A DNA stretch of 64,000 bases, from NCBI GenBank assembly GCA_045597865.1, contig JAZLKX010000028.1, positions 1-64,000 of the forward strand. Direction: 5' to 3'. Numbering within the stretch: position 1 is the stretch's first letter; each line of letters starts with the position of its first letter. Positions 1 to 64,000 of this stretch are shown piece after piece. Position numbers and translations under genes: made by a program. The stretch is from Bacilli bacterium. Lineage in GTDB: Bacteria > Bacillota_I > Bacilli_A > RFN20 > CAG-826. The notes beneath the pieces are model-generated. The model was not told where the DNA came from. It saw nothing but the letters and a program-made list of their open reading frames with translations, and searched no databases.

Positions 1-486
<486 letters not shown>

Positions 487-763
487 TCGTAAAATATAGG
501 TTTTATGTAATTGTCTTGTTTAAACAATTTAATTGCTTATTTTCGTTACGCAAATCTCAACATGATGAAATCAATATGAAATTGCAACATAACAGAAAGA
601 ACATGTTTTATAATATCCAGTTTTCAAAGAACAGCTCCAGAGAGATAACTAATCTCTCAAAACTAAACAGATGCGCCGAAATCTTAACATCACCAAATTG
701 ACTAAAAATAATTTAGGTTTTAATGTACGCTTCGAACAATTTTTGTCGAAGCACTTTCTCCAT
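487..763 (-). other. 16S-23S ITS without tRNA; contains rRNA processing-stem arms
   Basis: CTGTTTAGTTTTGAGAGAT (670-652) can pair with leader ATCTTTGAAAACTGAACAG (2378-2360). A second TCTTTGAAAACTGGATA copy (about 630-614) precedes 23S. No cloverleaf seen. Confidence 0.8.
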
Positions 764-2287
<1,524 letters not shown>

Positions 2288-2435
2288 TTTATCTTAGTTC
2301 AAAATTATAATCTGGTTTATTGTTTTATAAAAAAATTGACGTTAATGTTTCTTGTACATCTGTTCAGTTTTCAAAGATCAGTTTGCGCTTATATACATAG
2401 TATATGTTTTCGTCCCGAAGAACGAGCGCTTTTAT

Positions 2436-2464
2436 ATCTTACTAAAACGAAATAAGGATGTCAA
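2436..2464 (-). promoter_or_regulatory. sigma-A type rrn promoter
   Basis: TTGACA (2464-2459), 17 bp, TAAGAT (2441-2436), with AT-rich UP-like tracts upstream. Confidence 0.8.
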
Positions 2465-2740
2465 ACATTTTTTGCACTTTTTTTCAATATTTAACTTTGT
2501 TATATCCAAAAATGGGAAGATTGACCATTTTTCTTACTTTTTCCAGCAAATTTAAAAAAATATTTATTCGATGAAAACTGAACTTTTTTTATTTTTTTTA
2601 TTAAATTTTTATTAATTTTCCAAAAATTGGGAATAGAAATAGAAAAAAGACCGACTTTTGATATCGATCTCTAATCTTTTTTATTAATTTGCGCACGCCT
2701 TATTACCTTTTCTATTTAATTAAATACACACGTACGCGCA

Positions 2741-2769
2741 AAAGAAAAGGAGCGGCGAACCGCTCCTTT
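2741..2769 (-). terminator. intrinsic terminator after BI-1 gene
   Basis: AAAGGAGCGG-TTCG-CCGCTCCTTTT hairpin with T-tract. Confidence 0.9.
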
Positions 2770-2772
2770 AAC

Positions 2773-3516
2773 TTATCTTCTTGATCTAGCGACAAGTGCT
2801 AGAAGTTTAATGAAGATATAAATGAAATCAACATAAAGAGATAAAGCACAAAGTAATGCAACATTCTTTGCAGCACCACCTCTTGAAGCAATTTCTTTTA
2901 CATTTCTTAAATCAATTACAGTAATGAGAATAACTGCAATAAGCATAACAAAGGAAATAACTGCGCTTGTTATAACAGCAACAGGTTCAAAAAATAACAT
3001 TAGTGGAAGATTTATTAAAAGCAACATGAATGATCCAAATAATAATCCTGAACCAATTAAACCTAAAGTAGATAAATTTCTCTTTGAGAACCATGCAATT
3101 AATGTCATTAATCCAAAGGCCAAGCAAGTACCACCAAATGCAATTGCGATATCAACAAATGGGATAAAATTTGTAAAAGTAGAAAGGAATACACCCATTG
3201 TAATTGAGTAAAGCACATAGCATGGTACCATGCCCTTAGAACTTCTAAGAGCAGCTACTTGGACAATAATCATCATAGGAATATAGAGAACCAAAGAGAC
3301 GATCAAGGTAATTAAATATGCCTTAGAAGCTACTTCTGCTGTTTCAGCTGAAAATAACAATTTTTCAAATAATGCGCCAAGGCCAATTGCAACAACACCT
3401 GTAATTAGCAAAGCTAAAAACATGTAAAGGAAAACAGCACCAATGAATTTTGAGCCATCAGCAACTGAAACTTGGCTTGGTCTAGATTTGCGACCTAAAA
3501 CTTCGTCTTTTGTCAT
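2773..3516 (-). CDS. Bax inhibitor-1/YccA family membrane protein
   Basis: About 7 TM segments; C-terminal ALSLYVDFIYIF motif; SD GGAGG. Confidence 0.85.
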   Translation of the reverse strand: MTKDEVLGRKSRPSQVSVADGSKFIGAVFLYMFLALLITGVVAIGLGALFEKLLFSAETAEVASKAYLITLIVSLVLYIPMMIIVQVAALRSSKGMVPCYVLYSITMGVFLSTFTNFIPFVDIAIAFGGTCLAFGLMTLIAWFSKRNLSTLGLIGSGLLFGSFMLLLINLPLMLFFEPVAVITSAVISFVMLIAVILITVIDLRNVKEIASRGGAAKNVALLCALSLYVDFIYIFIKLLALVARSRR

Positions 3517-3528
3517 CTTTATACCTCC

Positions 3529-4278
3529 TTAAATGTTTTCAATTAATTGTTTGAATGAATCAACTTTTAAAGAAGCTCCACCGACAAGTGCGCCATCAAC
3601 GTCTGCTTGAAGTAAATAATCGTGGACGTTTTCTGGTTTAACACTGCCACCGTATAAAATACGGACATCATCTGCTACATCACCAAATGATTCTTTTATT
3701 AAACCACGGATGAATGAGCAAATGTCTTGAGCAATTTCTTTAGAAGCATTCTTACCAGTACCAATGGACCAAACTGGTTCATAAGCAATAACAATTTTCT
3801 TCATATCATCACTTGTTAAATCTTTTAAGCCATCACAAATTTGTTCTTTAATAACATCTTTTGTTTTGCCTTTTTCAAATTCTGCAAGTGTTTCGCCAAC
3901 ACAATAAATAATTGTCATGTTGTTTGAAAGCAAAGCTTTCATCTTCTTGTTGCATGTTTCATTGGTTTCAGCAAAGTAAGTTCTTCTTTCTGAGTGACCA
4001 ATAATGCACCAATCAACACCAATTTCTTTAAGCATTGGAATGGAGATTTCTCCTGTAAAAGCACCATGATCTTCGAAGTGGCAGTTTTGTGCTGCAACTG
4101 TTAAAGATTTGTTTGCTTTTTTAAGAGCAGCAAGCGAAAGGAAAACTGGAGCAACTCCGATATCAACGCCTTTGGCGTCTGCTGCTTTTTGAAGTTTTTT
4201 GGATTCTTTACCAAATGCCTTTGATTCGGCAATGGTCTTGTTCATTTTCCAGTTTCCAAATAATAATTTTCTTCTCAT
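3529..4278 (-). CDS. tpiA: triosephosphate isomerase
   Basis: GNWKMNK, GHSERR, AYEPVWSIGTG, YGGSV, LVGGASL. Confidence 0.99.
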   Translation of the reverse strand: MRRKLLFGNWKMNKTIAESKAFGKESKKLQKAADAKGVDIGVAPVFLSLAALKKANKSLTVAAQNCHFEDHGAFTGEISIPMLKEIGVDWCIIGHSERRTYFAETNETCNKKMKALLSNNMTIIYCVGETLAEFEKGKTKDVIKEQICDGLKDLTSDDMKKIVIAYEPVWSIGTGKNASKEIAQDICSFIRGLIKESFGDVADDVRILYGGSVKPENVHDYLLQADVDGALVGGASLKVDSFKQLIENI

Positions 4279-4280
4279 AA

Positions 4281-5492
4281 TTATCTTAAAATATCAACGC
4301 CTGGTAAGTGGCCGTCGTTTTCAATCATTTCAAGGGAAGCGCCACCGCCAGTAGAGACGTGTGAGAAAGCTTCTTTATAACCGAATTCTTTAATTGCGGC
4401 TGCGGAGTCTCCACCACCACAAACTGAGAATGCATTCTTTAAGCCTGCAACTGCTTTACAAATTGCGATTGTTCCGCTTGAGAATTCTTTTTGCTCAAAG
4501 ACACCCATTGGTCCATTCCAGAAAATCATCTTTGCTTTTGCAATTTCGCTTGCGAAGAGCTTTTCAGATTCTGGTCCAATATCCATTCCTTGCATTCCTG
4601 CTGGAACGTTATCGGTAACGACCATTCTAACTGTCCATCCTTCGAATGCATCAGTTACAACTGAGTCAACTGGAAGAACAATTTTGCCTTCTGCTTCTTT
4701 TAAGCATTTACGAGCATAATCTAATTGATCATCTTCGACTGGTGAATTTCCGGTTTCCATTCCAAGAGCTTTCTTGAATGTGTATGCCATAGCACCGCCG
4801 ATGATAATCTTATCGCACTTCCTAAGAAGTGAATCTATAACTTTGATTTTATCTGAAACTTTTAAACCACCAAGAATTGCGACGTATGGACGATCTGAGT
4901 CTTTAACATCAACACATCTTGTGAGGTTTGCAATTTCTTTTTCAACTAAATAGCCACAAGCAACTGGTTTGCCTTCGCCTTTAAGAATTTCTGGAATTCC
5001 ATAGGTGGAAGCGTGTGCTCTGTGTGCTGAACCGAATGCGTCCATAACATAAGCATCTGCGACTTTTGCCCAAGCTGCTGCGAGTTCTGGATCATTCTTT
5101 TCTTCGCCCTTTTCATAACGTGTGTTTTGAACAAGTAAAACATCACCATCTTTTAAGGCTGCAACTGCTTTTTCAAAATCAGCACCTCTAGTGGCTGCTG
5201 AGAAAGCAACTTTTTTACCAAGTAAATCGCCAAGGACTGGAGCAACAACAACTAAGTTGTTCTTGATCATTTGTGCCTTGACTACATCTGGTTCTTCTTT
5301 GTGTTTAATCTTTCCTAAATGTGAAAGTAAAACAACACGAGCGCCTTCATCAATCAATTTTTGAATTGTAGGAAGAGCTGCTCTAACACGGTTATCATCA
5401 CGGACAACACCATCTTTAAGTGGGACGTTGAAGTCAACACGAACAATGACAACTTTGCCTTTGAGGTTTTTTAAATTATCAACTGTTAACAT
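4281..5492 (-). CDS. pgk: phosphoglycerate kinase
   Basis: RVDFNVP, SHLG, DAFGSAHRAHAS, WNGPMGVFE, GGGDS, STGGGAS. Start moved to MLTVDN behind SD AGGAGG. Confidence 0.98.
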   Translation of the reverse strand: MLTVDNLKNLKGKVVIVRVDFNVPLKDGVVRDDNRVRAALPTIQKLIDEGARVVLLSHLGKIKHKEEPDVVKAQMIKNNLVVVAPVLGDLLGKKVAFSAATRGADFEKAVAALKDGDVLLVQNTRYEKGEEKNDPELAAAWAKVADAYVMDAFGSAHRAHASTYGIPEILKGEGKPVACGYLVEKEIANLTRCVDVKDSDRPYVAILGGLKVSDKIKVIDSLLRKCDKIIIGGAMAYTFKKALGMETGNSPVEDDQLDYARKCLKEAEGKIVLPVDSVVTDAFEGWTVRMVVTDNVPAGMQGMDIGPESEKLFASEIAKAKMIFWNGPMGVFEQKEFSSGTIAICKAVAGLKNAFSVCGGGDSAAAIKEFGYKEAFSHVSTGGGASLEMIENDGHLPGVDILR

Positions 5493-5515
5493 AATTTTAT
5501 GTCCTCCTTTTGAGA

Positions 5516-5545
5516 CAAAGAGGCCCAACAAAGTTGGGGCCCCTT
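5516..5545 (-). terminator. hairpin between gap and pgk (leaky terminator or mRNA stabiliser)
   Basis: AAGGGGCCCCAAC-TTT-GTTGGGCCTCTTT. Confidence 0.65.
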
Positions 5546-5563
5546 ATATGTTTAGTTATGCAA

Positions 5564-6637
5564 TTAGCACTTTTCAGAGAAGTACTTAATTGTACGAACC
5601 ATTTGTGATGTGTAGGAGTTTTCGTTATCGTACCAAGAGACAACTTGAACTTCGAACATACCGTCAGCAATTTTGCTGACCATGGTTTGTGTGGCATCAA
5701 ATAATGAACCAAATCTCATACCGATGACATCGCTTGAAACGATTGGGTCTTCGTTGTATCCATAGGATTCATTTGCTGCTGCCTTCATTGCTGCATTGAT
5801 AACTTCTGGTGTTAATTCACCATCATATTTACAAACAGCTGTAAGAATTGTGGTTGAACCAGTTGGAACTGGAACTCTTTGAGCAGAACCGATAAGTTTT
5901 CCATTTAATTCTGGAATAACTAATCCAATTGCCTTTGCAGCACCTGTGCTGTTTGGAACAATGTTGGTTGCACCACCACGTGCTCTACGCATATCACCTT
6001 TTCTGTGTGGACCATCAAGAAGCATTTGGTCGCCTGTGTAAGCGTGAATTGTGCTCATGATACCAGATTGAATTGGTGCTAAGTCGTTGAGTGCTTTTGC
6101 CATTGGGGCTAAGCAGTTTGTTGTACAGCTTGCAGCTGAGATGACATTATCATCTTTTGTTAATGTTTCATGGTTAACGTTGTAGACGATTGTTGGTAAA
6201 TCTTTTCCTGCTGGAGCAGAGATAACAACTTTACGTGCACCTGCGTTAATGTGAGCCATAGCTTTATCTTTAGATGTATAGAAACCTGTACATTCTAAGA
6301 CGACGTCGACTTTGTGTTCGCCCCATGGAAGTTCTGCTGCATTTGCTTTTGCATAGATGACGATTTCTTTGCCATCAACAGTGATTGATCCTGGTTCGAG
6401 AACTGTCTTACCATCTTCTGCTAAAACTGGTTCTTTACTTGAAACGGTGTGTAAGCCTTCACCAATGTGTCCTGCATAACCGCCTTGAGCAGTATCATAC
6501 TTTAAGAGGTTTGCTAACATCTTTGGGGAAGTAAGATCGTTAATAGCGACGATTTCATAACCCTTTGCACCAAACATTTGTCTGAATGCTAAACGGCCAA
6601 TTCTACCGAAGCCATTGATTGCAACTTTTACTGACAT
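5564..6637 (-). CDS. gap: glyceraldehyde-3-phosphate dehydrogenase (type I)
   Basis: [22 protein letters not shown]; SD AGGAGG. Confidence 0.99.
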
Positions 6638-6669
6638 TTAATATGTCCTCCTTTTTAATTGCCGGTATT

Positions 6670-6698
6670 ATTATAATAATAAGATTTTCACGTGTAAA
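6670..6698 (-). promoter_or_regulatory. gap promoter
   Basis: TTTACA (6698-6693), 17 bp, TATAAT (6675-6670). Confidence 0.8.
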
Positions 6699-6699
6699 T

Positions 6700-6730
6700 A
6701 AAAAAATAACACTTTCGATTGAAAGTGCTT
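6700..6730 (-). terminator. terminator after XRE gene
   Basis: CACTTTC-AATC-GAAAGTG followed by T-rich tract. Confidence 0.65.
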
Positions 6731-6762
6731 ACTTAAAGAACAAGATTCCGCTTATAAGCGGC

Positions 6763-6990
6763 CTAAATCCCTGGTATTGTTTCAACACCTTTGAACAATT
6801 CTTCGAGAGAAATTTGGAAAGCAAAACAAAGTCTTTCCAGGATATCTAGAGAAGGGTTTCTTCTACCATTTTCAAGGTCACAAATATAGTTCTTGTTTAT
6901 GCTTGATTCTAAAGCCAAATCTTCTTGCGACCACTTGCGTTGTTTTCTAAGAAATTTTATACGCATTCCAAGTTGTTCTTGAGCCTTCAT
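6763..6990 (-). CDS. XRE/Cro-family helix-turn-helix regulator
   Basis: IKFLRKQRKWSQEDLA...YICDLENGRRNPSL; ATGA overlap with the whiA stop. Confidence 0.9.
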   Translation of the reverse strand: MKAQEQLGMRIKFLRKQRKWSQEDLALESSINKNYICDLENGRRNPSLDILERLCFAFQISLEELFKGVETIPGI

Positions 6991-7946
6991 TTTTTGATTG
7001 CTCCTTTGACCCTTTCGGCCTTAGTGTGGATAGCCCTTAAAATGTGGTTAATATTTGACTTAGAAACTGGCTCTCCCAACTCTCTTGTCATTTCTTGAGA
7101 CAATTCAAAAAGTGTAAAATCATCGTGATTTAAGCGGATTTTCGCGAGGATTTTCATCTTTTCATTAGATAGATTTTCTATTCCCAAAACCTTATCGATG
7201 ATTTTTATATCCTCGATTTGTTTCTCTGCTGCAGCAGTAGTTTTTTCATAGTTTGCAGCATCTAAATTTTGCAGTCTATTTCCGATACTTGAATACTCTC
7301 TATCGATACGAATATTTTCAAATTCTAAAGTCATGTTTGAACAGCCCATCATTGATAAGAAATCGACCACCTGTTGAGCTCTTTTTAAGTAGACTACAAA
7401 GTTGTTTCTTCTCTTAACAATTTTTGGTGTAAATTCAGTTGCTTTATACTTCATAATTAACTTGCTAAACCACTTAGCAAAATTTTCTTCGTTTAATGCA
7501 ACTTCAAGATGATAATTTGAATTTTTTGGAGAGTTGACTGAACCGGCAGCTAAAAAGGCTCCAGAAATATAACCAGAGATTGCATCGTCAGTTGAAACAA
7601 TGTTTTTAGCAATCTTGCCTTCAATGAATGAAATCTCTAAATCTCCAATAATGTAATCACCTTCATCAATAACAACTGAATAAGTTGTGCGTTTCTTAAA
7701 ACTCATCTCTCTCGAGTATGAGAAACGTGGAGTAATTCCATAAATTCTATCAATTGAATGATAAATAAATTTAGCAATCTTTGCATTCTCTGTTTTACAG
7801 ACAATCATTGATTTACCACCACTAATTGTAAGGTGGCCATTAACTTTAATAAATGCAGCTAAAAATGCTCTTAAATGCTCATCGGAAAAAGAGATGGAGC
7901 AAAGCTCCTCCTTAACTTTTTGAGTAAACGAGACTTTAGCTTGCAT
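6987..7946 (-). CDS. whiA: DNA-binding protein WhiA
   Basis: SFTQKVKEEL, GAFLAAGSVNSP, YHLE, NRLQNLDAANYEKT, SKSNINH; follows rapZ as in Bacilli. Confidence 0.93.
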   Translation of the reverse strand: MQAKVSFTQKVKEELCSISFSDEHLRAFLAAFIKVNGHLTISGGKSMIVCKTENAKIAKFIYHSIDRIYGITPRFSYSREMSFKKRTTYSVVIDEGDYIIGDLEISFIEGKIAKNIVSTDDAISGYISGAFLAAGSVNSPKNSNYHLEVALNEENFAKWFSKLIMKYKATEFTPKIVKRRNNFVVYLKRAQQVVDFLSMMGCSNMTLEFENIRIDREYSSIGNRLQNLDAANYEKTTAAAEKQIEDIKIIDKVLGIENLSNEKMKILAKIRLNHDDFTLFELSQEMTRELGEPVSKSNINHILRAIHTKAERVKGAIKK

Positions 7947-7948
7947 AA

Positions 7949-8800
7949 TTATTTTTCTTCAACTTTTCTTGGCAAATCCTTATGAGAAACGTTTGTAACA
8001 TACTTCTTGCTATAGTACTCGCAAAGATAATTTGCAATTACAACGCTCCTATGTTGTCCGCCAGAACATGCAATACCAATTGAAGCATGATTACGATCGT
8101 TTTTCTTTAATTCTTCTAAATAGAAGTCTAAATATTTAATAATGTTTTTGAGATATTCTTTAGTTTCAGAAGCACTCAAAACATAATCAATAACTTCTTT
8201 ATCAAAACCATTTTTATCTTTTAATTCTGGAACCCAAAATGGGTTAGGTAGTAAACGAACATCAAATACTGTTTCAATGTCTTGAGGTACAGAAATTTTG
8301 TATCCAAAAGAATAGAATGAAACTGTAAATTTATGTCTATTTTCTAAACATGTATCAAATATAACATTTCTAAATTCATTCTTTGACAACTTTGTTGTAT
8401 CAATGAAAAAACCAAAATAATCCCTTAATTTTCTAATCTCTGCAAGATCTTCTTTAATACATTGATCGAGAGATAATCCTTCAACTTGTCTTGGGTGTAA
8501 TTTTCTTGTTAAGCGGAAACGTTCATTGAGGACAGCTTCTGAACATGTAATTCCAACAAATTTAGTATCAAAACTTTTATGCTTTAAAGCAAGTTCGAAT
8601 GTTTCTTTAGCATTAAAAAGCGAAACTGTTAGAGCAACTTTTTTATATTTTGCAGGATCTTTTTCAATAATATTGAAGTATTCATCTGCTACAGCAACTG
8701 GAATGTTGTCGGTTACTTCGTAACCAGACTCTTCAAAACATTGCATAGCAAGTGTCTTGCCGCCACCGGTAACTCCTGTAAAAATAATCAATTCTACCAT
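7949..8800 (-). CDS. rapZ: RapZ/YvcJ P-loop NTP-binding protein
   Basis: GVTGGGKT, DNIP, SFGYK, DVRLLPNP, CSGGQHRSV. Confidence 0.92.
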   Translation of the reverse strand: MVELIIFTGVTGGGKTLAMQCFEESGYEVTDNIPVAVADEYFNIIEKDPAKYKKVALTVSLFNAKETFELALKHKSFDTKFVGITCSEAVLNERFRLTRKLHPRQVEGLSLDQCIKEDLAEIRKLRDYFGFFIDTTKLSKNEFRNVIFDTCLENRHKFTVSFYSFGYKISVPQDIETVFDVRLLPNPFWVPELKDKNGFDKEVIDYVLSASETKEYLKNIIKYLDFYLEELKKNDRNHASIGIACSGGQHRSVVIANYLCEYYSKKYVTNVSHKDLPRKVEEK

Positions 8801-8817
8801 AACTTGTCCTCCAAATT

Positions 8818-8826
8818 ATTATACCA
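8818..8826 (-). promoter_or_regulatory. extended -10 promoter for rapZ-whiA-XRE
   Basis: TGGTATAAT just upstream of SD GGAGG and the rapZ ATG. Confidence 0.55.
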
Positions 8827-8840
8827 CAATAAGTGTACTT

Positions 8841-9743
8841 TTACTTAAGTAATTTGCAGTAATTGTCTGCAGAAGTAGCTGCAGCTGCGCCATCGCCCGC
8901 TGCAGTAATTAACTGTTTTAAGTTTTTATCAACGATATCCCCAGCAACATAAAGCCCTGGAATATTTGTCATTCTTTCCTCATTTGCTTTAACAAAAATG
9001 CCCTTCATTTCAGGTTTTAAATTGTTAAGAATTTGAGTTGATGTTTTCTTACCAATGTATGGGAAAATACCAGAAATGCTGATAGTTTTTCCGTTTATTT
9101 TCATTCCGGTCACTCCAAAATCATCACCAACAATTTCATCGACATTAGATTCTAAAAATAATTCAATATTTTCACACATTTTGATTTTATCAACCAAGCG
9201 CTTATCGCCGTTTAATTTTTCATCAGGGCATACCAAATAAAGTTTCTTAACTAATTCTGCTAAATACAATGATTCTTCCAAACAAATATTGTTATTACCA
9301 ACTACCGCCACATCAGCGTCCTTAAAGAAATTTCCATCGCATGTTGCACAATAAGAAACGCCAAAACCTGAAAACTTCTCTTCGCCAGGTATTGTCTTTG
9401 ATGCTTGTGATAGCCCGGTTGCAACAATTACAGCCTTTGCCTCATAAGAATCAATGTCAGTCACAACTTCAAATCCATGTTCTTCTTTTAAAATTGTTTG
9501 GACATTGCCATAAATGAGTGGAATATTGTTATAACGAAGTTGATCCATTAGTTGTATCAAAATATCACTTCCTGTTGTCTTGCCTGCACCAGGAAAATTT
9601 TCAACAGTTTTTAATTGATTAAGCATTCCACCAGCTAAACTTCCTTCTAAAATCATAAAGTCAGCATTAGCGCGTTTTAAATAAAGAGCTGCAGAAATCC
9701 CAGCCATGCCTGATCCAATAATTACAATATCAGTTCGCTTCAT
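8841..9743 (-). CDS. trxB: thioredoxin reductase-like flavoprotein (NADPH motifs degenerate)
   Basis: GSGMAG FAD motif, ENFPG, ATG, GVSYCATCDG, AGD, and trxB synteny. The GGGxxA and HRR motifs are absent. Confidence 0.85.
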   Translation of the reverse strand: MKRTDIVIIGSGMAGISAALYLKRANADFMILEGSLAGGMLNQLKTVENFPGAGKTTGSDILIQLMDQLRYNNIPLIYGNVQTILKEEHGFEVVTDIDSYEAKAVIVATGLSQASKTIPGEEKFSGFGVSYCATCDGNFFKDADVAVVGNNNICLEESLYLAELVKKLYLVCPDEKLNGDKRLVDKIKMCENIELFLESNVDEIVGDDFGVTGMKINGKTISISGIFPYIGKKTSTQILNNLKPEMKGIFVKANEERMTNIPGLYVAGDIVDKNLKQLITAAGDGAAAATSADNYCKLLK

Positions 9744-10391
9744 TTAAAACTCCTTTACCCATTTTTTATAATCATCAATAAGTAAATCGATTTTGGCGTC
9801 TTTTGGGAGAAGTCTTGGTGACCAACCAACATAGCCAAAATCAACACCGGCATTTTTAGCAGTTAGATAATCGAAAATAGAATCGCCTATATAGATAACA
9901 TGTTCTTTATTTTCTATCCCAAAATGTTTCATTGCCATGTAAATTCCATCTGGCTCTGGTTTCAATTTACCGGCCTCATCAGCACAGACACAAAAAATAT
10001 TTAAATCATCTATTCCCATAAGCTTGAGCGTATAGTCGGTTCCACTGCGATGTTTATTAGTAATTATTGAAAAAAGCACGTTTTTCCTGGACATTTTACG
10101 TAATAAAGCTTCTGCTCCTGGATAAAGCGTAGAATGTTTAATATAGTTTTGATTAGAATATTTTCTCCACTCAGAAAGCATTAAATCTTGATCTTGATTT
10201 GGAAATTCTTGAAGCAATGTATCTCTAATTTGTGGTCCGGAAAATGTAAGGATGTGTTCATCATTAATTTTGTATTCTGGTTTATACATTTTATAAAGTG
10301 TATGAAAAGTAACCCTTAACATTTCGTCACTATTAAGTAACGTTCCGTCTAAGTCAAATAAATAAAGCTTATACTTTGATTTTGTCACCAT
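9744..10391 (-). CDS. HAD-family hydrolase (PpaX/phosphoglycolate phosphatase-like)
   Basis: FDLDGTL, ITNK, KPEP, IGDSIFD; sits at the ppaX position next to lgt. Confidence 0.9.
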   Translation of the reverse strand: MVTKSKYKLYLFDLDGTLLNSDEMLRVTFHTLYKMYKPEYKINDEHILTFSGPQIRDTLLQEFPNQDQDLMLSEWRKYSNQNYIKHSTLYPGAEALLRKMSRKNVLFSIITNKHRSGTDYTLKLMGIDDLNIFCVCADEAGKLKPEPDGIYMAMKHFGIENKEHVIYIGDSIFDYLTAKNAGVDFGYVGWSPRLLPKDAKIDLLIDDYKKWVKEF

Positions 10392-11661
10392 ATTTATCTT
10401 CCAAGTTTTTACTCATTCTCACCTTGTGGATTACAAAGAACATAACAAACAATGCAACTCCAACGCCCATCATAACAAATGCTGTAATGTAAGACTGGTT
10501 ATACTCAAACGATGAATTTCTGAGTGGCTCCATTACAATTCTAACGATGCCATACCAAACAAGATAAAGAGATGATTGATATCCTAGTCCAACATGACAT
10601 TTAAGGAGTTTACCGCAGAAATAACGAATAATAAAATATCCTGCCAAATTGATAGTGCCTTCAATCAAAAATAGCGGCACTCTATATTGACCATAAATGT
10701 ACATATTATTTTTGATAATTGTTGGAAGGAATCCTAATGCATCATTTCCTAAAGCTGCGCCATAAACCTCTTGGTTAAAGAAGTTTCCCCAACGTCCAAT
10801 GCATTGAGCAATCAAGATCGTAGGAATAGCAACATCCATTGCATATCTAATATCAATATATTTTCTAAATATAAGGACAAACGAAACACCAGCAATAATG
10901 CCAAGTGTTGCGCCACCTTGAATTGCCATACCACCATTTGTAATTTTTAAAATATCTGCTGGATGTGCTAAATAATACTCTGGTTCAAGAATTAAACAGA
11001 ACCAAAGTCTTGCGCCAATAACGCCCATTAAAAATGCAAAGATAAATAAACTATCTGCAAGATTATGTGCTCCATACTTTTTATAGAACATATGGTCTGT
11101 AATTGCGAGTGGGAATAGAGCACCGGACACAATTAAAACTCCGTAAAATTTAATTGTAAAACCAGAATCCTCACCAGGTCTTACTAAACCTTTTGTAAAT
11201 GAAATGCCATTTGGAAGAGCTTCTCCTAGTGGAATATGATGAGCGAAACCTTCAGTAAAAAGAATGAGGCCGACAAACAATAAAGGAATAGCAGCAAACG
11301 TTAAAATCCTGGCAATTTTGCGTTGTTTTTTATCAAAATCAGTTCTCCAGTAATACAAAATAAATGATGAAAGCCCAATTGCAAACGCAGTGCCAAAAAT
11401 ATATGAACCAAAGATTAGCATTGCGTGTTCGCCGGCATTTAATGTCCAACCTTTTACACCAATAATTCCATAACTTGAAATAATAGTGAAAAGACCTTGT
11501 GCAAGTGCCAAACACATAAGCAAGATTTTTTCTTTGCCTTCAATTTTTGGATTTTCAACTCCTGGAACATGAGTTTTACAGAATTTTTGAACTTTATAAA
11601 CAAGGTAACCGCAACAAGCGATTCCAAGAATTAGACCAATAATAAGTAATGCAATTCCCAT
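10369..11661 (-). CDS. lgt: prolipoprotein diacylglyceryl transferase with N-terminal membrane extension
   Basis: GARLW, GGMAIQGG, GRWGNFFNQEVYG, YGIVRIVMEPLR. Confidence 0.93.
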   Translation of the reverse strand: MGIALLIIGLILGIACCGYLVYKVQKFCKTHVPGVENPKIEGKEKILLMCLALAQGLFTIISSYGIIGVKGWTLNAGEHAMLIFGSYIFGTAFAIGLSSFILYYWRTDFDKKQRKIARILTFAAIPLLFVGLILFTEGFAHHIPLGEALPNGISFTKGLVRPGEDSGFTIKFYGVLIVSGALFPLAITDHMFYKKYGAHNLADSLFIFAFLMGVIGARLWFCLILEPEYYLAHPADILKITNGGMAIQGGATLGIIAGVSFVLIFRKYIDIRYAMDVAIPTILIAQCIGRWGNFFNQEVYGAALGNDALGFLPTIIKNNMYIYGQYRVPLFLIEGTINLAGYFIIRYFCGKLLKCHVGLGYQSSLYLVWYGIVRIVMEPLRNSSFEYNQSYITAFVMMGVGVALFVMFFVIHKVRMSKNLEDKYGDKIKV

Positions 11662-11663
11662 AA

Positions 11664-14495
11664 TTATTTCCTCAACATACCTTTAAGGTATTGTCCTGTG
11701 TAGGACTTTTCAACTTTAGCAACTTCTTCAGGAGTTCCGGTTGCAATGATGGTTCCACCACCATTACCACCTTCAGGTCCTAAATCAATAATATGATCAG
11801 CCACTTTGATTACATCAAGGTTATGTTCAATAACAATGACTGTGTCTCCGTGGTCAACAATTCTATTCAAAACTGCAATGAGTCTTTTGACATCATCGGT
11901 ATGTAAACCAGTTGTAGGTTCATCCAAAATAAATACGGATTTTCCTGTTGGTCTACGTTGTAATTCATCAGCAAGTTTAACACGTTGAGCTTCACCACCA
12001 GAAAGGGTTGTAGCTTGTTGGCCAAGCTTAATGTAGCCTAAGCCTACATCGCGCAAAACTTCGAGTTTATGAAGGATTTTCGGGCGATTTTCAAAGAATT
12101 TACATGCATCTTCGATTGTCATCTCAAGAACTTCATAAATGTTTTTACCTTTGTAAGTAACTTCAAGTGTTTCTTCATTATAACGACGTCCGCCACATTC
12201 ATCACACTTAACATAAACATCCGGGAGGAAGTTCATTGGAATACGTGTAACACCAGCACCTTGGCAGTTTTCACAACGACCACCAGGAACGTTAAAGGAG
12301 AATCTGCCTTTATCAAATCCTTTAGCTCTTGCATCAACTGTTTCAGCAAAGAGTGCACGGATATCATCGAAGACACCAACATAAGTTGCTGGATTACTTC
12401 TTGGGGTACGTCCAATTGGTTCTTGAGTAATGTTAACAACCTTGTCAATGTTCTCTAAGCCAATGATTTCTTTATGTTTACCAATGGTAAGATCGTCTGT
12501 ACCATCAATATGTTTCTTAAGTGCTGGATAAAGTGTTTGATTGATTAAGGAAGACTTTCCTGAACCGGAAACACCTGTAACAGCAATAAACTTCCCTAAT
12601 GGGAATGTAACATTAATTTTCTTTAAGTTATTTTGCTCGGCGCCTTTGACAACTAAAGTTTTTCCGTTACCTTCTCTTCGAGAAACTGGGACTTCAATCT
12701 TTTCTTTGCCTGCCAAATAACGACCAGTAATGGACTTGTCACATTTAGCAACTTCTTCTGGAGTGCCAGCAACAACAACTTCACCACCATGAACTCCTGG
12801 GCCTGGACCAATATCAACAATGTAATCTGCAGATCTCATTGTTTCTTCATCGTGTTCAACAACAATTAAAGTATTTCCTAAGGAAACCATGTCTTTCATT
12901 GTTGCAATAAGTTTAGCATTGTCTCTTTGATGCAAACCAATGGATGGTTCATCTAAGACGTATAAAATACCAGAAAGTCTTGAACCAATTTGGGTTGCAA
13001 GTCTAATACGTTGAGCTTCGCCGCCAGAAAGAGTCATAGCAGTTCTTGACAATGTCAAATAACCAAGTCCAACATTATTTAAGAATGAAACTCTGTTATG
13101 AATTTCGTTAATAATCATTTTAGCGATTTCATACTCAGTTGCATTTAATTTTCCTGGTAATTCATCGATATATTTAAGTAATTCCTCAATAGAGAGGCAT
13201 GTAACTTCGTAAATATTTAAGCCTGCGACTTTAACTGATAATGCTTGAGGAGAAAGTCTGGCACCATGGCAAGTTGAACACTCATGATCTCTCATATAGA
13301 ATTCATAAAATTCTCTCATCATTTCTGAGCCAGTTTCATTGTAAAGTCTATCGACTCTTGTCTTAATACCTTCAATGAAACCTTCTCTATGCATTACGTT
13401 TCCGTTAACGGAAGTAATCTCGTATTTAAATGGTTTATCAGAACCATAAGTACAAATATCACGTTCTTTTTGTGATAACTCGTTCCATGGTTTGTCCATA
13501 TCAACTTTGTATTGCTTACATAAGTAAGCGAACTCTTGCCATTCAATATTTTTAGAACCAATAATGTTCTTGTACCATCTAATAGCGCCTTGGTTAATTG
13601 ACTTAGTTGCATCTGGAACCATAATGTCCATATCAACTTCACGTTTAACACCAACACCCTTACAATCTGGACAACATCCTAAAGGAGCATTGAATGAGAA
13701 GAGTCTTGGCTCAAGTTTTGGAACCGAGAAGCCACAGATTGGACAGCTATGATGTTGAGAGAATAATCTCTCTTCTTTTTCAGTTAAAAAAACACAGTAT
13801 CCTTTTGACCAGTCGCATGCAAGTTCTATAGCCTCAGCTATTCTACTTCTTTGGTCTGGTTTAACAACGATTCTATCTACAACAATTTCGATATTATGAC
13901 GTTTATTTTTGTCTAAGTTTTCTACTTCTGGAACTCTGGTTAAAACTCCATCAACTCTAACTCTTTCAAAACCATTGGAAAGAATCTTTGCAAGTAAATC
14001 TTTATGAGTTCCCTTTTCGTTATGGGCTACTGGAGAAAGGATTTGAAGTTTAGTTCCTTCTTCATATTGCATAGCAATGTCTGCCATTTTTGAGACTGAG
14101 AATGCCACAATTGGTTGGTTGTGTTCAGGACAATAAGGCACACCTACACGCGCGAATAAAAGTCTGAGATAATCATAAATCTCAGTAACTGTACCTACGG
14201 TAGATCTAGGGTTATGTGATGTAGTTTTTTGGTCAATAGAGATAGCTGGAGAAAGACCTTCGATACTATCGACATCTGGTTTTTCCATTCCACCAAGGAA
14301 CTGTCTAGCATAGCTAGAAAGTGACTCAACAAATCTCCTTTGGCCTTCATTAAAAATTGTATCAAATGCTAAAGTGGTTTTGCCTGAACCAGAAAGTCCA
14401 GTAAAAACAGTTAAAGAATACTTAGGAATTTCTAAATCGATATTCTTTAAGTTATTCTCTCTAGCGCCTTTAATAACAATCTTTTTGTTTTCCAT
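11664..14495 (-). CDS. uvrA: excinuclease ABC subunit A
   Basis: GARENNLKN, two P-loops, two LSGGEAQR signatures, Zn-finger CxxC pairs. Confidence 0.99.
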   Translation of the reverse strand: MENKKIVIKGARENNLKNIDLEIPKYSLTVFTGLSGSGKTTLAFDTIFNEGQRRFVESLSSYARQFLGGMEKPDVDSIEGLSPAISIDQKTTSHNPRSTVGTVTEIYDYLRLLFARVGVPYCPEHNQPIVAFSVSKMADIAMQYEEGTKLQILSPVAHNEKGTHKDLLAKILSNGFERVRVDGVLTRVPEVENLDKNKRHNIEIVVDRIVVKPDQRSRIAEAIELACDWSKGYCVFLTEKEERLFSQHHSCPICGFSVPKLEPRLFSFNAPLGCCPDCKGVGVKREVDMDIMVPDATKSINQGAIRWYKNIIGSKNIEWQEFAYLCKQYKVDMDKPWNELSQKERDICTYGSDKPFKYEITSVNGNVMHREGFIEGIKTRVDRLYNETGSEMMREFYEFYMRDHECSTCHGARLSPQALSVKVAGLNIYEVTCLSIEELLKYIDELPGKLNATEYEIAKMIINEIHNRVSFLNNVGLGYLTLSRTAMTLSGGEAQRIRLATQIGSRLSGILYVLDEPSIGLHQRDNAKLIATMKDMVSLGNTLIVVEHDEETMRSADYIVDIGPGPGVHGGEVVVAGTPEEVAKCDKSITGRYLAGKEKIEVPVSRREGNGKTLVVKGAEQNNLKKINVTFPLGKFIAVTGVSGSGKSSLINQTLYPALKKHIDGTDDLTIGKHKEIIGLENIDKVVNITQEPIGRTPRSNPATYVGVFDDIRALFAETVDARAKGFDKGRFSFNVPGGRCENCQGAGVTRIPMNFLPDVYVKCDECGGRRYNEETLEVTYKGKNIYEVLEMTIEDACKFFENRPKILHKLEVLRDVGLGYIKLGQQATTLSGGEAQRVKLADELQRRPTGKSVFILDEPTTGLHTDDVKRLIAVLNRIVDHGDTVIVIEHNLDVIKVADHIIDLGPEGGNGGGTIIATGTPEEVAKVEKSYTGQYLKGMLRK

Positions 14496-14596
14496 AGTGC
14501 ATTGATTTTACCATATTTTTCTAAAATTATTTAATAATTTGTAAACTGATATGATTTAGCGCACGTAAAATATTGCTTTAAACTTGTTCAAAGCAA

Positions 14597-14623
14597 TAAA
14601 AAAGAGAGTACAAAGTACTCTCT
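14597..14623 (-). terminator. terminator after PFOR
   Basis: AGAGAGTAC-TTT-GTACTCTCT plus T-tract. Confidence 0.88.
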
Positions 14624-14644
14624 AGTTTATATCAGTTTACCAAA

Positions 14645-17600
14645 TTATAAACCGAATTTTTTGATACGTTCCCAACGTTCCTTAGCGCATCTTTCAGACT
14701 TAGCAAGAAGTTCTTCTGCGTGTTCTGGATTGACTTTTGGAAGTTGTGAGAATCTTGTCTCGCCCATGACGAAGTCACGGAACTTGGAGAAGTCAGGTTC
14801 TTTACAATCGAGTGTAAGTCCTGGTTTGCCTTCTGCGACAAGTCTTGGATCGTAACGGAAGCATGTGAAGTATCCTGATTCAACTGCGGCTTTTTCAACC
14901 TTCATTGAGTTAGATAATCCACCCTTAATACCGTGGTTTGCACAAGGTGCATAGCAAATAATAAGTGATGGACCATTGTAGCTTTCAGCTTCTTTCATTG
15001 CTTTGATTGCTGCCATTGGGTTTGCACCTAATGAGATTTGAGCAACATAGCAGTGTCCATAACTCATTGCGATAAGAGCAAGATTCTTCTTTTCGCCTGT
15101 CTTACCTGAAGCGGTAAATTTAGCGATAGAACCTGTTTGTGATGATTTGGATGATTGTCCACCAGTATTGGAATAGACTTCTGTATCGAGAAGTAAGACG
15201 TTAACATCTTCGTCATTTGCGATAACGTGGTCTAATCCACCATAACCGATATCATAGCCCCAACCGTCACCACCGACGATCCAAACTGATTTATCAAGGA
15301 GGTCTCTTTCAAATGCTAAGACACCCTTAACTTCTTCATCTTTACTTGCCTTAACAAGCTTGACGAGTTCTGGAATAATCTTACGAGCTTCATCTTTGTT
15401 TTTGATGTTCTCTAAGTAGGATTTAATGGAGTTTTTGAGGGATTCTTCAACAGAATCGCGTTCTAATGCTGGTTCAAGGATTGAGCAAATTTGACCAAGT
15501 TTGTAGTTGGTTGCTGCTCTCATACCGAAACCAAATTCAGCGTTATCTTCGAAGAGTGAGTTTGCCCAAGCAACACCTTGTCCATTCTTATCTGTGCAGA
15601 ATGGTGTTAATGGAGTTGAACCTGAGTAAATTGATGAACAGCCTGTTGCGTTTGCAATAAGCATATCTTTACCAAATAATTGAGTTGCAAGTTTGTAATA
15701 TGGAGTTTCACCACAGCCAGCACATGCACCAGAAATTTCCATATATGGCATTAAGAATGCAGCGCCTTTAACTGTTGTGGTTGGCATATTGGACTTGTAT
15801 TCAACATGTTTGTATAAGTAATCTGCACCTTCTTCTTGTGCAAATTGTTCTTTAGCTTCTGCCATAACAAGAGCTTTCTTGCCCATCTTATTAGCAGTAC
15901 ATTCGGAGACACAAAGACCACAACCGACACAGTTCTTTGGTGAGACTTGTAAACGATATTTGTAATTGTTTGGATTTGGACCCATAACATTTGCAACATC
16001 GTCTTTGACGATTGCTGGAGCTTTTGCGAGTTCTTCTTCAGAAAGAAGGAATGGTCTTAATGTAGCATGTGGACATACGAATGCACATTGGTTACATTGG
16101 ATACAATCAGCCTTATTCCAAACTGGAACTCTATCTGCGATTGAACGTTTTTCTTTGAAGGTAATGTCGTTCTTCATTGTGCCATCAAGAAGTTCGAATT
16201 CTATGAACTTGCTTGTTGGGAGAGTATCACCATCAAGTGTACCGATAACATTGACGTATGAATCAAAGTATTCATCGCCTGTTGTTTCTCTAACACGTTT
16301 GGTGTCAAGTTTGATCCAATCTGGATTAACTTTAACTTCTCTTAAACCTTGGGTGCCTGCATCGATAGCCTTCCAGTTGAGTTCAACAACTTCTTGGCCT
16401 TTCTTTGCATAGGATTTTTCAGCAAATTTCTTCATCCATTTGCTTGCTTCATCATATGGCATAATGCCTTGGTTAAGATAGAAGAATGAAGCTTGGAGAA
16501 TTGTATTGGTGTGTCTACCCATACCAATTTCTGCTGCGATCTTATTAGCATCAATAACGTAGAATTTAGCGTGTTTTTCTGCTAATTGATGTTTCATACG
16601 ATTTGGAAGTGACTTCTCAAGTTGTTCATCGCTCATATCGGTGTTGAGTAAGAATGTTCCACCATCTTTTAAGTTCTTGATCATGTCAAATTTGAAGACA
16701 TATGTATCAAGTGAACAGGAAATAAAGTCTGCGTTACCAACATAGTAAGTTGAACGAATTGGGTTTTTACCAAATCTTAAGTGTGAACGTGTAACACCAC
16801 CAGCTTTACGTGAGTCATATTGAAAATATGCTTGTGCGTATTGATGTGTTGCGTCACCAATGATTTTAATTGAGGATTTATTTGCGGAAACAGTTCCGTC
16901 TGAACCTAAACCATAGAATAAGCAGGATTGATAATCTGCTTTAACGTTGAAGTTTTCGTCTACTGGAATGGAAAGATGTGTTAAGTCATCTTCAATACCA
17001 ACAGTAAAGTTGTGATGTGGTTTTCCTTTAAGGAAGTCATAGACTGCTTTGACTTGGTTTGGAGCAACATCCTTTGAAGATAAGCCATAACGTCCACCAT
17101 AGACTTCGATATCGCCTCTGCCTTCTTGTTTCAAAGCACCGACAACATCAAGATAAAGTGGTTCACCTGCTGCACCCATTTCTTTAGTTCTGTCTAATAC
17201 AGCAATCTTCTTAACTGATGCTGGTAAGACTTTGACTAAGTGTTTTGCAGAGAACGGTCTATAAAGGTGAACTTTGACTAAACCAATCTTTTCGCCTTTG
17301 AGTTCATCAAGAACTTCTTGAGCAGTTTCAGTAACTGAACCCATTGCAATGATGACTCTGTCAGCATTTGGATCACCAACGTAAACAAATGGTGCATAGG
17401 TTCTTCCTGTGAGTTCGGTAGCTTTAGCTAAGTATTTTTCGACAATGTCGACAACTTTAGCATAGTGTACGTTTTGTGCTTCTCTTGTTTGGAAGTAAAT
17501 ATCGTCGTTTTCAGCACCACCACGTGTGACTGGGTGAGTGTGTGGGTTTAAAGCACGTGCTCTAAACTCTTCAACTTTCTTCATATCGAGAAGTTTGCGA

Positions 17601-18178
17601 TATTCTTCGCCATCGACGAATTCGACGTTTTGAATTTCGTGGGAGGTTCTAAATCCATCAAAGAAGTGACAGATTGGAGCAGCTGAGTCAATAGCGATTA
17701 AGTGTGCCATTGGTGCTAAATCTGCAATTTCTTGGACAGAATGTGAACATAACATTGTGATTCCTGTTTGTCTAATAGCATAGATATCTTGGTGGTCACC
17801 AAAGATAGATAAGGCCCTTGTAGCAAGTGATCTTGCGGAAACATGTAAAACGGCTGGGAGAAGTTCACCACACCATTTGTAAATGTTTGGAATCATTAAA
17901 AGTAAGCCTTGTGAAGCTGTATAAGTTGTAGCAAGTGCGCCAGCTTGTAATGCACCGTGGACTGTTCCGGATGCACCGGCTTCTGATTGCATTTCAACAA
18001 CTTTTACAGGAGTACCGAAAAAGTTCTTCTTACCTTGTGAGGCATAGACATCAACAAGTTCGGCCATTGGGGATGATGGAGTAATAGGATAGATACCTGC
18101 TACTTCGGTGAAATAATATGAACCAATAGCAGCGGCTGTATTACCATCAACTGAGAGAAATGATTTTTTAATTTCCAT
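14645..18178 (-). CDS. nifJ: pyruvate:ferredoxin/flavodoxin oxidoreductase (homodimeric)
   Basis: DGNTAAA, YPITPSS, MQSEAGA, GLGSDGTV, 2x[4Fe-4S] motifs, GACAGCGE, GGDGW. Start taken as MEIKKS behind SD AGGAG. Confidence 0.98.
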   Translation of the reverse strand: MEIKKSFLSVDGNTAAAIGSYYFTEVAGIYPITPSSPMAELVDVYASQGKKNFFGTPVKVVEMQSEAGASGTVHGALQAGALATTYTASQGLLLMIPNIYKWCGELLPAVLHVSARSLATRALSIFGDHQDIYAIRQTGITMLCSHSVQEIADLAPMAHLIAIDSAAPICHFFDGFRTSHEIQNVEFVDGEEYRKLLDMKKVEEFRARALNPHTHPVTRGGAENDDIYFQTREAQNVHYAKVVDIVEKYLAKATELTGRTYAPFVYVGDPNADRVIIAMGSVTETAQEVLDELKGEKIGLVKVHLYRPFSAKHLVKVLPASVKKIAVLDRTKEMGAAGEPLYLDVVGALKQEGRGDIEVYGGRYGLSSKDVAPNQVKAVYDFLKGKPHHNFTVGIEDDLTHLSIPVDENFNVKADYQSCLFYGLGSDGTVSANKSSIKIIGDATHQYAQAYFQYDSRKAGGVTRSHLRFGKNPIRSTYYVGNADFISCSLDTYVFKFDMIKNLKDGGTFLLNTDMSDEQLEKSLPNRMKHQLAEKHAKFYVIDANKIAAEIGMGRHTNTILQASFFYLNQGIMPYDEASKWMKKFAEKSYAKKGQEVVELNWKAIDAGTQGLREVKVNPDWIKLDTKRVRETTGDEYFDSYVNVIGTLDGDTLPTSKFIEFELLDGTMKNDITFKEKRSIADRVPVWNKADCIQCNQCAFVCPHATLRPFLLSEEELAKAPAIVKDDVANVMGPNPNNYKYRLQVSPKNCVGCGLCVSECTANKMGKKALVMAEAKEQFAQEEGADYLYKHVEYKSNMPTTTVKGAAFLMPYMEISGACAGCGETPYYKLATQLFGKDMLIANATGCSSIYSGSTPLTPFCTDKNGQGVAWANSLFEDNAEFGFGMRAATNYKLGQICSILEPALERDSVEESLKNSIKSYLENIKNKDEARKIIPELVKLVKASKDEEVKGVLAFERDLLDKSVWIVGGDGWGYDIGYGGLDHVIANDEDVNVLLLDTEVYSNTGGQSSKSSQTGSIAKFTASGKTGEKKNLALIAMSYGHCYVAQISLGANPMAAIKAMKEAESYNGPSLIICYAPCANHGIKGGLSNSMKVEKAAVESGYFTCFRYDPRLVAEGKPGLTLDCKEPDFSKFRDFVMGETRFSQLPKVNPEHAEELLAKSERCAKERWERIKKFGL

Positions 18179-18232
18179 TTTCAAAAACTCCTTTTGCGCA
18201 TATATTATAACGCGCAAGGAAAATAAATAAAT

Positions 18233-18258
18233 AAAAAAATCGGTTTTGAAACCGATTT
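18233..18258 (-). terminator. terminator after Rex-like gene
   Basis: AAATCGGTTT-CA-AAACCGATTTTTTT. Confidence 0.8.
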
Positions 18259-18278
18259 CATTATACTTTTTATGTAAT

Positions 18279-18698
18279 TTATTTTCTCTTTTTCGATTTT
18301 TTGACTGGCTTAAGTTCCATATCAACAAGTTTTGCTAAGATTTTTAAGTCATCTTCACTAAGCTTAACGTTTTTAGAAACAATACCATTAATGGTCATCT
18401 TTTTGTAAACAAAATCACCAACAGATTCATAACCTCTTAACTCTAAGGAGTTAGAATGAAGAACATGCTCTTTTGGTTTTGCTTGTTCTTGTTCTTCAAT
18501 GTAGCTTTCGAGTGATGGAATAATATCACGCAAATCAAAACTCAAATCCATAGCAAGCATTGGTTCAAAAAATGAAAGATCAGATGCAATAACATCTGGA
18601 TAAATTCCCATACTTCTTGATAAAGCTTCACAAGTAAGATGTCTAATCTTGCTTCCTTTGATTGCGCTTAAATATTTTTTTGCACTTGTTTTTGTCAT
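18279..18698 (-). CDS. hypothetical protein with Rex-like N-terminal winged-helix domain
   Basis: RHLTCEALSRSMGIYPDVIASDLSFF resembles the Rex DNA-binding motif (..SS.EL......V.S..IR.D.SYF). No Rossmann domain. Confidence 0.55.
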   Translation of the reverse strand: MTKTSAKKYLSAIKGSKIRHLTCEALSRSMGIYPDVIASDLSFFEPMLAMDLSFDLRDIIPSLESYIEEQEQAKPKEHVLHSNSLELRGYESVGDFVYKKMTINGIVSKNVKLSEDDLKILAKLVDMELKPVKKSKKRK

Positions 18699-18736
18699 GT
18701 CTCAATTATACTACTTTTAATATTCAAAAAGAAATA

Positions 18737-19228
18737 TTAAATTGCAAACTTGTCAAACCAACCATCAATGTAACGGACCTCATCGAATAAAGAAGCTGTT
18801 TCTTCATCAACTTTTTCCCATTTTTCGTACATTCTTTTGATTGCATCTTCAGGGACGTATTTTGCGTGATCACGCTCTCTATTTTTCTTCAAACAAAGCT
18901 CTAAATCTTTGGTAATAACAACAAGAATTTTTTTATCAAAGCCAGGGATAATTCCAAGCTCTTTTCTAAACTTATTATAGATGTTTGTAGAGTCTGCTAT
19001 GATGACTATGTCATCATTTGCATCTCTTAAAGTGTTAATTCTTTTAAAATAGAGATCCCAAACTTCCTTCTCAAAATTAAGGTTGTTATAGACCCCTGTT
19101 AACTCCTTGCGAATGCCATCACTAGAAACAATTTCCACGTGTTCGTCCGTGTGATTCATTTTGTAGTGTTTCGCGTATGTAGATTTGCCTGCACCGGCGA
19201 TAGCTGACATTGCAATTAGAATTTTCAT
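18737..19228 (-). CDS. AAA_33/polynucleotide-kinase-like P-loop kinase
   Basis: AIAGAGKST, VSSDGIR, ADSTN, NRER..VPEDAIKRM. Confidence 0.8.
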   Translation of the reverse strand: MKILIAMSAIAGAGKSTYAKHYKMNHTDEHVEIVSSDGIRKELTGVYNNLNFEKEVWDLYFKRINTLRDANDDIVIIADSTNIYNKFRKELGIIPGFDKKILVVITKDLELCLKKNRERDHAKYVPEDAIKRMYEKWEKVDEETASLFDEVRYIDGWFDKFAI

Positions 19229-19306
19229 AACGCATTAGTATACTCTTAATTGTTATTATTTTCTATAAAAAGAAAATCACACCTTGCGATGTGATTTAAT
19301 TTGTCA

Positions 19307-19382
19307 TGGTACACCATGCAGGGATCGAACCTGTGACCCACTGATTAAGAGTCAGTTGCTCTACCAGCTGAGCTAATGGTGC
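19307..19382 (-). tRNA. tRNA-Lys (CTT)
   Basis: GCACCATTAGCTCAGCTGGTAGAGCAACTGACT-CTT-AATCAGTGGGTCACAGGTTCGATCCCTGCATGGTGTA-CCA, 76 nt with encoded CCA. Own promoter TTGCTA-17-TATATT and a downstream hairpin at about 19273-19297. Confidence 0.97.
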
Positions 19383-19424
19383 AGATGCTCATATAATATA
19401 TTATAAATAAAGATAAATAGCAAC

Positions 19425-19452
19425 AAAAAAAGAGCCCAATTTAATGAGCTCT
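19425..19452 (-). terminator. terminator of ABC operon
   Basis: AGAGCTCATT-AA-ATTGGGCTCT plus T-tract. Confidence 0.7.
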
Positions 19453-19472
19453 AGTTTTGTTGTTAATAGAAA

Positions 19473-20825
19473 TTATTTTGCTGAAATATGATCTGCAAGG
19501 AATGGAACGATTTGCCATGCACCTGGAATAGTTGATGATTGTGCAAAACCGTGTTCATCATCACCGCAATAGCGGAGTGTTCCTTTAATGTTGAATGTAC
19601 CTTCAGCATCTACCATTGATTTAACTGCATCGAAGACACCATGTGTACCATCTCTATCAACGTGATAGTCGTAAGCAACAGTAACTCTTTCTGTTCCAAC
19701 CATGACATCAAATGTGAATCTTGCATTTGAAAGGCTGTCTTTTGTTGTTGCTTCGCCTTTGCTGTTTTTCAAGCTTCCTTTAACGTATGTTGCGTCAAGT
19801 TGAGCAAGGGAATTGGAAAGGTTTGCACCTGGAACACATTGTTTATGTCCACCAAATTCATTCTTAATGCCAGCAATCATTTCACCAGTAATTGTTTGGT
19901 AATTCATTGTTGGTTCGCCATTTTTAAGATCACTTACAGATGCTTTCTTCATTTCAGTAATGAAGCTGATTTGTAAGTTACCAAAATAGTGGCCCATGTT
20001 ACCTTTAACTTTAACGTAACCACCTTCAATAGCTGGATAACGTGCTGTTCCAATATTTAATTGGTCGCCAGCGTAAATTTCCATAACAGAATCGCCATCA
20101 GCAATTAAACCCCAGTTTCCATCTGGTGCTGTGTAAATAACTTTACCAGGGCAATTCACATAATAGTATTTATCGCCTTTTTCAGCTTTTCCGACGTTTT
20201 CTGGTTGTGATTTGAAGAAGTTGTGATTTTCATCAGTTTCATCAGCAACAGAGTAATAATATGATCCATCATCAAGTCTATGAACTGCATTTAAATCATC
20301 AATAGAAACATCATAATGTTTAAATGTTCCTTTTTTGACATTGCAGTCATATTTAACTTGTGGGTCAGTAGTAGAAGCGCCACCACATGTCATTTTGCTA
20401 ATGGAGAAGGTGTATGTTCCGTCTTGTCCATCTTGACCTGGGTAGTTGAATTCGACCATCTTATGAGATGAATCTGGATTTGTGATAGAGTCAACAAAGC
20501 TTGAACTGCCAAAATCCCATTCGATAGCAACATCGTATCTCTTACCGGATTTAACTTTTGTGTTCCAAACAGTTGCAACTTCTAAGAAGTCGCCGTTATC
20601 TTCTGCTAAGTCATAAGAACCGCCAATTAACATGGTTGTCTTATTAGAGACCATGGCAATTGATTTTTTAACACAAGTTTGAATAGCTTCTTGTTCTTCA
20701 GCGCTTCCGCCAGAAACGTTTTTAACTAACTCTTGTGTTGGTTTGTCTGGGTTATCGCCGCCACCACAGCTTGCCATAGCAAATGCTGAAGCAGCAACAG
20801 CTAATAAAATAGTTAATTTTTTCAT
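19473..20825 (-). CDS. lipoprotein with putative OB-fold domains
   Basis: Signal peptide plus AMASC lipobox. VKVKGNMGHYFGNLQI and NIKGTLRY...WQIVP resemble extracellular nuclease-associated OB folds. Confidence 0.6.
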   Translation of the reverse strand: MKKLTILLAVAASAFAMASCGGGDNPDKPTQELVKNVSGGSAEEQEAIQTCVKKSIAMVSNKTTMLIGGSYDLAEDNGDFLEVATVWNTKVKSGKRYDVAIEWDFGSSSFVDSITNPDSSHKMVEFNYPGQDGQDGTYTFSISKMTCGGASTTDPQVKYDCNVKKGTFKHYDVSIDDLNAVHRLDDGSYYYSVADETDENHNFFKSQPENVGKAEKGDKYYYVNCPGKVIYTAPDGNWGLIADGDSVMEIYAGDQLNIGTARYPAIEGGYVKVKGNMGHYFGNLQISFITEMKKASVSDLKNGEPTMNYQTITGEMIAGIKNEFGGHKQCVPGANLSNSLAQLDATYVKGSLKNSKGEATTKDSLSNARFTFDVMVGTERVTVAYDYHVDRDGTHGVFDAVKSMVDAEGTFNIKGTLRYCGDDEHGFAQSSTIPGAWQIVPFLADHISAK

Positions 20826-20851
20826 AATTTTGTTGTTTTCCTTTCGTTTAA

Positions 20852-22504
20852 TTATGCAACAACATTAATGTTTTGAGCTTTTTGTTTGATGACTGGGTCA
20901 TTAACAATACCGCTTAAAACAGCTTCATATTTTGAAGTATTTTCAACATCAGCAGCTGAAATATTAATGAAGACAGATTCAAAAACTGATTTAATTAAAG
21001 TTCTAATATCTGATGAACCAATGAATGCTGGGTCAACAAACTTGTGCCAACCTTTTTCAGCAACCATATATTCATTTTGGTTAACGTTTGCACCTTCACG
21101 GTAAGCAACAGTTGTTGGGAACTTATATGCTTCTGGATCGCCATTATCAGCTGCGTGTAAGAATGCTTGATATGCTGGGTCGTTTGTTGCAGATTCTGAA
21201 CATGGATAGTAACCAGTATTTAAGCACCATTCTGCTTGAAGTGATCCTGTTGTCATTGCAACCATAGCATCGAATGCTTTTTGGCTTAAATCAGGATTGC
21301 CTTGATTTCTATCTGTTAAAGTAATGTCTGCACCTTGTGAAATAACGTATTTACCATCATTTCCTAAAGCAGCATTGTATGGAAGAGGTTTAACTCTAAA
21401 ACGATTTGTCCATTTTGCAGTGTTATAGCTAAGACCGCCAGATGAACAGAGCATGAACATAACTTGATTAAGTTCAAATGCTTTGGAGCTGTAAGATTGT
21501 TGGAATTCTTTTGGAACACCAAAGATGTGTTGTTTATTAAGTCTATTAAAGAACTTCATACAATCAACAACTTTGCTTCTTACATCGCCATATTCTTTAT
21601 CATTAGTAGCATTAAATAAGATGTCACCTTTACGATAAAGTGGTTCAACTTTCATTTGTTCGGAATCAAGACGTGTGTATTGTCCACCCCATTGTCTTAC
21701 TAAAGTAATGAACATATTATCGGTTGAGTCCCAAGAAATGACACGAGTAAGGTCTTCATCAACGTCGGTGAAGTCTAGAAGTAATAATTTACCATCGTTG
21801 TCGATATAATCGCCATCGGCATTTTTCTTATTAATTCTTGATGGTTGAAGATTAAATTGTGAAGCTTTTCCTTCATAATCTTGGACACCATAAAGTGCCA
21901 TATGGCCACTAGCTAATTCTGAAAGAATAGAACGATAACCTGGGCCTTTAATTTCCCATTCTTGCCATGTTGAAGGAACTTCAGCAAGAGAAGGATCGCG
22001 TGTAGCACAATAGTCTACAAAGACACCATTATAACCCATAAGTTCTGTTGACTTATTAAATGGAAGGGCGGATAAAACCTTGTTTCCTTCATCATCAACA
22101 GCTAAGTTATAGTTTTCTTCCATATAAGCACCTAAATAATCTTTTAATAAGTCTGTGCCGTGTGCTTGGTCATAGGCTTCAACAAATTTATCGAGTGGTT
22201 GAAGAATATCATTTCCAAGATATTCTGCGAAGTGGTCTGGATAGCCTGTAACTAAGTCTGGATAAGAACGATCAGCAATAGCGGACATCATTTCAGATTT
22301 AACTTTATCGTATGCATTTTGTGAAATATGTTCGATTTTTACGCCACTAGCATTTCCGGCTTTATCAACAATACCATCTAAAACAGCTGTGTATGCAGTA
22401 CCAAAGCTTGACCAAAATTGTAAATCAGCTTTACTACCACAGGATGATAATGCACCTGAAGCAACTGCAAGTAATGCGAGAGCGAATGTACTTTTAACTT
22501 TCAT
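20852..22504 (-). CDS. ABC transporter substrate-binding lipoprotein (CUT1/UgpB-like, Mollicute type)
   Basis: ALSSC lipobox, GYPDHFAEY, LPFNKSTE, SSGG, SQG, TGYYP; in an operon with permeases. Confidence 0.85.
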   Translation of the reverse strand: MKVKSTFALALLAVASGALSSCGSKADLQFWSSFGTAYTAVLDGIVDKAGNASGVKIEHISQNAYDKVKSEMMSAIADRSYPDLVTGYPDHFAEYLGNDILQPLDKFVEAYDQAHGTDLLKDYLGAYMEENYNLAVDDEGNKVLSALPFNKSTELMGYNGVFVDYCATRDPSLAEVPSTWQEWEIKGPGYRSILSELASGHMALYGVQDYEGKASQFNLQPSRINKKNADGDYIDNDGKLLLLDFTDVDEDLTRVISWDSTDNMFITLVRQWGGQYTRLDSEQMKVEPLYRKGDILFNATNDKEYGDVRSKVVDCMKFFNRLNKQHIFGVPKEFQQSYSSKAFELNQVMFMLCSSGGLSYNTAKWTNRFRVKPLPYNAALGNDGKYVISQGADITLTDRNQGNPDLSQKAFDAMVAMTTGSLQAEWCLNTGYYPCSESATNDPAYQAFLHAADNGDPEAYKFPTTVAYREGANVNQNEYMVAEKGWHKFVDPAFIGSSDIRTLIKSVFESVFINISAADVENTSKYEAVLSGIVNDPVIKQKAQNINVVA

Positions 22505-22556
22505 AGTTAATTTTCCTTTCTAATTTTATATTAACACTTACGTGATAATACTAATT

Positions 22557-23519
22557 CTAGCCTTTAATACCAGAACGAGATACACCTTTCATGATGTATT
22601 TTCTGAAGCAAATAAAGACAATGAACAATGGGATGGAGATGACCATTGAGCCGGCAATCTTAATAGCTTCTTGTGTTCCACTACCATCGTTTTGTGAGAA
22701 TAACAAACGAAGACCGTTGGAGACAAGTAACATGGAGTGTTTGGAATCATATTTCCATGTACGTGGAGCAACTAAGTTTGGCCAAACGAATGAGTTCCAA
22801 GAACCCATCATTGATAAAATGATGATTGTTGTGATTGTTGGCATAGCAATTGGAATCATAACTTTCCAAAGGTAGCCGATATCGCTAACACCATCAACTT
22901 TTGCAGCGAGGTAAAGTTCGTTTGGAATTTGTTGGAATGTTTGTCTTAAATAGAAGACATAGAATACCGATACACCATGGACCAAAATTAAAGCCGCGAA
23001 AGTATTCATCCAACCAATTTGACGGACTGTCATGTAGTTAGTAATAACCATCATTTCACCTGGGATCATCATGGTAGCAAGTAAAACAGCAAAGACTGCT
23101 TCCTTACCTTTAAACTCAAGACGAGCGAAGGCAAATGCTGCAAGAACAGCGGTAACAACAGTAACTGTTGTTGAACCGACAGCAACTATGAATGTATTGA
23201 GGAAGAAGACTGGGAAATTGTTTCCAGATTTAGAAACAGTTTGACCTAAGTTATTAACGTAGGTGTCTTTAAAGACCTCTGCATAGTTGCTAAATCCCCA
23301 GTTGGCAAAGCCAAGTTGGGAGAAATCAGCTGTATTTGTAAATGTATCAAATGCTTTAGCATTAACAAATGAGCCGACAATCATAAGGACGAAAGGAGCA
23401 AGTAAGAATAATGCAAAGATTGATAAGAATAAATAAACAACAATCTTACCAAGAATTTTCTTGGTCATGTAGATTCTACGTGCTTTATCATCAGCAAAGT
23501 AAGCTGCGTGTTCTGACAT
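22557..23519 (-). CDS. carbohydrate-type ABC permease (MalG/UgpE-like)
   Basis: AAFAFARLEFKGK, EAA-like loop IPNELYLAAKVDG, WNSFVWP. Confidence 0.93.
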   Translation of the reverse strand: MSEHAAYFADDKARRIYMTKKILGKIVVYLFLSIFALFLLAPFVLMIVGSFVNAKAFDTFTNTADFSQLGFANWGFSNYAEVFKDTYVNNLGQTVSKSGNNFPVFFLNTFIVAVGSTTVTVVTAVLAAFAFARLEFKGKEAVFAVLLATMMIPGEMMVITNYMTVRQIGWMNTFAALILVHGVSVFYVFYLRQTFQQIPNELYLAAKVDGVSDIGYLWKVMIPIAMPTITTIIILSMMGSWNSFVWPNLVAPRTWKYDSKHSMLLVSNGLRLLFSQNDGSGTQEAIKIAGSMVISIPLFIVFICFRKYIMKGVSRSGIKG

Positions 23520-23533
23520 ATTCTACTCCTTTC

Positions 23534-24619
23534 CTAATAGTGAACTCTCTTCTTAGAGACAGCAAATTGAAGTGCTGTAATGACCATAATGATTCCTAAA
23601 AGAATCAAGGAAGCTGCAGAAGCAACACCTGGTCTAAGCTTAGAAGATTCGAGTTCCTTATAAATCCAACCAACGACTGGAATCCAGTCATTACCTTTTT
23701 CACCACCAAAGTAGTAAGCATCACCGGAAACACCTTGATAGACAGACATAACGCCTGTGTACATCTTAAATGATCCGATGAATGATGTAATTGTGATGTA
23801 AAGGATTTGTGGAGACAAAAGTGGCAACGTGATACGTCTCCAAATAGTAAAGTTACTTGCACCATCAATTCTTGCGGCATCAGAATATTGCTTATCAATT
23901 GTGGCAAGACCTGACATAAAGACAAGAATCTTAAATGCAATACCATTCCATAATGAGTATAAAACGATAACAACACCTTGTGAGAATTTAGATGCTGGTG
24001 GAAGTCCTTTATAAGAAGAGAAGGACAACCAGTTAATTGGGTTTTCAACACCGAACACATCATGAAGCATGATATTAATCAAACCACCAGGAGTGCCCTT
24101 AAATGCGATGTTGAAGATTAAACCTAAAGCAATCGTATTTGTGACATATGGAAGGAAGAAGATTGTTTGATAGAAGCCTTTTAAAACCTTAATATTATTA
24201 AGGAAGGTGGCTATGAGAAGTGAAACAATGATTGTTAATGGAACCTCAACAATTGTTAAAATTGCTGTATTACCAATAGATGAAATAAATATTTCATTTT
24301 GAAGTGCTAATCTGAAGTTATCAAAACCGAAAGCTGCCATCTTAGCAGGACCATTAATAACAGTAGCAATAAATTGACCCAAAGCAAAGCTTCCAGCGCC
24401 TGTTGCGTATTGGAAGTTTTGAATAAACGCAAACAAGAATGTGTTTACGATTGGGTACAACATGAACATGCAAATGAAGATCAAAGCTGGTATCAAAACT
24501 AACCAGGCAGTAGCCCATTGTGGAAGGGTTACGCGTCTGCGTTTCGAAATCAACTTGGCCTTTGTTGCGTCAAGTTCGTTCACTTCTACTCCTTTCATAT
24601 TTAATTCACTTGCGACCAT
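23534..24619 (-). CDS. carbohydrate-type ABC permease (MalF/UgpA-like)
   Basis: FFLPYVT, YSDAARIDGA, ITLPLLSP. Confidence 0.93.
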   Translation of the reverse strand: MVASELNMKGVEVNELDATKAKLISKRRRVTLPQWATAWLVLIPALIFICMFMLYPIVNTFLFAFIQNFQYATGAGSFALGQFIATVINGPAKMAAFGFDNFRLALQNEIFISSIGNTAILTIVEVPLTIIVSLLIATFLNNIKVLKGFYQTIFFLPYVTNTIALGLIFNIAFKGTPGGLINIMLHDVFGVENPINWLSFSSYKGLPPASKFSQGVVIVLYSLWNGIAFKILVFMSGLATIDKQYSDAARIDGASNFTIWRRITLPLLSPQILYITITSFIGSFKMYTGVMSVYQGVSGDAYYFGGEKGNDWIPVVGWIYKELESSKLRPGVASAASLILLGIIMVITALQFAVSKKRVHY

Positions 24620-24627
24620 GGTTAAAG

Positions 24628-26073
24628 TTATTTAATCCTTTCGCCTGTTTCTTCGAAAACGTAGAAACGTCTGGCCTTAAATGAAATTTCTGGTTTTCCA
24701 AGGATTTCGTTGCGCAATGCACTTGGAATAATTACCTTAACGTGATTTTCTTGTCCGGTAATGTTTCCATTAACTGTAATATCACGTCCAATATGTTCGA
24801 CAGATGTAACAGTAACTGGAACATCTCCGCCTTTATTTATGTATTCAAAGCTTTCTGGACGAACAGCAAGTTTAACTTTTCTGTCTAATGCACCAAAGAC
24901 TTTGTCTTCATCAATGACTTTGCCATTGAGTAAAAGTTTTCCACCTTTGATTTCTCCATCAAATACGTTAATAGCTGGAGAACCTAAGAATTTTGCGACG
25001 AATAAGTTAGCTGGTTCATCATAAACCTTTTGAGGTTCATCAATTTGTTGAACAACACCGAGTTTCATAACAACGATGAAGTCTGAAATTGACATAGCTT
25101 CTTCTTGGTCGTGTGTAACGAAGACTGTTGTAATACCAGTTTCACGTTGAATACGTTTAATTTCTTCACGTGTTTGAAGTCTTAAACGAGCATCGAGGTT
25201 TGAAAGTGGTTCGTCAAGAAGAAGTACTCTAGGTTTCTTTGCTAAAGCACGAGCAATAGCAACACGTTGTTGTTGACCGCCAGATAACTCTTTTGGTTTT
25301 CTGTCTAAGTATTGATCAATATCAACGACTTTTGCCATTTCAAGCGCGATAGCATCCTTATCAGCTTTTGATAATTTTCTACGAGCTTTTTTCTCTGCAG
25401 CTTCTGGATTTGAAACTTGGAGTTCTTCGAACTCTCTAACTGCTCTTGCAAGATTAACTTCGGCCTTCATAATTTCTTCATTACAATAAACAAGGTGTTC
25501 TTCAAGATTTTTGATTCTTTCAGTTGAAGTTTTAATTGTTTGCTCAGCAATTGCAAGTTTTTCCTTTTGGTCAAGAAGCATTTCATCTTCTTCACCAACA
25601 TGAGCTGCAATTTTTTCTTCTAATGAAGCTTTTGACTTTTCAGCTTTTGCTAAAGCTTTCTTTGTGCGAGCTAAGTCTTTCTCGGTTGTCTTTTTGTCGC
25701 CTTTTGCGTCAAAGAGACGATTTTCCTCTTCACCGTATGGACCAGTGAAGCGCACATTGTCTAATGGGAATTCAATGTTTTGTCTAACAGAAAGATGTGG
25801 ATAAAGAGCATAGTTTTGGAAGACTAAGCCAATACCACGGTTCTCTGGTGGAACGTTTGTAACATCTTCATCACCAAACCAAATGTGACCGTCGGTTGGT
25901 TTGTGTAAACCAGCAATCATATAAAGTGTTGTAGACTTACCGCATCCAGACGGACCTAAAAGACCGACGAGTTTACCGTCAGGTATTGTAAAGTTCATCT
26001 TATTGACAGCAGTAGTTTCGACACCTTTTTTGCCGACGAAGGTTTTAGTAAGATTTTCGATTCTTACGTCCAT
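24628..26073 (-). CDS. ABC transporter ATP-binding protein (MalK/UgpC-like) with coiled-coil insertion
   Basis: GPSGCGKST, FQNYALYPH, LSGGQQQR, LLLDEPLSNLD, VTHDQEEA. Confidence 0.95.
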   Translation of the reverse strand: MDVRIENLTKTFVGKKGVETTAVNKMNFTIPDGKLVGLLGPSGCGKSTTLYMIAGLHKPTDGHIWFGDEDVTNVPPENRGIGLVFQNYALYPHLSVRQNIEFPLDNVRFTGPYGEEENRLFDAKGDKKTTEKDLARTKKALAKAEKSKASLEEKIAAHVGEEDEMLLDQKEKLAIAEQTIKTSTERIKNLEEHLVYCNEEIMKAEVNLARAVREFEELQVSNPEAAEKKARRKLSKADKDAIALEMAKVVDIDQYLDRKPKELSGGQQQRVAIARALAKKPRVLLLDEPLSNLDARLRLQTREEIKRIQRETGITTVFVTHDQEEAMSISDFIVVMKLGVVQQIDEPQKVYDEPANLFVAKFLGSPAINVFDGEIKGGKLLLNGKVIDEDKVFGALDRKVKLAVRPESFEYINKGGDVPVTVTSVEHIGRDITVNGNITGQENHVKVIIPSALRNEILGKPEISFKARRFYVFEETGERIK

Positions 26074-26154
26074 TAGTTTTTACCTCCTATGGTGTATAAC
26101 GTAGCTGTAACTACACTAGAATAATAACACAGTTATAATTCTTTTTCTATAAAT

Positions 26155-26182
26155 AAAAAAGCCGCTCAATTTATTGAGAGGC
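26155..26182 (-). terminator. terminator after RDD pair
   Basis: GCCTCTCAAT-AA-ATTGAGCGGC-TTTTTT. Confidence 0.75.
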
Positions 26183-26230
26183 AAAATATTGGGGTTTTGC
26201 AGAAAAATCACCGTAAAAACCTAGAGATTT

Positions 26231-27370
26231 TTACTTTTTAGCTTTTTTTAACTTTTCCTGTTCAAGCTCTTTTTTGACTTCTTCGTTAACGATTTCAGTA
26301 CCTATTTGAATGACCTTAGATTGGTCTGGTTCATAACGACGATATTTAGACATTTTTTCTTCAAGTTCGGCTTCAGTTTTTTTCTCTACTTCAAGGTTCT
26401 TAAACCACACTGATTTAGCAGTATCAATCATGTAAGTATAAGCAGCATAATCGATCGGTGATCTTTTAGTTTTTGAGATGGCTGTAGCAACCAAATAAAT
26501 AACTACTCCAACACCTAAAATTGCAAGGGAAGTTAGACCAATTCCTACTACAAAGGAGAATAATGATACCCACGCAAAAAGGAGAAGTTGTCTAAAGACA
26601 ATTTGTCTCTTTTTAACTTCAAAACCATCTTTGCTGGCAAGTCCAATATGCATGACTTTTTTGCCAAATGTTTCGCCGTTTTTGTAAAGAAGCGGAACAA
26701 GCAAATAAAATCCAAAAAACGAGATAACAAAAGCAGGCAAAATCATTACGAGCTGACAGTTGCCAATCTTTCTATTTAAATCAACAAAATGTGCTTCTTC
26801 GCGCAAATCTTTAACAGCATTATAAGCGAGGTTTTTATAGTCATCTACACTACTTTTGCCATCAATTAAATTAGTAAACCACTCTTCGGTAAAGTAATCT
26901 TTTGGAAGAACATCATTTCCGCTATTATCTTTAATATATATATTATAGTTAGGGGCTTTGAAATCTTCTGGATCTTTTCCTTCAATGGTTTCTACATTTT
27001 CTCCAGTTTTGTAAGAACAATAGTAATAATGGAGTCTATCCTTATAAAAATTTACATCAGTAGATTCATAATTATATAAAGGTGTATAAGTCAAATTTCC
27101 TGTTGTTTCTTCAAATTTTGTTACTTCTACAACTTTAGTTGTACCATCTTCTTCATTAATTTCCTCTGCAACATAAAGTTTTGAAAAAACTTCCCATTTT
27201 AATCCTTGAACTCCAAGGTCTTTATAGTGCATTGTACTATTTACAATCGGTGTAAAAACCCAAAGAGCTAGAGCAACCATGGTGAACGCAAAAACAGCGG
27301 CATCCATGATCATTGCAATCATGCGTTTGCCGAGTCCTGCTTCGTGAATGTCTCTAATACTACTTTTCAT
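26231..27370 (-). CDS. RDD-family membrane protein with large extracytoplasmic insertion
   Basis: KRMIAMIMD, GETFGKKVMHI, RQ, KRSPIDYAAYT. Confidence 0.75.
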   Translation of the reverse strand: MKSSIRDIHEAGLGKRMIAMIMDAAVFAFTMVALALWVFTPIVNSTMHYKDLGVQGLKWEVFSKLYVAEEINEEDGTTKVVEVTKFEETTGNLTYTPLYNYESTDVNFYKDRLHYYYCSYKTGENVETIEGKDPEDFKAPNYNIYIKDNSGNDVLPKDYFTEEWFTNLIDGKSSVDDYKNLAYNAVKDLREEAHFVDLNRKIGNCQLVMILPAFVISFFGFYLLVPLLYKNGETFGKKVMHIGLASKDGFEVKKRQIVFRQLLLFAWVSLFSFVVGIGLTSLAILGVGVVIYLVATAISKTKRSPIDYAAYTYMIDTAKSVWFKNLEVEKKTEAELEEKMSKYRRYEPDQSKVIQIGTEIVNEEVKKELEQEKLKKAKK

Positions 27371-28478
27371 ATTTCAATTCAGGTTCTTCACCATCGCCTT
27401 CGGCGTTTTCATCTTCCTCAACCTCAAAACCATCTTCTTTCATGATATATTTTTCTTCTTCAAGCTCATTAGAGAAGATAATTGAAGTCTTATCATCAAC
27501 AACGATCGTTCTAGCGGTAAAATCATGTAAAGCTGCCTTCTTTGGAGAAGCCATTGCCAAAGCAAAAGATACTAAGAAAACAATCATTGGAATTAAAACT
27601 AGTAAGAAAATATCATTCCAAATTGGAATCAAAAATGAGAGCAACACAACAACAAGAGGCATTAATCTCATTGCGAGTTGGTAATTATGAAACTCATAAC
27701 CATCGCTAGTAGCTAAAGCTAACTTAAAGAGTTTCTTTCCAAGTGTTCTACCTTGTTTAAAAATAAGTGGGAACATAACATAAGTTAAAATTCCTGCAAT
27801 AATTCCGGAAAGAACTACTTCTACAGAATAAACAAAAGTCATTTGATTTGTTAAATCGACAACGTAAGAAAGATTATTAAAATCTGTGTAAGCAGAAAGG
27901 AATGCACTTTGCATGTATTGATTAATCTTTTCACTTGGAACTTTAGCTGGATCCTTTGGAACACCAATTTGGGTTTTATCGTAAGCTCCATCAACCTTCA
28001 CATATGTGAAATATGAATTTTCATCGTTATCTGGGTCGCTTGATTTTATTTGAAGGACAGATTTATTAAACCAATCAACTGTGTAATATTCAGACTTGCT
28101 AACCTCAACACCATCATCATTTTTAATTTTCTCGTTTGCAAGTCTAGAACCAGTTCCTTCCTCACTTACGTTACCAGTGAGATAATTCATATAATAATAT
28201 GAAATAGTGTTTTTAAATTCTTCATATGTTGCGTCATTAGCAATAATTTGAAGTTCACCATTTTCATCTCTAAAACGAAGATGAGAATTAATTTGTTCTT
28301 GCTCTAATTCATTTTTGTATGGATCTGCAACTGGATTAAGAATGAACTTAAAGCATCCAAAAAGTAAAGCAAGTAAAAAAGCACCAAACACTGCAACGTC
28401 AACTAAAAATGCCCCAGTACGCGTACCTTGCTTGGCTAGGTTCGTGTGTCTAGGTAATGTATATTTACGTTGCTTCAT
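27360..28478 (-). CDS. RDD-family membrane protein with large extracytoplasmic insertion
   Basis: RTGAFLVD, GRTLGKKLFKL, R, ALHDFTARTIVV. Confidence 0.85.
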   Translation of the reverse strand: MKQRKYTLPRHTNLAKQGTRTGAFLVDVAVFGAFLLALLFGCFKFILNPVADPYKNELEQEQINSHLRFRDENGELQIIANDATYEEFKNTISYYYMNYLTGNVSEEGTGSRLANEKIKNDDGVEVSKSEYYTVDWFNKSVLQIKSSDPDNDENSYFTYVKVDGAYDKTQIGVPKDPAKVPSEKINQYMQSAFLSAYTDFNNLSYVVDLTNQMTFVYSVEVVLSGIIAGILTYVMFPLIFKQGRTLGKKLFKLALATSDGYEFHNYQLAMRLMPLVVVLLSFLIPIWNDIFLLVLIPMIVFLVSFALAMASPKKAALHDFTARTIVVDDKTSIIFSNELEEEKYIMKEDGFEVEEDENAEGDGEEPELKYEK

Positions 28479-28516
28479 AATTTTTATTATGGACTAAATG
28501 TAAAAAATAAACAAAC

Positions 28517-28540
28517 AAAAAAGACCTCCGAAGAGGTCTT
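28517..28540 (-). terminator. terminator of str operon
   Basis: AAGACCTC-TTCG-GAGGTCTT-TTTT. Confidence 0.93.
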
Positions 28541-28560
28541 GAATTTGTTAAATAATATAA

Positions 28561-29739
28561 TTATTTAATAATTTCAGTGACTGAACCTGAACCAACTGTA
28601 CGGCCACCTTCACGAATTGAGAACTTGGTTCCCTTTTCAATTGCGACTGGGTGGATTAATTCGACTGTTAATTCAACGTTATCACCTGGCATAACCATAT
28701 CTGTACCAGCTGGAAGTGTAATAACACCTGTAATGTCTGTTGTACGGAAATAGAATTGTGGACGGTAGTTGCTTAAGAAAGCTGTATGACGTCCGCCTTC
28801 TTCTTTCTTTAAAACGTAGACTGAAGCTGTGAATTTGGTATGTGGGATGATTGATCCTGGTTTTGCAAGAACTTGTCCACGGACAACTTGATCACGGTTG
28901 ATACCACGTAAGAGGATACCAACGTTATCGCCTGGTTGGACGAAATCAAGTGATTTTCTGAACATTTCCATGCCAGTAATGACTGATTTTTGTGTGTCCT
29001 TAATACCAACGATTTCGACTTCGTCGTTCATGTTTGCGACACCACGTTCAACTCTACCAGTGACGACTGTGCCACGACCAGTGATTGTGACGACGTCTTC
29101 GATTGGAAGAAGGAATGGTTTATCCTTATCGAGTTGTGGAAGTGGGATATAGCTATCGACAGCATCCATTAAGTCTTCGATTGGTTTGGAATCGCCGCCA
29201 TCAAGAGCGACTTTTGCTGAACCACGGATAACTGGTGTTGAGTCTCCTGGGAATCCATAGGATGTGAGTAAGTCACGGACTTCCATTTCGACAATGTCAA
29301 TGAGTTCTGGATCATCAACTAAATCACATTTGTTTAAGAAAACAACAATGTATGGAACACCGACTTGTCTTGCGAGAAGAATGTGTTCACGTGTTTGTGG
29401 CATAACGCCATCAGTTGCTGCGACGACAAGGATTGCGCCATCCATTTGTGCGGCACCGGTGATCATGTTTTTAACATAGTCAGCGTGGCCCGGGCAGTCA
29501 ACGTGAGCATAGTGTCTTGTTGCTGTTTCGTACTCAATGTGTGCGGTATTAATTGTAATACCACGAGCCTTTTCTTCTGGAGCAGCATCGATTTGATCGT
29601 ATGCTTTGGCTACTGCTCCGCCCTTTTTAGCAAGGACTGTTGTGATAGCAGCTGTTAAAGTTGTTTTACCATGGTCAACGTGGCCAATGGTACCAATGTT
29701 TAAGTGAGCTTTGCTTCTATCAAATTTTTCTTTTGCCAT
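28561..29739 (-). CDS. tuf: elongation factor Tu
   Basis: [26 protein letters not shown]. Confidence 0.99.
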
Positions 29740-29786
29740 TTGAATTTTCCTCCTTAAGGTTAGATTTCGTAAAATTCAACGAAATT

Positions 29787-29815
29787 ATAATAATGGAATT
29801 TATAACCTAAATCAA
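29787..29815 (-). promoter_or_regulatory. probable internal tuf promoter
   Basis: TTGATT-17-TATTAT in the fusA-tuf spacer. Confidence 0.5.
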
Positions 29816-29835
29816 TACATTTTGTATTAATTTGA

Positions 29836-31914
29836 TTAACGATTTGACATGCCAGACTTTTTAATAATCTCGTCTTGGACATATCTTGGACATTCTCCAT
29901 AGTGGGAGAATTGCATTGTGTAGTTACCTCTACCTTGAGTGAATGAACGAAGGTCTGTAACGTAACCGAACATTTCTGAAAGTGGCACTTCTGCTTCGAC
30001 AATCTTAGCATTTCCACGTTGTGTTTCACCAGTCATATTTCCACGTCTACGGGAAATATCACCAATGACATCACCATAATATTGTTCAGGAACTGTAACT
30101 TCAATCTTCATGATTGGTTCGAGAATAACTGGGTCACATTTTCTAGCAGCTTCTTTAAGAGCCATAGATGCTGCGACCTTATAAGCAGCTTCGGATGAGT
30201 CAACATCGTGTGAAGAACCATCGAATAATGTAGCTTTGATATCAATTGCTTGGAATCCAGCAACTAAACCTCTACGCATTGCATCGACTGTACCTTCCAT
30301 AGTTGGTTTAATGAATTCTTTTGGAACTGCACCACCAACAACGGCATCAACGAATTCAAAGCCTTTTCCTGGGTTAGGTTCAAATCTGATCCAAACGTGA
30401 CCATATTGACCGTGACCACCGGATTGCTTAATGTACTTACCTTCACATTCTGCAGTTGCACGAATTGTTTCCTTATAACCAACTTGTGGTGCGCCTACGT
30501 TAACTTCGACGTTGAATTCACGGCGAAGTCTATCAACTAAGACGTCAAGGTGTAATTCGCCAACACCTGCAATAATGGTTTGACCTGTTTCTTGGTTTGT
30601 GTGAACCTTGAATGTTGGGTCTTCTTCAGCAAGTTTTGCGAGGGCAATGCCCATCTTTTCTTGGTCAGCTTTGGTCTTTGGTTCGACAGCTTCTTCGATA
30701 ACTGGTTCTGGGAATTCCATTCTTTCAAGAATGACAGGATGTTTTTCATCACAGAGAGTATCACCTGTAGTTGTGTTTTTAAGACCAACAACTGCGCCAA
30801 TGTCGCCAGCGTGTAAAGCGTCAACTTCTTCACGGTGGTTCGAGTGCATTAAGACGACACGAGCGATACGTTCTTTGCCATCTTTTGTTGAGTTGAGGAC
30901 ATAAGAACCTGATGTGAGAACACCGCTATAAACACGGACGTAAGCTAAACGACCAATGAATGGGTCGGTAGCAATCTTGAATGCAAGAGCAACGAGTGGT
31001 TCATTATCATCGGCTTTAGCATGGAATTCGCTTCCGTCGAGTAATTCACCTTTTGCTGGTGCAATATCAAGTGGGCTTGGTAAGTAATCAACTACACCAT
31101 CAAGGAGTAATTGAACACCTTTGTTTTTGTAAGCAGATCCACAGAAAACTGGGAAGAATTCGCCAGTAAGAACTGCTTTACGAATTGTTGACTTAATCAT
31201 GTCGACTGGAACGTCTTGTCCATCAAGGACCATCATCATTAAGTCATCATCGAAGGCAGCAAGTGCTTCGAGAAGTTTTTGACGAAGTTCTTCAACTTTG
31301 TCTTTGTATTCTTCAGGAATTGCTTCTTCGTGAGGTGGTTCATCGACGTTATCTGAGTAAACCCAGGCTTTACGTTCGATGATATCGATACAACCTCTTA
31401 AGGTTGATTCAATACCAATTGGGTATTGGACTGCTGCTGCGTTAGCGGCAAGTCTTTCGTGTAATGAGTTAACACTCATTTCGAAGTCGGCGCCGATAGC
31501 ATCGAGTTTGTTAACAAAGACGATACGTGGAACGCCGTATTTGGTGCCTTGTCTCCAAACTGTTTCGGTTTGTGGTTCGACACCGTTTTTTCCATCAAGA
31601 ACTGTAACAGCACCATCAAGAACACGAAGTGAACGTTCAACTTCTACTGTGAAGTCGACGTGCCCCGGTGTATCGATGATGTTAATTCTATGTTCTTTCC
31701 AGAAAGCAGTTGTAGCTGCTGAGGTAATTGTAATACCTCTTTCTTGTTCTTGTTCCATCCAGTCCATTGTTGCGGCACCTTCGTGTGTCTCACCAATTTT
31801 GTGGATTTTACCTGTGAAATAAAGGATACGTTCTGTGGTAGTAGTTTTACCGGCATCGATGTGAGCCATGATACCGATGTTACGTGTATGTTGTAAATCG
31901 TATTGACGTGACAT
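29836..31914 (-). CDS. fusA: elongation factor G
   Basis: [32 protein letters not shown]. Confidence 0.99.
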
Positions 31915-31929
31915 AACTTATTTCTCCTA

Positions 31930-32400
31930 TTACCAACGGTAATGAGCATAAGCCTTGTTGGCTTCTGCCATCTTGTGTGTATCTTCTTTTTTCTTAACTG
32001 ATGCACCTGTTCCGTTTGCAGCATCGATAATTTCTCCGGCAAGTTTTTCTTCCATTGATTTTTCGTTTCTTAAACGGGCATAGGTGACTAACCAACGAAG
32101 TCCTAATGTAACTTTACGTTCTGCTGAAACTTCGACAGGGACTTGATAGTTGGCTGCGCCAATACGACGAACTTTAAGTTCGACTTCTGGCATAATGTTG
32201 TTGATTGCGGTTGCAAAGACATCCATTGCTGGTTTTCCAGACTTTTCTTCAATTCTCTTGAAGGCGTTATAAAGAATGGTTTGAGCAGTGCCTCTTTTTC
32301 CGTCAATCATAATACGATTGATTAATGCAGTGACCAATTTTGAATTATAAATTGGATCTGGCAAAACAGAGCGTTTTGCGACTTTACCTTTACGTGGCAT
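31930..32400 (-). CDS. rpsG: 30S ribosomal protein S7
   Basis: [36 protein letters not shown]. Confidence 0.99.
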
Positions 32401-32423
32401 ATTGTTTTCTCCTTTCTAAATAA

Positions 32424-32843
32424 CTATTCGGCTTTTCTTGGACGTTTGGTTCCGTATAAGCTTCTGCCTTGACGACGAGCTTCGATACCAGCACAGTCAA
32501 GAGTACCGCGAACGATGTGGTAACGAACACCTGGTAAGTCTTTAACACGGCCACCACGAATGATGACTGTGGAGTGCTCTTGTAAGTTGTGTCCTTCACC
32601 ACCGATGTATGCTGTGACTTCATATCCATTGGATAAGCGTACACGAGCGTATTTTCTAAGAGCTGAGTTTGGTTTCTTTGGTGTCATTGTTCCGACACGG
32701 GTACAAACGCCTCTCTTTTGAGCGGATGGTTGATCGCTTGTTGTAGATTTTAATGAATTCCATCTTTTACCAAGAGCTGGTGATTTGGACTTCTTCACTA
32801 ATCTTGAACGACCTTGTTTAACTAATTGATTAATAGTTGGCAT
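32424..32843 (-). CDS. rpsL: 30S ribosomal protein S12
   Basis: [30 protein letters not shown]. Start set at MPT behind SD AGGAGG. Confidence 0.99.
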
Positions 32844-32950
32844 TGATTGTCCTCCTTTCAATGATTCTATCTTATTGCACACATTCTCCGGTGTACCATA
32901 TTTCCGGTAAATATATAGACCCATCTCGGGTCCTTCGTGTGTCGACATAG

Positions 32951-32978
32951 ATTTTACTATCTATATATAGATTGTCAA
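32951..32978 (-). promoter_or_regulatory. rpsL operon promoter
   Basis: TTGACA-16-TAAAAT, followed by an approximately 100-nt leader with hairpins. Confidence 0.65.
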
Positions 32979-33009
32979 CAAATATTTTAATTATTATTTT
33001 TTAAATAAA

Positions 33010-33056
33010 GAAAAAGCTGGGTTTTAGGTTTCAAAAATTCCTATGTTTTCCCAGCT
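33010..33056 (-). terminator. terminator-like hairpin after metalloprotease
   Basis: AGCTGGG...CCCAGCT outer stem followed by TTTTCTTT. Confidence 0.5.
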
Positions 33057-34587
33057 ATTTTTTAGAAATCTCCACTTTTTCGAAGTCTATTTTGACTTTC
33101 GAGAACGTTGACCACTCGATTGAAATTTTGAATTCTAATTTGCCTTCTACATTCAAATTTAATTCAGGAATTTCATCACCATATCTGAAGAGGTTCGCGT
33201 CCACCGCTGCCCCTGCTTTCATTCCTTCTTCGTGATTTAAAATGAGGGAATAAAGATAATTTTCTTGGTACTTATCAGGCTCTAAATAGGTGTTATTATC
33301 GTGAGCAAATCCAACACTAATTTTTGAGGTTGGAGACATGCTTCCATAATCACAATAATCCTTGATTTTCTTGTTTTCGAAATAGGCGAGTCTTGCATCA
33401 ACATGATAAATTTTAACGCCTGGAACTCTAGGAAGTTTAGCCTCGCTATTCCCAACTGAAATATCATAAGAATTTAAACCAGTTGGAGTGTAATATTCAA
33501 ACAAATAATATTCATCAAATGGTGTGTGATTCCAATTGTTTGCAAGTAAAATTACATCACCTGTTTCGGTGAATGATTCAATCTCAATACCCGCGGTTGA
33601 ATTTACGTATGTTGGTTTTGTCCAATTAAGAAGCATCTTTGAAAAAGATGTTTCATCCCCAATTGAACAATCCATCATATCAATTCTGGCTGTTGGTTCT
33701 GGAATAACAAATTTATCGACCACTTCTTCCTCTTCGTCTTCTTCTGCTTTATCGGTTTTTTCTTCTGGAAAAATGGTTGGATAATAATCAGTTAATCCAA
33801 GCAAATGACCAGTTTCATGAATGTAAGTGTGAGCGTCTGGTTCACCATATTGTAAATACATAAATGATGAGCTAGACCATGAAAGTGGAACCTCACTAAA
33901 AGTGTAGGCCCAAAAGAAGCCAGATTCATCCTCTTTAGTATCAGAAATGCTAGGATGGGTATAAACCATGTAAATCGGCACGTTTTTGCCTGTTTTTAAG
34001 CCTTCTACTTCGTAGTCAGCGATATCATCATAATTTTCTTTGTACCAATCGATAACTTTTTTATAAACATCATTTGCTAAAGCATCACGATCTAATTTCT
34101 TTTCTCTAATCTTCTCGACAGAGTAAGGGAATGTATAAATCTTATCGCAAACTTTTCCATCAAGTTTTAATTTTCCATAACTTGATTTATTGAAGTATTC
34201 TCCTACCGAAACATAAGCATTGTTATTAGCAGATCCAAAGAAAGCTTTGTTAATTGCATCAATATATTGTTCATCACTAAGGAAAAGTTTATCTACTTTG
34301 TAGTCGCTAAATTCTACTGGTACAACAATAATCTTTTGTTCTCCAACAGATTTCAAATGACTTTGTTCAGCGTAATCTCTAAACATAGAGTAAGAATCAC
34401 CTAAATCAACTTCATTTTCACCTTTATTGTCCATAACTTTAAAGTTAAGGTATTCTTCTCTTGTGTCTTCTTTTTCTTGAATAAATTCAAAATGTACAAA
34501 TTTGTGTTCACCAAAATCACACCCAGATAAGGCTAAAGTACCCACGAGTGCGGTCGTAATAACAAACAAATTTCTTTTGAAATTCAT
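33055..34587 (-). CDS. M6/immune inhibitor A-like zinc metalloprotease lipoprotein
   Basis: ALSGC lipobox, VPVEFSD, SVGEYFNKSSYGKL, HETGHLLGLTDYY, DMMD, EYYLFEY, VKIYHVD. Confidence 0.85.
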   Translation of the reverse strand: MNFKRNLFVITTALVGTLALSGCDFGEHKFVHFEFIQEKEDTREEYLNFKVMDNKGENEVDLGDSYSMFRDYAEQSHLKSVGEQKIIVVPVEFSDYKVDKLFLSDEQYIDAINKAFFGSANNNAYVSVGEYFNKSSYGKLKLDGKVCDKIYTFPYSVEKIREKKLDRDALANDVYKKVIDWYKENYDDIADYEVEGLKTGKNVPIYMVYTHPSISDTKEDESGFFWAYTFSEVPLSWSSSSFMYLQYGEPDAHTYIHETGHLLGLTDYYPTIFPEEKTDKAEEDEEEEVVDKFVIPEPTARIDMMDCSIGDETSFSKMLLNWTKPTYVNSTAGIEIESFTETGDVILLANNWNHTPFDEYYLFEYYTPTGLNSYDISVGNSEAKLPRVPGVKIYHVDARLAYFENKKIKDYCDYGSMSPTSKISVGFAHDNNTYLEPDKYQENYLYSLILNHEEGMKAGAAVDANLFRYGDEIPELNLNVEGKLEFKISIEWSTFSKVKIDFEKVEISKK

Positions 34588-34705
34588 GCCTTTATTATAA
34601 CCAAATTTAACCAAAATAAAAGAACGAGTGAAAACTCACTTCATTTTTAGCCATAGAAGCTAGTCTTCGTATGGCTCGATTTTTCACCTATTTTCTTTTA
34701 AAAAG

Positions 34706-34737
34706 AAAAAGGTTACCGGAATTAACCAGTAACCTTT
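34706..34737 (-). terminator. rpoC terminator
   Basis: AAAGGTTACTGG...CCGGTAACCTTTTT. Confidence 0.85.
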
Positions 34738-34745
34738 AAGAAATT

Positions 34746-37700
34746 TTAGTCTTGATCTTCTGGACGATCGTGAACTTCAATATACTGTTTCTTAACTTCT
34801 TTCATTCTGTTCTTAACAGTGAATTTAGCTAAGGACTCTTCAGCTTCTTCTTCGGTTAATAAACCGGTACCTGCTGGAATGAGTTTACCAGTAATGACGT
34901 TTTCCTTAAGTCCATGGAGAGCATCGTGTTTTTCTTTAATTGATGCATCAGTAAGAACACGTGTTGTTTCTTGGAAGGATGCAGCTGATAAGAAGGACTT
35001 AGTTTCAAGAGCTGCCTTGGTAATACCAAGGATAAGTTGTCTTGCAACTGCTGGGCGTTTGCCTGTAAATAAGGCGTCTTCGTTTCTAGCTGTAAATTCT
35101 TCAATATCAAGTCTTGTTCCAGGAACCATGTCAGTATCACCACTATCGACGACAACAACTTTCTTAAGCATTTGTCTAACGATAACTTCGATGTGTTTAT
35201 CGGAAATTCCGATACCTTGAGCACGGTAAACCTTTTGAATTTCCTTGAGGATGTAGTTTTCAACACGAACGTTGTCACTAACTTCAAGTAATTGTTTTGG
35301 AGCAATAGCACCTTCGGTGATCTTACCACCATTGAACACGTGATCACCAACTTTGACTCTTAAGTGAGCACCATAGCTGGAGATGTATGTTCTTTCTTCA
35401 AGATCGTTCTTGACTGTGACGTGGTAACGTCCGCCTTGTTCTTCAATCTTAGCAATCTTACCATCGATTTCAGAAATGAGAGCTTCACCTTTTGGATTAC
35501 GTGCTTCAACAAGTTCTTGAACTCTTGGAAGACCTTGAGTAATATCTGAGCCAACAACACCACCGGTATTGAATGTTCTCATTGTTAACTGAGTACCTGG
35601 TTCACCAATGGATTGGGCTGCCATAATACCAACTGCTTCGCCTTTCTTGACGAGTTCGCCGGTAGCAAGGTTTTTACCATAACAATGGACACAAACACCA
35701 TTTTTAGTTTCACATCCGAATAATGAACGGATTTCAACTTCTTTGATGCCTGCTTTAACGATTGCTTTAGCATCGTTTTCACTAATCATTGTATTGGCTG
35801 GAACGATAACTTCACCATTTGCTGGGTTAACGATTGCTCTAAGAGAGAATCTACCAACAAGTCTATCTTCAAGTGGGACGATAACAGCATCACGTGAGCT
35901 ATCTCTAATTTCAAAGACTACGAAGCCATGGTCTGTTCCACAATCGTCTTCTCTAACGATAACGTCTTGAGAAACGTCAACAAGTCTACGTGTAAGATAA
36001 CCTGAGTCAGCTGTCTTTAAGGCTGTATCAGCACCACCCTTACGGGCACCGTGAGTTGCAATAAAGAACTCGGAGACAGAAGCACCTTCACGGAAACATG
36101 ATTTAACTGGTGTTTCAATTTCTTCACCTTTTGGGTTAGCCATAAGGCCACGAACACCGGATAATTGAAGAATGTTAGACATGTTACCACGAGCACCGGA
36201 ATCAGACATCATGAAGATTGGGTTACGTTTATCAGCATAGAATTGAACTTCAAGTTTATCCTTCGCTTCACTACGAACGCCATTCCAAATATCAACGATT
36301 TCTTTGTGGTGTTCTTCTTTAGTAAGAAGACCTTTAGAATAAAGTCTATTAATTTGATCGACTTTAACATCGCCTTTCTTAACGATTTCATCTTTACCTT
36401 TAAGCATTGGAATATCGCTAAGAGAAATTGTAAATCCTGCGCATGTAGAATACTTGAAACCTTGGTCTTTCATCTTATCAAGGACAGCTGATGTCTTTGA
36501 TGTACCATATCTATGGTAAATTTCATCAATGATTTGTCCAAGGTGTTTCTTCTTATATGGAGCATGGATTGGAGCGTTATGAATTGCTTCCTTGAGATTT
36601 GTTCCCATTGGTACAAAGTATTCAAGAAGATCACCTTTGAGGTTTTCTTTCTTGTCTGAGTCATTTAAGAATGGGAATTCTGCTGGGAAGATAAGGTTGA
36701 AGATAACTTTACCGACAGTTGTGAGTAAGTAAGACTTATTCATTTCTTCGGTGAAGCCTGTCTTCTTTAAGGCAGCACCCTTAATTGCGATTCTGGTGTG
36801 AAGGTGAGCTTGTTTTGTTTGATAAGCTGCGATAACTTCGTCAACAGATTTGAAGACTTTAGCTTCACAATTACCATAAATGGTAAAGAGCTCATATTCT
36901 TCCATATCGCCTCTGTCTTTTCTTCTACCTGCACGAGCAAGTAAATCTTCTTTGGTTTCTTCAAGAGTAAGGTAGTAGTTTCCTAAAACCATGTCTTGTG
37001 ATGGAGTAACGATTGGTTTTCCATCTTTAGGACCAAGAATGTTGTTTGATGCAAGCATCAAATTAAGAGCTTCTTGTTGGGCTGCTTTAGAAAGTGGAAG
37101 GTGAACGGCCATTTGGTCACCATCGAAGTCAGCGTTGAATCCTGTACAAACAAGTGGGTGAAGACGAATTGCACGTCCATCAACAAGTTTTGGTTGGAAT
37201 GCTTGAATACCAAGACGGTGAAGTGTTGGAGCACGGTTAAGAAGTACTGGGTGATCGCTAATAATCTCTTCGACAATGTCAAATACGATTGGTTCACGAG
37301 CATCAATAATTCTGTCAGCGGCTTTATGTGCGCTCACGTATCCGCGTTTAATTAAGAGGTTTGCAATGTATGGGCGTAAAAGGGAAATAGCCATTTCTCT
37401 TGGAAGTCCACATTGATACATCTTAAGATCTGGTCCAACGGCAATAACGGAACGACCTGAATAGTCGACACGTTTACCGAGTAAGTTCTGTCTGAAACGA
37501 CCTTGTTTACCCTTTAAGCTTGAGCTTAAGGATTTGAGTGGTCTTCCAGATGGACCTTGAACTGGTTTATTTCTACGACCGTTATCAATTAATGCATCAA
37601 CTGCTTCTTGAAGCATACGGCGGGCGTTCATTAAGATAACGTTTGGTGCGTTAATATCAATGAACTTTTTAAGACGTGTGTTACGCATGATGACTCTACG

Positions 37701-38606
37701 ATAGAGATCGTTTAAGTCACTTGCTGCGAAACGACCACCGTCAAGTTGAAGCATTGGACGTAGATCTGGTGGAATAACTGGAATAACGTCAAGAACCATC
37801 CATTCTGGCTTGTTGTCAGATTGTCTGAAGGCTTGAATTGCTTCAAGTCTTTTGATAGCTTTGGTACGTTTTTGTCCAGTTGAGGTTTTAACTTCTTCAG
37901 AAACTTTTAAGAAATCTTCTTCAAGATTGACTTCTTTTAAGAGTCTCTTCACTGCTTCTGCACCTTCGCCGAATTCAGCACCGGTGTATTTGCTAATGAA
38001 TCTTGCTGTTGTTAAGAAATCAAATGGTTCTTGTGGAAGAGCAAGTTTCTTAACCATATCTTCTGCTTTTTCTGCATCAAGTGAACCTGCCTCAATTAAT
38101 GGGGTGATTTCTTGAATGACTGCAATAAATACATCTCTTGCGGTCTTTTCATCAAGGAATTCGCGGTATTTTAATACTTTTGAGTTACCTGGATTTAAGC
38201 AGATATGTGATACGAAGTAGACAACTTCTTCGAGTTGTTTTGGAGGAATGTCGAGGATTAAAGAAATTCTTGAAGGAATACCTTTGAGGTACCAGATGTG
38301 GGTACATGGAGAAACAAGTTCAATGTGACCCATTCTTTCTCTACGAACATCTTTAGAAATAACTTCGACACCACACTTTTCACAAACCATGCCTGCGTAT
38401 CTGATCTTTTTATACTTACCACAGTGACATTCATAGTCTTTGGAAGGACCAAAGATTTTTTCACAGAATAAGCCTTGCATTTCTGGTTTTTGTGAACGGT
38501 AGTTAATTGTTTCTGGTTTGGTAACTTCACCATGTGACCACTCACGAATACGGTCAGGAGAAGCAAGACCAACTTGAATTCCAGCTAATTTTGAAACGTC
38601 AAACAT
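34746..38606 (-). CDS. rpoC: RNA polymerase beta' subunit
   Basis: [19 protein letters not shown], Zn-binding Cys clusters, [11 protein letters not shown]. Confidence 0.99.
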
Positions 38607-38624
38607 AATCTAAATCTCCTTTCC

Positions 38625-41600
38625 TTATTTCTCGAGGTATTCGTTAGCATCTTCATCGCTAACAATACCGAGTTCGTCACTGTGGTTTTCACCAGTGAGG
38701 TTACGAATAGATGAATTAATCTTACGCTCTTCTTTTTGAGCTTCTCTTGCGAGGGCTTCAGTATCGATCTTATGACCGTCTTTGTCGACTAATCTAACAT
38801 CCATACAAAGTGCGCTTAATTCTTTAACAAGAACATTGAATGCCTCAGGAATGCCTGGTTCAGGAATGTCTTGTCCTTTAATAATTGCTTCGTAGGTTTT
38901 TCTACGACCGACTCTATCATCGGATTTAATGGTTAAGATTTCTTGTAATGTGTGGGAAGCACCATAAGCTTCAAGAGCCCAGACTTCCATTTCACCGAAT
39001 CTTTGACCACCGTTTTGAGCTTTACCACCAAGTGGTTGTTGTGTAACTAAGCTGTATGGTCCTGTTGCACGGGCGTGAATCTTATCATCAACCATGTGGA
39101 CGAGCTTAATCATATACATAACGCCAACGGAGATTCTTTCATCGAATCTTTCACCGGTACGGCCATCGTATAAGACAGTCTTACCATCTTTATCAAGTCC
39201 AGCTTTATCCATTAAATCATAGATTTCTTCGTTGCTAATACCGTCAAAGACTGGTGTAGCAATCTTAATACCAAGTTTTTGGCAAGCAAGACCTAAGTGA
39301 ATTTCGAGAATCTGACCGATGTTCATACGAGATGGAACACCGAGTGGGTTTAACATGATGTCAACTGGAGTACCATCGGCAAGGTATGGCATATCTTCGA
39401 CTGGAAGAATACGTGAAATAACACCTTTGTTACCGTGACGTCCTGACATCTTATCACCTTCAGAGATTTTTCTCTTTTGAGCGATATAAACTCTAACGGA
39501 TTTCTTAACTCCTGGAGGGAGTTCATCGCCATTTTCTCTTGTGGCGATCTTAACATCTACAACGATACCTGCACCACCGTGTGGAACACGTAATGAGGAA
39601 TCCTTTGTATCTTTTGTCTTTTCAGCAAAGATGGCCATAAGAAGTTTTTCTTCTGGAGTTGGTTCACTTTGTCCTTTTGGAGTTGTTTTACCAACAAGAA
39701 TGTCGCCTTCTTTAACTTCAACACCTTTAAGAATAATGCCGTCTTCATCTAAGTAAGCGCGTGCTTCTTCGGAAACGTTTGGAATATCACGAGTAATTTC
39801 CTCTGGACCAAGTTTTGTGTCACGGCAATCAATTGTGTATTCTTCGATGTGAATTGTTGTGTAGACATCATCTTTGACAAGACGCTCAGACATAATGACA
39901 GCGTCTTCGTAGTTATAACCATCCCAGGTCATAAATGCGATGGTAACGTTTTGACCTAATGCAAGGTCACCATTCTTCATGGATGGACCATCTGCGATTA
40001 CATCGCCTGGTTTAACTTTATCGCCAACTTTGACAATAGCAGTTTGGTTAATACATGTGCCTTGATTTGAACGTTGGAATTTTTGTAAATCATAGACACG
40101 TTTGCCTTTTGCTTCTTTGACAATAATTTGTCTAGAGTCAACGTATTCAACAGTACCTTCTGATGCAGAAATAACTGCTAAACCTGCGTCTTTTGCGACT
40201 CTATGTTCAACGCCTGTTCCAACATATGGAACTTCTGGACGAAGAAGTGGCAAGGCTTGACGTTGCATGTTAGCACCCATAAGAGCACGCTTTGCGTCGT
40301 CGTTCTCAAGGAATGGAATACATGCAGCAGCAATAGAAACGATTTGTTTTGGGCTAACGTCGATGTAGTCAATTAAATCTGGTGAAACTAATACGTTTTC
40401 GCCATTGTGACGTGCGACAACTTCTTCATCAGTAATGAATCCGTTTTCGTCAATCTTAACGTTAGCTTGTGCGATATAGTGATCGCGTTCCATGTCTGCT
40501 GATAAGTAGACAGATTTGTCTGTGACTTTTCCGCCTTTTTCAACAACACGGAATGGAGTTTCAATAAAGCCATAGCTATTAACTTTTGCGTATGTAGCTA
40601 AGTTATTGATAAGACCAATGTTTTGACCTTCTGGAGTTTCAATTGGACAAATACGACCGTAGTGTGTTGGGTGAACGTCACGGACAGCCATAGATGCTCT
40701 ATCACGGGTAATACCGCCTTGACCTAAAGCGGAAATACGACGTTTATTTGCTAACTCTGAAAGTGGGTTTGTTTGATCCATGAATTGTGAAAGTTGTGAA
40801 CTTGCAAAGAATTCACGGATTGTGGATGTTAATGGTTTGATGTTCATTAATGATTTGATAGAAGAAGTCTTCATATCAGAAATGGACATCTTTTGTTGAA
40901 CGGTTTTGACCATCTTGGTTAAGCCGATTCTGAATTGTGTTTGAATTAATTCACCAACACAACGAATACGTCTGTTGCCAAGGTTATCAATATCATCGAC
41001 ATCACCGAATCCTGCCATAATATTCATTAAATAAGAGAAGATAGCAATAATATCGGAGAATGTGAGGCATTCAACTGTGAGGTTAAGATCTGTACCGACA
41101 ACGTTTTGGACTTCATCCATCTTTTCGTCGACATAGACTTTAACCATATTAACTTTACCAGAGAATCCTTGAGCGATTTCTGGATCAGCTTTACCTTTTG
41201 GAGCGGCTCTATCGAGTGCTTCAATAAGGGCTTTATTTGCTTTAACTGTTATCTCATGGGCTCCTTTTTCAAAGAATTCTTCATCCATGAGGTGTAAGAC
41301 GTCTGACTTGGAAATGTATTCGCCTTTCATCTTAACAATTTCGCCATCTGCAGAAACTAAGTTTTCAGCAAGATAACGACCTGCTAAACGGTTATAGATA
41401 CCGAGTTTGCTACGATATTTATAACGTCCGGCTCTACCTAAGTCATAACGTTTGTGATCAAAGAATTTTTGGATTAAGAAGTTTGCAACACCTTCTGGAG
41501 TAATTGGCTCGCCTGGTTTTAACTTCTTGAAAATGTAAACTAAAGCATCAAATGGGGTGACAATGTCTTTATCCTTTTCAACTGTTGCTTCAAGCATTTC

Positions 41601-42245
41601 ATTTCTACCAAAAAGTTTTCTTAACATCTTTGGATCATCAAGACCTAAAGCTTTAAGAATAATGGTTGCTGGCATCTTCTTTTGACGGTCGATGCGGACA
41701 TTAATTAATCCTTTTTGATCAGTTTCGAATTCTAACCATGTGCCACGGGATGGGATTAAATCGGCATTGTAAATCATCTTGCCGGATTTATCCATTTCAG
41801 TTGAAATGTATGCACCTGGTGAACGAACGATTTGGGAAACAATAACTCTTTCTGCACCATTGACAATGAATGTTCCAGATTCAGTCATAAGTGGGATATC
41901 ACCCATGAAGACTTCTTCTTCCTTCATTTCACCATCACCAACATTACGTAAACGTAATTTAACGTAAAGTTTTGATGAGTAAGTGTAATCGTGTTCCTTA
42001 CATTTTAAGTATGAATACTTTGGTTCTCTTAACTCACAAGAAATGAAATCAATGAATGATGTTTCTGTGTAAGAGGCAATTGGGAAGACTTCGTTCATGA
42101 CTTCTTGAATGCCTTTTTCTAAGAACCATTTGTAGGAATCTGTTTGAATTTCTACAAGATTTGGTAACTCAAGACTTCCTGAAATTTTGGAGAAGTTAAT
42201 TCTACCAGTAGGAAGTAATGGGTAATCTTTATAAGATTTGTTCAT
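38625..42245 (-). CDS. rpoB: RNA polymerase beta subunit
   Basis: [33 protein letters not shown]. Confidence 0.99.
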
Positions 42246-42258
42246 TATTTGGCTCCTT

Positions 42259-42861
42259 TCAATTCACTTTTGAAGCTTTAAGGATGTAATAACCTTTTTC
42301 CCTAGCTAGAACAGCTACGTTTCCAAACAGCTCTTCTAGGTAGGTCTTTACGGATAAAGCACCCTGCTGCTTTCTAATAACTATATAAAGTGAACCGCCA
42401 TCAACTAGATGAGATAACGCACCTTTATAGATTTCGTAGGTAACTTTCTTACCAGCACGAATAGGTGGGTTACTCACAATTGAATCGTATTTTCCTTCAA
42501 TCTCTAAATAGATGTCACTTTGAAGGACAGTGACTCGTTGGCCTAACTTGAGCGTGGTTGCGTTGCGCATACACAAGCCTAGCGCGCGCATGTTAACGTC
42601 TGAACAAGTGACGTTTAACCCTGGGTGGAAATATGCCAATGTTAAGCCTATCGGGCCTATTCCACAACCAAGATCTAATAAGTTTGATCCAAGATCAAGG
42701 GGAAGGAGCGTCTCAATGAGAAGCTCACTTCCCTTATCTAATTTATTCTTGGAAAAAACACCGGCATCCGATTCTAAAGAGAAATTTACGTTATTAAAAA
42801 CGTAATAAACATTTCTTGGACTTGATTCCAAGGTTTCATCATTTTCAAAATAATGAGACAT
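42259..42861 (-). CDS. class I SAM methyltransferase (RsmC/YbxB-like)
   Basis: [22 protein letters not shown]; conserved position between rplL and rpoB. Confidence 0.92.
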
Positions 42862-42894
42862 CTTTAGATACGGATAAGAATTGAATTAAATAAA

Positions 42895-43272
42895 TTATTT
42901 AATTTCAACTTCTGCACCAGCAGCAACAAGAGCTTTCTTGTGTTCTTCTGCTTCAACTGGTGAAATGTGTTCTTTAATGTTGCATGGTGCACCATCAACA
43001 AGTTTCTTTGCATCCATAAGTCCGAGACCTGTGATTGCTTGAACTGCTTTGATGACTGCGACTTTTTGCATACCGCATGCTTTAAGAACTAATGTAACGT
43101 CTGTTGGTCCTTTTGCAGCTTCTTCTTCTGCTGGAGCTGCTGCTGGGCCTGCTGCTGCGACTGCTGCAGTGACGCCAAATTCTGCTTCAACGGCTTTGAC
43201 AAGATCGTTTAATTCAACGATTGACATTTCCTTTAATGAAGCAATGATTTCTTCGTTTGTTAACTTTGCCAT
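42895..43272 (-). CDS. rplL: 50S ribosomal protein L7/L12
   Basis: [15 protein letters not shown], Ala-rich hinge, [12 protein letters not shown]. Confidence 0.98.
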
Positions 43273-43293
43273 AATAAGTTCCTCCTATAGGCA

Positions 43294-43782
43294 TTAATTT
43301 TTGCTATCCGCAACTGCTTTGACTGTAGCAGCGAATTTTTGGATAGGTGCATTTAAGCACGATAAGAACATGGATAATAAACCGTTCTTGTCTGGTAATG
43401 ATGCAATTGTCTTCATTCCTGCTGCATCCATGACTTTACCTTCAGCTAAACCTGCTTTGATTACTAAGAGTTCATTTTTCTTAGCAAATTTTGCAAGTAC
43501 TTTTGGTCCAGCATTGATTTCTTTGGAGAAGACGTAGGCATTTGAACCAGTTAAGTATTGGTCAAGTTCACTGTAGCCAAGATCTGCGCTTGCTTTTGTA
43601 ACAAGTGTGTTCTTGTAAACATTGAATGATGCACCAACGGCTTTAAGTTGCTTTCTAAGATCGCTTAATTCAGCGACTGTTAATCCACGATATTCGACAA
43701 TTGTCAAAGATGCTGAATCTTTAAAGGAATCGCTAATCTTTGCAACAATCTCTTTCTTGGACTTGAGAGTTTCTTGATTCAT
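43294..43782 (-). CDS. rplJ: 50S ribosomal protein L10
   Basis: EYRGLTV, VYKNTL, ASLP; synteny. Confidence 0.97.
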   Translation of the reverse strand: MNQETLKSKKEIVAKISDSFKDSASLTIVEYRGLTVAELSDLRKQLKAVGASFNVYKNTLVTKASADLGYSELDQYLTGSNAYVFSKEINAGPKVLAKFAKKNELLVIKAGLAEGKVMDAAGMKTIASLPDKNGLLSMFLSCLNAPIQKFAATVKAVADSKN

Positions 43783-43809
43783 TGTTCTACCTCCTTTTTT
43801 TAATAGTCA

Positions 43810-43886
43810 ATTTGAGGCTCCAATATATTGGTTTTAATACACCTCGGTAACATTATTAAGCCCCGTGGCCGTTACTGTCTTAGATA
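43810..43886 (-). ncRNA. L10 leader (autoregulatory cis element)
   Basis: CTAAGACAGTAAC...GTTACCGAGG kink-turn-like core upstream of rplJ. Confidence 0.75.
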
Positions 43887-43905
43887 TATTGTGCTCTTTA
43901 ATCAA

Positions 43906-44586
43906 TTATTCGCCGATTGCGAAGTGAATTGATGGGCCCATTGTAGTATGTACAACGGCATTTTTGATGTAGGTACCTTTTACAGCAGCTGGTCTCACTC
44001 TTAAGAGTGTTGAGACTAATGCTTCAAGGTTCTCTACGAGTTTGGCACTGTCGAAGCTAACACGACCGATTGATAAATGCATATTTGCATCTTTATCGAG
44101 ACGGTATTCAACTTTTCCAAGTTTGAATTCTTTGATTGCTTTAGCAATATCTGGTGCAACTGTTCCTGCTTTTGGGTTTGGCATTAAGCCTTTTGGACCT
44201 AAAATACGAGCAATTTTACCAAGTTCGCCCATCATTTCTGGTGTAGCGACGATTACATCGAATTCGAACCAATTCTCTTTTTGGATTTTTTCAATTAATT
44301 CCTTGCCTCCGGCAAAATCCGCACCGGCTGCTTTTGCATCCTCAACCTTGGATGTGATTGCGCAAATCTTTTTGCTCTTTCCGTTTCCGTTTGGGAGTAT
44401 GAGAGTACCTCTGATTTGTTGATCTGCTTGTGTGGTATCAACATTAAAATGGAATGAGACATCGACTGTTGCGTCAAATTTGACGGTTGATGTTTTCTTG
44501 ACAAGATCACATGCTTCCTTAATGGAATAAACCTTTGTGGAATCTACGAGTTCTGCGACCTTTTTGTAGTTCTTACCGAATTTCAT
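43906..44586 (-). CDS. rplA: 50S ribosomal protein L1
   Basis: KFDATV, LGPKGLMPNPK, TMGP. Confidence 0.98.
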   Translation of the reverse strand: MKFGKNYKKVAELVDSTKVYSIKEACDLVKKTSTVKFDATVDVSFHFNVDTTQADQQIRGTLILPNGNGKSKKICAITSKVEDAKAAGADFAGGKELIEKIQKENWFEFDVIVATPEMMGELGKIARILGPKGLMPNPKAGTVAPDIAKAIKEFKLGKVEYRLDKDANMHLSIGRVSFDSAKLVENLEALVSTLLRVRPAAVKGTYIKNAVVHTTMGPSIHFAIGE

Positions 44587-44588
44587 AA

Positions 44589-44999
44589 TTAGTCTTTCAC
44601 TGAGATACCCATGTTACGGCATGAACCTTCAACAATCTTCATTGCTGATTCAACGTCGTCACAGTTAAGGTCTGGTAACTTGTATTCTGCGATTTCTTTA
44701 AGTTGTGCTTTGGTGATTGATCCAACGATAACTTTTGGGTTTGCTGAACCTTTTTTGACACCTGCTGCTTTAAGGATTAATCCTGCAACTGGAGAAGTCT
44801 TGATTACAAAGTCATGAGATTTGTCTTCATAAGCTGTAATAATGACTGGAACGATTTCGCCTTTTCTGTCTGCAGTCTTTGCATTAAAGTCTGTACAGAA
44901 CTTTGGCATGACGACACCTGCTGAAGCAAGTTTTGGTCCTGGTTTAGCTTCGCCGCCTGGGAGTTCCATCTTAACAACTTTGACGATTCTTTTACTCAC
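44589..44999 (-). CDS. rplK: 50S ribosomal protein L11 (GTG start)
   Basis: FCTDFNAKT, EIAEYKLPDLN, GSCRNMGI; SD AGGAGG. Confidence 0.97.
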   Translation of the reverse strand: MSKRIVKVVKMELPGGEAKPGPKLASAGVVMPKFCTDFNAKTADRKGEIVPVIITAYEDKSHDFVIKTSPVAGLILKAAGVKKGSANPKVIVGSITKAQLKEIAEYKLPDLNCDDVESAMKIVEGSCRNMGISVKD

Positions 45000-45033
45000 G
45001 TGACATTTCCTCCTTTTCTTCTTTAGATTTGTC

Positions 45034-45082
45034 CGTGTCGTGGTCTATTTTGGACCGATCGTTTGGTCCTTCCACGATACGT
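45034..45082 (-). promoter_or_regulatory. L1-binding autoregulatory leader of rplK-rplA
   Basis: CGTGGAAGGACC...GGTCC...GACCACG hairpin with the purine-rich internal loop typical of L1 sites. Confidence 0.65.
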
Positions 45083-45129
45083 ATGTAACACTTGCGCGCT
45101 CTCTCATTCAGCGAACAAAGTGCGTGTGT

Positions 45130-45158
45130 ATTATATATGATAGGTATGTGCGTGTAAA
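45130..45158 (-). promoter_or_regulatory. rplK promoter
   Basis: TTTACA-17-TATAAT. Confidence 0.8.
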
Positions 45159-45224
45159 GAAAATTTTTAAAAAGTTTTGCCAGATTATCCAACAAAACTT
45201 TCTATAAATACTTTGTATTTAACT

Positions 45225-47402
45225 TTATTTAATTTTTCTATAAATTAATGATAAAGAATGCAACGTGAGCAACACGGTTAAGCCTGTGTCTGCGAGTATG
45301 CCTACGAACAATGCAGCTTCCCCAATAACATCTGCCAAAATTAAAGAAATAACAACTATTTTTACAAGCAATGCGAACACAATATTGAAGATTGCGACAA
45401 ACTTGGTTTTCTTTGCAATTTTGATTGAGTCATAAATCTTTAATGGGTGGTCTTGCATGATAACAACATCAGAGTTCTCAACAGCAACATCAGAACCTAT
45501 TCCGCCCATTGCAAAACCAACGTCACTTCTAATGATTGAAGGAGTGTCATTTATACCATCACCAGCAAAGGCAATTAAGCGGCCTTTTTCAGCAAAATCT
45601 ATAGCTTTTTCCACATATTTTGTCTTATCTTGAGGTAAAAGTTTGGCGTGATATTCTTTGATTCCAACAGCCTCTGCAACCTCTTTAACTGTAGATTCTT
45701 TATCGCCAGAAAGTAAGACAACTTTTATTCCCATTTCATCCAATTTTTTAATCAATAATTTAGCTTTATCTCTAACAACATCTTTTAGAACAACATAACC
45801 AATATAGTTACCATTTTTTGCAACATGAATTGCAGTTCCTCCAACATCCACTTCCTCCACCACAATTCCTTCATTTTTGAGAAGATCAACATTACCTGCT
45901 AAAATCTTATTTCCTTCATATTCTGTCTTAACTCCAAGACCTGGAACTTCTTCATAATTCTTTTGTGATAAAGCTATTGAAGAAACGTTTTTATGCAAAC
46001 ATATTGCTTTAGCAATTGGATGATTAGAACGTGATTCCGCAGCTAAAAGAGCGGTCTCTAATTCTTTTTCAGTTACTTTGACTGGAACAAGCTCACTTAC
46101 TTCAAAATTCCCATAAGTGAGAGTTCCAGTCTTATCTATAAACAAAGTTCCAACTTTACAAAGGGAATCTAAGTAGTTGGCACCTTTGATAACAACACCA
46201 CGGCGTGATGCTAGACCAATTCCTGCAAAGTAAGCAAGAGGAACAGATATAACAATTGCGCACGGACAAGAGACAACAAGAATAGCTAATCCACCAAAAA
46301 CTGATTGTGCCCAATCATGAGTAATTAAACCTTTAATAACAGCAAATAAAATACCTGCTAAAAATACAGTTGGTGTGTAAATTCGCGCGAATTTTGTAAT
46401 GAATTTCTCAGCTTTTGCCTTTCTTTCGCCACTTGATTGAACTAGCTCAAGAATCTTAGAAATGGTTGAATCTGCAAAGACCTTATTCACCTTTATTGTG
46501 ATTGATCCGCTTCTTAAAATCGATCCACTTAACGCATTGTGACCAACTAATGCATCTACAGGCATTGGCTCTCCCGTTAACGAAGAAACATCAAGTGTGC
46601 CCTGACCATCAACAATTTCTCCATCAGCTGGAACAATTTCTCCGATTCTAACTATTATTTTATCTCCAACTTTAAGCGTCTCAGGTTTAACCTCGACAAC
46701 TTTGTTGTCGGTTATTAAATTTGCAGTATCAGCACGAAGGTCAATTGCATTAGTGATTGCATCTTTTGATTTACCTGTTGCAATGTGTTCAAAAAGTTCT
46801 CCGATTTGGAACAAAACAATAACCATAACTCCATCCATTAAATCAACTTCAAAAGCACCGGAATCCATTCCGTTTTTTACTAAAATTGAAAGAGTAAAAA
46901 CACCGACAGTTGATAATGTTAAAAGCAAATTCATGTCTATTGGATTTCTTAATTTAATAATGTTTTTAACAACTCGCCAAACTATGTCATATAGACAAAC
47001 TAATGCAGCAATTCCATACAAAATCGCCGCTAAAACGTACATATTTTGACTATTTTCCATCATTTCCTCGGTGATGGTAAATTTAACAACAAGCATTAAA
47101 ATAGCTGAGAAAAGAATTCTTCCAAGCATCACATAAAAATGTTTATTCAAAAACGAATTTTTAACATTTCTTCCTGCTTGCAATTTTTCAATTCTTAATG
47201 GATCATCTTCAACCTCTTTGATGAGTTTTATTAATTCATCTGTTTGAAGTGGTTCATCTTTGTAGTTGATGTACAATCTTTCGTTAGCAAAATCGATTGT
47301 GGCTGAGTGAATAATTTCTTGTTTGTTTAAATAACGCTCAACATTAGCTGCACAGTTGGCGCAATCGAATCCAGAAATGTGATAAATAACCTTTTTTGAC
47401 AT
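45225..47402 (-). CDS. heavy-metal P1B-type ATPase (Zn/Cd type, CadA/ZntA-like)
   Basis: N-terminal GFDCANC, LTGE, SCPC, DKTGT, SNHP, GDGINDTP. Start MSKKV behind SD GGAGG. Confidence 0.93.
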   Translation of the reverse strand: MSKKVIYHISGFDCANCAANVERYLNKQEIIHSATIDFANERLYINYKDEPLQTDELIKLIKEVEDDPLRIEKLQAGRNVKNSFLNKHFYVMLGRILFSAILMLVVKFTITEEMMENSQNMYVLAAILYGIAALVCLYDIVWRVVKNIIKLRNPIDMNLLLTLSTVGVFTLSILVKNGMDSGAFEVDLMDGVMVIVLFQIGELFEHIATGKSKDAITNAIDLRADTANLITDNKVVEVKPETLKVGDKIIVRIGEIVPADGEIVDGQGTLDVSSLTGEPMPVDALVGHNALSGSILRSGSITIKVNKVFADSTISKILELVQSSGERKAKAEKFITKFARIYTPTVFLAGILFAVIKGLITHDWAQSVFGGLAILVVSCPCAIVISVPLAYFAGIGLASRRGVVIKGANYLDSLCKVGTLFIDKTGTLTYGNFEVSELVPVKVTEKELETALLAAESRSNHPIAKAICLHKNVSSIALSQKNYEEVPGLGVKTEYEGNKILAGNVDLLKNEGIVVEEVDVGGTAIHVAKNGNYIGYVVLKDVVRDKAKLLIKKLDEMGIKVVLLSGDKESTVKEVAEAVGIKEYHAKLLPQDKTKYVEKAIDFAEKGRLIAFAGDGINDTPSIIRSDVGFAMGGIGSDVAVENSDVVIMQDHPLKIYDSIKIAKKTKFVAIFNIVFALLVKIVVISLILADVIGEAALFVGILADTGLTVLLTLHSLSLIYRKIK

Positions 47403-47403
47403 T

Positions 47404-47772
47404 TTATCTTTCCTCCACATGTTCTTTTACTACATTTAGAAGCTCTTTTACGTGCCCGTCTTTTAAAGAATAATAAATTTTCAAGCCGTCTCTTCTTGTT
47501 TTTACAATATTTTTATCTCTTAAAACTTTTAATTGATGCGAGACAAGTGATTGGGAACAACCAGTGGCTTCTACGATTTCGGAAACTGACTTCTCAATCA
47601 TGCAAGAAAGCACTCTACATTTGCTGCAACAATTGAGTTCGCTACAACAACAAGAGCATTCTCTCTCATTAACAAGTGAAACCATTATTTTTAGGCGTGT
47701 TTGATCAGAAACAACCTTCAATAATTGTTCCATTTTTCTAATAGTTTGAATGTTAATTCTTTCAAAGTTCAT
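47404..47772 (-). CDS. ArsR/SmtB family metal-sensing repressor with Cys-rich insertion
   Basis: DQTRLKI, SQSLVSHQLKVL, RRDGLKIYYSL, alpha5 site DGH-x10-HVEE. Start could be any of three tandem ATGs (47778/47775/47772). Confidence 0.92.
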   Translation of the reverse strand: MNFERINIQTIRKMEQLLKVVSDQTRLKIMVSLVNERECSCCCSELNCCSKCRVLSCMIEKSVSEIVEATGCSQSLVSHQLKVLRDKNIVKTRRDGLKIYYSLKDGHVKELLNVVKEHVEER

Positions 47773-47779
47773 CATCATT

Positions 47780-47808
47780 ATTATATGAATGGTTGTTCAT
47801 ATAGTCAA
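47780..47808 (-). promoter_or_regulatory. ArsR promoter overlapped by SmtB/CzrA-type operator
   Basis: TTGACT-17-TATAAT; inverted repeat TATATGAA-N6-TTCATATA at 47782-47803. Confidence 0.88.
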
Positions 47809-47824
47809 CAATTTTTTTGCAAAT

Positions 47825-47851
47825 AAAAAACACACTACATAGTAGTGTGTT
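47825..47851 (-). terminator. terminator after nusG
   Basis: AACACACTAC-TAT-GTAGTGTGTT-TTTT. Confidence 0.9.
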
Positions 47852-47871
47852 AATTATCGAATTTTAATCAA

Positions 47872-48438
47872 TTATAGACGTTCAATTTCTGAGAAATCTA
47901 CATCGACTGGAGTTGAACGACCGAAGAAGATTGTTTCAACTCTACAAGCACCAGTCTCCTTATTGATGGATAAGATTTTGCCTTCTGTACCTTCAAGTGG
48001 TCCTCTGATGACTCTAACTGGATCGCCAATGTTGTAGTGTTCATACATTGCTGAATCAATGATGCCCATACGTTTAAGAACTGGTTCAATTTCTTCTTTA
48101 GAAACTGGAGTTGGTTTTTGACCACCACCAGATGAACCAACGATACCAACAACGCCTGGAGTGTTACGGACGTGATACCAACTATTGTTGGTCATGAACA
48201 TTTCTACGAAGATGTTTCCTGGGAACAAGTTTTTCATCTTAGTCTTTCCTGTAGGAAGACCTGTTTCTCTATCAATTACTGGAACTTCTTGTTCTGCAAC
48301 TAAAATGTTGGTGATATAATCACCCATTCCAAGTTGATCAAATCTTTTTCTAAGGTTTTCAGCAGCTTTTCTCTCGTGTTGAGAATAAGTGGTAACAATG
48401 TACCAATGCTTTTCGCCTAATTCTTCTTTTTCTTCCAT
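47872..48438 (-). CDS. nusG: transcription termination/antitermination factor NusG
   Basis: WYIVTTYS, FPG, VRNTPGV, KOW motif GPLEG, FFGRSTPV. Confidence 0.97.
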   Translation of the reverse strand: MEEKEELGEKHWYIVTTYSQHERKAAENLRKRFDQLGMGDYITNILVAEQEVPVIDRETGLPTGKTKMKNLFPGNIFVEMFMTNNSWYHVRNTPGVVGIVGSSGGGQKPTPVSKEEIEPVLKRMGIIDSAMYEHYNIGDPVRVIRGPLEGTEGKILSINKETGACRVETIFFGRSTPVDVDFSEIERL

Positions 48439-48453
48439 TGTTTTGTCTCCTTA

Positions 48454-48654
48454 TTATGCTTTGAGTCCTGCAAAAACATTCTTTAAAGCTTCAATAACCT
48501 TTCCAGCAGCTAAGTCTTCTAAAGAAAGGATTAAAGCGCAGAATACACAAATAACAATTGTAGTAATAAGAGCAGTTAAAAATGCTTCTCTTTTAGGCCA
48601 ACGAACACGTTTGCCTTCTTTGATAACTTCTTTGGTATATTTTTTTACACCCAT
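48454..48654 (-). CDS. secE: preprotein translocase SecE
   Basis: KEGKRVRWP plus a single TM; located between rpmG and nusG. Confidence 0.92.
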   Translation of the reverse strand: MGVKKYTKEVIKEGKRVRWPKREAFLTALITTIVICVFCALILSLEDLAAGKVIEALKNVFAGLKA

Positions 48655-48665
48655 AGTTATTCCTC

Positions 48666-48812
48666 CTACTTGCTTTCCTTATGCAATGTTTGCTTATTGC
48701 AATGTGGACAAAATTTCATTAATTCAAGACGTTCAGTTGCGCCTTCTTTTTTGGTAGTTGTGTAATTTCTACTAAGGCATTCAGGGCAAATTAAAATAAC
48801 TTTCTTTCTCAT
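48666..48812 (-). CDS. rpmG: 50S ribosomal protein L33 (Zn-ribbon type); below the ORF-track length cutoff
   Basis: Manual translation [48 protein letters not shown]. Confidence 0.96.
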
Positions 48813-48884
48813 AAAACGTTATCCTATTTAACATCTTGTGCTGTAATCATACATTACTCATTTAACAAAGTCAAGTAAATTGAC

Positions 48885-49709
48885 TTATTTTGCATTCTCA
48901 AAAATCTCAATTAGTGGATTTAGAGAATCTGTTTGATAATCTTCAATATTCCCTTGATCCACTAATTGGGATATTGTTGGATCGATAGGTAATTCTGCAA
49001 GAACTTTAATGCCTGATTCTTCAATAATTTTCTTTGATTCTTCTGAACCGAAAATTCTAATTTTTTCATCACATTTTGGGCATTTAATGTAAGCCATATT
49101 TTCAACAATTCCCAATGTGTTAATGTACATCATTTTTGCCATATTAATGGATTTTTTAACAACCATAGAAACTAAATCTTGTGGACTTGTTACAATAATG
49201 ATTCCATCGATTGGATACATTTGAAAAATTGTTAATGGAACGTCGCCTGTTCCTGGAGGCATATCAATGAACATATAATCAACATCACCATAGGTGACAT
49301 CAGTATATAGTTGCTGGACAAAACCAGCAATCATTGGTCCTCTCCAGATGATTGGAGATTCATCGTCAGGCATCAATAAATTGGCTGACATAATCTTAAT
49401 TCCGTGCTTAGTTAACACTGGATAAATTGCAGTTTCATCAGAACTCGCCATCTTTCCTTTTAAGCCAAACGCTTGAGGTATAGATGGGCCAGTGATATCG
49501 GCATCAACAATAGCAACGTTGTAGCCCTTTTTATTCATGGCCGATGCAAGCAAAGATGTAACTAAGCTTTTACCCACACCGCCCTTACCAGAAATTACAG
49601 CATAACAATGCTTAATTGTGGTATTCTCATTTGGTTTTAATTTTTCTATTTTGCGTGATGCACAATCACCTTGTGAACAGCTCGCGCAATCGTGATTACA
49701 TTCAGACAT
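48885..49709 (-). CDS. Mrp/NBP35 Fe-S cluster carrier ATPase
   Basis: N-terminal CxxxCxxC, SGKGGVGKS, DADITGPS, WRGP, DMPPGTGD, ENM, CPKC. Confidence 0.95.
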   Translation of the reverse strand: MSECNHDCASCSQGDCASRKIEKLKPNENTTIKHCYAVISGKGGVGKSLVTSLLASAMNKKGYNVAIVDADITGPSIPQAFGLKGKMASSDETAIYPVLTKHGIKIMSANLLMPDDESPIIWRGPMIAGFVQQLYTDVTYGDVDYMFIDMPPGTGDVPLTIFQMYPIDGIIIVTSPQDLVSMVVKKSINMAKMMYINTLGIVENMAYIKCPKCDEKIRIFGSEESKKIIEESGIKVLAELPIDPTISQLVDQGNIEDYQTDSLNPLIEIFENAK

Positions 49710-49743
49710 AAAATAACTCCTTGCTATAATAATAGCATAATAG

Positions 49744-50352
49744 TTATTTAAGTTCTATTTTTAATTTCATTGATTCGAGATCTTTTTGAATTAATTTTTT
49801 GATGTACCTATATTGGCCTTCGGTTAATCTGAGTCTGCGCATGATTTCCATGCTGTTATAACCAGCTGATTGTAACATAAAAACTCTTTTCTTTTTAATT
49901 TCTATAGCATCATCAGTTGCTTTGGGAGATGACATTTGCAAATGGATTTCTTCAAAAGAAATTTGTTCCGGAATTGATGCACAATTACAGTCTTCAACTA
50001 ATTCATATAAACTTGTTCCGTCCGATGTTGTTTCGTCTAAAGATTTACCCTGTACACTAAAAATTTTGCACAATTCAACTAATTTAGAAGTAAGCCTTTT
50101 GTTCAAAACAAATTTTGCGAAATCAAAGAAACTTTTTGTTTCAGATGAAAAAGATGTGTAAACATAGTTTATTATGAATAAAATATAATCATCAATGTCG
50201 TCTAAAGTTATATTATAAATCGACATTTTTTCCATAAGTGATTTTGCAACTTTTCTTCCATAATTAAAAAGATAATTAGTCAACTCTTGTAAGGCTCTGT
50301 TGTCACCATTTTGACTAACCTTAAAAAGATTATCGACGTAATCTTTATTCAT
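49744..50352 (-). CDS. divergent sigma-70 family factor (SigH/ComX-like)
   Basis: SQNGDNRALQEL (region 2 start), SLDE...SLYEL, C-terminal HTH GYNSMEIMRRL; occupies the sigH position after cysS-rlmB. Confidence 0.6.
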   Translation of the reverse strand: MNKDYVDNLFKVSQNGDNRALQELTNYLFNYGRKVAKSLMEKMSIYNITLDDIDDYILFIINYVYTSFSSETKSFFDFAKFVLNKRLTSKLVELCKIFSVQGKSLDETTSDGTSLYELVEDCNCASIPEQISFEEIHLQMSSPKATDDAIEIKKKRVFMLQSAGYNSMEIMRRLRLTEGQYRYIKKLIQKDLESMKLKIELK

Positions 50353-50385
50353 TACTTTATCCTCCTTTAAGGAAGATTTTATCTT

Positions 50386-51126
50386 TTACTTGTTTACAAT
50401 TCTTGATAACAAAATTCCAACAGACACTGAAACATTAAGACTATTAACGTGTCCTTTCATTGGAATTTTAATAATGAAATCGGAGTTTTCCATAACAAGT
50501 CTTGAAGCTCCATGGCCTTCCGAACCAACTATTAAAGCAGTTGGACCTGAATAATCTAAAGCTTCATAATTGTCTTTACCGCTACCATCTGCAGTATAAA
50601 TCCAGAAACCATTTTCCTTTAATTTGTTGATTGCTGAAACTATATTATTTACTTCTGCTACCTTTACATATTCGATAGCACCTGTTGAAACTTTGGCGAC
50701 CGTCATATTTAATGGAACTTGATTGCGTGATTTGATAATCACCCCATCGACTCCAAATGCGTCCGCAGAACGCAAAATTGCACCAAAGTTATGTGGATCT
50801 TCAATCTCATCCAATATGAGAATTAAAGGATGGTCACTCTTTTTGGAACATGAAATGATTTCATCTAAAGATGAATATTCATAAGGAGCTACCTCGACAA
50901 CGATACCTTGGTGGTTTCCACCACGAACTAATGAGTTCAAATAATTCAATTCAACATACTTAGGAGAAAGTTTGTTTCTTTGAATTTCACCAAGGATCTT
51001 ATCGTCTTTAAATCCTTTTTGAAGATAAATTGCTTTCACTTTATTTTGCGATAAAGCATTTAAAGAAGGCAATCTTCCATACACTAATTCTACTCTATTT
51101 TTTGAAGGTCTATTCCCATTTTTCAT
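50386..51126 (-). CDS. rlmB: 23S rRNA (Gm2251) 2'-O-methyltransferase
   Basis: NHQGIV, LDEIEDPHNFGAILRS, VGSEGHG, IPMKGHVNSLNVS. Confidence 0.95.
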   Translation of the reverse strand: MKNGNRPSKNRVELVYGRLPSLNALSQNKVKAIYLQKGFKDDKILGEIQRNKLSPKYVELNYLNSLVRGGNHQGIVVEVAPYEYSSLDEIISCSKKSDHPLILILDEIEDPHNFGAILRSADAFGVDGVIIKSRNQVPLNMTVAKVSTGAIEYVKVAEVNNIVSAINKLKENGFWIYTADGSGKDNYEALDYSGPTALIVGSEGHGASRLVMENSDFIIKIPMKGHVNSLNVSVSVGILLSRIVNK

Positions 51127-51128
51127 AA

Positions 51129-52460
51129 CTAGATAATTTTATTCTCCATTAAGACGTTTCTGAGCTTATCAGATTCCTCAAATTTCTTCTCTGATTTTAA
51201 TCTCAAATATTCTGCATAAATTTTCTCTAATTCTGGTGTCAAAATTGGAGCATCTAAATCGATTCCTAAAATTGAAAGCATTGCATTAATTGAAGCGAAA
51301 ATATTGGAGATTTCCTGGAGATTTTGCGGATTTTTGCGCAATTCTACGTTTGCAAGTTTAACCTTTTCAAAGAGTGCAGCAAGGGCATTTGAAGTGTTTA
51401 AATCATCAGCCATTGCAGCTAAGAAATCAGCCACTTCTGGGGTACCTGATTTTAGGTCTCCATGATTGACTTGAATTGCCACTGCTAATTGGTTATAAAC
51501 TTTCTTAATTTTTTCTAATTCGTTAACAGTTGATTGAACTGTTTCTTCTGTAAATGAAACTGGAGCACGATAATGAGTTTCTAAAATAAGAAGTCTCATA
51601 ACTTTTCCGCCATATTTTGCAATTGCGTCTTTTGCTAAAACAACATTGCCTAATGATTTAGACATTTTCTCGTTTCCAAAATTAACGAAGCCATTATGCA
51701 TCCAAACGTTTGCAATCTTATTGTGATCATGTGCTTTTGCTTGAGCAATTTCATTTTCATGGTGTGGGAATTTTAAGTCAAATCCACCGCCGTGAATATC
51801 AATCTTTCCATCAAAGATGGAGTTAATCATAACACAGCATTCTGTATGCCATCCTGGACGGCCTTTTCCCCAAGGGGAATCCCATTGAATGCCAACATCT
51901 GTTTTCTTCCATAAGCAGAAATCTAATGGTGATTCTTTCTTAGAATTTTCTTCAATACGAGCACCAACTACTAAATCATCAATTTTGATATTTGATAATT
52001 CACCATAGTCTTGGATTGAACTTATTCTAAAGAATACATCTCCATCAATTTCATATGCGGCGCCAGTTTTTACTAGGTCATCAATGTAAGAAATGATGAA
52101 ACCCATGTATTCGGTGACTCTTGGGTTTTTATAATGTTGTTTAACATTGAGTTTGCTAAGAACTTCTTTGTAGGCTTTAATGTAACGATCAGTAATAACA
52201 GATTCAGAAACTCCTTCTTCCACTGCTTTTTTAATAATCTTATCGTCAACATCAGTAAAGTTAGAGACAAGCTTAACATTGTAACCAACGTACTCTAAAA
52301 AACGTCTGAGTGTATCAAACACAATAACAGGACGAATATTTCCAACGTGTGCATCACCATAGACTGTTGGTCCACAGCAATAAATGGAGACTTCATTTTC
52401 TCTAATTGGTTTTAATACTTCAACACTATTTGATAATGAGTTAAAAACTTTAATTTCCAT
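51129..52460 (-). CDS. cysS: cysteine--tRNA ligase
   Basis: CGPTVY, HVGN, GRPGWHTEC, FPHHENE, KMSKS. Confidence 0.98.
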   Translation of the reverse strand: MEIKVFNSLSNSVEVLKPIRENEVSIYCCGPTVYGDAHVGNIRPVIVFDTLRRFLEYVGYNVKLVSNFTDVDDKIIKKAVEEGVSESVITDRYIKAYKEVLSKLNVKQHYKNPRVTEYMGFIISYIDDLVKTGAAYEIDGDVFFRISSIQDYGELSNIKIDDLVVGARIEENSKKESPLDFCLWKKTDVGIQWDSPWGKGRPGWHTECCVMINSIFDGKIDIHGGGFDLKFPHHENEIAQAKAHDHNKIANVWMHNGFVNFGNEKMSKSLGNVVLAKDAIAKYGGKVMRLLILETHYRAPVSFTEETVQSTVNELEKIKKVYNQLAVAIQVNHGDLKSGTPEVADFLAAMADDLNTSNALAALFEKVKLANVELRKNPQNLQEISNIFASINAMLSILGIDLDAPILTPELEKIYAEYLRLKSEKKFEESDKLRNVLMENKII

Positions 52461-52472
52461 AGCAATTCTCCA

Positions 52473-53735
52473 TTATTTTGCGTCAATAATGCGCTTTTTA
52501 TGTTTTGGACGTGCTGGTGTTTTAGGAGCTTTTTTCATTGCTTTCATGAACGATTCAGCAAGTCCACCTTTAGCTGTTTCACGGTATCTCTTGTTCAAAT
52601 CTTTTCCGGTTTTGTACATTGTTTCGACAACTGTATCAAACGAGACAGCATTTGATGCGTGAGCGTATTCTGCAAGTCTTCCAGCAGCAACTGCACGGAT
52701 TGCAGCAATAGCATTTCTTTCAATACACGGTATGATGACGTAGCCACCAACTGGGTCACAGGTCAAACCAAGTGAATGTTCCATAGCGACTTCTGCAGCA
52801 CATTCAATACCATCAATGTCTTCTTTTTTGAGATAAGCATAAGCTGCAGCAGCCATTGAACAAGCTGACCCAATTTCAGCCTGACAGCCTGCTTCAGCAC
52901 CTGCTAGAGAAGCGTTATATTTAATAACGTTACCAATAATTCCAGCGACCGCTAAGGCCTCAAGAATTGTTTGTCTTGGTTTTTTATACTTCTCGCCATA
53001 ATATTTCATTACCGAAGGTAAAACACCACAAGAACCACATGTTGGAGCAGTAACAACGACTCCGCCCGATGCATTTTCTTCACTAACAGCAAATGCATAG
53101 GCATACATCATTCTAAATGAGTTTCCGACTTCAGATTCGTCAACATAAAGGGATTTAAGGAAATCTTTAGCTCTACGTTGAACATGAAGTTTACCTGGAA
53201 GTTCTCCGGTTGCTTTAAGGCCCCTATCGATAGCGGCCATCATTGCGTCATAAACTTCACCAAGATAATCAAAGATTTCTTCACCTTCACGATTCACTAT
53301 GTAATCAACTAAAGTCCAGTTATTCTTTTCACAAACTTTACGGATTTCAGCAAAGTTCTTTTCTTTATAAATTTCTGGTTCTGGTGCGCTCTTTTCGTCA
53401 CCAATACGAATAGAACCGCCGCCTGGTGAAGTTGCCCATAAAATCTCATGAGTTCCGTCTTTATTATAAACATCAAACTTTACAGTATTTGGATGTTGTG
53501 TTTTAGTTTTGTAATCAAAATAAATGTTTGTTGGAATTGGAGCACACGAAGTGACAATAGCTTTATCAGTCATGTGACCTCTGCCAGTTAAAGCAAAAGA
53601 TCCAAATAATGTAACATCAAAATGATCTGCATTTGGGAAGTTTTTTACAGCATATTTTGAGATTCTTGAAGGTCCAATTGTATGTGAAGAGGAAGGACCA
53701 TTTCCTATACGGTATAAATAACGGATTGATTTCAT
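52473..53735 (-). CDS. sdaA: Fe-S L-serine ammonia-lyase (fused alpha/beta)
   Basis: GPSSSHTIGP, APTCGSCG, GCQAEIG, GLTCDPV, PCIERN, RETAKGGLA. Confidence 0.95.
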   Translation of the reverse strand: MKSIRYLYRIGNGPSSSHTIGPSRISKYAVKNFPNADHFDVTLFGSFALTGRGHMTDKAIVTSCAPIPTNIYFDYKTKTQHPNTVKFDVYNKDGTHEILWATSPGGGSIRIGDEKSAPEPEIYKEKNFAEIRKVCEKNNWTLVDYIVNREGEEIFDYLGEVYDAMMAAIDRGLKATGELPGKLHVQRRAKDFLKSLYVDESEVGNSFRMMYAYAFAVSEENASGGVVVTAPTCGSCGVLPSVMKYYGEKYKKPRQTILEALAVAGIIGNVIKYNASLAGAEAGCQAEIGSACSMAAAAYAYLKKEDIDGIECAAEVAMEHSLGLTCDPVGGYVIIPCIERNAIAAIRAVAAGRLAEYAHASNAVSFDTVVETMYKTGKDLNKRYRETAKGGLAESFMKAMKKAPKTPARPKHKKRIIDAK

Positions 53736-53774
53736 AGTGCAGTTATTTTAACACATAGACATACAAACGCAAAT

Positions 53775-53804
53775 AAAAAAGCGGAGCTACGAAGTAACCC
53801 CGCT
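53775..53804 (-). terminator. terminator ending the catabolic operon
   Basis: AGCGGGGTTAC-TTC-GTAGCTCCGCTTTTTT. Confidence 0.8.
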
Positions 53805-53822
53805 AATTTATATTTAGAGCAA

Positions 53823-54833
53823 TTAACGTCTATCTGATGGTTTCTTGTCGTGAACAAATAATGCCATAACAGCTTTAGCTGTGTGGATTCTGTTCTCAGC
53901 TTCTTGATAGACAACTGATTGTGGTCCATCAATAACTTCATCAACAACTTCGTTAACACGGTCTGCTGGAAGTGCATGCATGTAACGGCAGGTTGGTTTT
54001 GCAAGAGCCATTTTGTCTGGTGTACATTTCCATGCTTTTAAGGCAAGAAGTGCATCATCGACGACTGTGGTTGATTGGTTGGTGACCCATGAACCCCAGT
54101 TCTTTGGGAAGACAACATCAGCATCTTTATAAGCTGCATCCATGTCGTGAGTAATAGTGAGAGATCCACCATTTTCAGCGGCATTTTTGCGGGCTTTTTC
54201 GATAACCCAGTCTGGTAAATCATATCCTTCTGGGTATGCTAATGTGACATCAATTCCGTATCTTGGGAAGAGTAAAACTTGTGAAACTGGAACTGAAATT
54301 GGTTTCTTGTGTGTTGTGGCCATTGCCCAAATAACAGAGACCTTTAAGTTCTTAGTTTTGCCAAATTCATCTTCGATTGTCATTAAGTCTGCTAATGCTT
54401 GCATTGGGTGATATAAATCACATTGTAAGTTAATGATAGGAACTGTTGACCATTTGGCCATTTCACGGATGTATTTGTTTCCGAGTCCCCAGTTACAATA
54501 TCTACAAGCAATCATGTGACCGAATGAAGAAAGAATAACTGCAGTATCTTTTGCTGATTCACCATGAGCAATTTGCATCATTGATGTATCAAGGAATGTG
54601 GCGTGGCCACCTAATTGTGCCATACCTGATTCAAATGAGTTTCTTGTACGTGTTGATTGTTCAAAGAACATCAAGAAACCTGTTTTGCCCTCTAAGAAAG
54701 GCATTGGTTCGTTAGCATAGAAAGCATCCTTCATTTCATGGGATACTTTGAGCATGTAGTCGATTTCTTCCTTAGTAAAATCTTCTAAGGTAATAAGATG
54801 ACGACCTGCGAATCTTGGTTCGATTTTTTCCAT
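53823..54833 (-). CDS. carbamoyltransferase, knotted (YgeW/AOTCase-like) subfamily
   Basis: QSTRT, HPMQ, HALP, EAENR, plus WAMATTHKKPISVP and KNWGS segments typical of knotted transcarbamylases rather than classic ArgF. Confidence 0.85.
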   Translation of the reverse strand: MEKIEPRFAGRHLITLEDFTKEEIDYMLKVSHEMKDAFYANEPMPFLEGKTGFLMFFEQSTRTRNSFESGMAQLGGHATFLDTSMMQIAHGESAKDTAVILSSFGHMIACRYCNWGLGNKYIREMAKWSTVPIINLQCDLYHPMQALADLMTIEDEFGKTKNLKVSVIWAMATTHKKPISVPVSQVLLFPRYGIDVTLAYPEGYDLPDWVIEKARKNAAENGGSLTITHDMDAAYKDADVVFPKNWGSWVTNQSTTVVDDALLALKAWKCTPDKMALAKPTCRYMHALPADRVNEVVDEVIDGPQSVVYQEAENRIHTAKAVMALFVHDKKPSDRR

Positions 54834-54844
54834 TTTCTATACTC

Positions 54845-56065
54845 CTATTTTTGTTTTGCTAAATTCTCGAGGTAAAGTCCTGGAATTGTAGCGTATAAAG
54901 CTGCACAAATGACAAGATCTTGTTTACGTGTCTTTTCATTTGGTGCGTGAGCTTCTTTTTCATCACCTGGGCCGAAGCCTAAGCAAGGAATTCCAAAACG
55001 TCCACAGATTGAGACGCCATTGGTTGAGAATGTCCACTTATCAATAACTGGAGCTTTTCCAAAGAGTCCTTCGTAACCTTGTTTTAAGGATTGAACGTAG
55101 ATTGATTCCTCTGGAATAACCCAAGTTGGGAAGTAACATTCTTGTTTATAAACTAATCCAGTGTAGGCTGGACGTTCATAATCATACATTGTGACTTCTG
55201 CTTTAGCAGCTTTAACTGCTGGTAAGTTTTCGATTTCGGCAATTGATGTCTTATCGTTTTCACCAACTGTTAAACGTCTATCAAGTGAGATCCAGCAACC
55301 ATCAGCAACTGCACAGCGGCTTGGTGATTTGTGGAAAATTTGGGAAATAGTAACAGTACCTTTTCCTAAGAATGGATCATAGGCAAGACCTGTTTCGTTA
55401 AGTTCCTTAACTTGATTAATAATGTCTGCCATTTTGTAAATAGCATTATCGCCACGTTCTGGTGCAGAACCATGGCAGGAAATACCACGGACGTTGACTT
55501 TGATTTCCATACGTCCACGGTGACCACGATAGATTTGGCAGCTTGTTGGTTCAGTTGAAACAACGAATTCTGGTTTAATCTTATCTTGTTCAATAATGTA
55601 TTTCCAGCAAAGACCATCACAGTCTTCTTCTTGAACAGTACCTGTTACAAGAAGTGTGTAATCATCTTCAAGGCCTAAATCTTTAATGATTTTGCCTGCA
55701 TAGACCATTGAAGCCATACCACCTTCTTGGTCTGAAGTTCCACGTCCACCAATGTAGACATCATCTTCAAAACCTTCATATGGATCGAACTTCCAGTTCT
55801 TAATTTCGCCAATACCGACTGTGTCGATATGTGCGTCCATAGCGATGAGGTGTTTACCATGGCCAATATAGCCCATTACGTTGCCCATTGGGTCGATTTC
55901 GACTTTGTCAAAACCAACTTTGAGCATTTCTTCTTTAATGCGGAGAACGACATCTTTTTCTTCACATGATTCTGATGGAATCTTAACCATGTCACGAAGG
56001 AATTTTGTCATATCAGCCTTATATGATTCGGCTTTCTTGAGGATTTCTTCGAATGAAACTTTCAT
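54845..56065 (-). CDS. ygeY: YgeY-family M20 hydrolase
   Basis: [54 protein letters not shown]. Confidence 0.9.
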
Positions 56066-57435
56066 TATTTGATTTCCTTTCCACGCATTTCTTTAATCTT
56101 CTTATCGTATTCGAAGACTTTGTTATATTCTGCTTCCCAGAATTCTGGTTTTCTCATGGCATCAAGATATTCTTGTTTGTAGCCGAATTTTAACCAGTCT
56201 GATTCTTTTTGTTTGAAGAGTTTTTCTTTAGCTTCTGCTCCACGTGTATCTAAGATATAGGAACCATCAGCGCCCATAAAGACGTCGTTGAACCATCTCT
56301 CTAAAACGTGATCAGTAACTTCGAGTTCTCTATCATGGAGGTTCTTAATGACTGATGGGTATCTATCAAATGAGTCGGTTGCGATTGTAACGACGTTGTC
56401 GTTTGGACCGAGTTTGAGATATTTTGCCATCTTGATAGCTCCAAGAATATTACAAATACCGGAGACACCAAAGAGGTCTACCATTGAATCTGCAACTTTT
56501 GCTGGAACACCATGTGCTTTAAGGATTTCTTTACCTTCATGGATAACTGCTAAACCACGAACACAATCATCATCGATGATTTGGGTGATGAAGTCAGTTG
56601 TTAAGGCGTTGTGAATAAGAGTAATCATCTTATCGCCAATACCTTCAATTCTGTGTTGTCCTAAACCACCATTGGTGAGTGTTGAACATTCATGTGGTTC
56701 AAGAGCTGCAATTTTACATTCTGGGAATGCAACTTTAATTTGGTCGCCTGCTGCTAAAGTACCGGCTGAGCCTGGTGCTGAACAGAAACATGCGATACGA
56801 CCATTACCAATACCTTTAACAGCTTCGATACAGGAATTACCAGTAACGTGTCTGTGGAAACGATAGTTTGGTAAAAGCTCAAATTGAGCTAAAGTTCTAT
56901 TCATTGGGTTCTTCTTAAGTTCGTATGTTCTTTCAAGTGTAAGAATAACGTCTGATTCTGAACCTGGTGTCAAATCAAGTTTTGCACCGTATTTTGAAAT
57001 ACGTTCATATCTTTCTTTTGACATGTTGTCTGGCATAATGACGATTGCATCATATTTCATCAAGTTTGTGATGTAAGAAACGCCAATACCAAAGTTGCCT
57101 GTTGAAGGGCCGAGAATTGTGTGTTTTCCTGGGATAATTTCGCCATCAACACATCCTTCCATAAGTGTTGAATAAGCTGGACCAACTTTGTGTGATCCAG
57201 ATGGAAAATACTTACCAAGTAAGACAACGATATTTGCGTCTACACCTGTAAGTTCCTTAGGAAGTACAATTTTATTAACTTCGTCTTTATCATTCTTCCA
57301 TGTGATATTGAAGAGGTTAATTGGGTCAAGTTCATTTGCCTTGATTGCTTTGAGAGCATCTGCTCTGACTTTAGGATCTTGATGTGATGGATTTAACATT
57401 TCATCATACGTAGGTCCAAATGGAATTTTTGACAT
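56065..57435 (-). CDS. PLP-dependent fold-type II enzyme (cysteine-synthase-like, function unknown)
   Basis: FPSGSHKVG (PLP lysine), [23 protein letters not shown], with a long C-terminal extension. Confidence 0.8.
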
Positions 57436-57436
57436 T

Positions 57437-58681
57437 TTAAATTGCTCCTTTTTGTCTTAAATACTCATCCAATTTGTCCATGTTAGGTTCAAGTGGATCA
57501 GGCATGGATACCGCCTTTTGTCCGTTGACTGGGTCTTTTAGACCATTACCAGTCACGATAGTAGTAACTGTTTCATTAGGTTTGATGATGCCTAATTCAA
57601 CAGCCTTTTTGATGCCTGCAATTGCGGCAACACCGGCAGGTTCACCGAAGATACCTTCGGTTCTTCCGAGTAAACCCATTGCTTTAATGATATCACTATC
57701 AGGCACTGAAACCCAAGCACCATTACTGAATTTAATTGCATTAAGTGCTTTAATAGGGTTTCTTGGGATGCCAACTGCAATAGAGTCAGCAAGAGTGTTT
57801 TCATCTGCTTCTTTGAGTGGTTCACCTGTTTCACTTGAAATAACAAATGGACAACATCCAGTAGATTGAACACCAAAAATTTTTGGAATTCGTTTGATTA
57901 AACCTAACTTATGGAATTCCATAAATCCTTTGTATACGCCACCAACTGTGCATCCGTCACCAACAGATACAGCTACCCAATCAGTAGGTTCCCAGTTAAG
58001 TTGTTCGGCAATTTCCATAGAAACTGTCTTTTTACCTTCAACCATGAATGGGTTTATGGCAGCATTACGGTTGTACCAACCGTATTTATCGATAGCAGCT
58101 TTAGAAAGTTGGAATGCGGCTTTATAGTCGCCGTCAACTTTCACTAAAGTAGCACCGTATAAACAAATTTGCGTGGCTTTGCCAATAGGTGCTCTTTTTG
58201 GGACGAAAATAACTGCTTTGAGTCCCATATGAGCTGCTTGACAAGCACAGCTTGATGCGGCGTTTCCTGTAGAAGAACAAGCAATAACTTTTGCTCCAGC
58301 TTCAACAGCCTTTAAGACTGCAACACCAGAAGCTCTATCTTTGCTTGATCCACTTGGATTTAAGCCATCATCTTTTACGTATAGCTTTGCTACACCTAAT
58401 TCTTTCTCTAAATTTCTTGCATGATAGAGTGGAGTCCATCCGACTCTTAACATTTCATCGATGTGATCTTCTTTAATTCCCATGATAGGTGCATAACGCC
58501 ACATTGAGTAATTACGGTTGTTAGAAAAGTATTCTTTGGTAAGTACTTTTTTAAGCTCATCGTAATCATAGATTACGTCAAGGATGCCTTTTTCGCCACA
58601 GTGAGGACAGGTTAAACCTACTTCACCTTCTTTAAATTCGGCACCACAGATCGTACAACGATAACCTTTAATATAACTCAT
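57437..58681 (-). CDS. threonine synthase-like PLP enzyme
   Basis: N-terminal CxxC/CxxC, NPSGSSKDR, SSTGNAA, EGKKT, VGDG, TGNGLKD. Confidence 0.85.
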   Translation of the reverse strand: MSYIKGYRCTICGAEFKEGEVGLTCPHCGEKGILDVIYDYDELKKVLTKEYFSNNRNYSMWRYAPIMGIKEDHIDEMLRVGWTPLYHARNLEKELGVAKLYVKDDGLNPSGSSKDRASGVAVLKAVEAGAKVIACSSTGNAASSCACQAAHMGLKAVIFVPKRAPIGKATQICLYGATLVKVDGDYKAAFQLSKAAIDKYGWYNRNAAINPFMVEGKKTVSMEIAEQLNWEPTDWVAVSVGDGCTVGGVYKGFMEFHKLGLIKRIPKIFGVQSTGCCPFVISSETGEPLKEADENTLADSIAVGIPRNPIKALNAIKFSNGAWVSVPDSDIIKAMGLLGRTEGIFGEPAGVAAIAGIKKAVELGIIKPNETVTTIVTGNGLKDPVNGQKAVSMPDPLEPNMDKLDEYLRQKGAI

Positions 58682-59532
58682 TATTTACCTCCTACAACTT
58701 TGTCGATAAATTCTGAAACGATGTTCATTGCAACTTTATGACGGTATTCAGCATTTGAACGTTGGTCATCAATTGGAGTAATGATTTTTCCATACTTCTC
58801 AATGAACTCATTTTTACGAGCTTTTAATTCAGAAACTGATAAGCCAATAATTTCTTTTTCGATGTCATGAGAACGGACTGCTTTAATTGAGACAGAACCG
58901 AAAGATAATGCAAATTTCTCGACGATTTTCCCGCGAATTCCCCAATATCCTGCTACCATGACCTTAGAAATTGAATCGGCTTTTCTTGAGCCAACTTTCC
59001 ACCACATATCACCTAAATAATCAAGTTTTGGGAAGATAAGTTCAGTGATTAATTCATCTGGATGACGATCAATTTTTCTAACGCCAAGAACAAAGTTTTC
59101 GACGTCAACAAGTCTTTCACCATTTACTGACTCAAGTTTAACTTTTGCATCAAGTAAGAAATCAACAACAATTGTGTCACCTGCTGGAGATGCGTTTGCA
59201 AGGTTTCCAGCAAGTGTTGCAAAGTGTCTAATGTTTGCTGATGCAACTTGGCTAACTGCTTTCTTTAATAATGCAGGTGTAAGTTTTGAATTTAAGACTT
59301 CATCAAGAGTTGTGCCAGCTTTGACATGAACTCCTGCTTCGTCTTCATAAATACCTTTTAATTCATCAATGTGTGATGTGTATAAAATGTCTTTATCAAA
59401 CTTAGGTGCTAAACCTGCAGTGTTTTTCTTCATGACCATGAGGTCAGAACCGCCTGCTACTATGTAGCAATCGTGCTTAGAAAGGACTTCTAATGCTTCT
59501 TTTTTAGAAGTTGGAATGTATTTTTCTACCAT
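58681..59532 (-). CDS. xanthine dehydrogenase family FAD-binding subunit
   Basis: AGGSDL, IRHFATLAGNLANASPAGD, PIDDQRSNAEYR. Confidence 0.92.
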   Translation of the reverse strand: MVEKYIPTSKKEALEVLSKHDCYIVAGGSDLMVMKKNTAGLAPKFDKDILYTSHIDELKGIYEDEAGVHVKAGTTLDEVLNSKLTPALLKKAVSQVASANIRHFATLAGNLANASPAGDTIVVDFLLDAKVKLESVNGERLVDVENFVLGVRKIDRHPDELITELIFPKLDYLGDMWWKVGSRKADSISKVMVAGYWGIRGKIVEKFALSFGSVSIKAVRSHDIEKEIIGLSVSELKARKNEFIEKYGKIITPIDDQRSNAEYRHKVAMNIVSEFIDKVVGGK

Positions 59533-59996
59533 AATCCTGCTCCTTTCTTAGCAGCTTTTAAGACTGCTTCAACGATTGCTTGATAACCTGTACATCTGCA
59601 AAGGTTACCAGACATTTCTTCTCTAACTTGTGCCTCGGTTGGATGAGGATTGTGTTTGAGAAGTGAGTAGGCTGCAATGATCATTCCTGGAGTACAGAAA
59701 CCACATTGTGAGCCACCCATTTCAGCAAATGCTTGTTGTAAAACATCAAATGCTTTTGTTTCTTTTAAACCTTCAATTGTAACGAAGTCATGGCCAATTG
59801 CGTTTGCAACTGGAAGTAAGCATGAGTTAACGGATTTGCCATCCATTAAAACAACACATGCTCCACATGAGCCTTCACCACATCCTTCTTTGGTGCCATT
59901 GAGGTGTAAAACGTCTCTAACAACATCAAGGAATCTCATGGATGGATCGACATCAATTTCAACAGGTTTTCCATTCATATTAAAATTAATTTTCAT
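59526..59996 (-). CDS. xanthine dehydrogenase family [2Fe-2S] subunit
   Basis: GCGEGSCGAC...SC, QCGFCTPG, GNLCRCTGY. Confidence 0.95.
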   Translation of the reverse strand: MKINFNMNGKPVEIDVDPSMRFLDVVRDVLHLNGTKEGCGEGSCGACVVLMDGKSVNSCLLPVANAIGHDFVTIEGLKETKAFDVLQQAFAEMGGSQCGFCTPGMIIAAYSLLKHNPHPTEAQVREEMSGNLCRCTGYQAIVEAVLKAAKKGAGLW

Positions 59997-62082
59997 GTTT
60001 CATAACCTCCATAAGATATTCAGGATTTGCAGGGATTTTTGAAATTTTTCGGCCAATTGCGTTCTCAATTGCGAGTGCAACAGCAGGTGCTCCACCAACC
60101 AATGTGAGCTCGCCCATTCCCTTTGCTCCGTTAGCGCCATAGATAAATGGATTATCGATGAATGCTGTTTCCATATGAGGAGCATCTTCAAATGTTGGAA
60201 TGATGTAATCAGATAAGTTTCTGTTTCTCATTCTTCCATCAACACATTTCATTTCTTCTAAGTAGCCATAGCCAAGTCCTTGGAGTAATCCTCCATCAGC
60301 TTGACCTACAGCAATTCTTTCGTCTACAACTCGACCAACGTCATAAGTTGACCAAGTATTTAAGACCGATACTTGATATGTAACTGGATTGAATTCAACT
60401 TCAACTACGTTGACACCCCAAGAATAACCTGGATAAGCATCACCTTGCATTGTATCTTCATCCCAATGGATGTAGCTTGGTCCAACGTAAGGTTCGACGT
60501 ACTCTTGTCTTTCTCCGCTCTTCCAAATTTCTTTTAAGTGTTTTGCACACTTCTCAAATAAGAAGCCGACAATAATTATTGTACGTGATGCAGCTGTTGG
60601 TCCAGAGTCAGGAGTGTGGTCTGTATCAGGTGCTTCAAATGAAACTTGATCTTCTGGGAGACCTAAAGTATTTGAAACAATCTTCTTAAGTGTTGTGCGG
60701 TTACCTTGACCAAAATCAACTGGTGCGGCGTAACAATAAACATGGTCATGTTCATCTTTAACAAGTTTTACTTTGCCGTGAATGATGTCTGACTCACCTG
60801 AACCAGTAAATCCGCAACCATGGAGGAAGATGGACATACCAATGCCTTTATTACAACCTGGTTTTGAATAAGTTTTTAGCTTACGTTTGTAATCTGACAT
60901 CTTCATAGCCTTTTCCATAAGTTCTTTTAGAATGATTGGATCATGGAAATGACCGTTATTTGCAGTTACATCACCTTGCTTTGCAAGATATTTAAATCTA
61001 AGTTCTAGAGGATCAACTCCAAGTTCTTTTGCAACGTGATGAATGAACATTTCCATTGCAAAGATTGTTTGAGGAGAACCGAAACCTCTAAATGCTGCAG
61101 TTGGAGTTGTGTTTGTCATATAGACATCTCCAACAACATCTAAATTTTCAAATACATAAGCATTTGATGAAGCAATTAAAGCACGAGAAAGAACAACACC
61201 AGAGCATCCTTTGTATGCTCCGCCATTTAATCCGACTCTAATCTTTAATCCTAAAATATTGTTGTCTTTATCAACTAATGCTTCATATTCACTAAGTGAA
61301 GGATGGCGTTTTGTTGTGAAAGTAATGTCTTCAGCACGTTCAAAACACATCTTAACTGGTTTATGAAGTGCTAAAGCAGCAACTGCTACTTGTGAGCCAA
61401 TCATTGATGGATAGTGTTCCTTACCACCAAAGGCTCCACCGACTGCTGGTTGGATTACTCTAACTTCGTCATCTTTAAGTCCGCAGGATCTCATAACTGC
61501 ACGCTTAATATAGAAAGGACATTGCATTGAACCTGTGAGTGTGAGTTTATCGTTCTCATCAAAGTAACAAATGATGCCTTGGTTCTCTAAGTAAGCTTGC
61601 TCTTGATAACCTGTTTCGTAAGTATGTTTGATTACCTTAACTGCTTTAGCTTTTGCAGCCTCGTAATCGCCCTTCTTAAATGCCTTGTGAATGTAGCTTT
61701 CAGTTAACTCATAAACAGGGGTTTCTTCTTCATAATCAATTTTGATCTCGGAAGCCAATTTATCCAGGATTTCCTTGTCTTTTCCAACAAAAATACCTAT
61801 GGATTCCCCAATAAAGTTAACTCTTCCAGCTGCAAAGACAGGCCAGTCTGAGAAGATAATATTAACGACGTTTTCGCCCTTAATATCATCAGCACAGAAC
61901 CAGTGATATCCTTCTGGCATTTTAGGAAGTGTTATCTTCTTAATTTTTCCACGAGCCACTGTAGATCTAACAGTCTTCGCGAAAAGCACATCTGGGAAGC
62001 TAATATCATCTGTGAACTTAGCTTCACCACGAACCTTTTCAGGAAAGTCTACCTTTGCTGTGGAAGTTTTAAATTTATCCAT
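59986..62082 (-). CDS. xanthine dehydrogenase family molybdopterin-binding subunit
   Basis: QAYLE, GGAFGGK, AFRGFG, GQG, SGPTAASR, AKGMGE. Confidence 0.93.
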   Translation of the reverse strand: MDKFKTSTAKVDFPEKVRGEAKFTDDISFPDVLFAKTVRSTVARGKIKKITLPKMPEGYHWFCADDIKGENVVNIIFSDWPVFAAGRVNFIGESIGIFVGKDKEILDKLASEIKIDYEEETPVYELTESYIHKAFKKGDYEAAKAKAVKVIKHTYETGYQEQAYLENQGIICYFDENDKLTLTGSMQCPFYIKRAVMRSCGLKDDEVRVIQPAVGGAFGGKEHYPSMIGSQVAVAALALHKPVKMCFERAEDITFTTKRHPSLSEYEALVDKDNNILGLKIRVGLNGGAYKGCSGVVLSRALIASSNAYVFENLDVVGDVYMTNTTPTAAFRGFGSPQTIFAMEMFIHHVAKELGVDPLELRFKYLAKQGDVTANNGHFHDPIILKELMEKAMKMSDYKRKLKTYSKPGCNKGIGMSIFLHGCGFTGSGESDIIHGKVKLVKDEHDHVYCYAAPVDFGQGNRTTLKKIVSNTLGLPEDQVSFEAPDTDHTPDSGPTAASRTIIIVGFLFEKCAKHLKEIWKSGERQEYVEPYVGPSYIHWDEDTMQGDAYPGYSWGVNVVEVEFNPVTYQVSVLNTWSTYDVGRVVDERIAVGQADGGLLQGLGYGYLEEMKCVDGRMRNRNLSDYIIPTFEDAPHMETAFIDNPFIYGANGAKGMGELTLVGGAPAVALAIENAIGRKISKIPANPEYLMEVMKHEN

Positions 62083-63179
62083 TATTTAGCCCCCTTGTGA
62101 TAAGTAAGTGCTTTGACTGGACATTTGCTAACACAAAGACCGCATCTGAAACATTTCTCAGAATTGAACTTTGGAGTTCCGTCCATTTCTATTGCGAAAT
62201 AAGGACAGATTCTGGCACATGTGCCACACTTGCTACACTTTGTAGCATCAACTGTTGGAGCTTCGCCCATTTCATAGCGAAGTTCTTGATGTAAACCTGT
62301 CTTTATAACATCTTCGACTGATTTGAATCCATACTTTTCAAGTGTTGCTGGGAGGTCAGCAATAATCTTGGCATAGAGTTCTTTTCCACGGAGCATAGCT
62401 GCAGACAACATTTGAACTGCACTTGCACCTGCGAGTAAGAATTCGATGACATCACTTGCAGAAGCAATACCACCAACACCAATAACGGTTAAGGATGGTT
62501 CTGCTTTCTTAATTGTATAGACTGTTGCTAAAGCAATATTCTTAATGTATGGTCCAGAGGTCCATGCAAATCCTTTAGCGTTTCCATAAATAATCTCTCT
62601 ATTAGCAATATCAATTTTCATTGATGGTCCTAATGAGTTAACTGCAACAACACCATTTGCGCCATTAACTTTAATTGTATGGGCAAATCCTTCTGGATCT
62701 GGCATATGAGCAGATATCTTCATATAGAATGGCTTTTTGGTAAGTCTTCTAATTGTTGCGACTGTTTCGCCTAATTGATTTAAGTCATTTCCGACGTAGT
62801 GAGTTGAAACTTCGAATGCATCTGCGAATTTATCGAGTAAAGGAATTAACACTTCCATATCTTCTTTGGTATAACCAACTGAAATAATAAGAGGCTTACC
62901 AATTGAGTTTTTCTTATAGAAAGGTAAAAATTCATTAATCCATTTTTCTTTGCTGTATTCTGTCCAGAGTTCACAGTTCATAATGTAATCACGATCGCCG
63001 TAAATACATGGGTGTGGAATGTGAGCATCTTTTGTTGAAATAGTTTTTGCAACAATTGCGCCACAACCTGCAACCTTCTCTAACCAGAGCATTTTTTCTG
63101 CATCGCCAACGACTGGTCCAGCAGCTGGCATAAGTGGATTTTCAAGTACTAATCCGTCAAACTTTGTAGATATGTCCAT
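62082..63179 (-). CDS. dihydroorotate/dihydropyrimidine dehydrogenase-like FMN protein with C-terminal 2x[4Fe-4S] (PreA-like)
   Basis: LENPLMPAAGP, AKT, SGP, IGVGGI, AGASAVQ, CSKCGTCARICP, CFRCGLCVSKCP. Confidence 0.85.
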   Translation of the reverse strand: MDISTKFDGLVLENPLMPAAGPVVGDAEKMLWLEKVAGCGAIVAKTISTKDAHIPHPCIYGDRDYIMNCELWTEYSKEKWINEFLPFYKKNSIGKPLIISVGYTKEDMEVLIPLLDKFADAFEVSTHYVGNDLNQLGETVATIRRLTKKPFYMKISAHMPDPEGFAHTIKVNGANGVVAVNSLGPSMKIDIANREIIYGNAKGFAWTSGPYIKNIALATVYTIKKAEPSLTVIGVGGIASASDVIEFLLAGASAVQMLSAAMLRGKELYAKIIADLPATLEKYGFKSVEDVIKTGLHQELRYEMGEAPTVDATKCSKCGTCARICPYFAIEMDGTPKFNSEKCFRCGLCVSKCPVKALTYHKGAK

Positions 63180-63181
63180 TG

Positions 63182-64000
63182 TTATTTTCCTCCTTTAACT
63201 TTGGCCCATAAATTATCAGCATATTGTCTAGCCTCAATAACTTGATTTACTAAGGATTTGCTGGTGATTTTGTAGTTTTTCACGCGTTTTTTACCATAAG
63301 TGTAGACATCGCTTGGTTTGAAATTTGGGAACAATCCAAACACGATGTGACCGAGTGCGTTGGTCTCGTCCATCTTGGTAAATGGAGTGTATTGAACTCT
63401 CATAAAGTCGGCTTCATAACCAGACTTAAATTCACCAAGTTTTACACCTAATCTATCTCCAACATATTTGTAAGAGTTTCTAATCATCTTTTGGATGTCA
63501 CCAACGCCTAATGCAGTTGGAGAGCCTGCTCTTACATGTCCAGAGAACAAAACGTTCATGTATTCACTTGCCATGTTGGAATTTAAACCATCATTTCCAA
63601 CCATGACTGGAATATTGTGATCAATGTAGTTTTTAACATAAGGTAAACCAACTGCATTGTTCATATTTGAGGTTGTGTTAACAACCATATAACATTTATT
63701 TTTGGCAATGATGTCGAGTTCTTCATCTTTAAGATGGACACCATGAACGATAAGTGAATTTGGAATTAAGATTCCTGCTTCATCAAATCTTTCAATAATT
63801 GATTTTCCATATTTAGCATAGCTATCTTCTTCATCCATTTCAGATTCTGAAACGTGAACGTGAACTGGAACACCATTTTGAACTTTTGCGATACTCTTTA
63901 GAGTCTTATCTGAAATTGACATTGAAGCGTGCATTCCAAATAATCCTTCACCTGGATACTTTCTAGCAAAGCTAGAGTTCTCTTTTAAACAAGCTTTTAC
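63182..64000 (-). CDS. ssnA: SsnA-like amidohydrolase (5' truncated by the window edge)
   Basis: Frame is open to base 64000 (...ENSSFARKYPGEGLFGMHAS); HVHVSE, HGVHL, SNMNNAVG, GNDG, GHIVFG. Confidence 0.8.
   Translation of the reverse strand, partial: VKACLKENSSFARKYPGEGLFGMHASMSISDKTLKSIAKVQNGVPVHVHVSESEMDEEDSYAKYGKSIIERFDEAGILIPNSLIVHGVHLKDEELDIIAKNKCYMVVNTTSNMNNAVGLPYVKNYIDHNIPVMVGNDGLNSNMASEYMNVLFSGHVRAGSPTALGVGDIQKMIRNSYKYVGDRLGVKLGEFKSGYEADFMRVQYTPFTKMDETNALGHIVFGLFPNFKPSDVYTYGKKRVKNYKITSKSLVNQVIEARQYADNLWAKVKGGK

Follow-up and report, generated by a model that had tools for sequence, protein, structure and literature searches.

The operon that occupies the end of the window (the whole stretch of 64,000 nt analysed) is real, and codes for enzymes by which a small-genome gut bacterium would degrade purines and uric acid anaerobically. 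A gene-by-gene comparison with known systems identifies it as a variant of the reductive uric-acid/2,8-dioxopurine pathway, and not a route for another ring. Our whole reading, to which we give about three chances in four, is that this would be a small-genome ('Mollicute-type') version of the pathway, with a pair of PLP enzymes standing in for DpaL and the molybdenum cofactor (Moco) being taken up. The reductive urate pathway was published in 2025 (bioRxiv 10.1101/2025.04.24.650524 and 10.1101/2025.05.19.654654), and the gene set of the operon corresponds to it step for step, as far as the available parts of the two preprints describe it. What is new here is the apparent selenium independence, the existence of carriers (genomes with the cluster) devoid of Moco biosynthesis, and an ECF S-component linked to Mo-enzyme genes. 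A preliminary description of this DNA had already noticed the operon; that observation is confirmed, and its interpretation is partly supported.

Extent of the operon

The nine minus-strand ORFs of the window are tightly packed, as first described: neighbours overlap by at most 11 nt and are separated by at most 11 nt. They belong to a minus-strand operon of 16 genes that spans 53,823-70,735 on contig C28, where the numbering is the same. Its lower two thirds lie inside the window, and the rest follows beyond the window end. The single terminator announced at the operon end was recovered as a hairpin followed by a T-run (53780..53804, minus strand; 11 pairs, 6 of them G-C, a loop of 3, then TTTTTATTTG), in a region where terminator-like sites are not enriched (8 seen vs 7.7 expected). 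The same gene order is found in related loci of many species, so the operon arrangement is not due to chance. Three studies yielded RNA-library contigs that cover the operon with 90-99% identity; such contigs do not prove its transcription.

Domain content, determined with Pfam and NCBIfam profiles, agreed with the families initially named (carbamoyltransferase, YgeY, CysK-like, ThrC-like, Xdh trio, PreA-like, SsnA-like). Beyond position 64,000, where the preliminary description had advised looking, the genes directly upstream include mocA, one for a HyuA-like protein and another set of Xdh genes; ygfK, yqeB, yqeC, selD and a nucleobase permease, also on its list, were not found in the source genome. 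This genome is a bin, 96.9% complete with 5.4% contamination, so that its absences are weak when taken alone. Neither a purine nor a Moco riboswitch was found. Directly past the terminator lies a gene for an L-serine ammonia-lyase of the Fe-S type (52473..53735, minus strand; TIGR00720 369.6 bits, cut-off 345.1). Of 80 related loci, 11 have a homologue of it after the cluster, and these 11 are all from the closest lineage. The cysS gene is also directly downstream of the operon.

Assignment of the genes to the reductive urate pathway

The reference region is that of E. coli K-12, xdhABC / ygeW-ygeX-ygeY-hyuA-yqeA / mocA-ygfK-ssnA-ygfM-xdhD, as given in the accessible descriptions of the pathway. 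Every E. coli pathway enzyme has a homologue here, YgeX and YgfK excepted: both systems have two Xdh-family enzymes, MocA, SsnA, a HyuA-type hydantoinase, YgeY, a carbamoyltransferase and a carbamate kinase, the latter being encoded here elsewhere in the genome. The system first recognised, a variant of the ygeW/ygeY/ssnA/xdh genes, is the right one. Most operon members nevertheless score below the curated threshold of the family after which they are named (the XdhA family score, for instance, is 623 bits vs a cut-off of 780). The flow proposed below is based on homology and gene position, all genes being on the minus strand.

Hypoxanthine and xanthine would be converted into urate by Mo hydroxylase 2, which we propose to be a true xanthine/hypoxanthine dehydrogenase. 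It consists of a Mo subunit (698 aa, 59986..62082), a 2x[2Fe-2S] subunit (156 aa, 59526..59996; Fer2 and Fer2_2, 41% identity to E. coli XdhC) and a FAD subunit (283 aa, 58681..59532; FAD_binding_5 and CO_deh_flav_C, best E. coli match XdhB). The best solved relatives of the Mo subunit are bovine xanthine oxidase/dehydrogenase (220 bits). It conserves the equivalents of four xanthine-oxidase active-site residues (Glu802, Arg880, Phe914 and Glu1261), among them the Glu and the Arg that bind xanthine. Mo hydroxylase 1, of the split XdhD-YgfM type, would then take off the 6-oxo group to yield 2,8-dioxopurine. Its three subunits replace the E. coli XdhD arrangement: a Mo subunit (771 aa, 65780-68095), a 2Fe-2S subunit (68095-68547) and a FAD subunit (68547-69314; best E. 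coli match YgfM). The Mo subunit matches E. coli XdhD at 36% (487 bits) vs 33% for XdhA, and its best solved relative is the alpha subunit of 4-hydroxybenzoyl-CoA reductase (326 bits); which Mo enzyme is allotted to which redox step is based on 25-37% identities.

The 2,8-dioxopurine would be dearomatised by the 365-aa flavoprotein, a DHODH/PreA-like FMN barrel with two 4Fe-4S domains (62082..63179; DHO_dh and two Fer4), which we propose to be a UacX-type reductase. YgfK (41-42% to the E. coli protein) fills the slot of this PreA-like gene in the syntenic clusters of relatives G214 and G176. In the C. difficile urate cluster, the available part of preprint 10.1101/2025.05.19.654654 describes UacX, a PydA-like FMN/Fe-S reductase replacing YgfK, together with a D-aminoacylase-like UacY. 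The present protein is likewise, by that description, a small FMN and Fe-S reductase without the FAD/NAD(P)H module, so the novelty first attached to it does not hold. The same source indicates two differences from C. difficile: UacY is hydrolytic, whereas the carbamoyltransferase here would be phosphorolytic, and both Mo enzymes here retain FAD subunits.

Two ring openings, yielding 2,3-diureidopropionate, would follow, performed by the SsnA-like amidohydrolase (430 aa, 63182-64474, of which the window has 63182..64000, the C-terminal 272 aa; 31% identity to E. coli SsnA, NF005540 333 bits vs 444) and the HyuA-like hydantoinase (434 aa, 64476-65780; 27% identity to E. coli HyuA, TIGR02033 214 bits vs 393). 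One ureido group would next be phosphorolysed into carbamoyl phosphate by the carbamoyltransferase (336 aa, 53823..54833), at the YgeW position. This protein was said to differ from YgeW, which proved correct, and to be knotted, which is not supported: judged by scores, it is OTC-like and takes the place of YgeW. It reaches 256.7 bits on the OTC model TIGR00658 (cut-off 280.85) and 193 on the YgeW model NF005538 (cut-off 453), so that by score it is no knotted YgeW-type enzyme. Its identity to E. coli YgeW is 35.5%, and its closest match in the PDB is P. furiosus OTC (213 bits vs 163 for E. coli YgeW, 3q98); the STRTR, HPMQ and HALP motifs are retained, the OTC SMG loop is not. No such replacement of YgeW was found in the published literature. 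The carbamate kinase gene, located on contig C21, is in line with the ATP gain foreseen initially, carbamoyl phosphate being its probable source. The other ureido group would be hydrolysed by YgeY (406 aa, 54845..56065; 72% identical to E. coli YgeY, TIGR03526 686 bits vs 321.5).

The preliminary description had proposed a candidate undescribed route, possibly for another N-heterocycle (pyrimidine or modified base), to which a hydantoin may be added as a conceivable substrate. The PreA/DHODH-like and dihydropyrimidinase-like proteins are indeed akin to reductive pyrimidine enzymes, and most members score under equivalog cut-offs. We consider degradation of another ring highly improbable: the genome already has a canonical PreT-PreA pair at another site (PreA 629 bits), YgeY is very close to its E. 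coli counterpart, the Mo subunit of hydroxylase 2 retains the Glu and Arg that bind xanthine, YgfK can occupy the PreA-like slot, and a PydA-like reductase belongs to the C. difficile urate cluster, as far as it is described. Moreover, an adenine deaminase gene lies within the cluster of relatives G214, G145, G001 and G176. With the genes mapping onto the described parts of the 2025 urate pathway, neither an undescribed pathway nor another ring substrate is supported.

Two PLP enzymes at the place of DpaL

The last step, from 2,3-diaminopropionate to pyruvate and ammonia, is that of DpaL/YgeX in E. coli. As noticed from the start, two other PLP enzymes are present instead, and a search with profile TIGR03528 found no DpaL in the source genome. 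We propose, from gene context and distribution, that the CysK-like (456 aa, 56065..57435) and ThrC-like (414 aa, 57437..58681) proteins do the missing job, either as a racemase and a lyase, or perhaps via serine or cysteine; the L-serine ammonia-lyase is a possible accessory if the pair gives serine. An analogy for the racemase and lyase reading is reportedly found in Bilophila, where cysteate racemase and D-cysteate sulfo-lyase form a two-enzyme precedent acting on a beta-substituted alanine. Like DpaL, both are fold-type II PLP enzymes (PALP domain) that occupy the corresponding position among the pathway genes; unlike it, they are two proteins, one with a zinc ribbon, the other with long conserved extensions. 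No report of such a pair at this place was found in the published literature.

Relatives of the CysK-like protein exist in at least 545 species genomes, where they bear only the names 'PLP-dependent enzyme' or 'cysteine synthase'. Among the best 80 loci (73-93% identity), none has a YgeX homologue, while YgeY is present in 73, a YgeW-like protein in 68, SsnA in 58 and HyuA in 57; true YgeW, at 65-68% identity, occurs in 9. Both PLP genes are found in 74 of the 80, spaced by -4 to +8 nt in the main layout. In a phylum sample of 299 genomes, YgeY exceeded its cut-off in 23: 22 of these had the CysK-like gene and no DpaL, and in the 23rd a DpaL-like gene adjoins YgeY, all such counts being over related genomes and hence non-independent samples.

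The pair might instead serve a secondary purpose, such as the conversion of pathway intermediates into cysteine, serine or threonine, with diaminopropionate handled by another enzyme or excreted. Databases name the two proteins threonine synthase and cysteine synthase, the ThrC-like protein is above the thrC cut-off (TIGR00260 212.7 bits vs 167.1), and cysS and the ammonia-lyase gene are just downstream. We find this improbable, given the near-zero spacing within purine clusters and the complementarity to DpaL (22 vs 1). The pair is also present in clusters with true YgeW, YgfK and YqeA. The CysK-like protein is well under the cysK cut-off (TIGR01139 130 bits vs 351); across 24 diverse sequences its mean column identity is 81%, and its long N- and C-terminal extensions are conserved as much as the core. 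As for the ThrC-like protein, which has an N-terminal Cys4 zinc ribbon (CxxC...CxxC, residues 9-28), four phosphate-site positions are altered compared to T. thermophilus ThrC (T88A, S155A, R160M/L and N188D), one of the lost residues being replaced by an invariant Asp; D242 is invariant. It scores 34 bits on the DpaL model (cut-off 532). A single fusion of the ThrC-like and CysK-like proteins exists, and a role of the pair in place of DpaL remains our proposal.

Supply of the molybdenum cofactor

That a molybdoenzyme operon is unexpected in such a lineage was the most fruitful lead of the preliminary description. None of MoaA-E, MoeA, Mog and ModA was found in the source genome, and MoaA, MoaC and MoeA are confined to 3 of 22 carriers, each of which has all three. 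The 19 others, devoid of all three, include four closed or nearly closed genomes (1, 1, 2 and 2 contigs). Judged by gene content, they are apparently unable to make the Moco that their own enzymes require. The MocA-like cytidylyltransferase gene (189 aa, 69311-69880; TIGR03310 122 bits vs 186) is kept in all 6 of these carriers that were examined, and stands at the cluster head in 5 of 5 cofactor-less relatives examined. Since Moco biosynthesis genes are missing and MocA is kept, usually with XdhC, the cofactor most likely comes from outside, by a predicted uptake from the environment. C. elegans is said to take up Moco from its diet. Peng et al. 2018 (PMC6147048), in the part available, describe 'orphan' molybdoprotein organisms, with molybdoenzymes and neither Moco pathway nor Mo transporter, and list Tenericutes/Mollicutes as devoid of any Mo use; what differs here, as far as that text goes, is the retention of MocA and XdhC and the linked candidate importer.

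This candidate is the first operon gene (70004-70735), a membrane protein matching no Pfam family. Its structural model (pLDDT 95.5) had ECF S-components as all top 15 matches (Z 10.4-7.0, 149-178 residues aligned, rmsd 3.6-5.1 Å), and shares the six-helix fold of FolT (4z7f), RibU (3p5n), BioY (4dve), ThiT (3rlb) and BtuM (8ovv); the genetic tie to Xdh-type molybdoenzymes, MocA, XdhC and a P-loop NTPase sets it apart from these. The source genome also encodes a shared EcfA1/EcfA2/EcfT module. Vitamins, cofactors or metals are the usual substrates of S-components, and we tentatively suggest that this one may import Moco, at somewhat less than even odds. It is found in 19 of the 299 sampled genomes, each a cluster carrier; 18 of the 19 carriers devoid of Moco biosynthesis have it, and 2 of the 3 with Moco biosynthesis do not. 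Contrary to this suggestion, G176 has both, and MoaA and MoeA are present in 5 of 9 S-component genomes of a second phylum. No molybdopterin S-component was found in the published literature.

A less likely alternative is import of the catabolic substrate itself (urate, xanthine or another purine); an undescribed biosynthetic route or DNA missing from the assemblies would then account for the absence of the cofactor genes. The source genome yielded no purine permease of the NCS2 or AzgA type, the S-component gene is always alongside Xdh-type enzymes whose substrates are probably purines, and the second-phylum carriers that make their own cofactor fit as well. Unknown biosynthetic components were also proposed for orphan molybdoproteins, in the accessible part of Peng et al. 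2018 (PMC6147048). Against this, NCS2 permeases also occur in 16 of the 19 S-component carriers, and 8 of the 9 second-phylum copies lie among maturation genes, in MocA/Xdh-trio/NTPase or XdhC modules that have no genes for purine ring opening around them. The S-component gene of G244 stands outside the purine cluster: it is divergent to an XdhC-like gene, and neither Mo-subunit nor purine-catabolic homologues occur close by. The four closed or near-closed genomes without MoaA, MoaC and MoeA also count against this alternative.

Compared to the E. coli system, the operon combines an S-component gene with the lack of Moco biosynthesis, SelD, YqeB and YqeC. SelD exceeded its cut-off in 2 of the 22 carriers, and this version of the operon seems to be selenium-independent.

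Operon layout and pathway assignment

Nine minus-strand ORFs run from position 53,823 to the end of the window, neighbours overlapping or standing apart by 11 nt at most, and a hairpin with a T-run (53,804-53,780, minus strand) lies at their downstream end. The tight unit with one terminator that was noticed initially is therefore confirmed, and it is conserved. The preliminary description had suggested looking beyond position 64,000, and the 108-kb source contig (JAZLKX010000028.1) does carry the operon further upstream, to a total of 16 genes over ~16.9 kb. Upstream of the SsnA-like gene (63,182-64,474), all on the minus strand, are genes for a HyuA-like hydantoinase, another Xdh-family enzyme of three subunits (Mo subunit of 771 aa, 2Fe-2S subunit of 150 aa, FAD subunit of 255 aa), a MocA-like cytidylyltransferase and, as first gene of the operon, a membrane protein of 227-243 aa (70,004-70,735), called below the S-component. 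Mo1 and FAD1 designate the subunits of this upstream enzyme, Mo2 and FAD2 those of the enzyme encoded inside the window. Past the operon head come a divergent gene of the folT family of ECF S-components and then smpB; 3′ of the terminator are an L-serine ammonia-lyase gene, cysS and rlmB. The divergent gene (locus L003 8873-9424, plus strand, i.e. 70,873-71,424 of the contig) is folT/RibU-like with 43 bits, under the cut-off. Directly upstream of smpB, two very large minus-strand ORFs of 1755 and 902 aa (L003 9897-15164 and 16262-18970, i.e. 71,897-77,164 and 78,262-80,970) had no NCBIfam match at E <=1e-8.

The reductive urate pathway was solved, as outlined in two 2025 preprints (10.1101/2025.04.24.650524; 10.1101/2025.05.19.654654). 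In these accounts XdhD (DOPDH) converts urate into 2,8-dioxopurine, SsnA and HyuA open the rings, YgeW (or UacY) and YgeY remove the two ureido groups, and the pathway ends with YgeX (DpaL, the diaminopropionate ammonia-lyase), yielding pyruvate, and YqeA, yielding ATP. Reduction of 2,8-dioxopurine is attributed to YgfK, or to the PydA-like UacX in C. difficile (10.1101/2025.05.19.654654), and SsnA is the cluster marker used by Li et al. (2025 preprint). Our genes map onto this scheme, and the earlier suggestion of a new pathway is not borne out: YgeY is 72% identical to its E. coli counterpart, and Mo1 is 36% identical to XdhD (33% to XdhA). Identities were 35.5% for the carbamoyltransferase with YgeW, 31% over 385 residues for the SsnA-like protein with SsnA, 27% for the HyuA-like protein with HyuA, 25% for Mo2 with XdhA and 28% for the MocA-like protein with MocA, and the best E. 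coli matches of FAD1 and FAD2 were YgfM and XdhB, respectively. YgeY passes as a YgeY M20 hydrolase (TIGR03526, 686 bits, cut-off 321.5); the SsnA-like protein stays under its cut-off (NF005540, 333 bits versus 444), SsnA being its best family match by far.

Mo2 scores below the NCBIfam XdhA cut-off (345 versus 780), and its closest solved structures are bovine xanthine oxidase/dehydrogenase. Aligned to 3sr6_C, with the offset verified against 1fo4, it keeps the equivalents of Glu802, Arg880, Phe914 and Glu1261, which we take to be the catalytic glutamate of the bovine enzyme and its Glu, Arg and Phe residues that bind the purine. For Mo1, the closest solved structure is 4-hydroxybenzoyl-CoA reductase, a reductive dehydroxylase. 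No YgfK was found in the source genome. The operon encodes instead a PreA-like protein of 365 aa, with an FMN barrel and two 4Fe-4S domains, which fits the published outline of UacX and may be a reductase of this type. In the syntenic clusters of two relatives (G214 and G176), its slot is filled by a YgfK homologue, 41-42% identical to that of E. coli. Relatives also have an adenine deaminase inside the cluster, and their clusters are followed by a CDA-fold (guanine-deaminase-like) gene or an NCS2 purine permease (G001, L102 18795-19283, plus strand; G176, L124 5-1285, minus strand), which further supports purine substrates.

A canonical PreT-PreA pair (PreA, 629 bits) is present elsewhere in the source genome, on contig C21. 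The group there (~26,310-34,791; L013 6310-14791) comprises the PreT-like and PreA genes, NADP-glutamate dehydrogenase, serC, a serA-like gene and the only carbamate kinase of the genome, followed by the shared ECF ATPase/T module; these genes may serve a reductive route for pyrimidines, distinct from the purine operon. The search for ygfK and carbamate kinase thus returned only the latter, away from the operon. Because of the E. coli homologies, the Mo2 residues, the YgfK slot, the adenine deaminase and the separate PreT-PreA pair, we read the operon as a probable purine and urate catabolic unit, not as a pathway for another ring; these points also led us to reject a pyrimidine substrate. We conclude that this real and conserved operon is a variant of the known reductive urate pathway.

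Two further features set the variant apart. The carbamoyltransferase had been described as knotted with differing motifs; it does differ from YgeW, and does not reach the cut-offs of the knotted YgeW models (NF005538, 193 bits versus 453; TIGR03316, 183 versus 500). Against the ornithine carbamoyltransferase model TIGR00658 it also falls short (256.7 versus 280.85 bits). Alignment to 1pvv revealed that SMG, presumably the ornithine-binding loop, is replaced by GSW, while STRTR, HPxQ and HxLP, which we assume to be the carbamoyl-phosphate motifs, are kept. A true ornithine carbamoyltransferase was rejected on the score and the missing SMG loop, and the enzyme is best described as OTC-like rather than YgeW-type, an unpublished feature. 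The second is selenium: Liu et al. (2025 preprint) report that every strain with the cluster in their set has SelD and YqeBC. A profile search of the 96.9%-complete source genome gave no match for SelD or YqeB, and tblastn with the E. coli proteins none for YqeB or YqeC, so that the yqeB, yqeC and selD genes initially proposed as companions were not found. Among the 22 carriers, i.e. the genomes with YgeY and the CysK-like gene in our sample of the source phylum, just 2 have a SelD above the cut-off. From these profiles, this version of the pathway appears to do without the selenium trait, which is likewise unpublished.

A pair of PLP enzymes complementary to DpaL

The preliminary description had seen no recognisable DpaL and two other PLP enzymes in its place, and both points hold. 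In the source genome, the best match to the DpaL model TIGR03528 is the ThrC-like protein (57437..58681), with 34 bits for a cut-off of 532; its neighbour is the CysK-like protein (56065..57435). At least 545 species genomes encode a relative of the latter; the 80 best matches, at 73-93% identity and with generic names only, were surveyed for neighbours (homologues counted at coverage >=50% and E <=1e-10). Not one of these 80 loci has a YgeX homologue; YgeY is present in 73, a YgeW-like protein in 68, SsnA in 58, HyuA in 57, YqeA in 7 and YgfK in 5. True YgeW (65-68% identical) is found in 9 of the 80, which means that clusters canonical in other respects can contain the pair too. Both PLP genes are there at >=90% coverage in 74 of the 80, with a spacing of -4 to +8 nt in the main layout. 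The source phylum was sampled evenly, and of the 299 genomes scored, 23 had a YgeY above its cut-off; the CysK-like gene occurs in 22 of these (in 20 with >=70% identity, in 2 with 39%). DpaL is absent from all 22, and in the remaining genome a DpaL-like gene lies next to YgeY; the sampled genomes being kin, this complementarity is not a statistical test. The pair in place of DpaL is apparently unpublished: no description of it was found in the published literature searched, including the main accounts of the two preprints.

The pair's position, conservation and complementarity to DpaL are observed; its chemistry is inferred. The ThrC-like protein passes the thrC cut-off (212.7 versus 167.1 bits) and keeps the PLP lysine. 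Compared to T. thermophilus ThrC, four positions that we take to form the phosphate site for O-phosphohomoserine differ (A for both T88 and S155, M or L for R160, an invariant D for N188), and a threonine synthase was rejected on these changes, despite the passing score. The invariant D would suit an amino substituent, for example that of diaminopropionate. The CysK-like protein has both the PLP lysine and the Asn-loop and is under the cut-offs of both cysteine synthase models (TIGR01139, 130 bits versus 351; TIGR01136, 129 versus 344), on which grounds a CysK/CysM identity was rejected.

If the pair replaces DpaL, three schemes can be considered. A racemase or epimerase followed by a stereospecific lyase is a tentative possibility; such a two-enzyme order is reportedly known for cysteate. 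The upstream enzymes of the urate pathway are D-specific according to one preprint account (10.1101/2025.05.19.654654). We consider just as plausible, and with the same reserve, a beta-replacement giving serine or cysteine, then deamination; in 11 of the 80 best CysK-like loci (among at least 545), a gene for an L-serine ammonia-lyase comes next after the cluster. A two-subunit lyase seems improbable. Here a single metagenome record, P0275 (914 aa), joins a ThrC-like half, 45% identical to that of the window and carrying a zinc ribbon, to a CysK-like half at 39%. The fusion looks genuine, but the two genes usually overlap and a single wrong base would suffice to join them, so that P0275 could be a true fusion or an assembly error of this kind. 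Complex prediction for the two proteins gave no answer (score 0.00), which we take as evidence neither way. The search for long fused CysK-like forms returned three single-record proteins including P0275; the partners in the other two are a PTPS-related membrane domain and an amidohydrolase. An apparent fusion to carbamate kinase in locus L091 was discarded, a stop codon separating the genes.

Molybdoenzymes without cofactor synthesis, and the S-component

Of the molybdenum cofactor (Moco) and selenium genes listed initially as worth a search, the MocA-like gene was found in the operon, and SelD, YqeB and YqeC were not found in the genome. A tblastn search with E. coli MoaA-E, MoeA, Mog and ModA likewise gave no match there. 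One bin (1.74 Mb, 96.9% complete, 5.4% contamination) proves little, and the 22 carriers were therefore searched as well. MoaA, MoaC and MoeA_N exceeded their cut-offs in the same 3 carriers only (G001, G176 and G227); the 19 others include genomes of 1, 1, 2 and 2 contigs. A MocA-like gene heads the cluster in all 5 checked carriers devoid of Moco genes, and relatives' clusters also hold an XdhC-type chaperone and a small P-loop NTPase. MoaA is present in each of five larger genomes with a canonical-type cluster. According to Peng et al. 2018 (PMC6147048), 'orphan' molybdoproteins have been noted, and Mollicutes are listed as non-users of molybdenum.

In two phyla, the gene that comes after the S-component or XdhC gene of a Mo-enzyme module is regularly that of the P-loop NTPase, a protein of 157-177 aa with the Pfam domain NTPase_1 (L101 14124-14597, minus strand; L099 3558-4067, plus strand; L124 17777-18253, minus strand; also L113 and L115-L119). 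The NTPase is absent from the source genome. Our guess is that it acts as a MobB-like helper of MocA.

The S-component belongs to no Pfam family. A search of 1.84 billion proteins gave 390 cluster representatives at E <=0.001. An alignment has five invariant columns, G14, E21, G25 and K76 among these. Its AF2 model (pLDDT 95.5) was compared with known structures: the top 15 rows of the VIA search are all ECF S-components (Z 10.4-7.0), unrelated rows starting from Z 7.0 down. With Foldseek the same family ranks top, but weakly (E 0.1-0.9), and the fold claim therefore rests on the VIA Z-scores. The source genome has an energising ECF module with EcfA1 and EcfA2 over their cut-offs (TIGR04520, 340 bits; TIGR04521, 357 bits) and an EcfT-like protein under that of CbiQ (85 versus 111.8 bits). 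We assign the membrane protein to the six-helix ECF S-component fold, as predicted from the model.

Within the 299-genome sample the S-component is confined to cluster carriers: 19 genomes have it, and none of the 277 non-carriers does. Of the 19 carriers devoid of Moco genes 18 possess it, and it is missing from two of those that have them (G001, G227); in G001 the otherwise syntenic cluster lacks both the S-component and the NTPase. It lies between Mo1 and XdhC in G214, G145, G102 and G176. In G244 its location is separate from the purine cluster: the gene is divergent to one of XdhC-like type, and its vicinity shows no homologue of a Mo subunit or of a purine-catabolic protein. Of 401 sampled genomes in a second phylum, 9 have it, and 8 of the 9 copies sit in MocA/Xdh-trio/NTPase or XdhC modules with no ring-opening genes nearby. 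Our preferred reading, for which we would give a probability of about 0.4, is that these small-genome anaerobes and some Clostridia-like bacteria are Moco auxotrophs running Xdh-family enzymes on scavenged cofactor, and that the S-component, encoded with MocA, XdhC and the MobB-like NTPase, imports a cofactor or pterin, i.e. Moco or a molybdopterin precursor.

Strict complementarity with Moco biosynthesis was found in the source phylum (18 of 19, against 1 of 3), not in the second one, where 5 of the 9 genomes with the S-component have both MoaA and MoeA. This count speaks against strict cofactor salvage and leaves some room for import of a purine. The riboswitch search also speaks against strict salvage: an Rfam scan of the operon head and of four relatives' clusters for Moco, purine or other riboswitches gave 0 matches at gathering level, one chance-level sRNA hit and no riboswitch. 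However, NCS2 permeases are also found in 16 of the 19 S-component carriers, and we rate purine import as rather unlikely; S-component and permease not being complementary, lack of a purine permease was rejected as a reason for the S-component. Import of some other substrate is rated equally unlikely. Returning to scavenged Moco, no S-component for it was found in the published literature searched, and missing Moco biosynthesis with a linked S-component is the new, unpublished point of this analysis.

Occurrence, transcription and significance

In the 2025 papers, as far as their main accounts go, anaerobic urate breakdown ends in YgeX and is selenium-dependent. The present version, found in at least 545 species genomes including rumen, horse-gut and marine-sediment bacteria, ends differently and apparently has no selenium trait, and for these reasons it will be missed or misjudged wherever surveys or probiotic designs take the gene set of E. 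coli or Clostridium as their template. In public records the PLP pair is mislabelled as threonine and cysteine synthases. Molybdoenzymes accompanied by MocA and XdhC without cofactor synthesis make the 'orphan molybdoprotein' puzzle testable, as there are now a candidate transporter and cultured carriers; complete genomes of cultured Izemoplasma-type strains are among the CysK-like relatives. If the proposed import is true, bacteria would have in the S-component their first importer for such a cofactor, which would explain the 'orphan molybdoprotein' genomes of 2018. Should microbes really share the cofactor, Moco would join the vitamins traded in gut and sediment communities.

Sequencing runs holding the operon stretch come from animal gut and faeces samples. 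The operon is matched at 90-99% identity by RNA-library contigs from three studies, and several genes can lie on one piece of 2.7-2.9 kb; the comparison being one of contigs, we do not interpret gaps and depth differences, and the coverage is compatible with transcription without proving it.

Within the source lineage, the only other sampled species of the genus (G286) is devoid of the CysK-like gene, YgeY and the S-component, and these are present in 4 of the 26 sampled genomes of the family f1; the operon is therefore accessory, and was probably acquired laterally. In the bin itself, eight contigs of 1-1.8 kb (C2, C14, C30, C31, C42, C45, C50 and C58) have 59-66% G+C, versus 31-43% in the large contigs, and are likely contamination.
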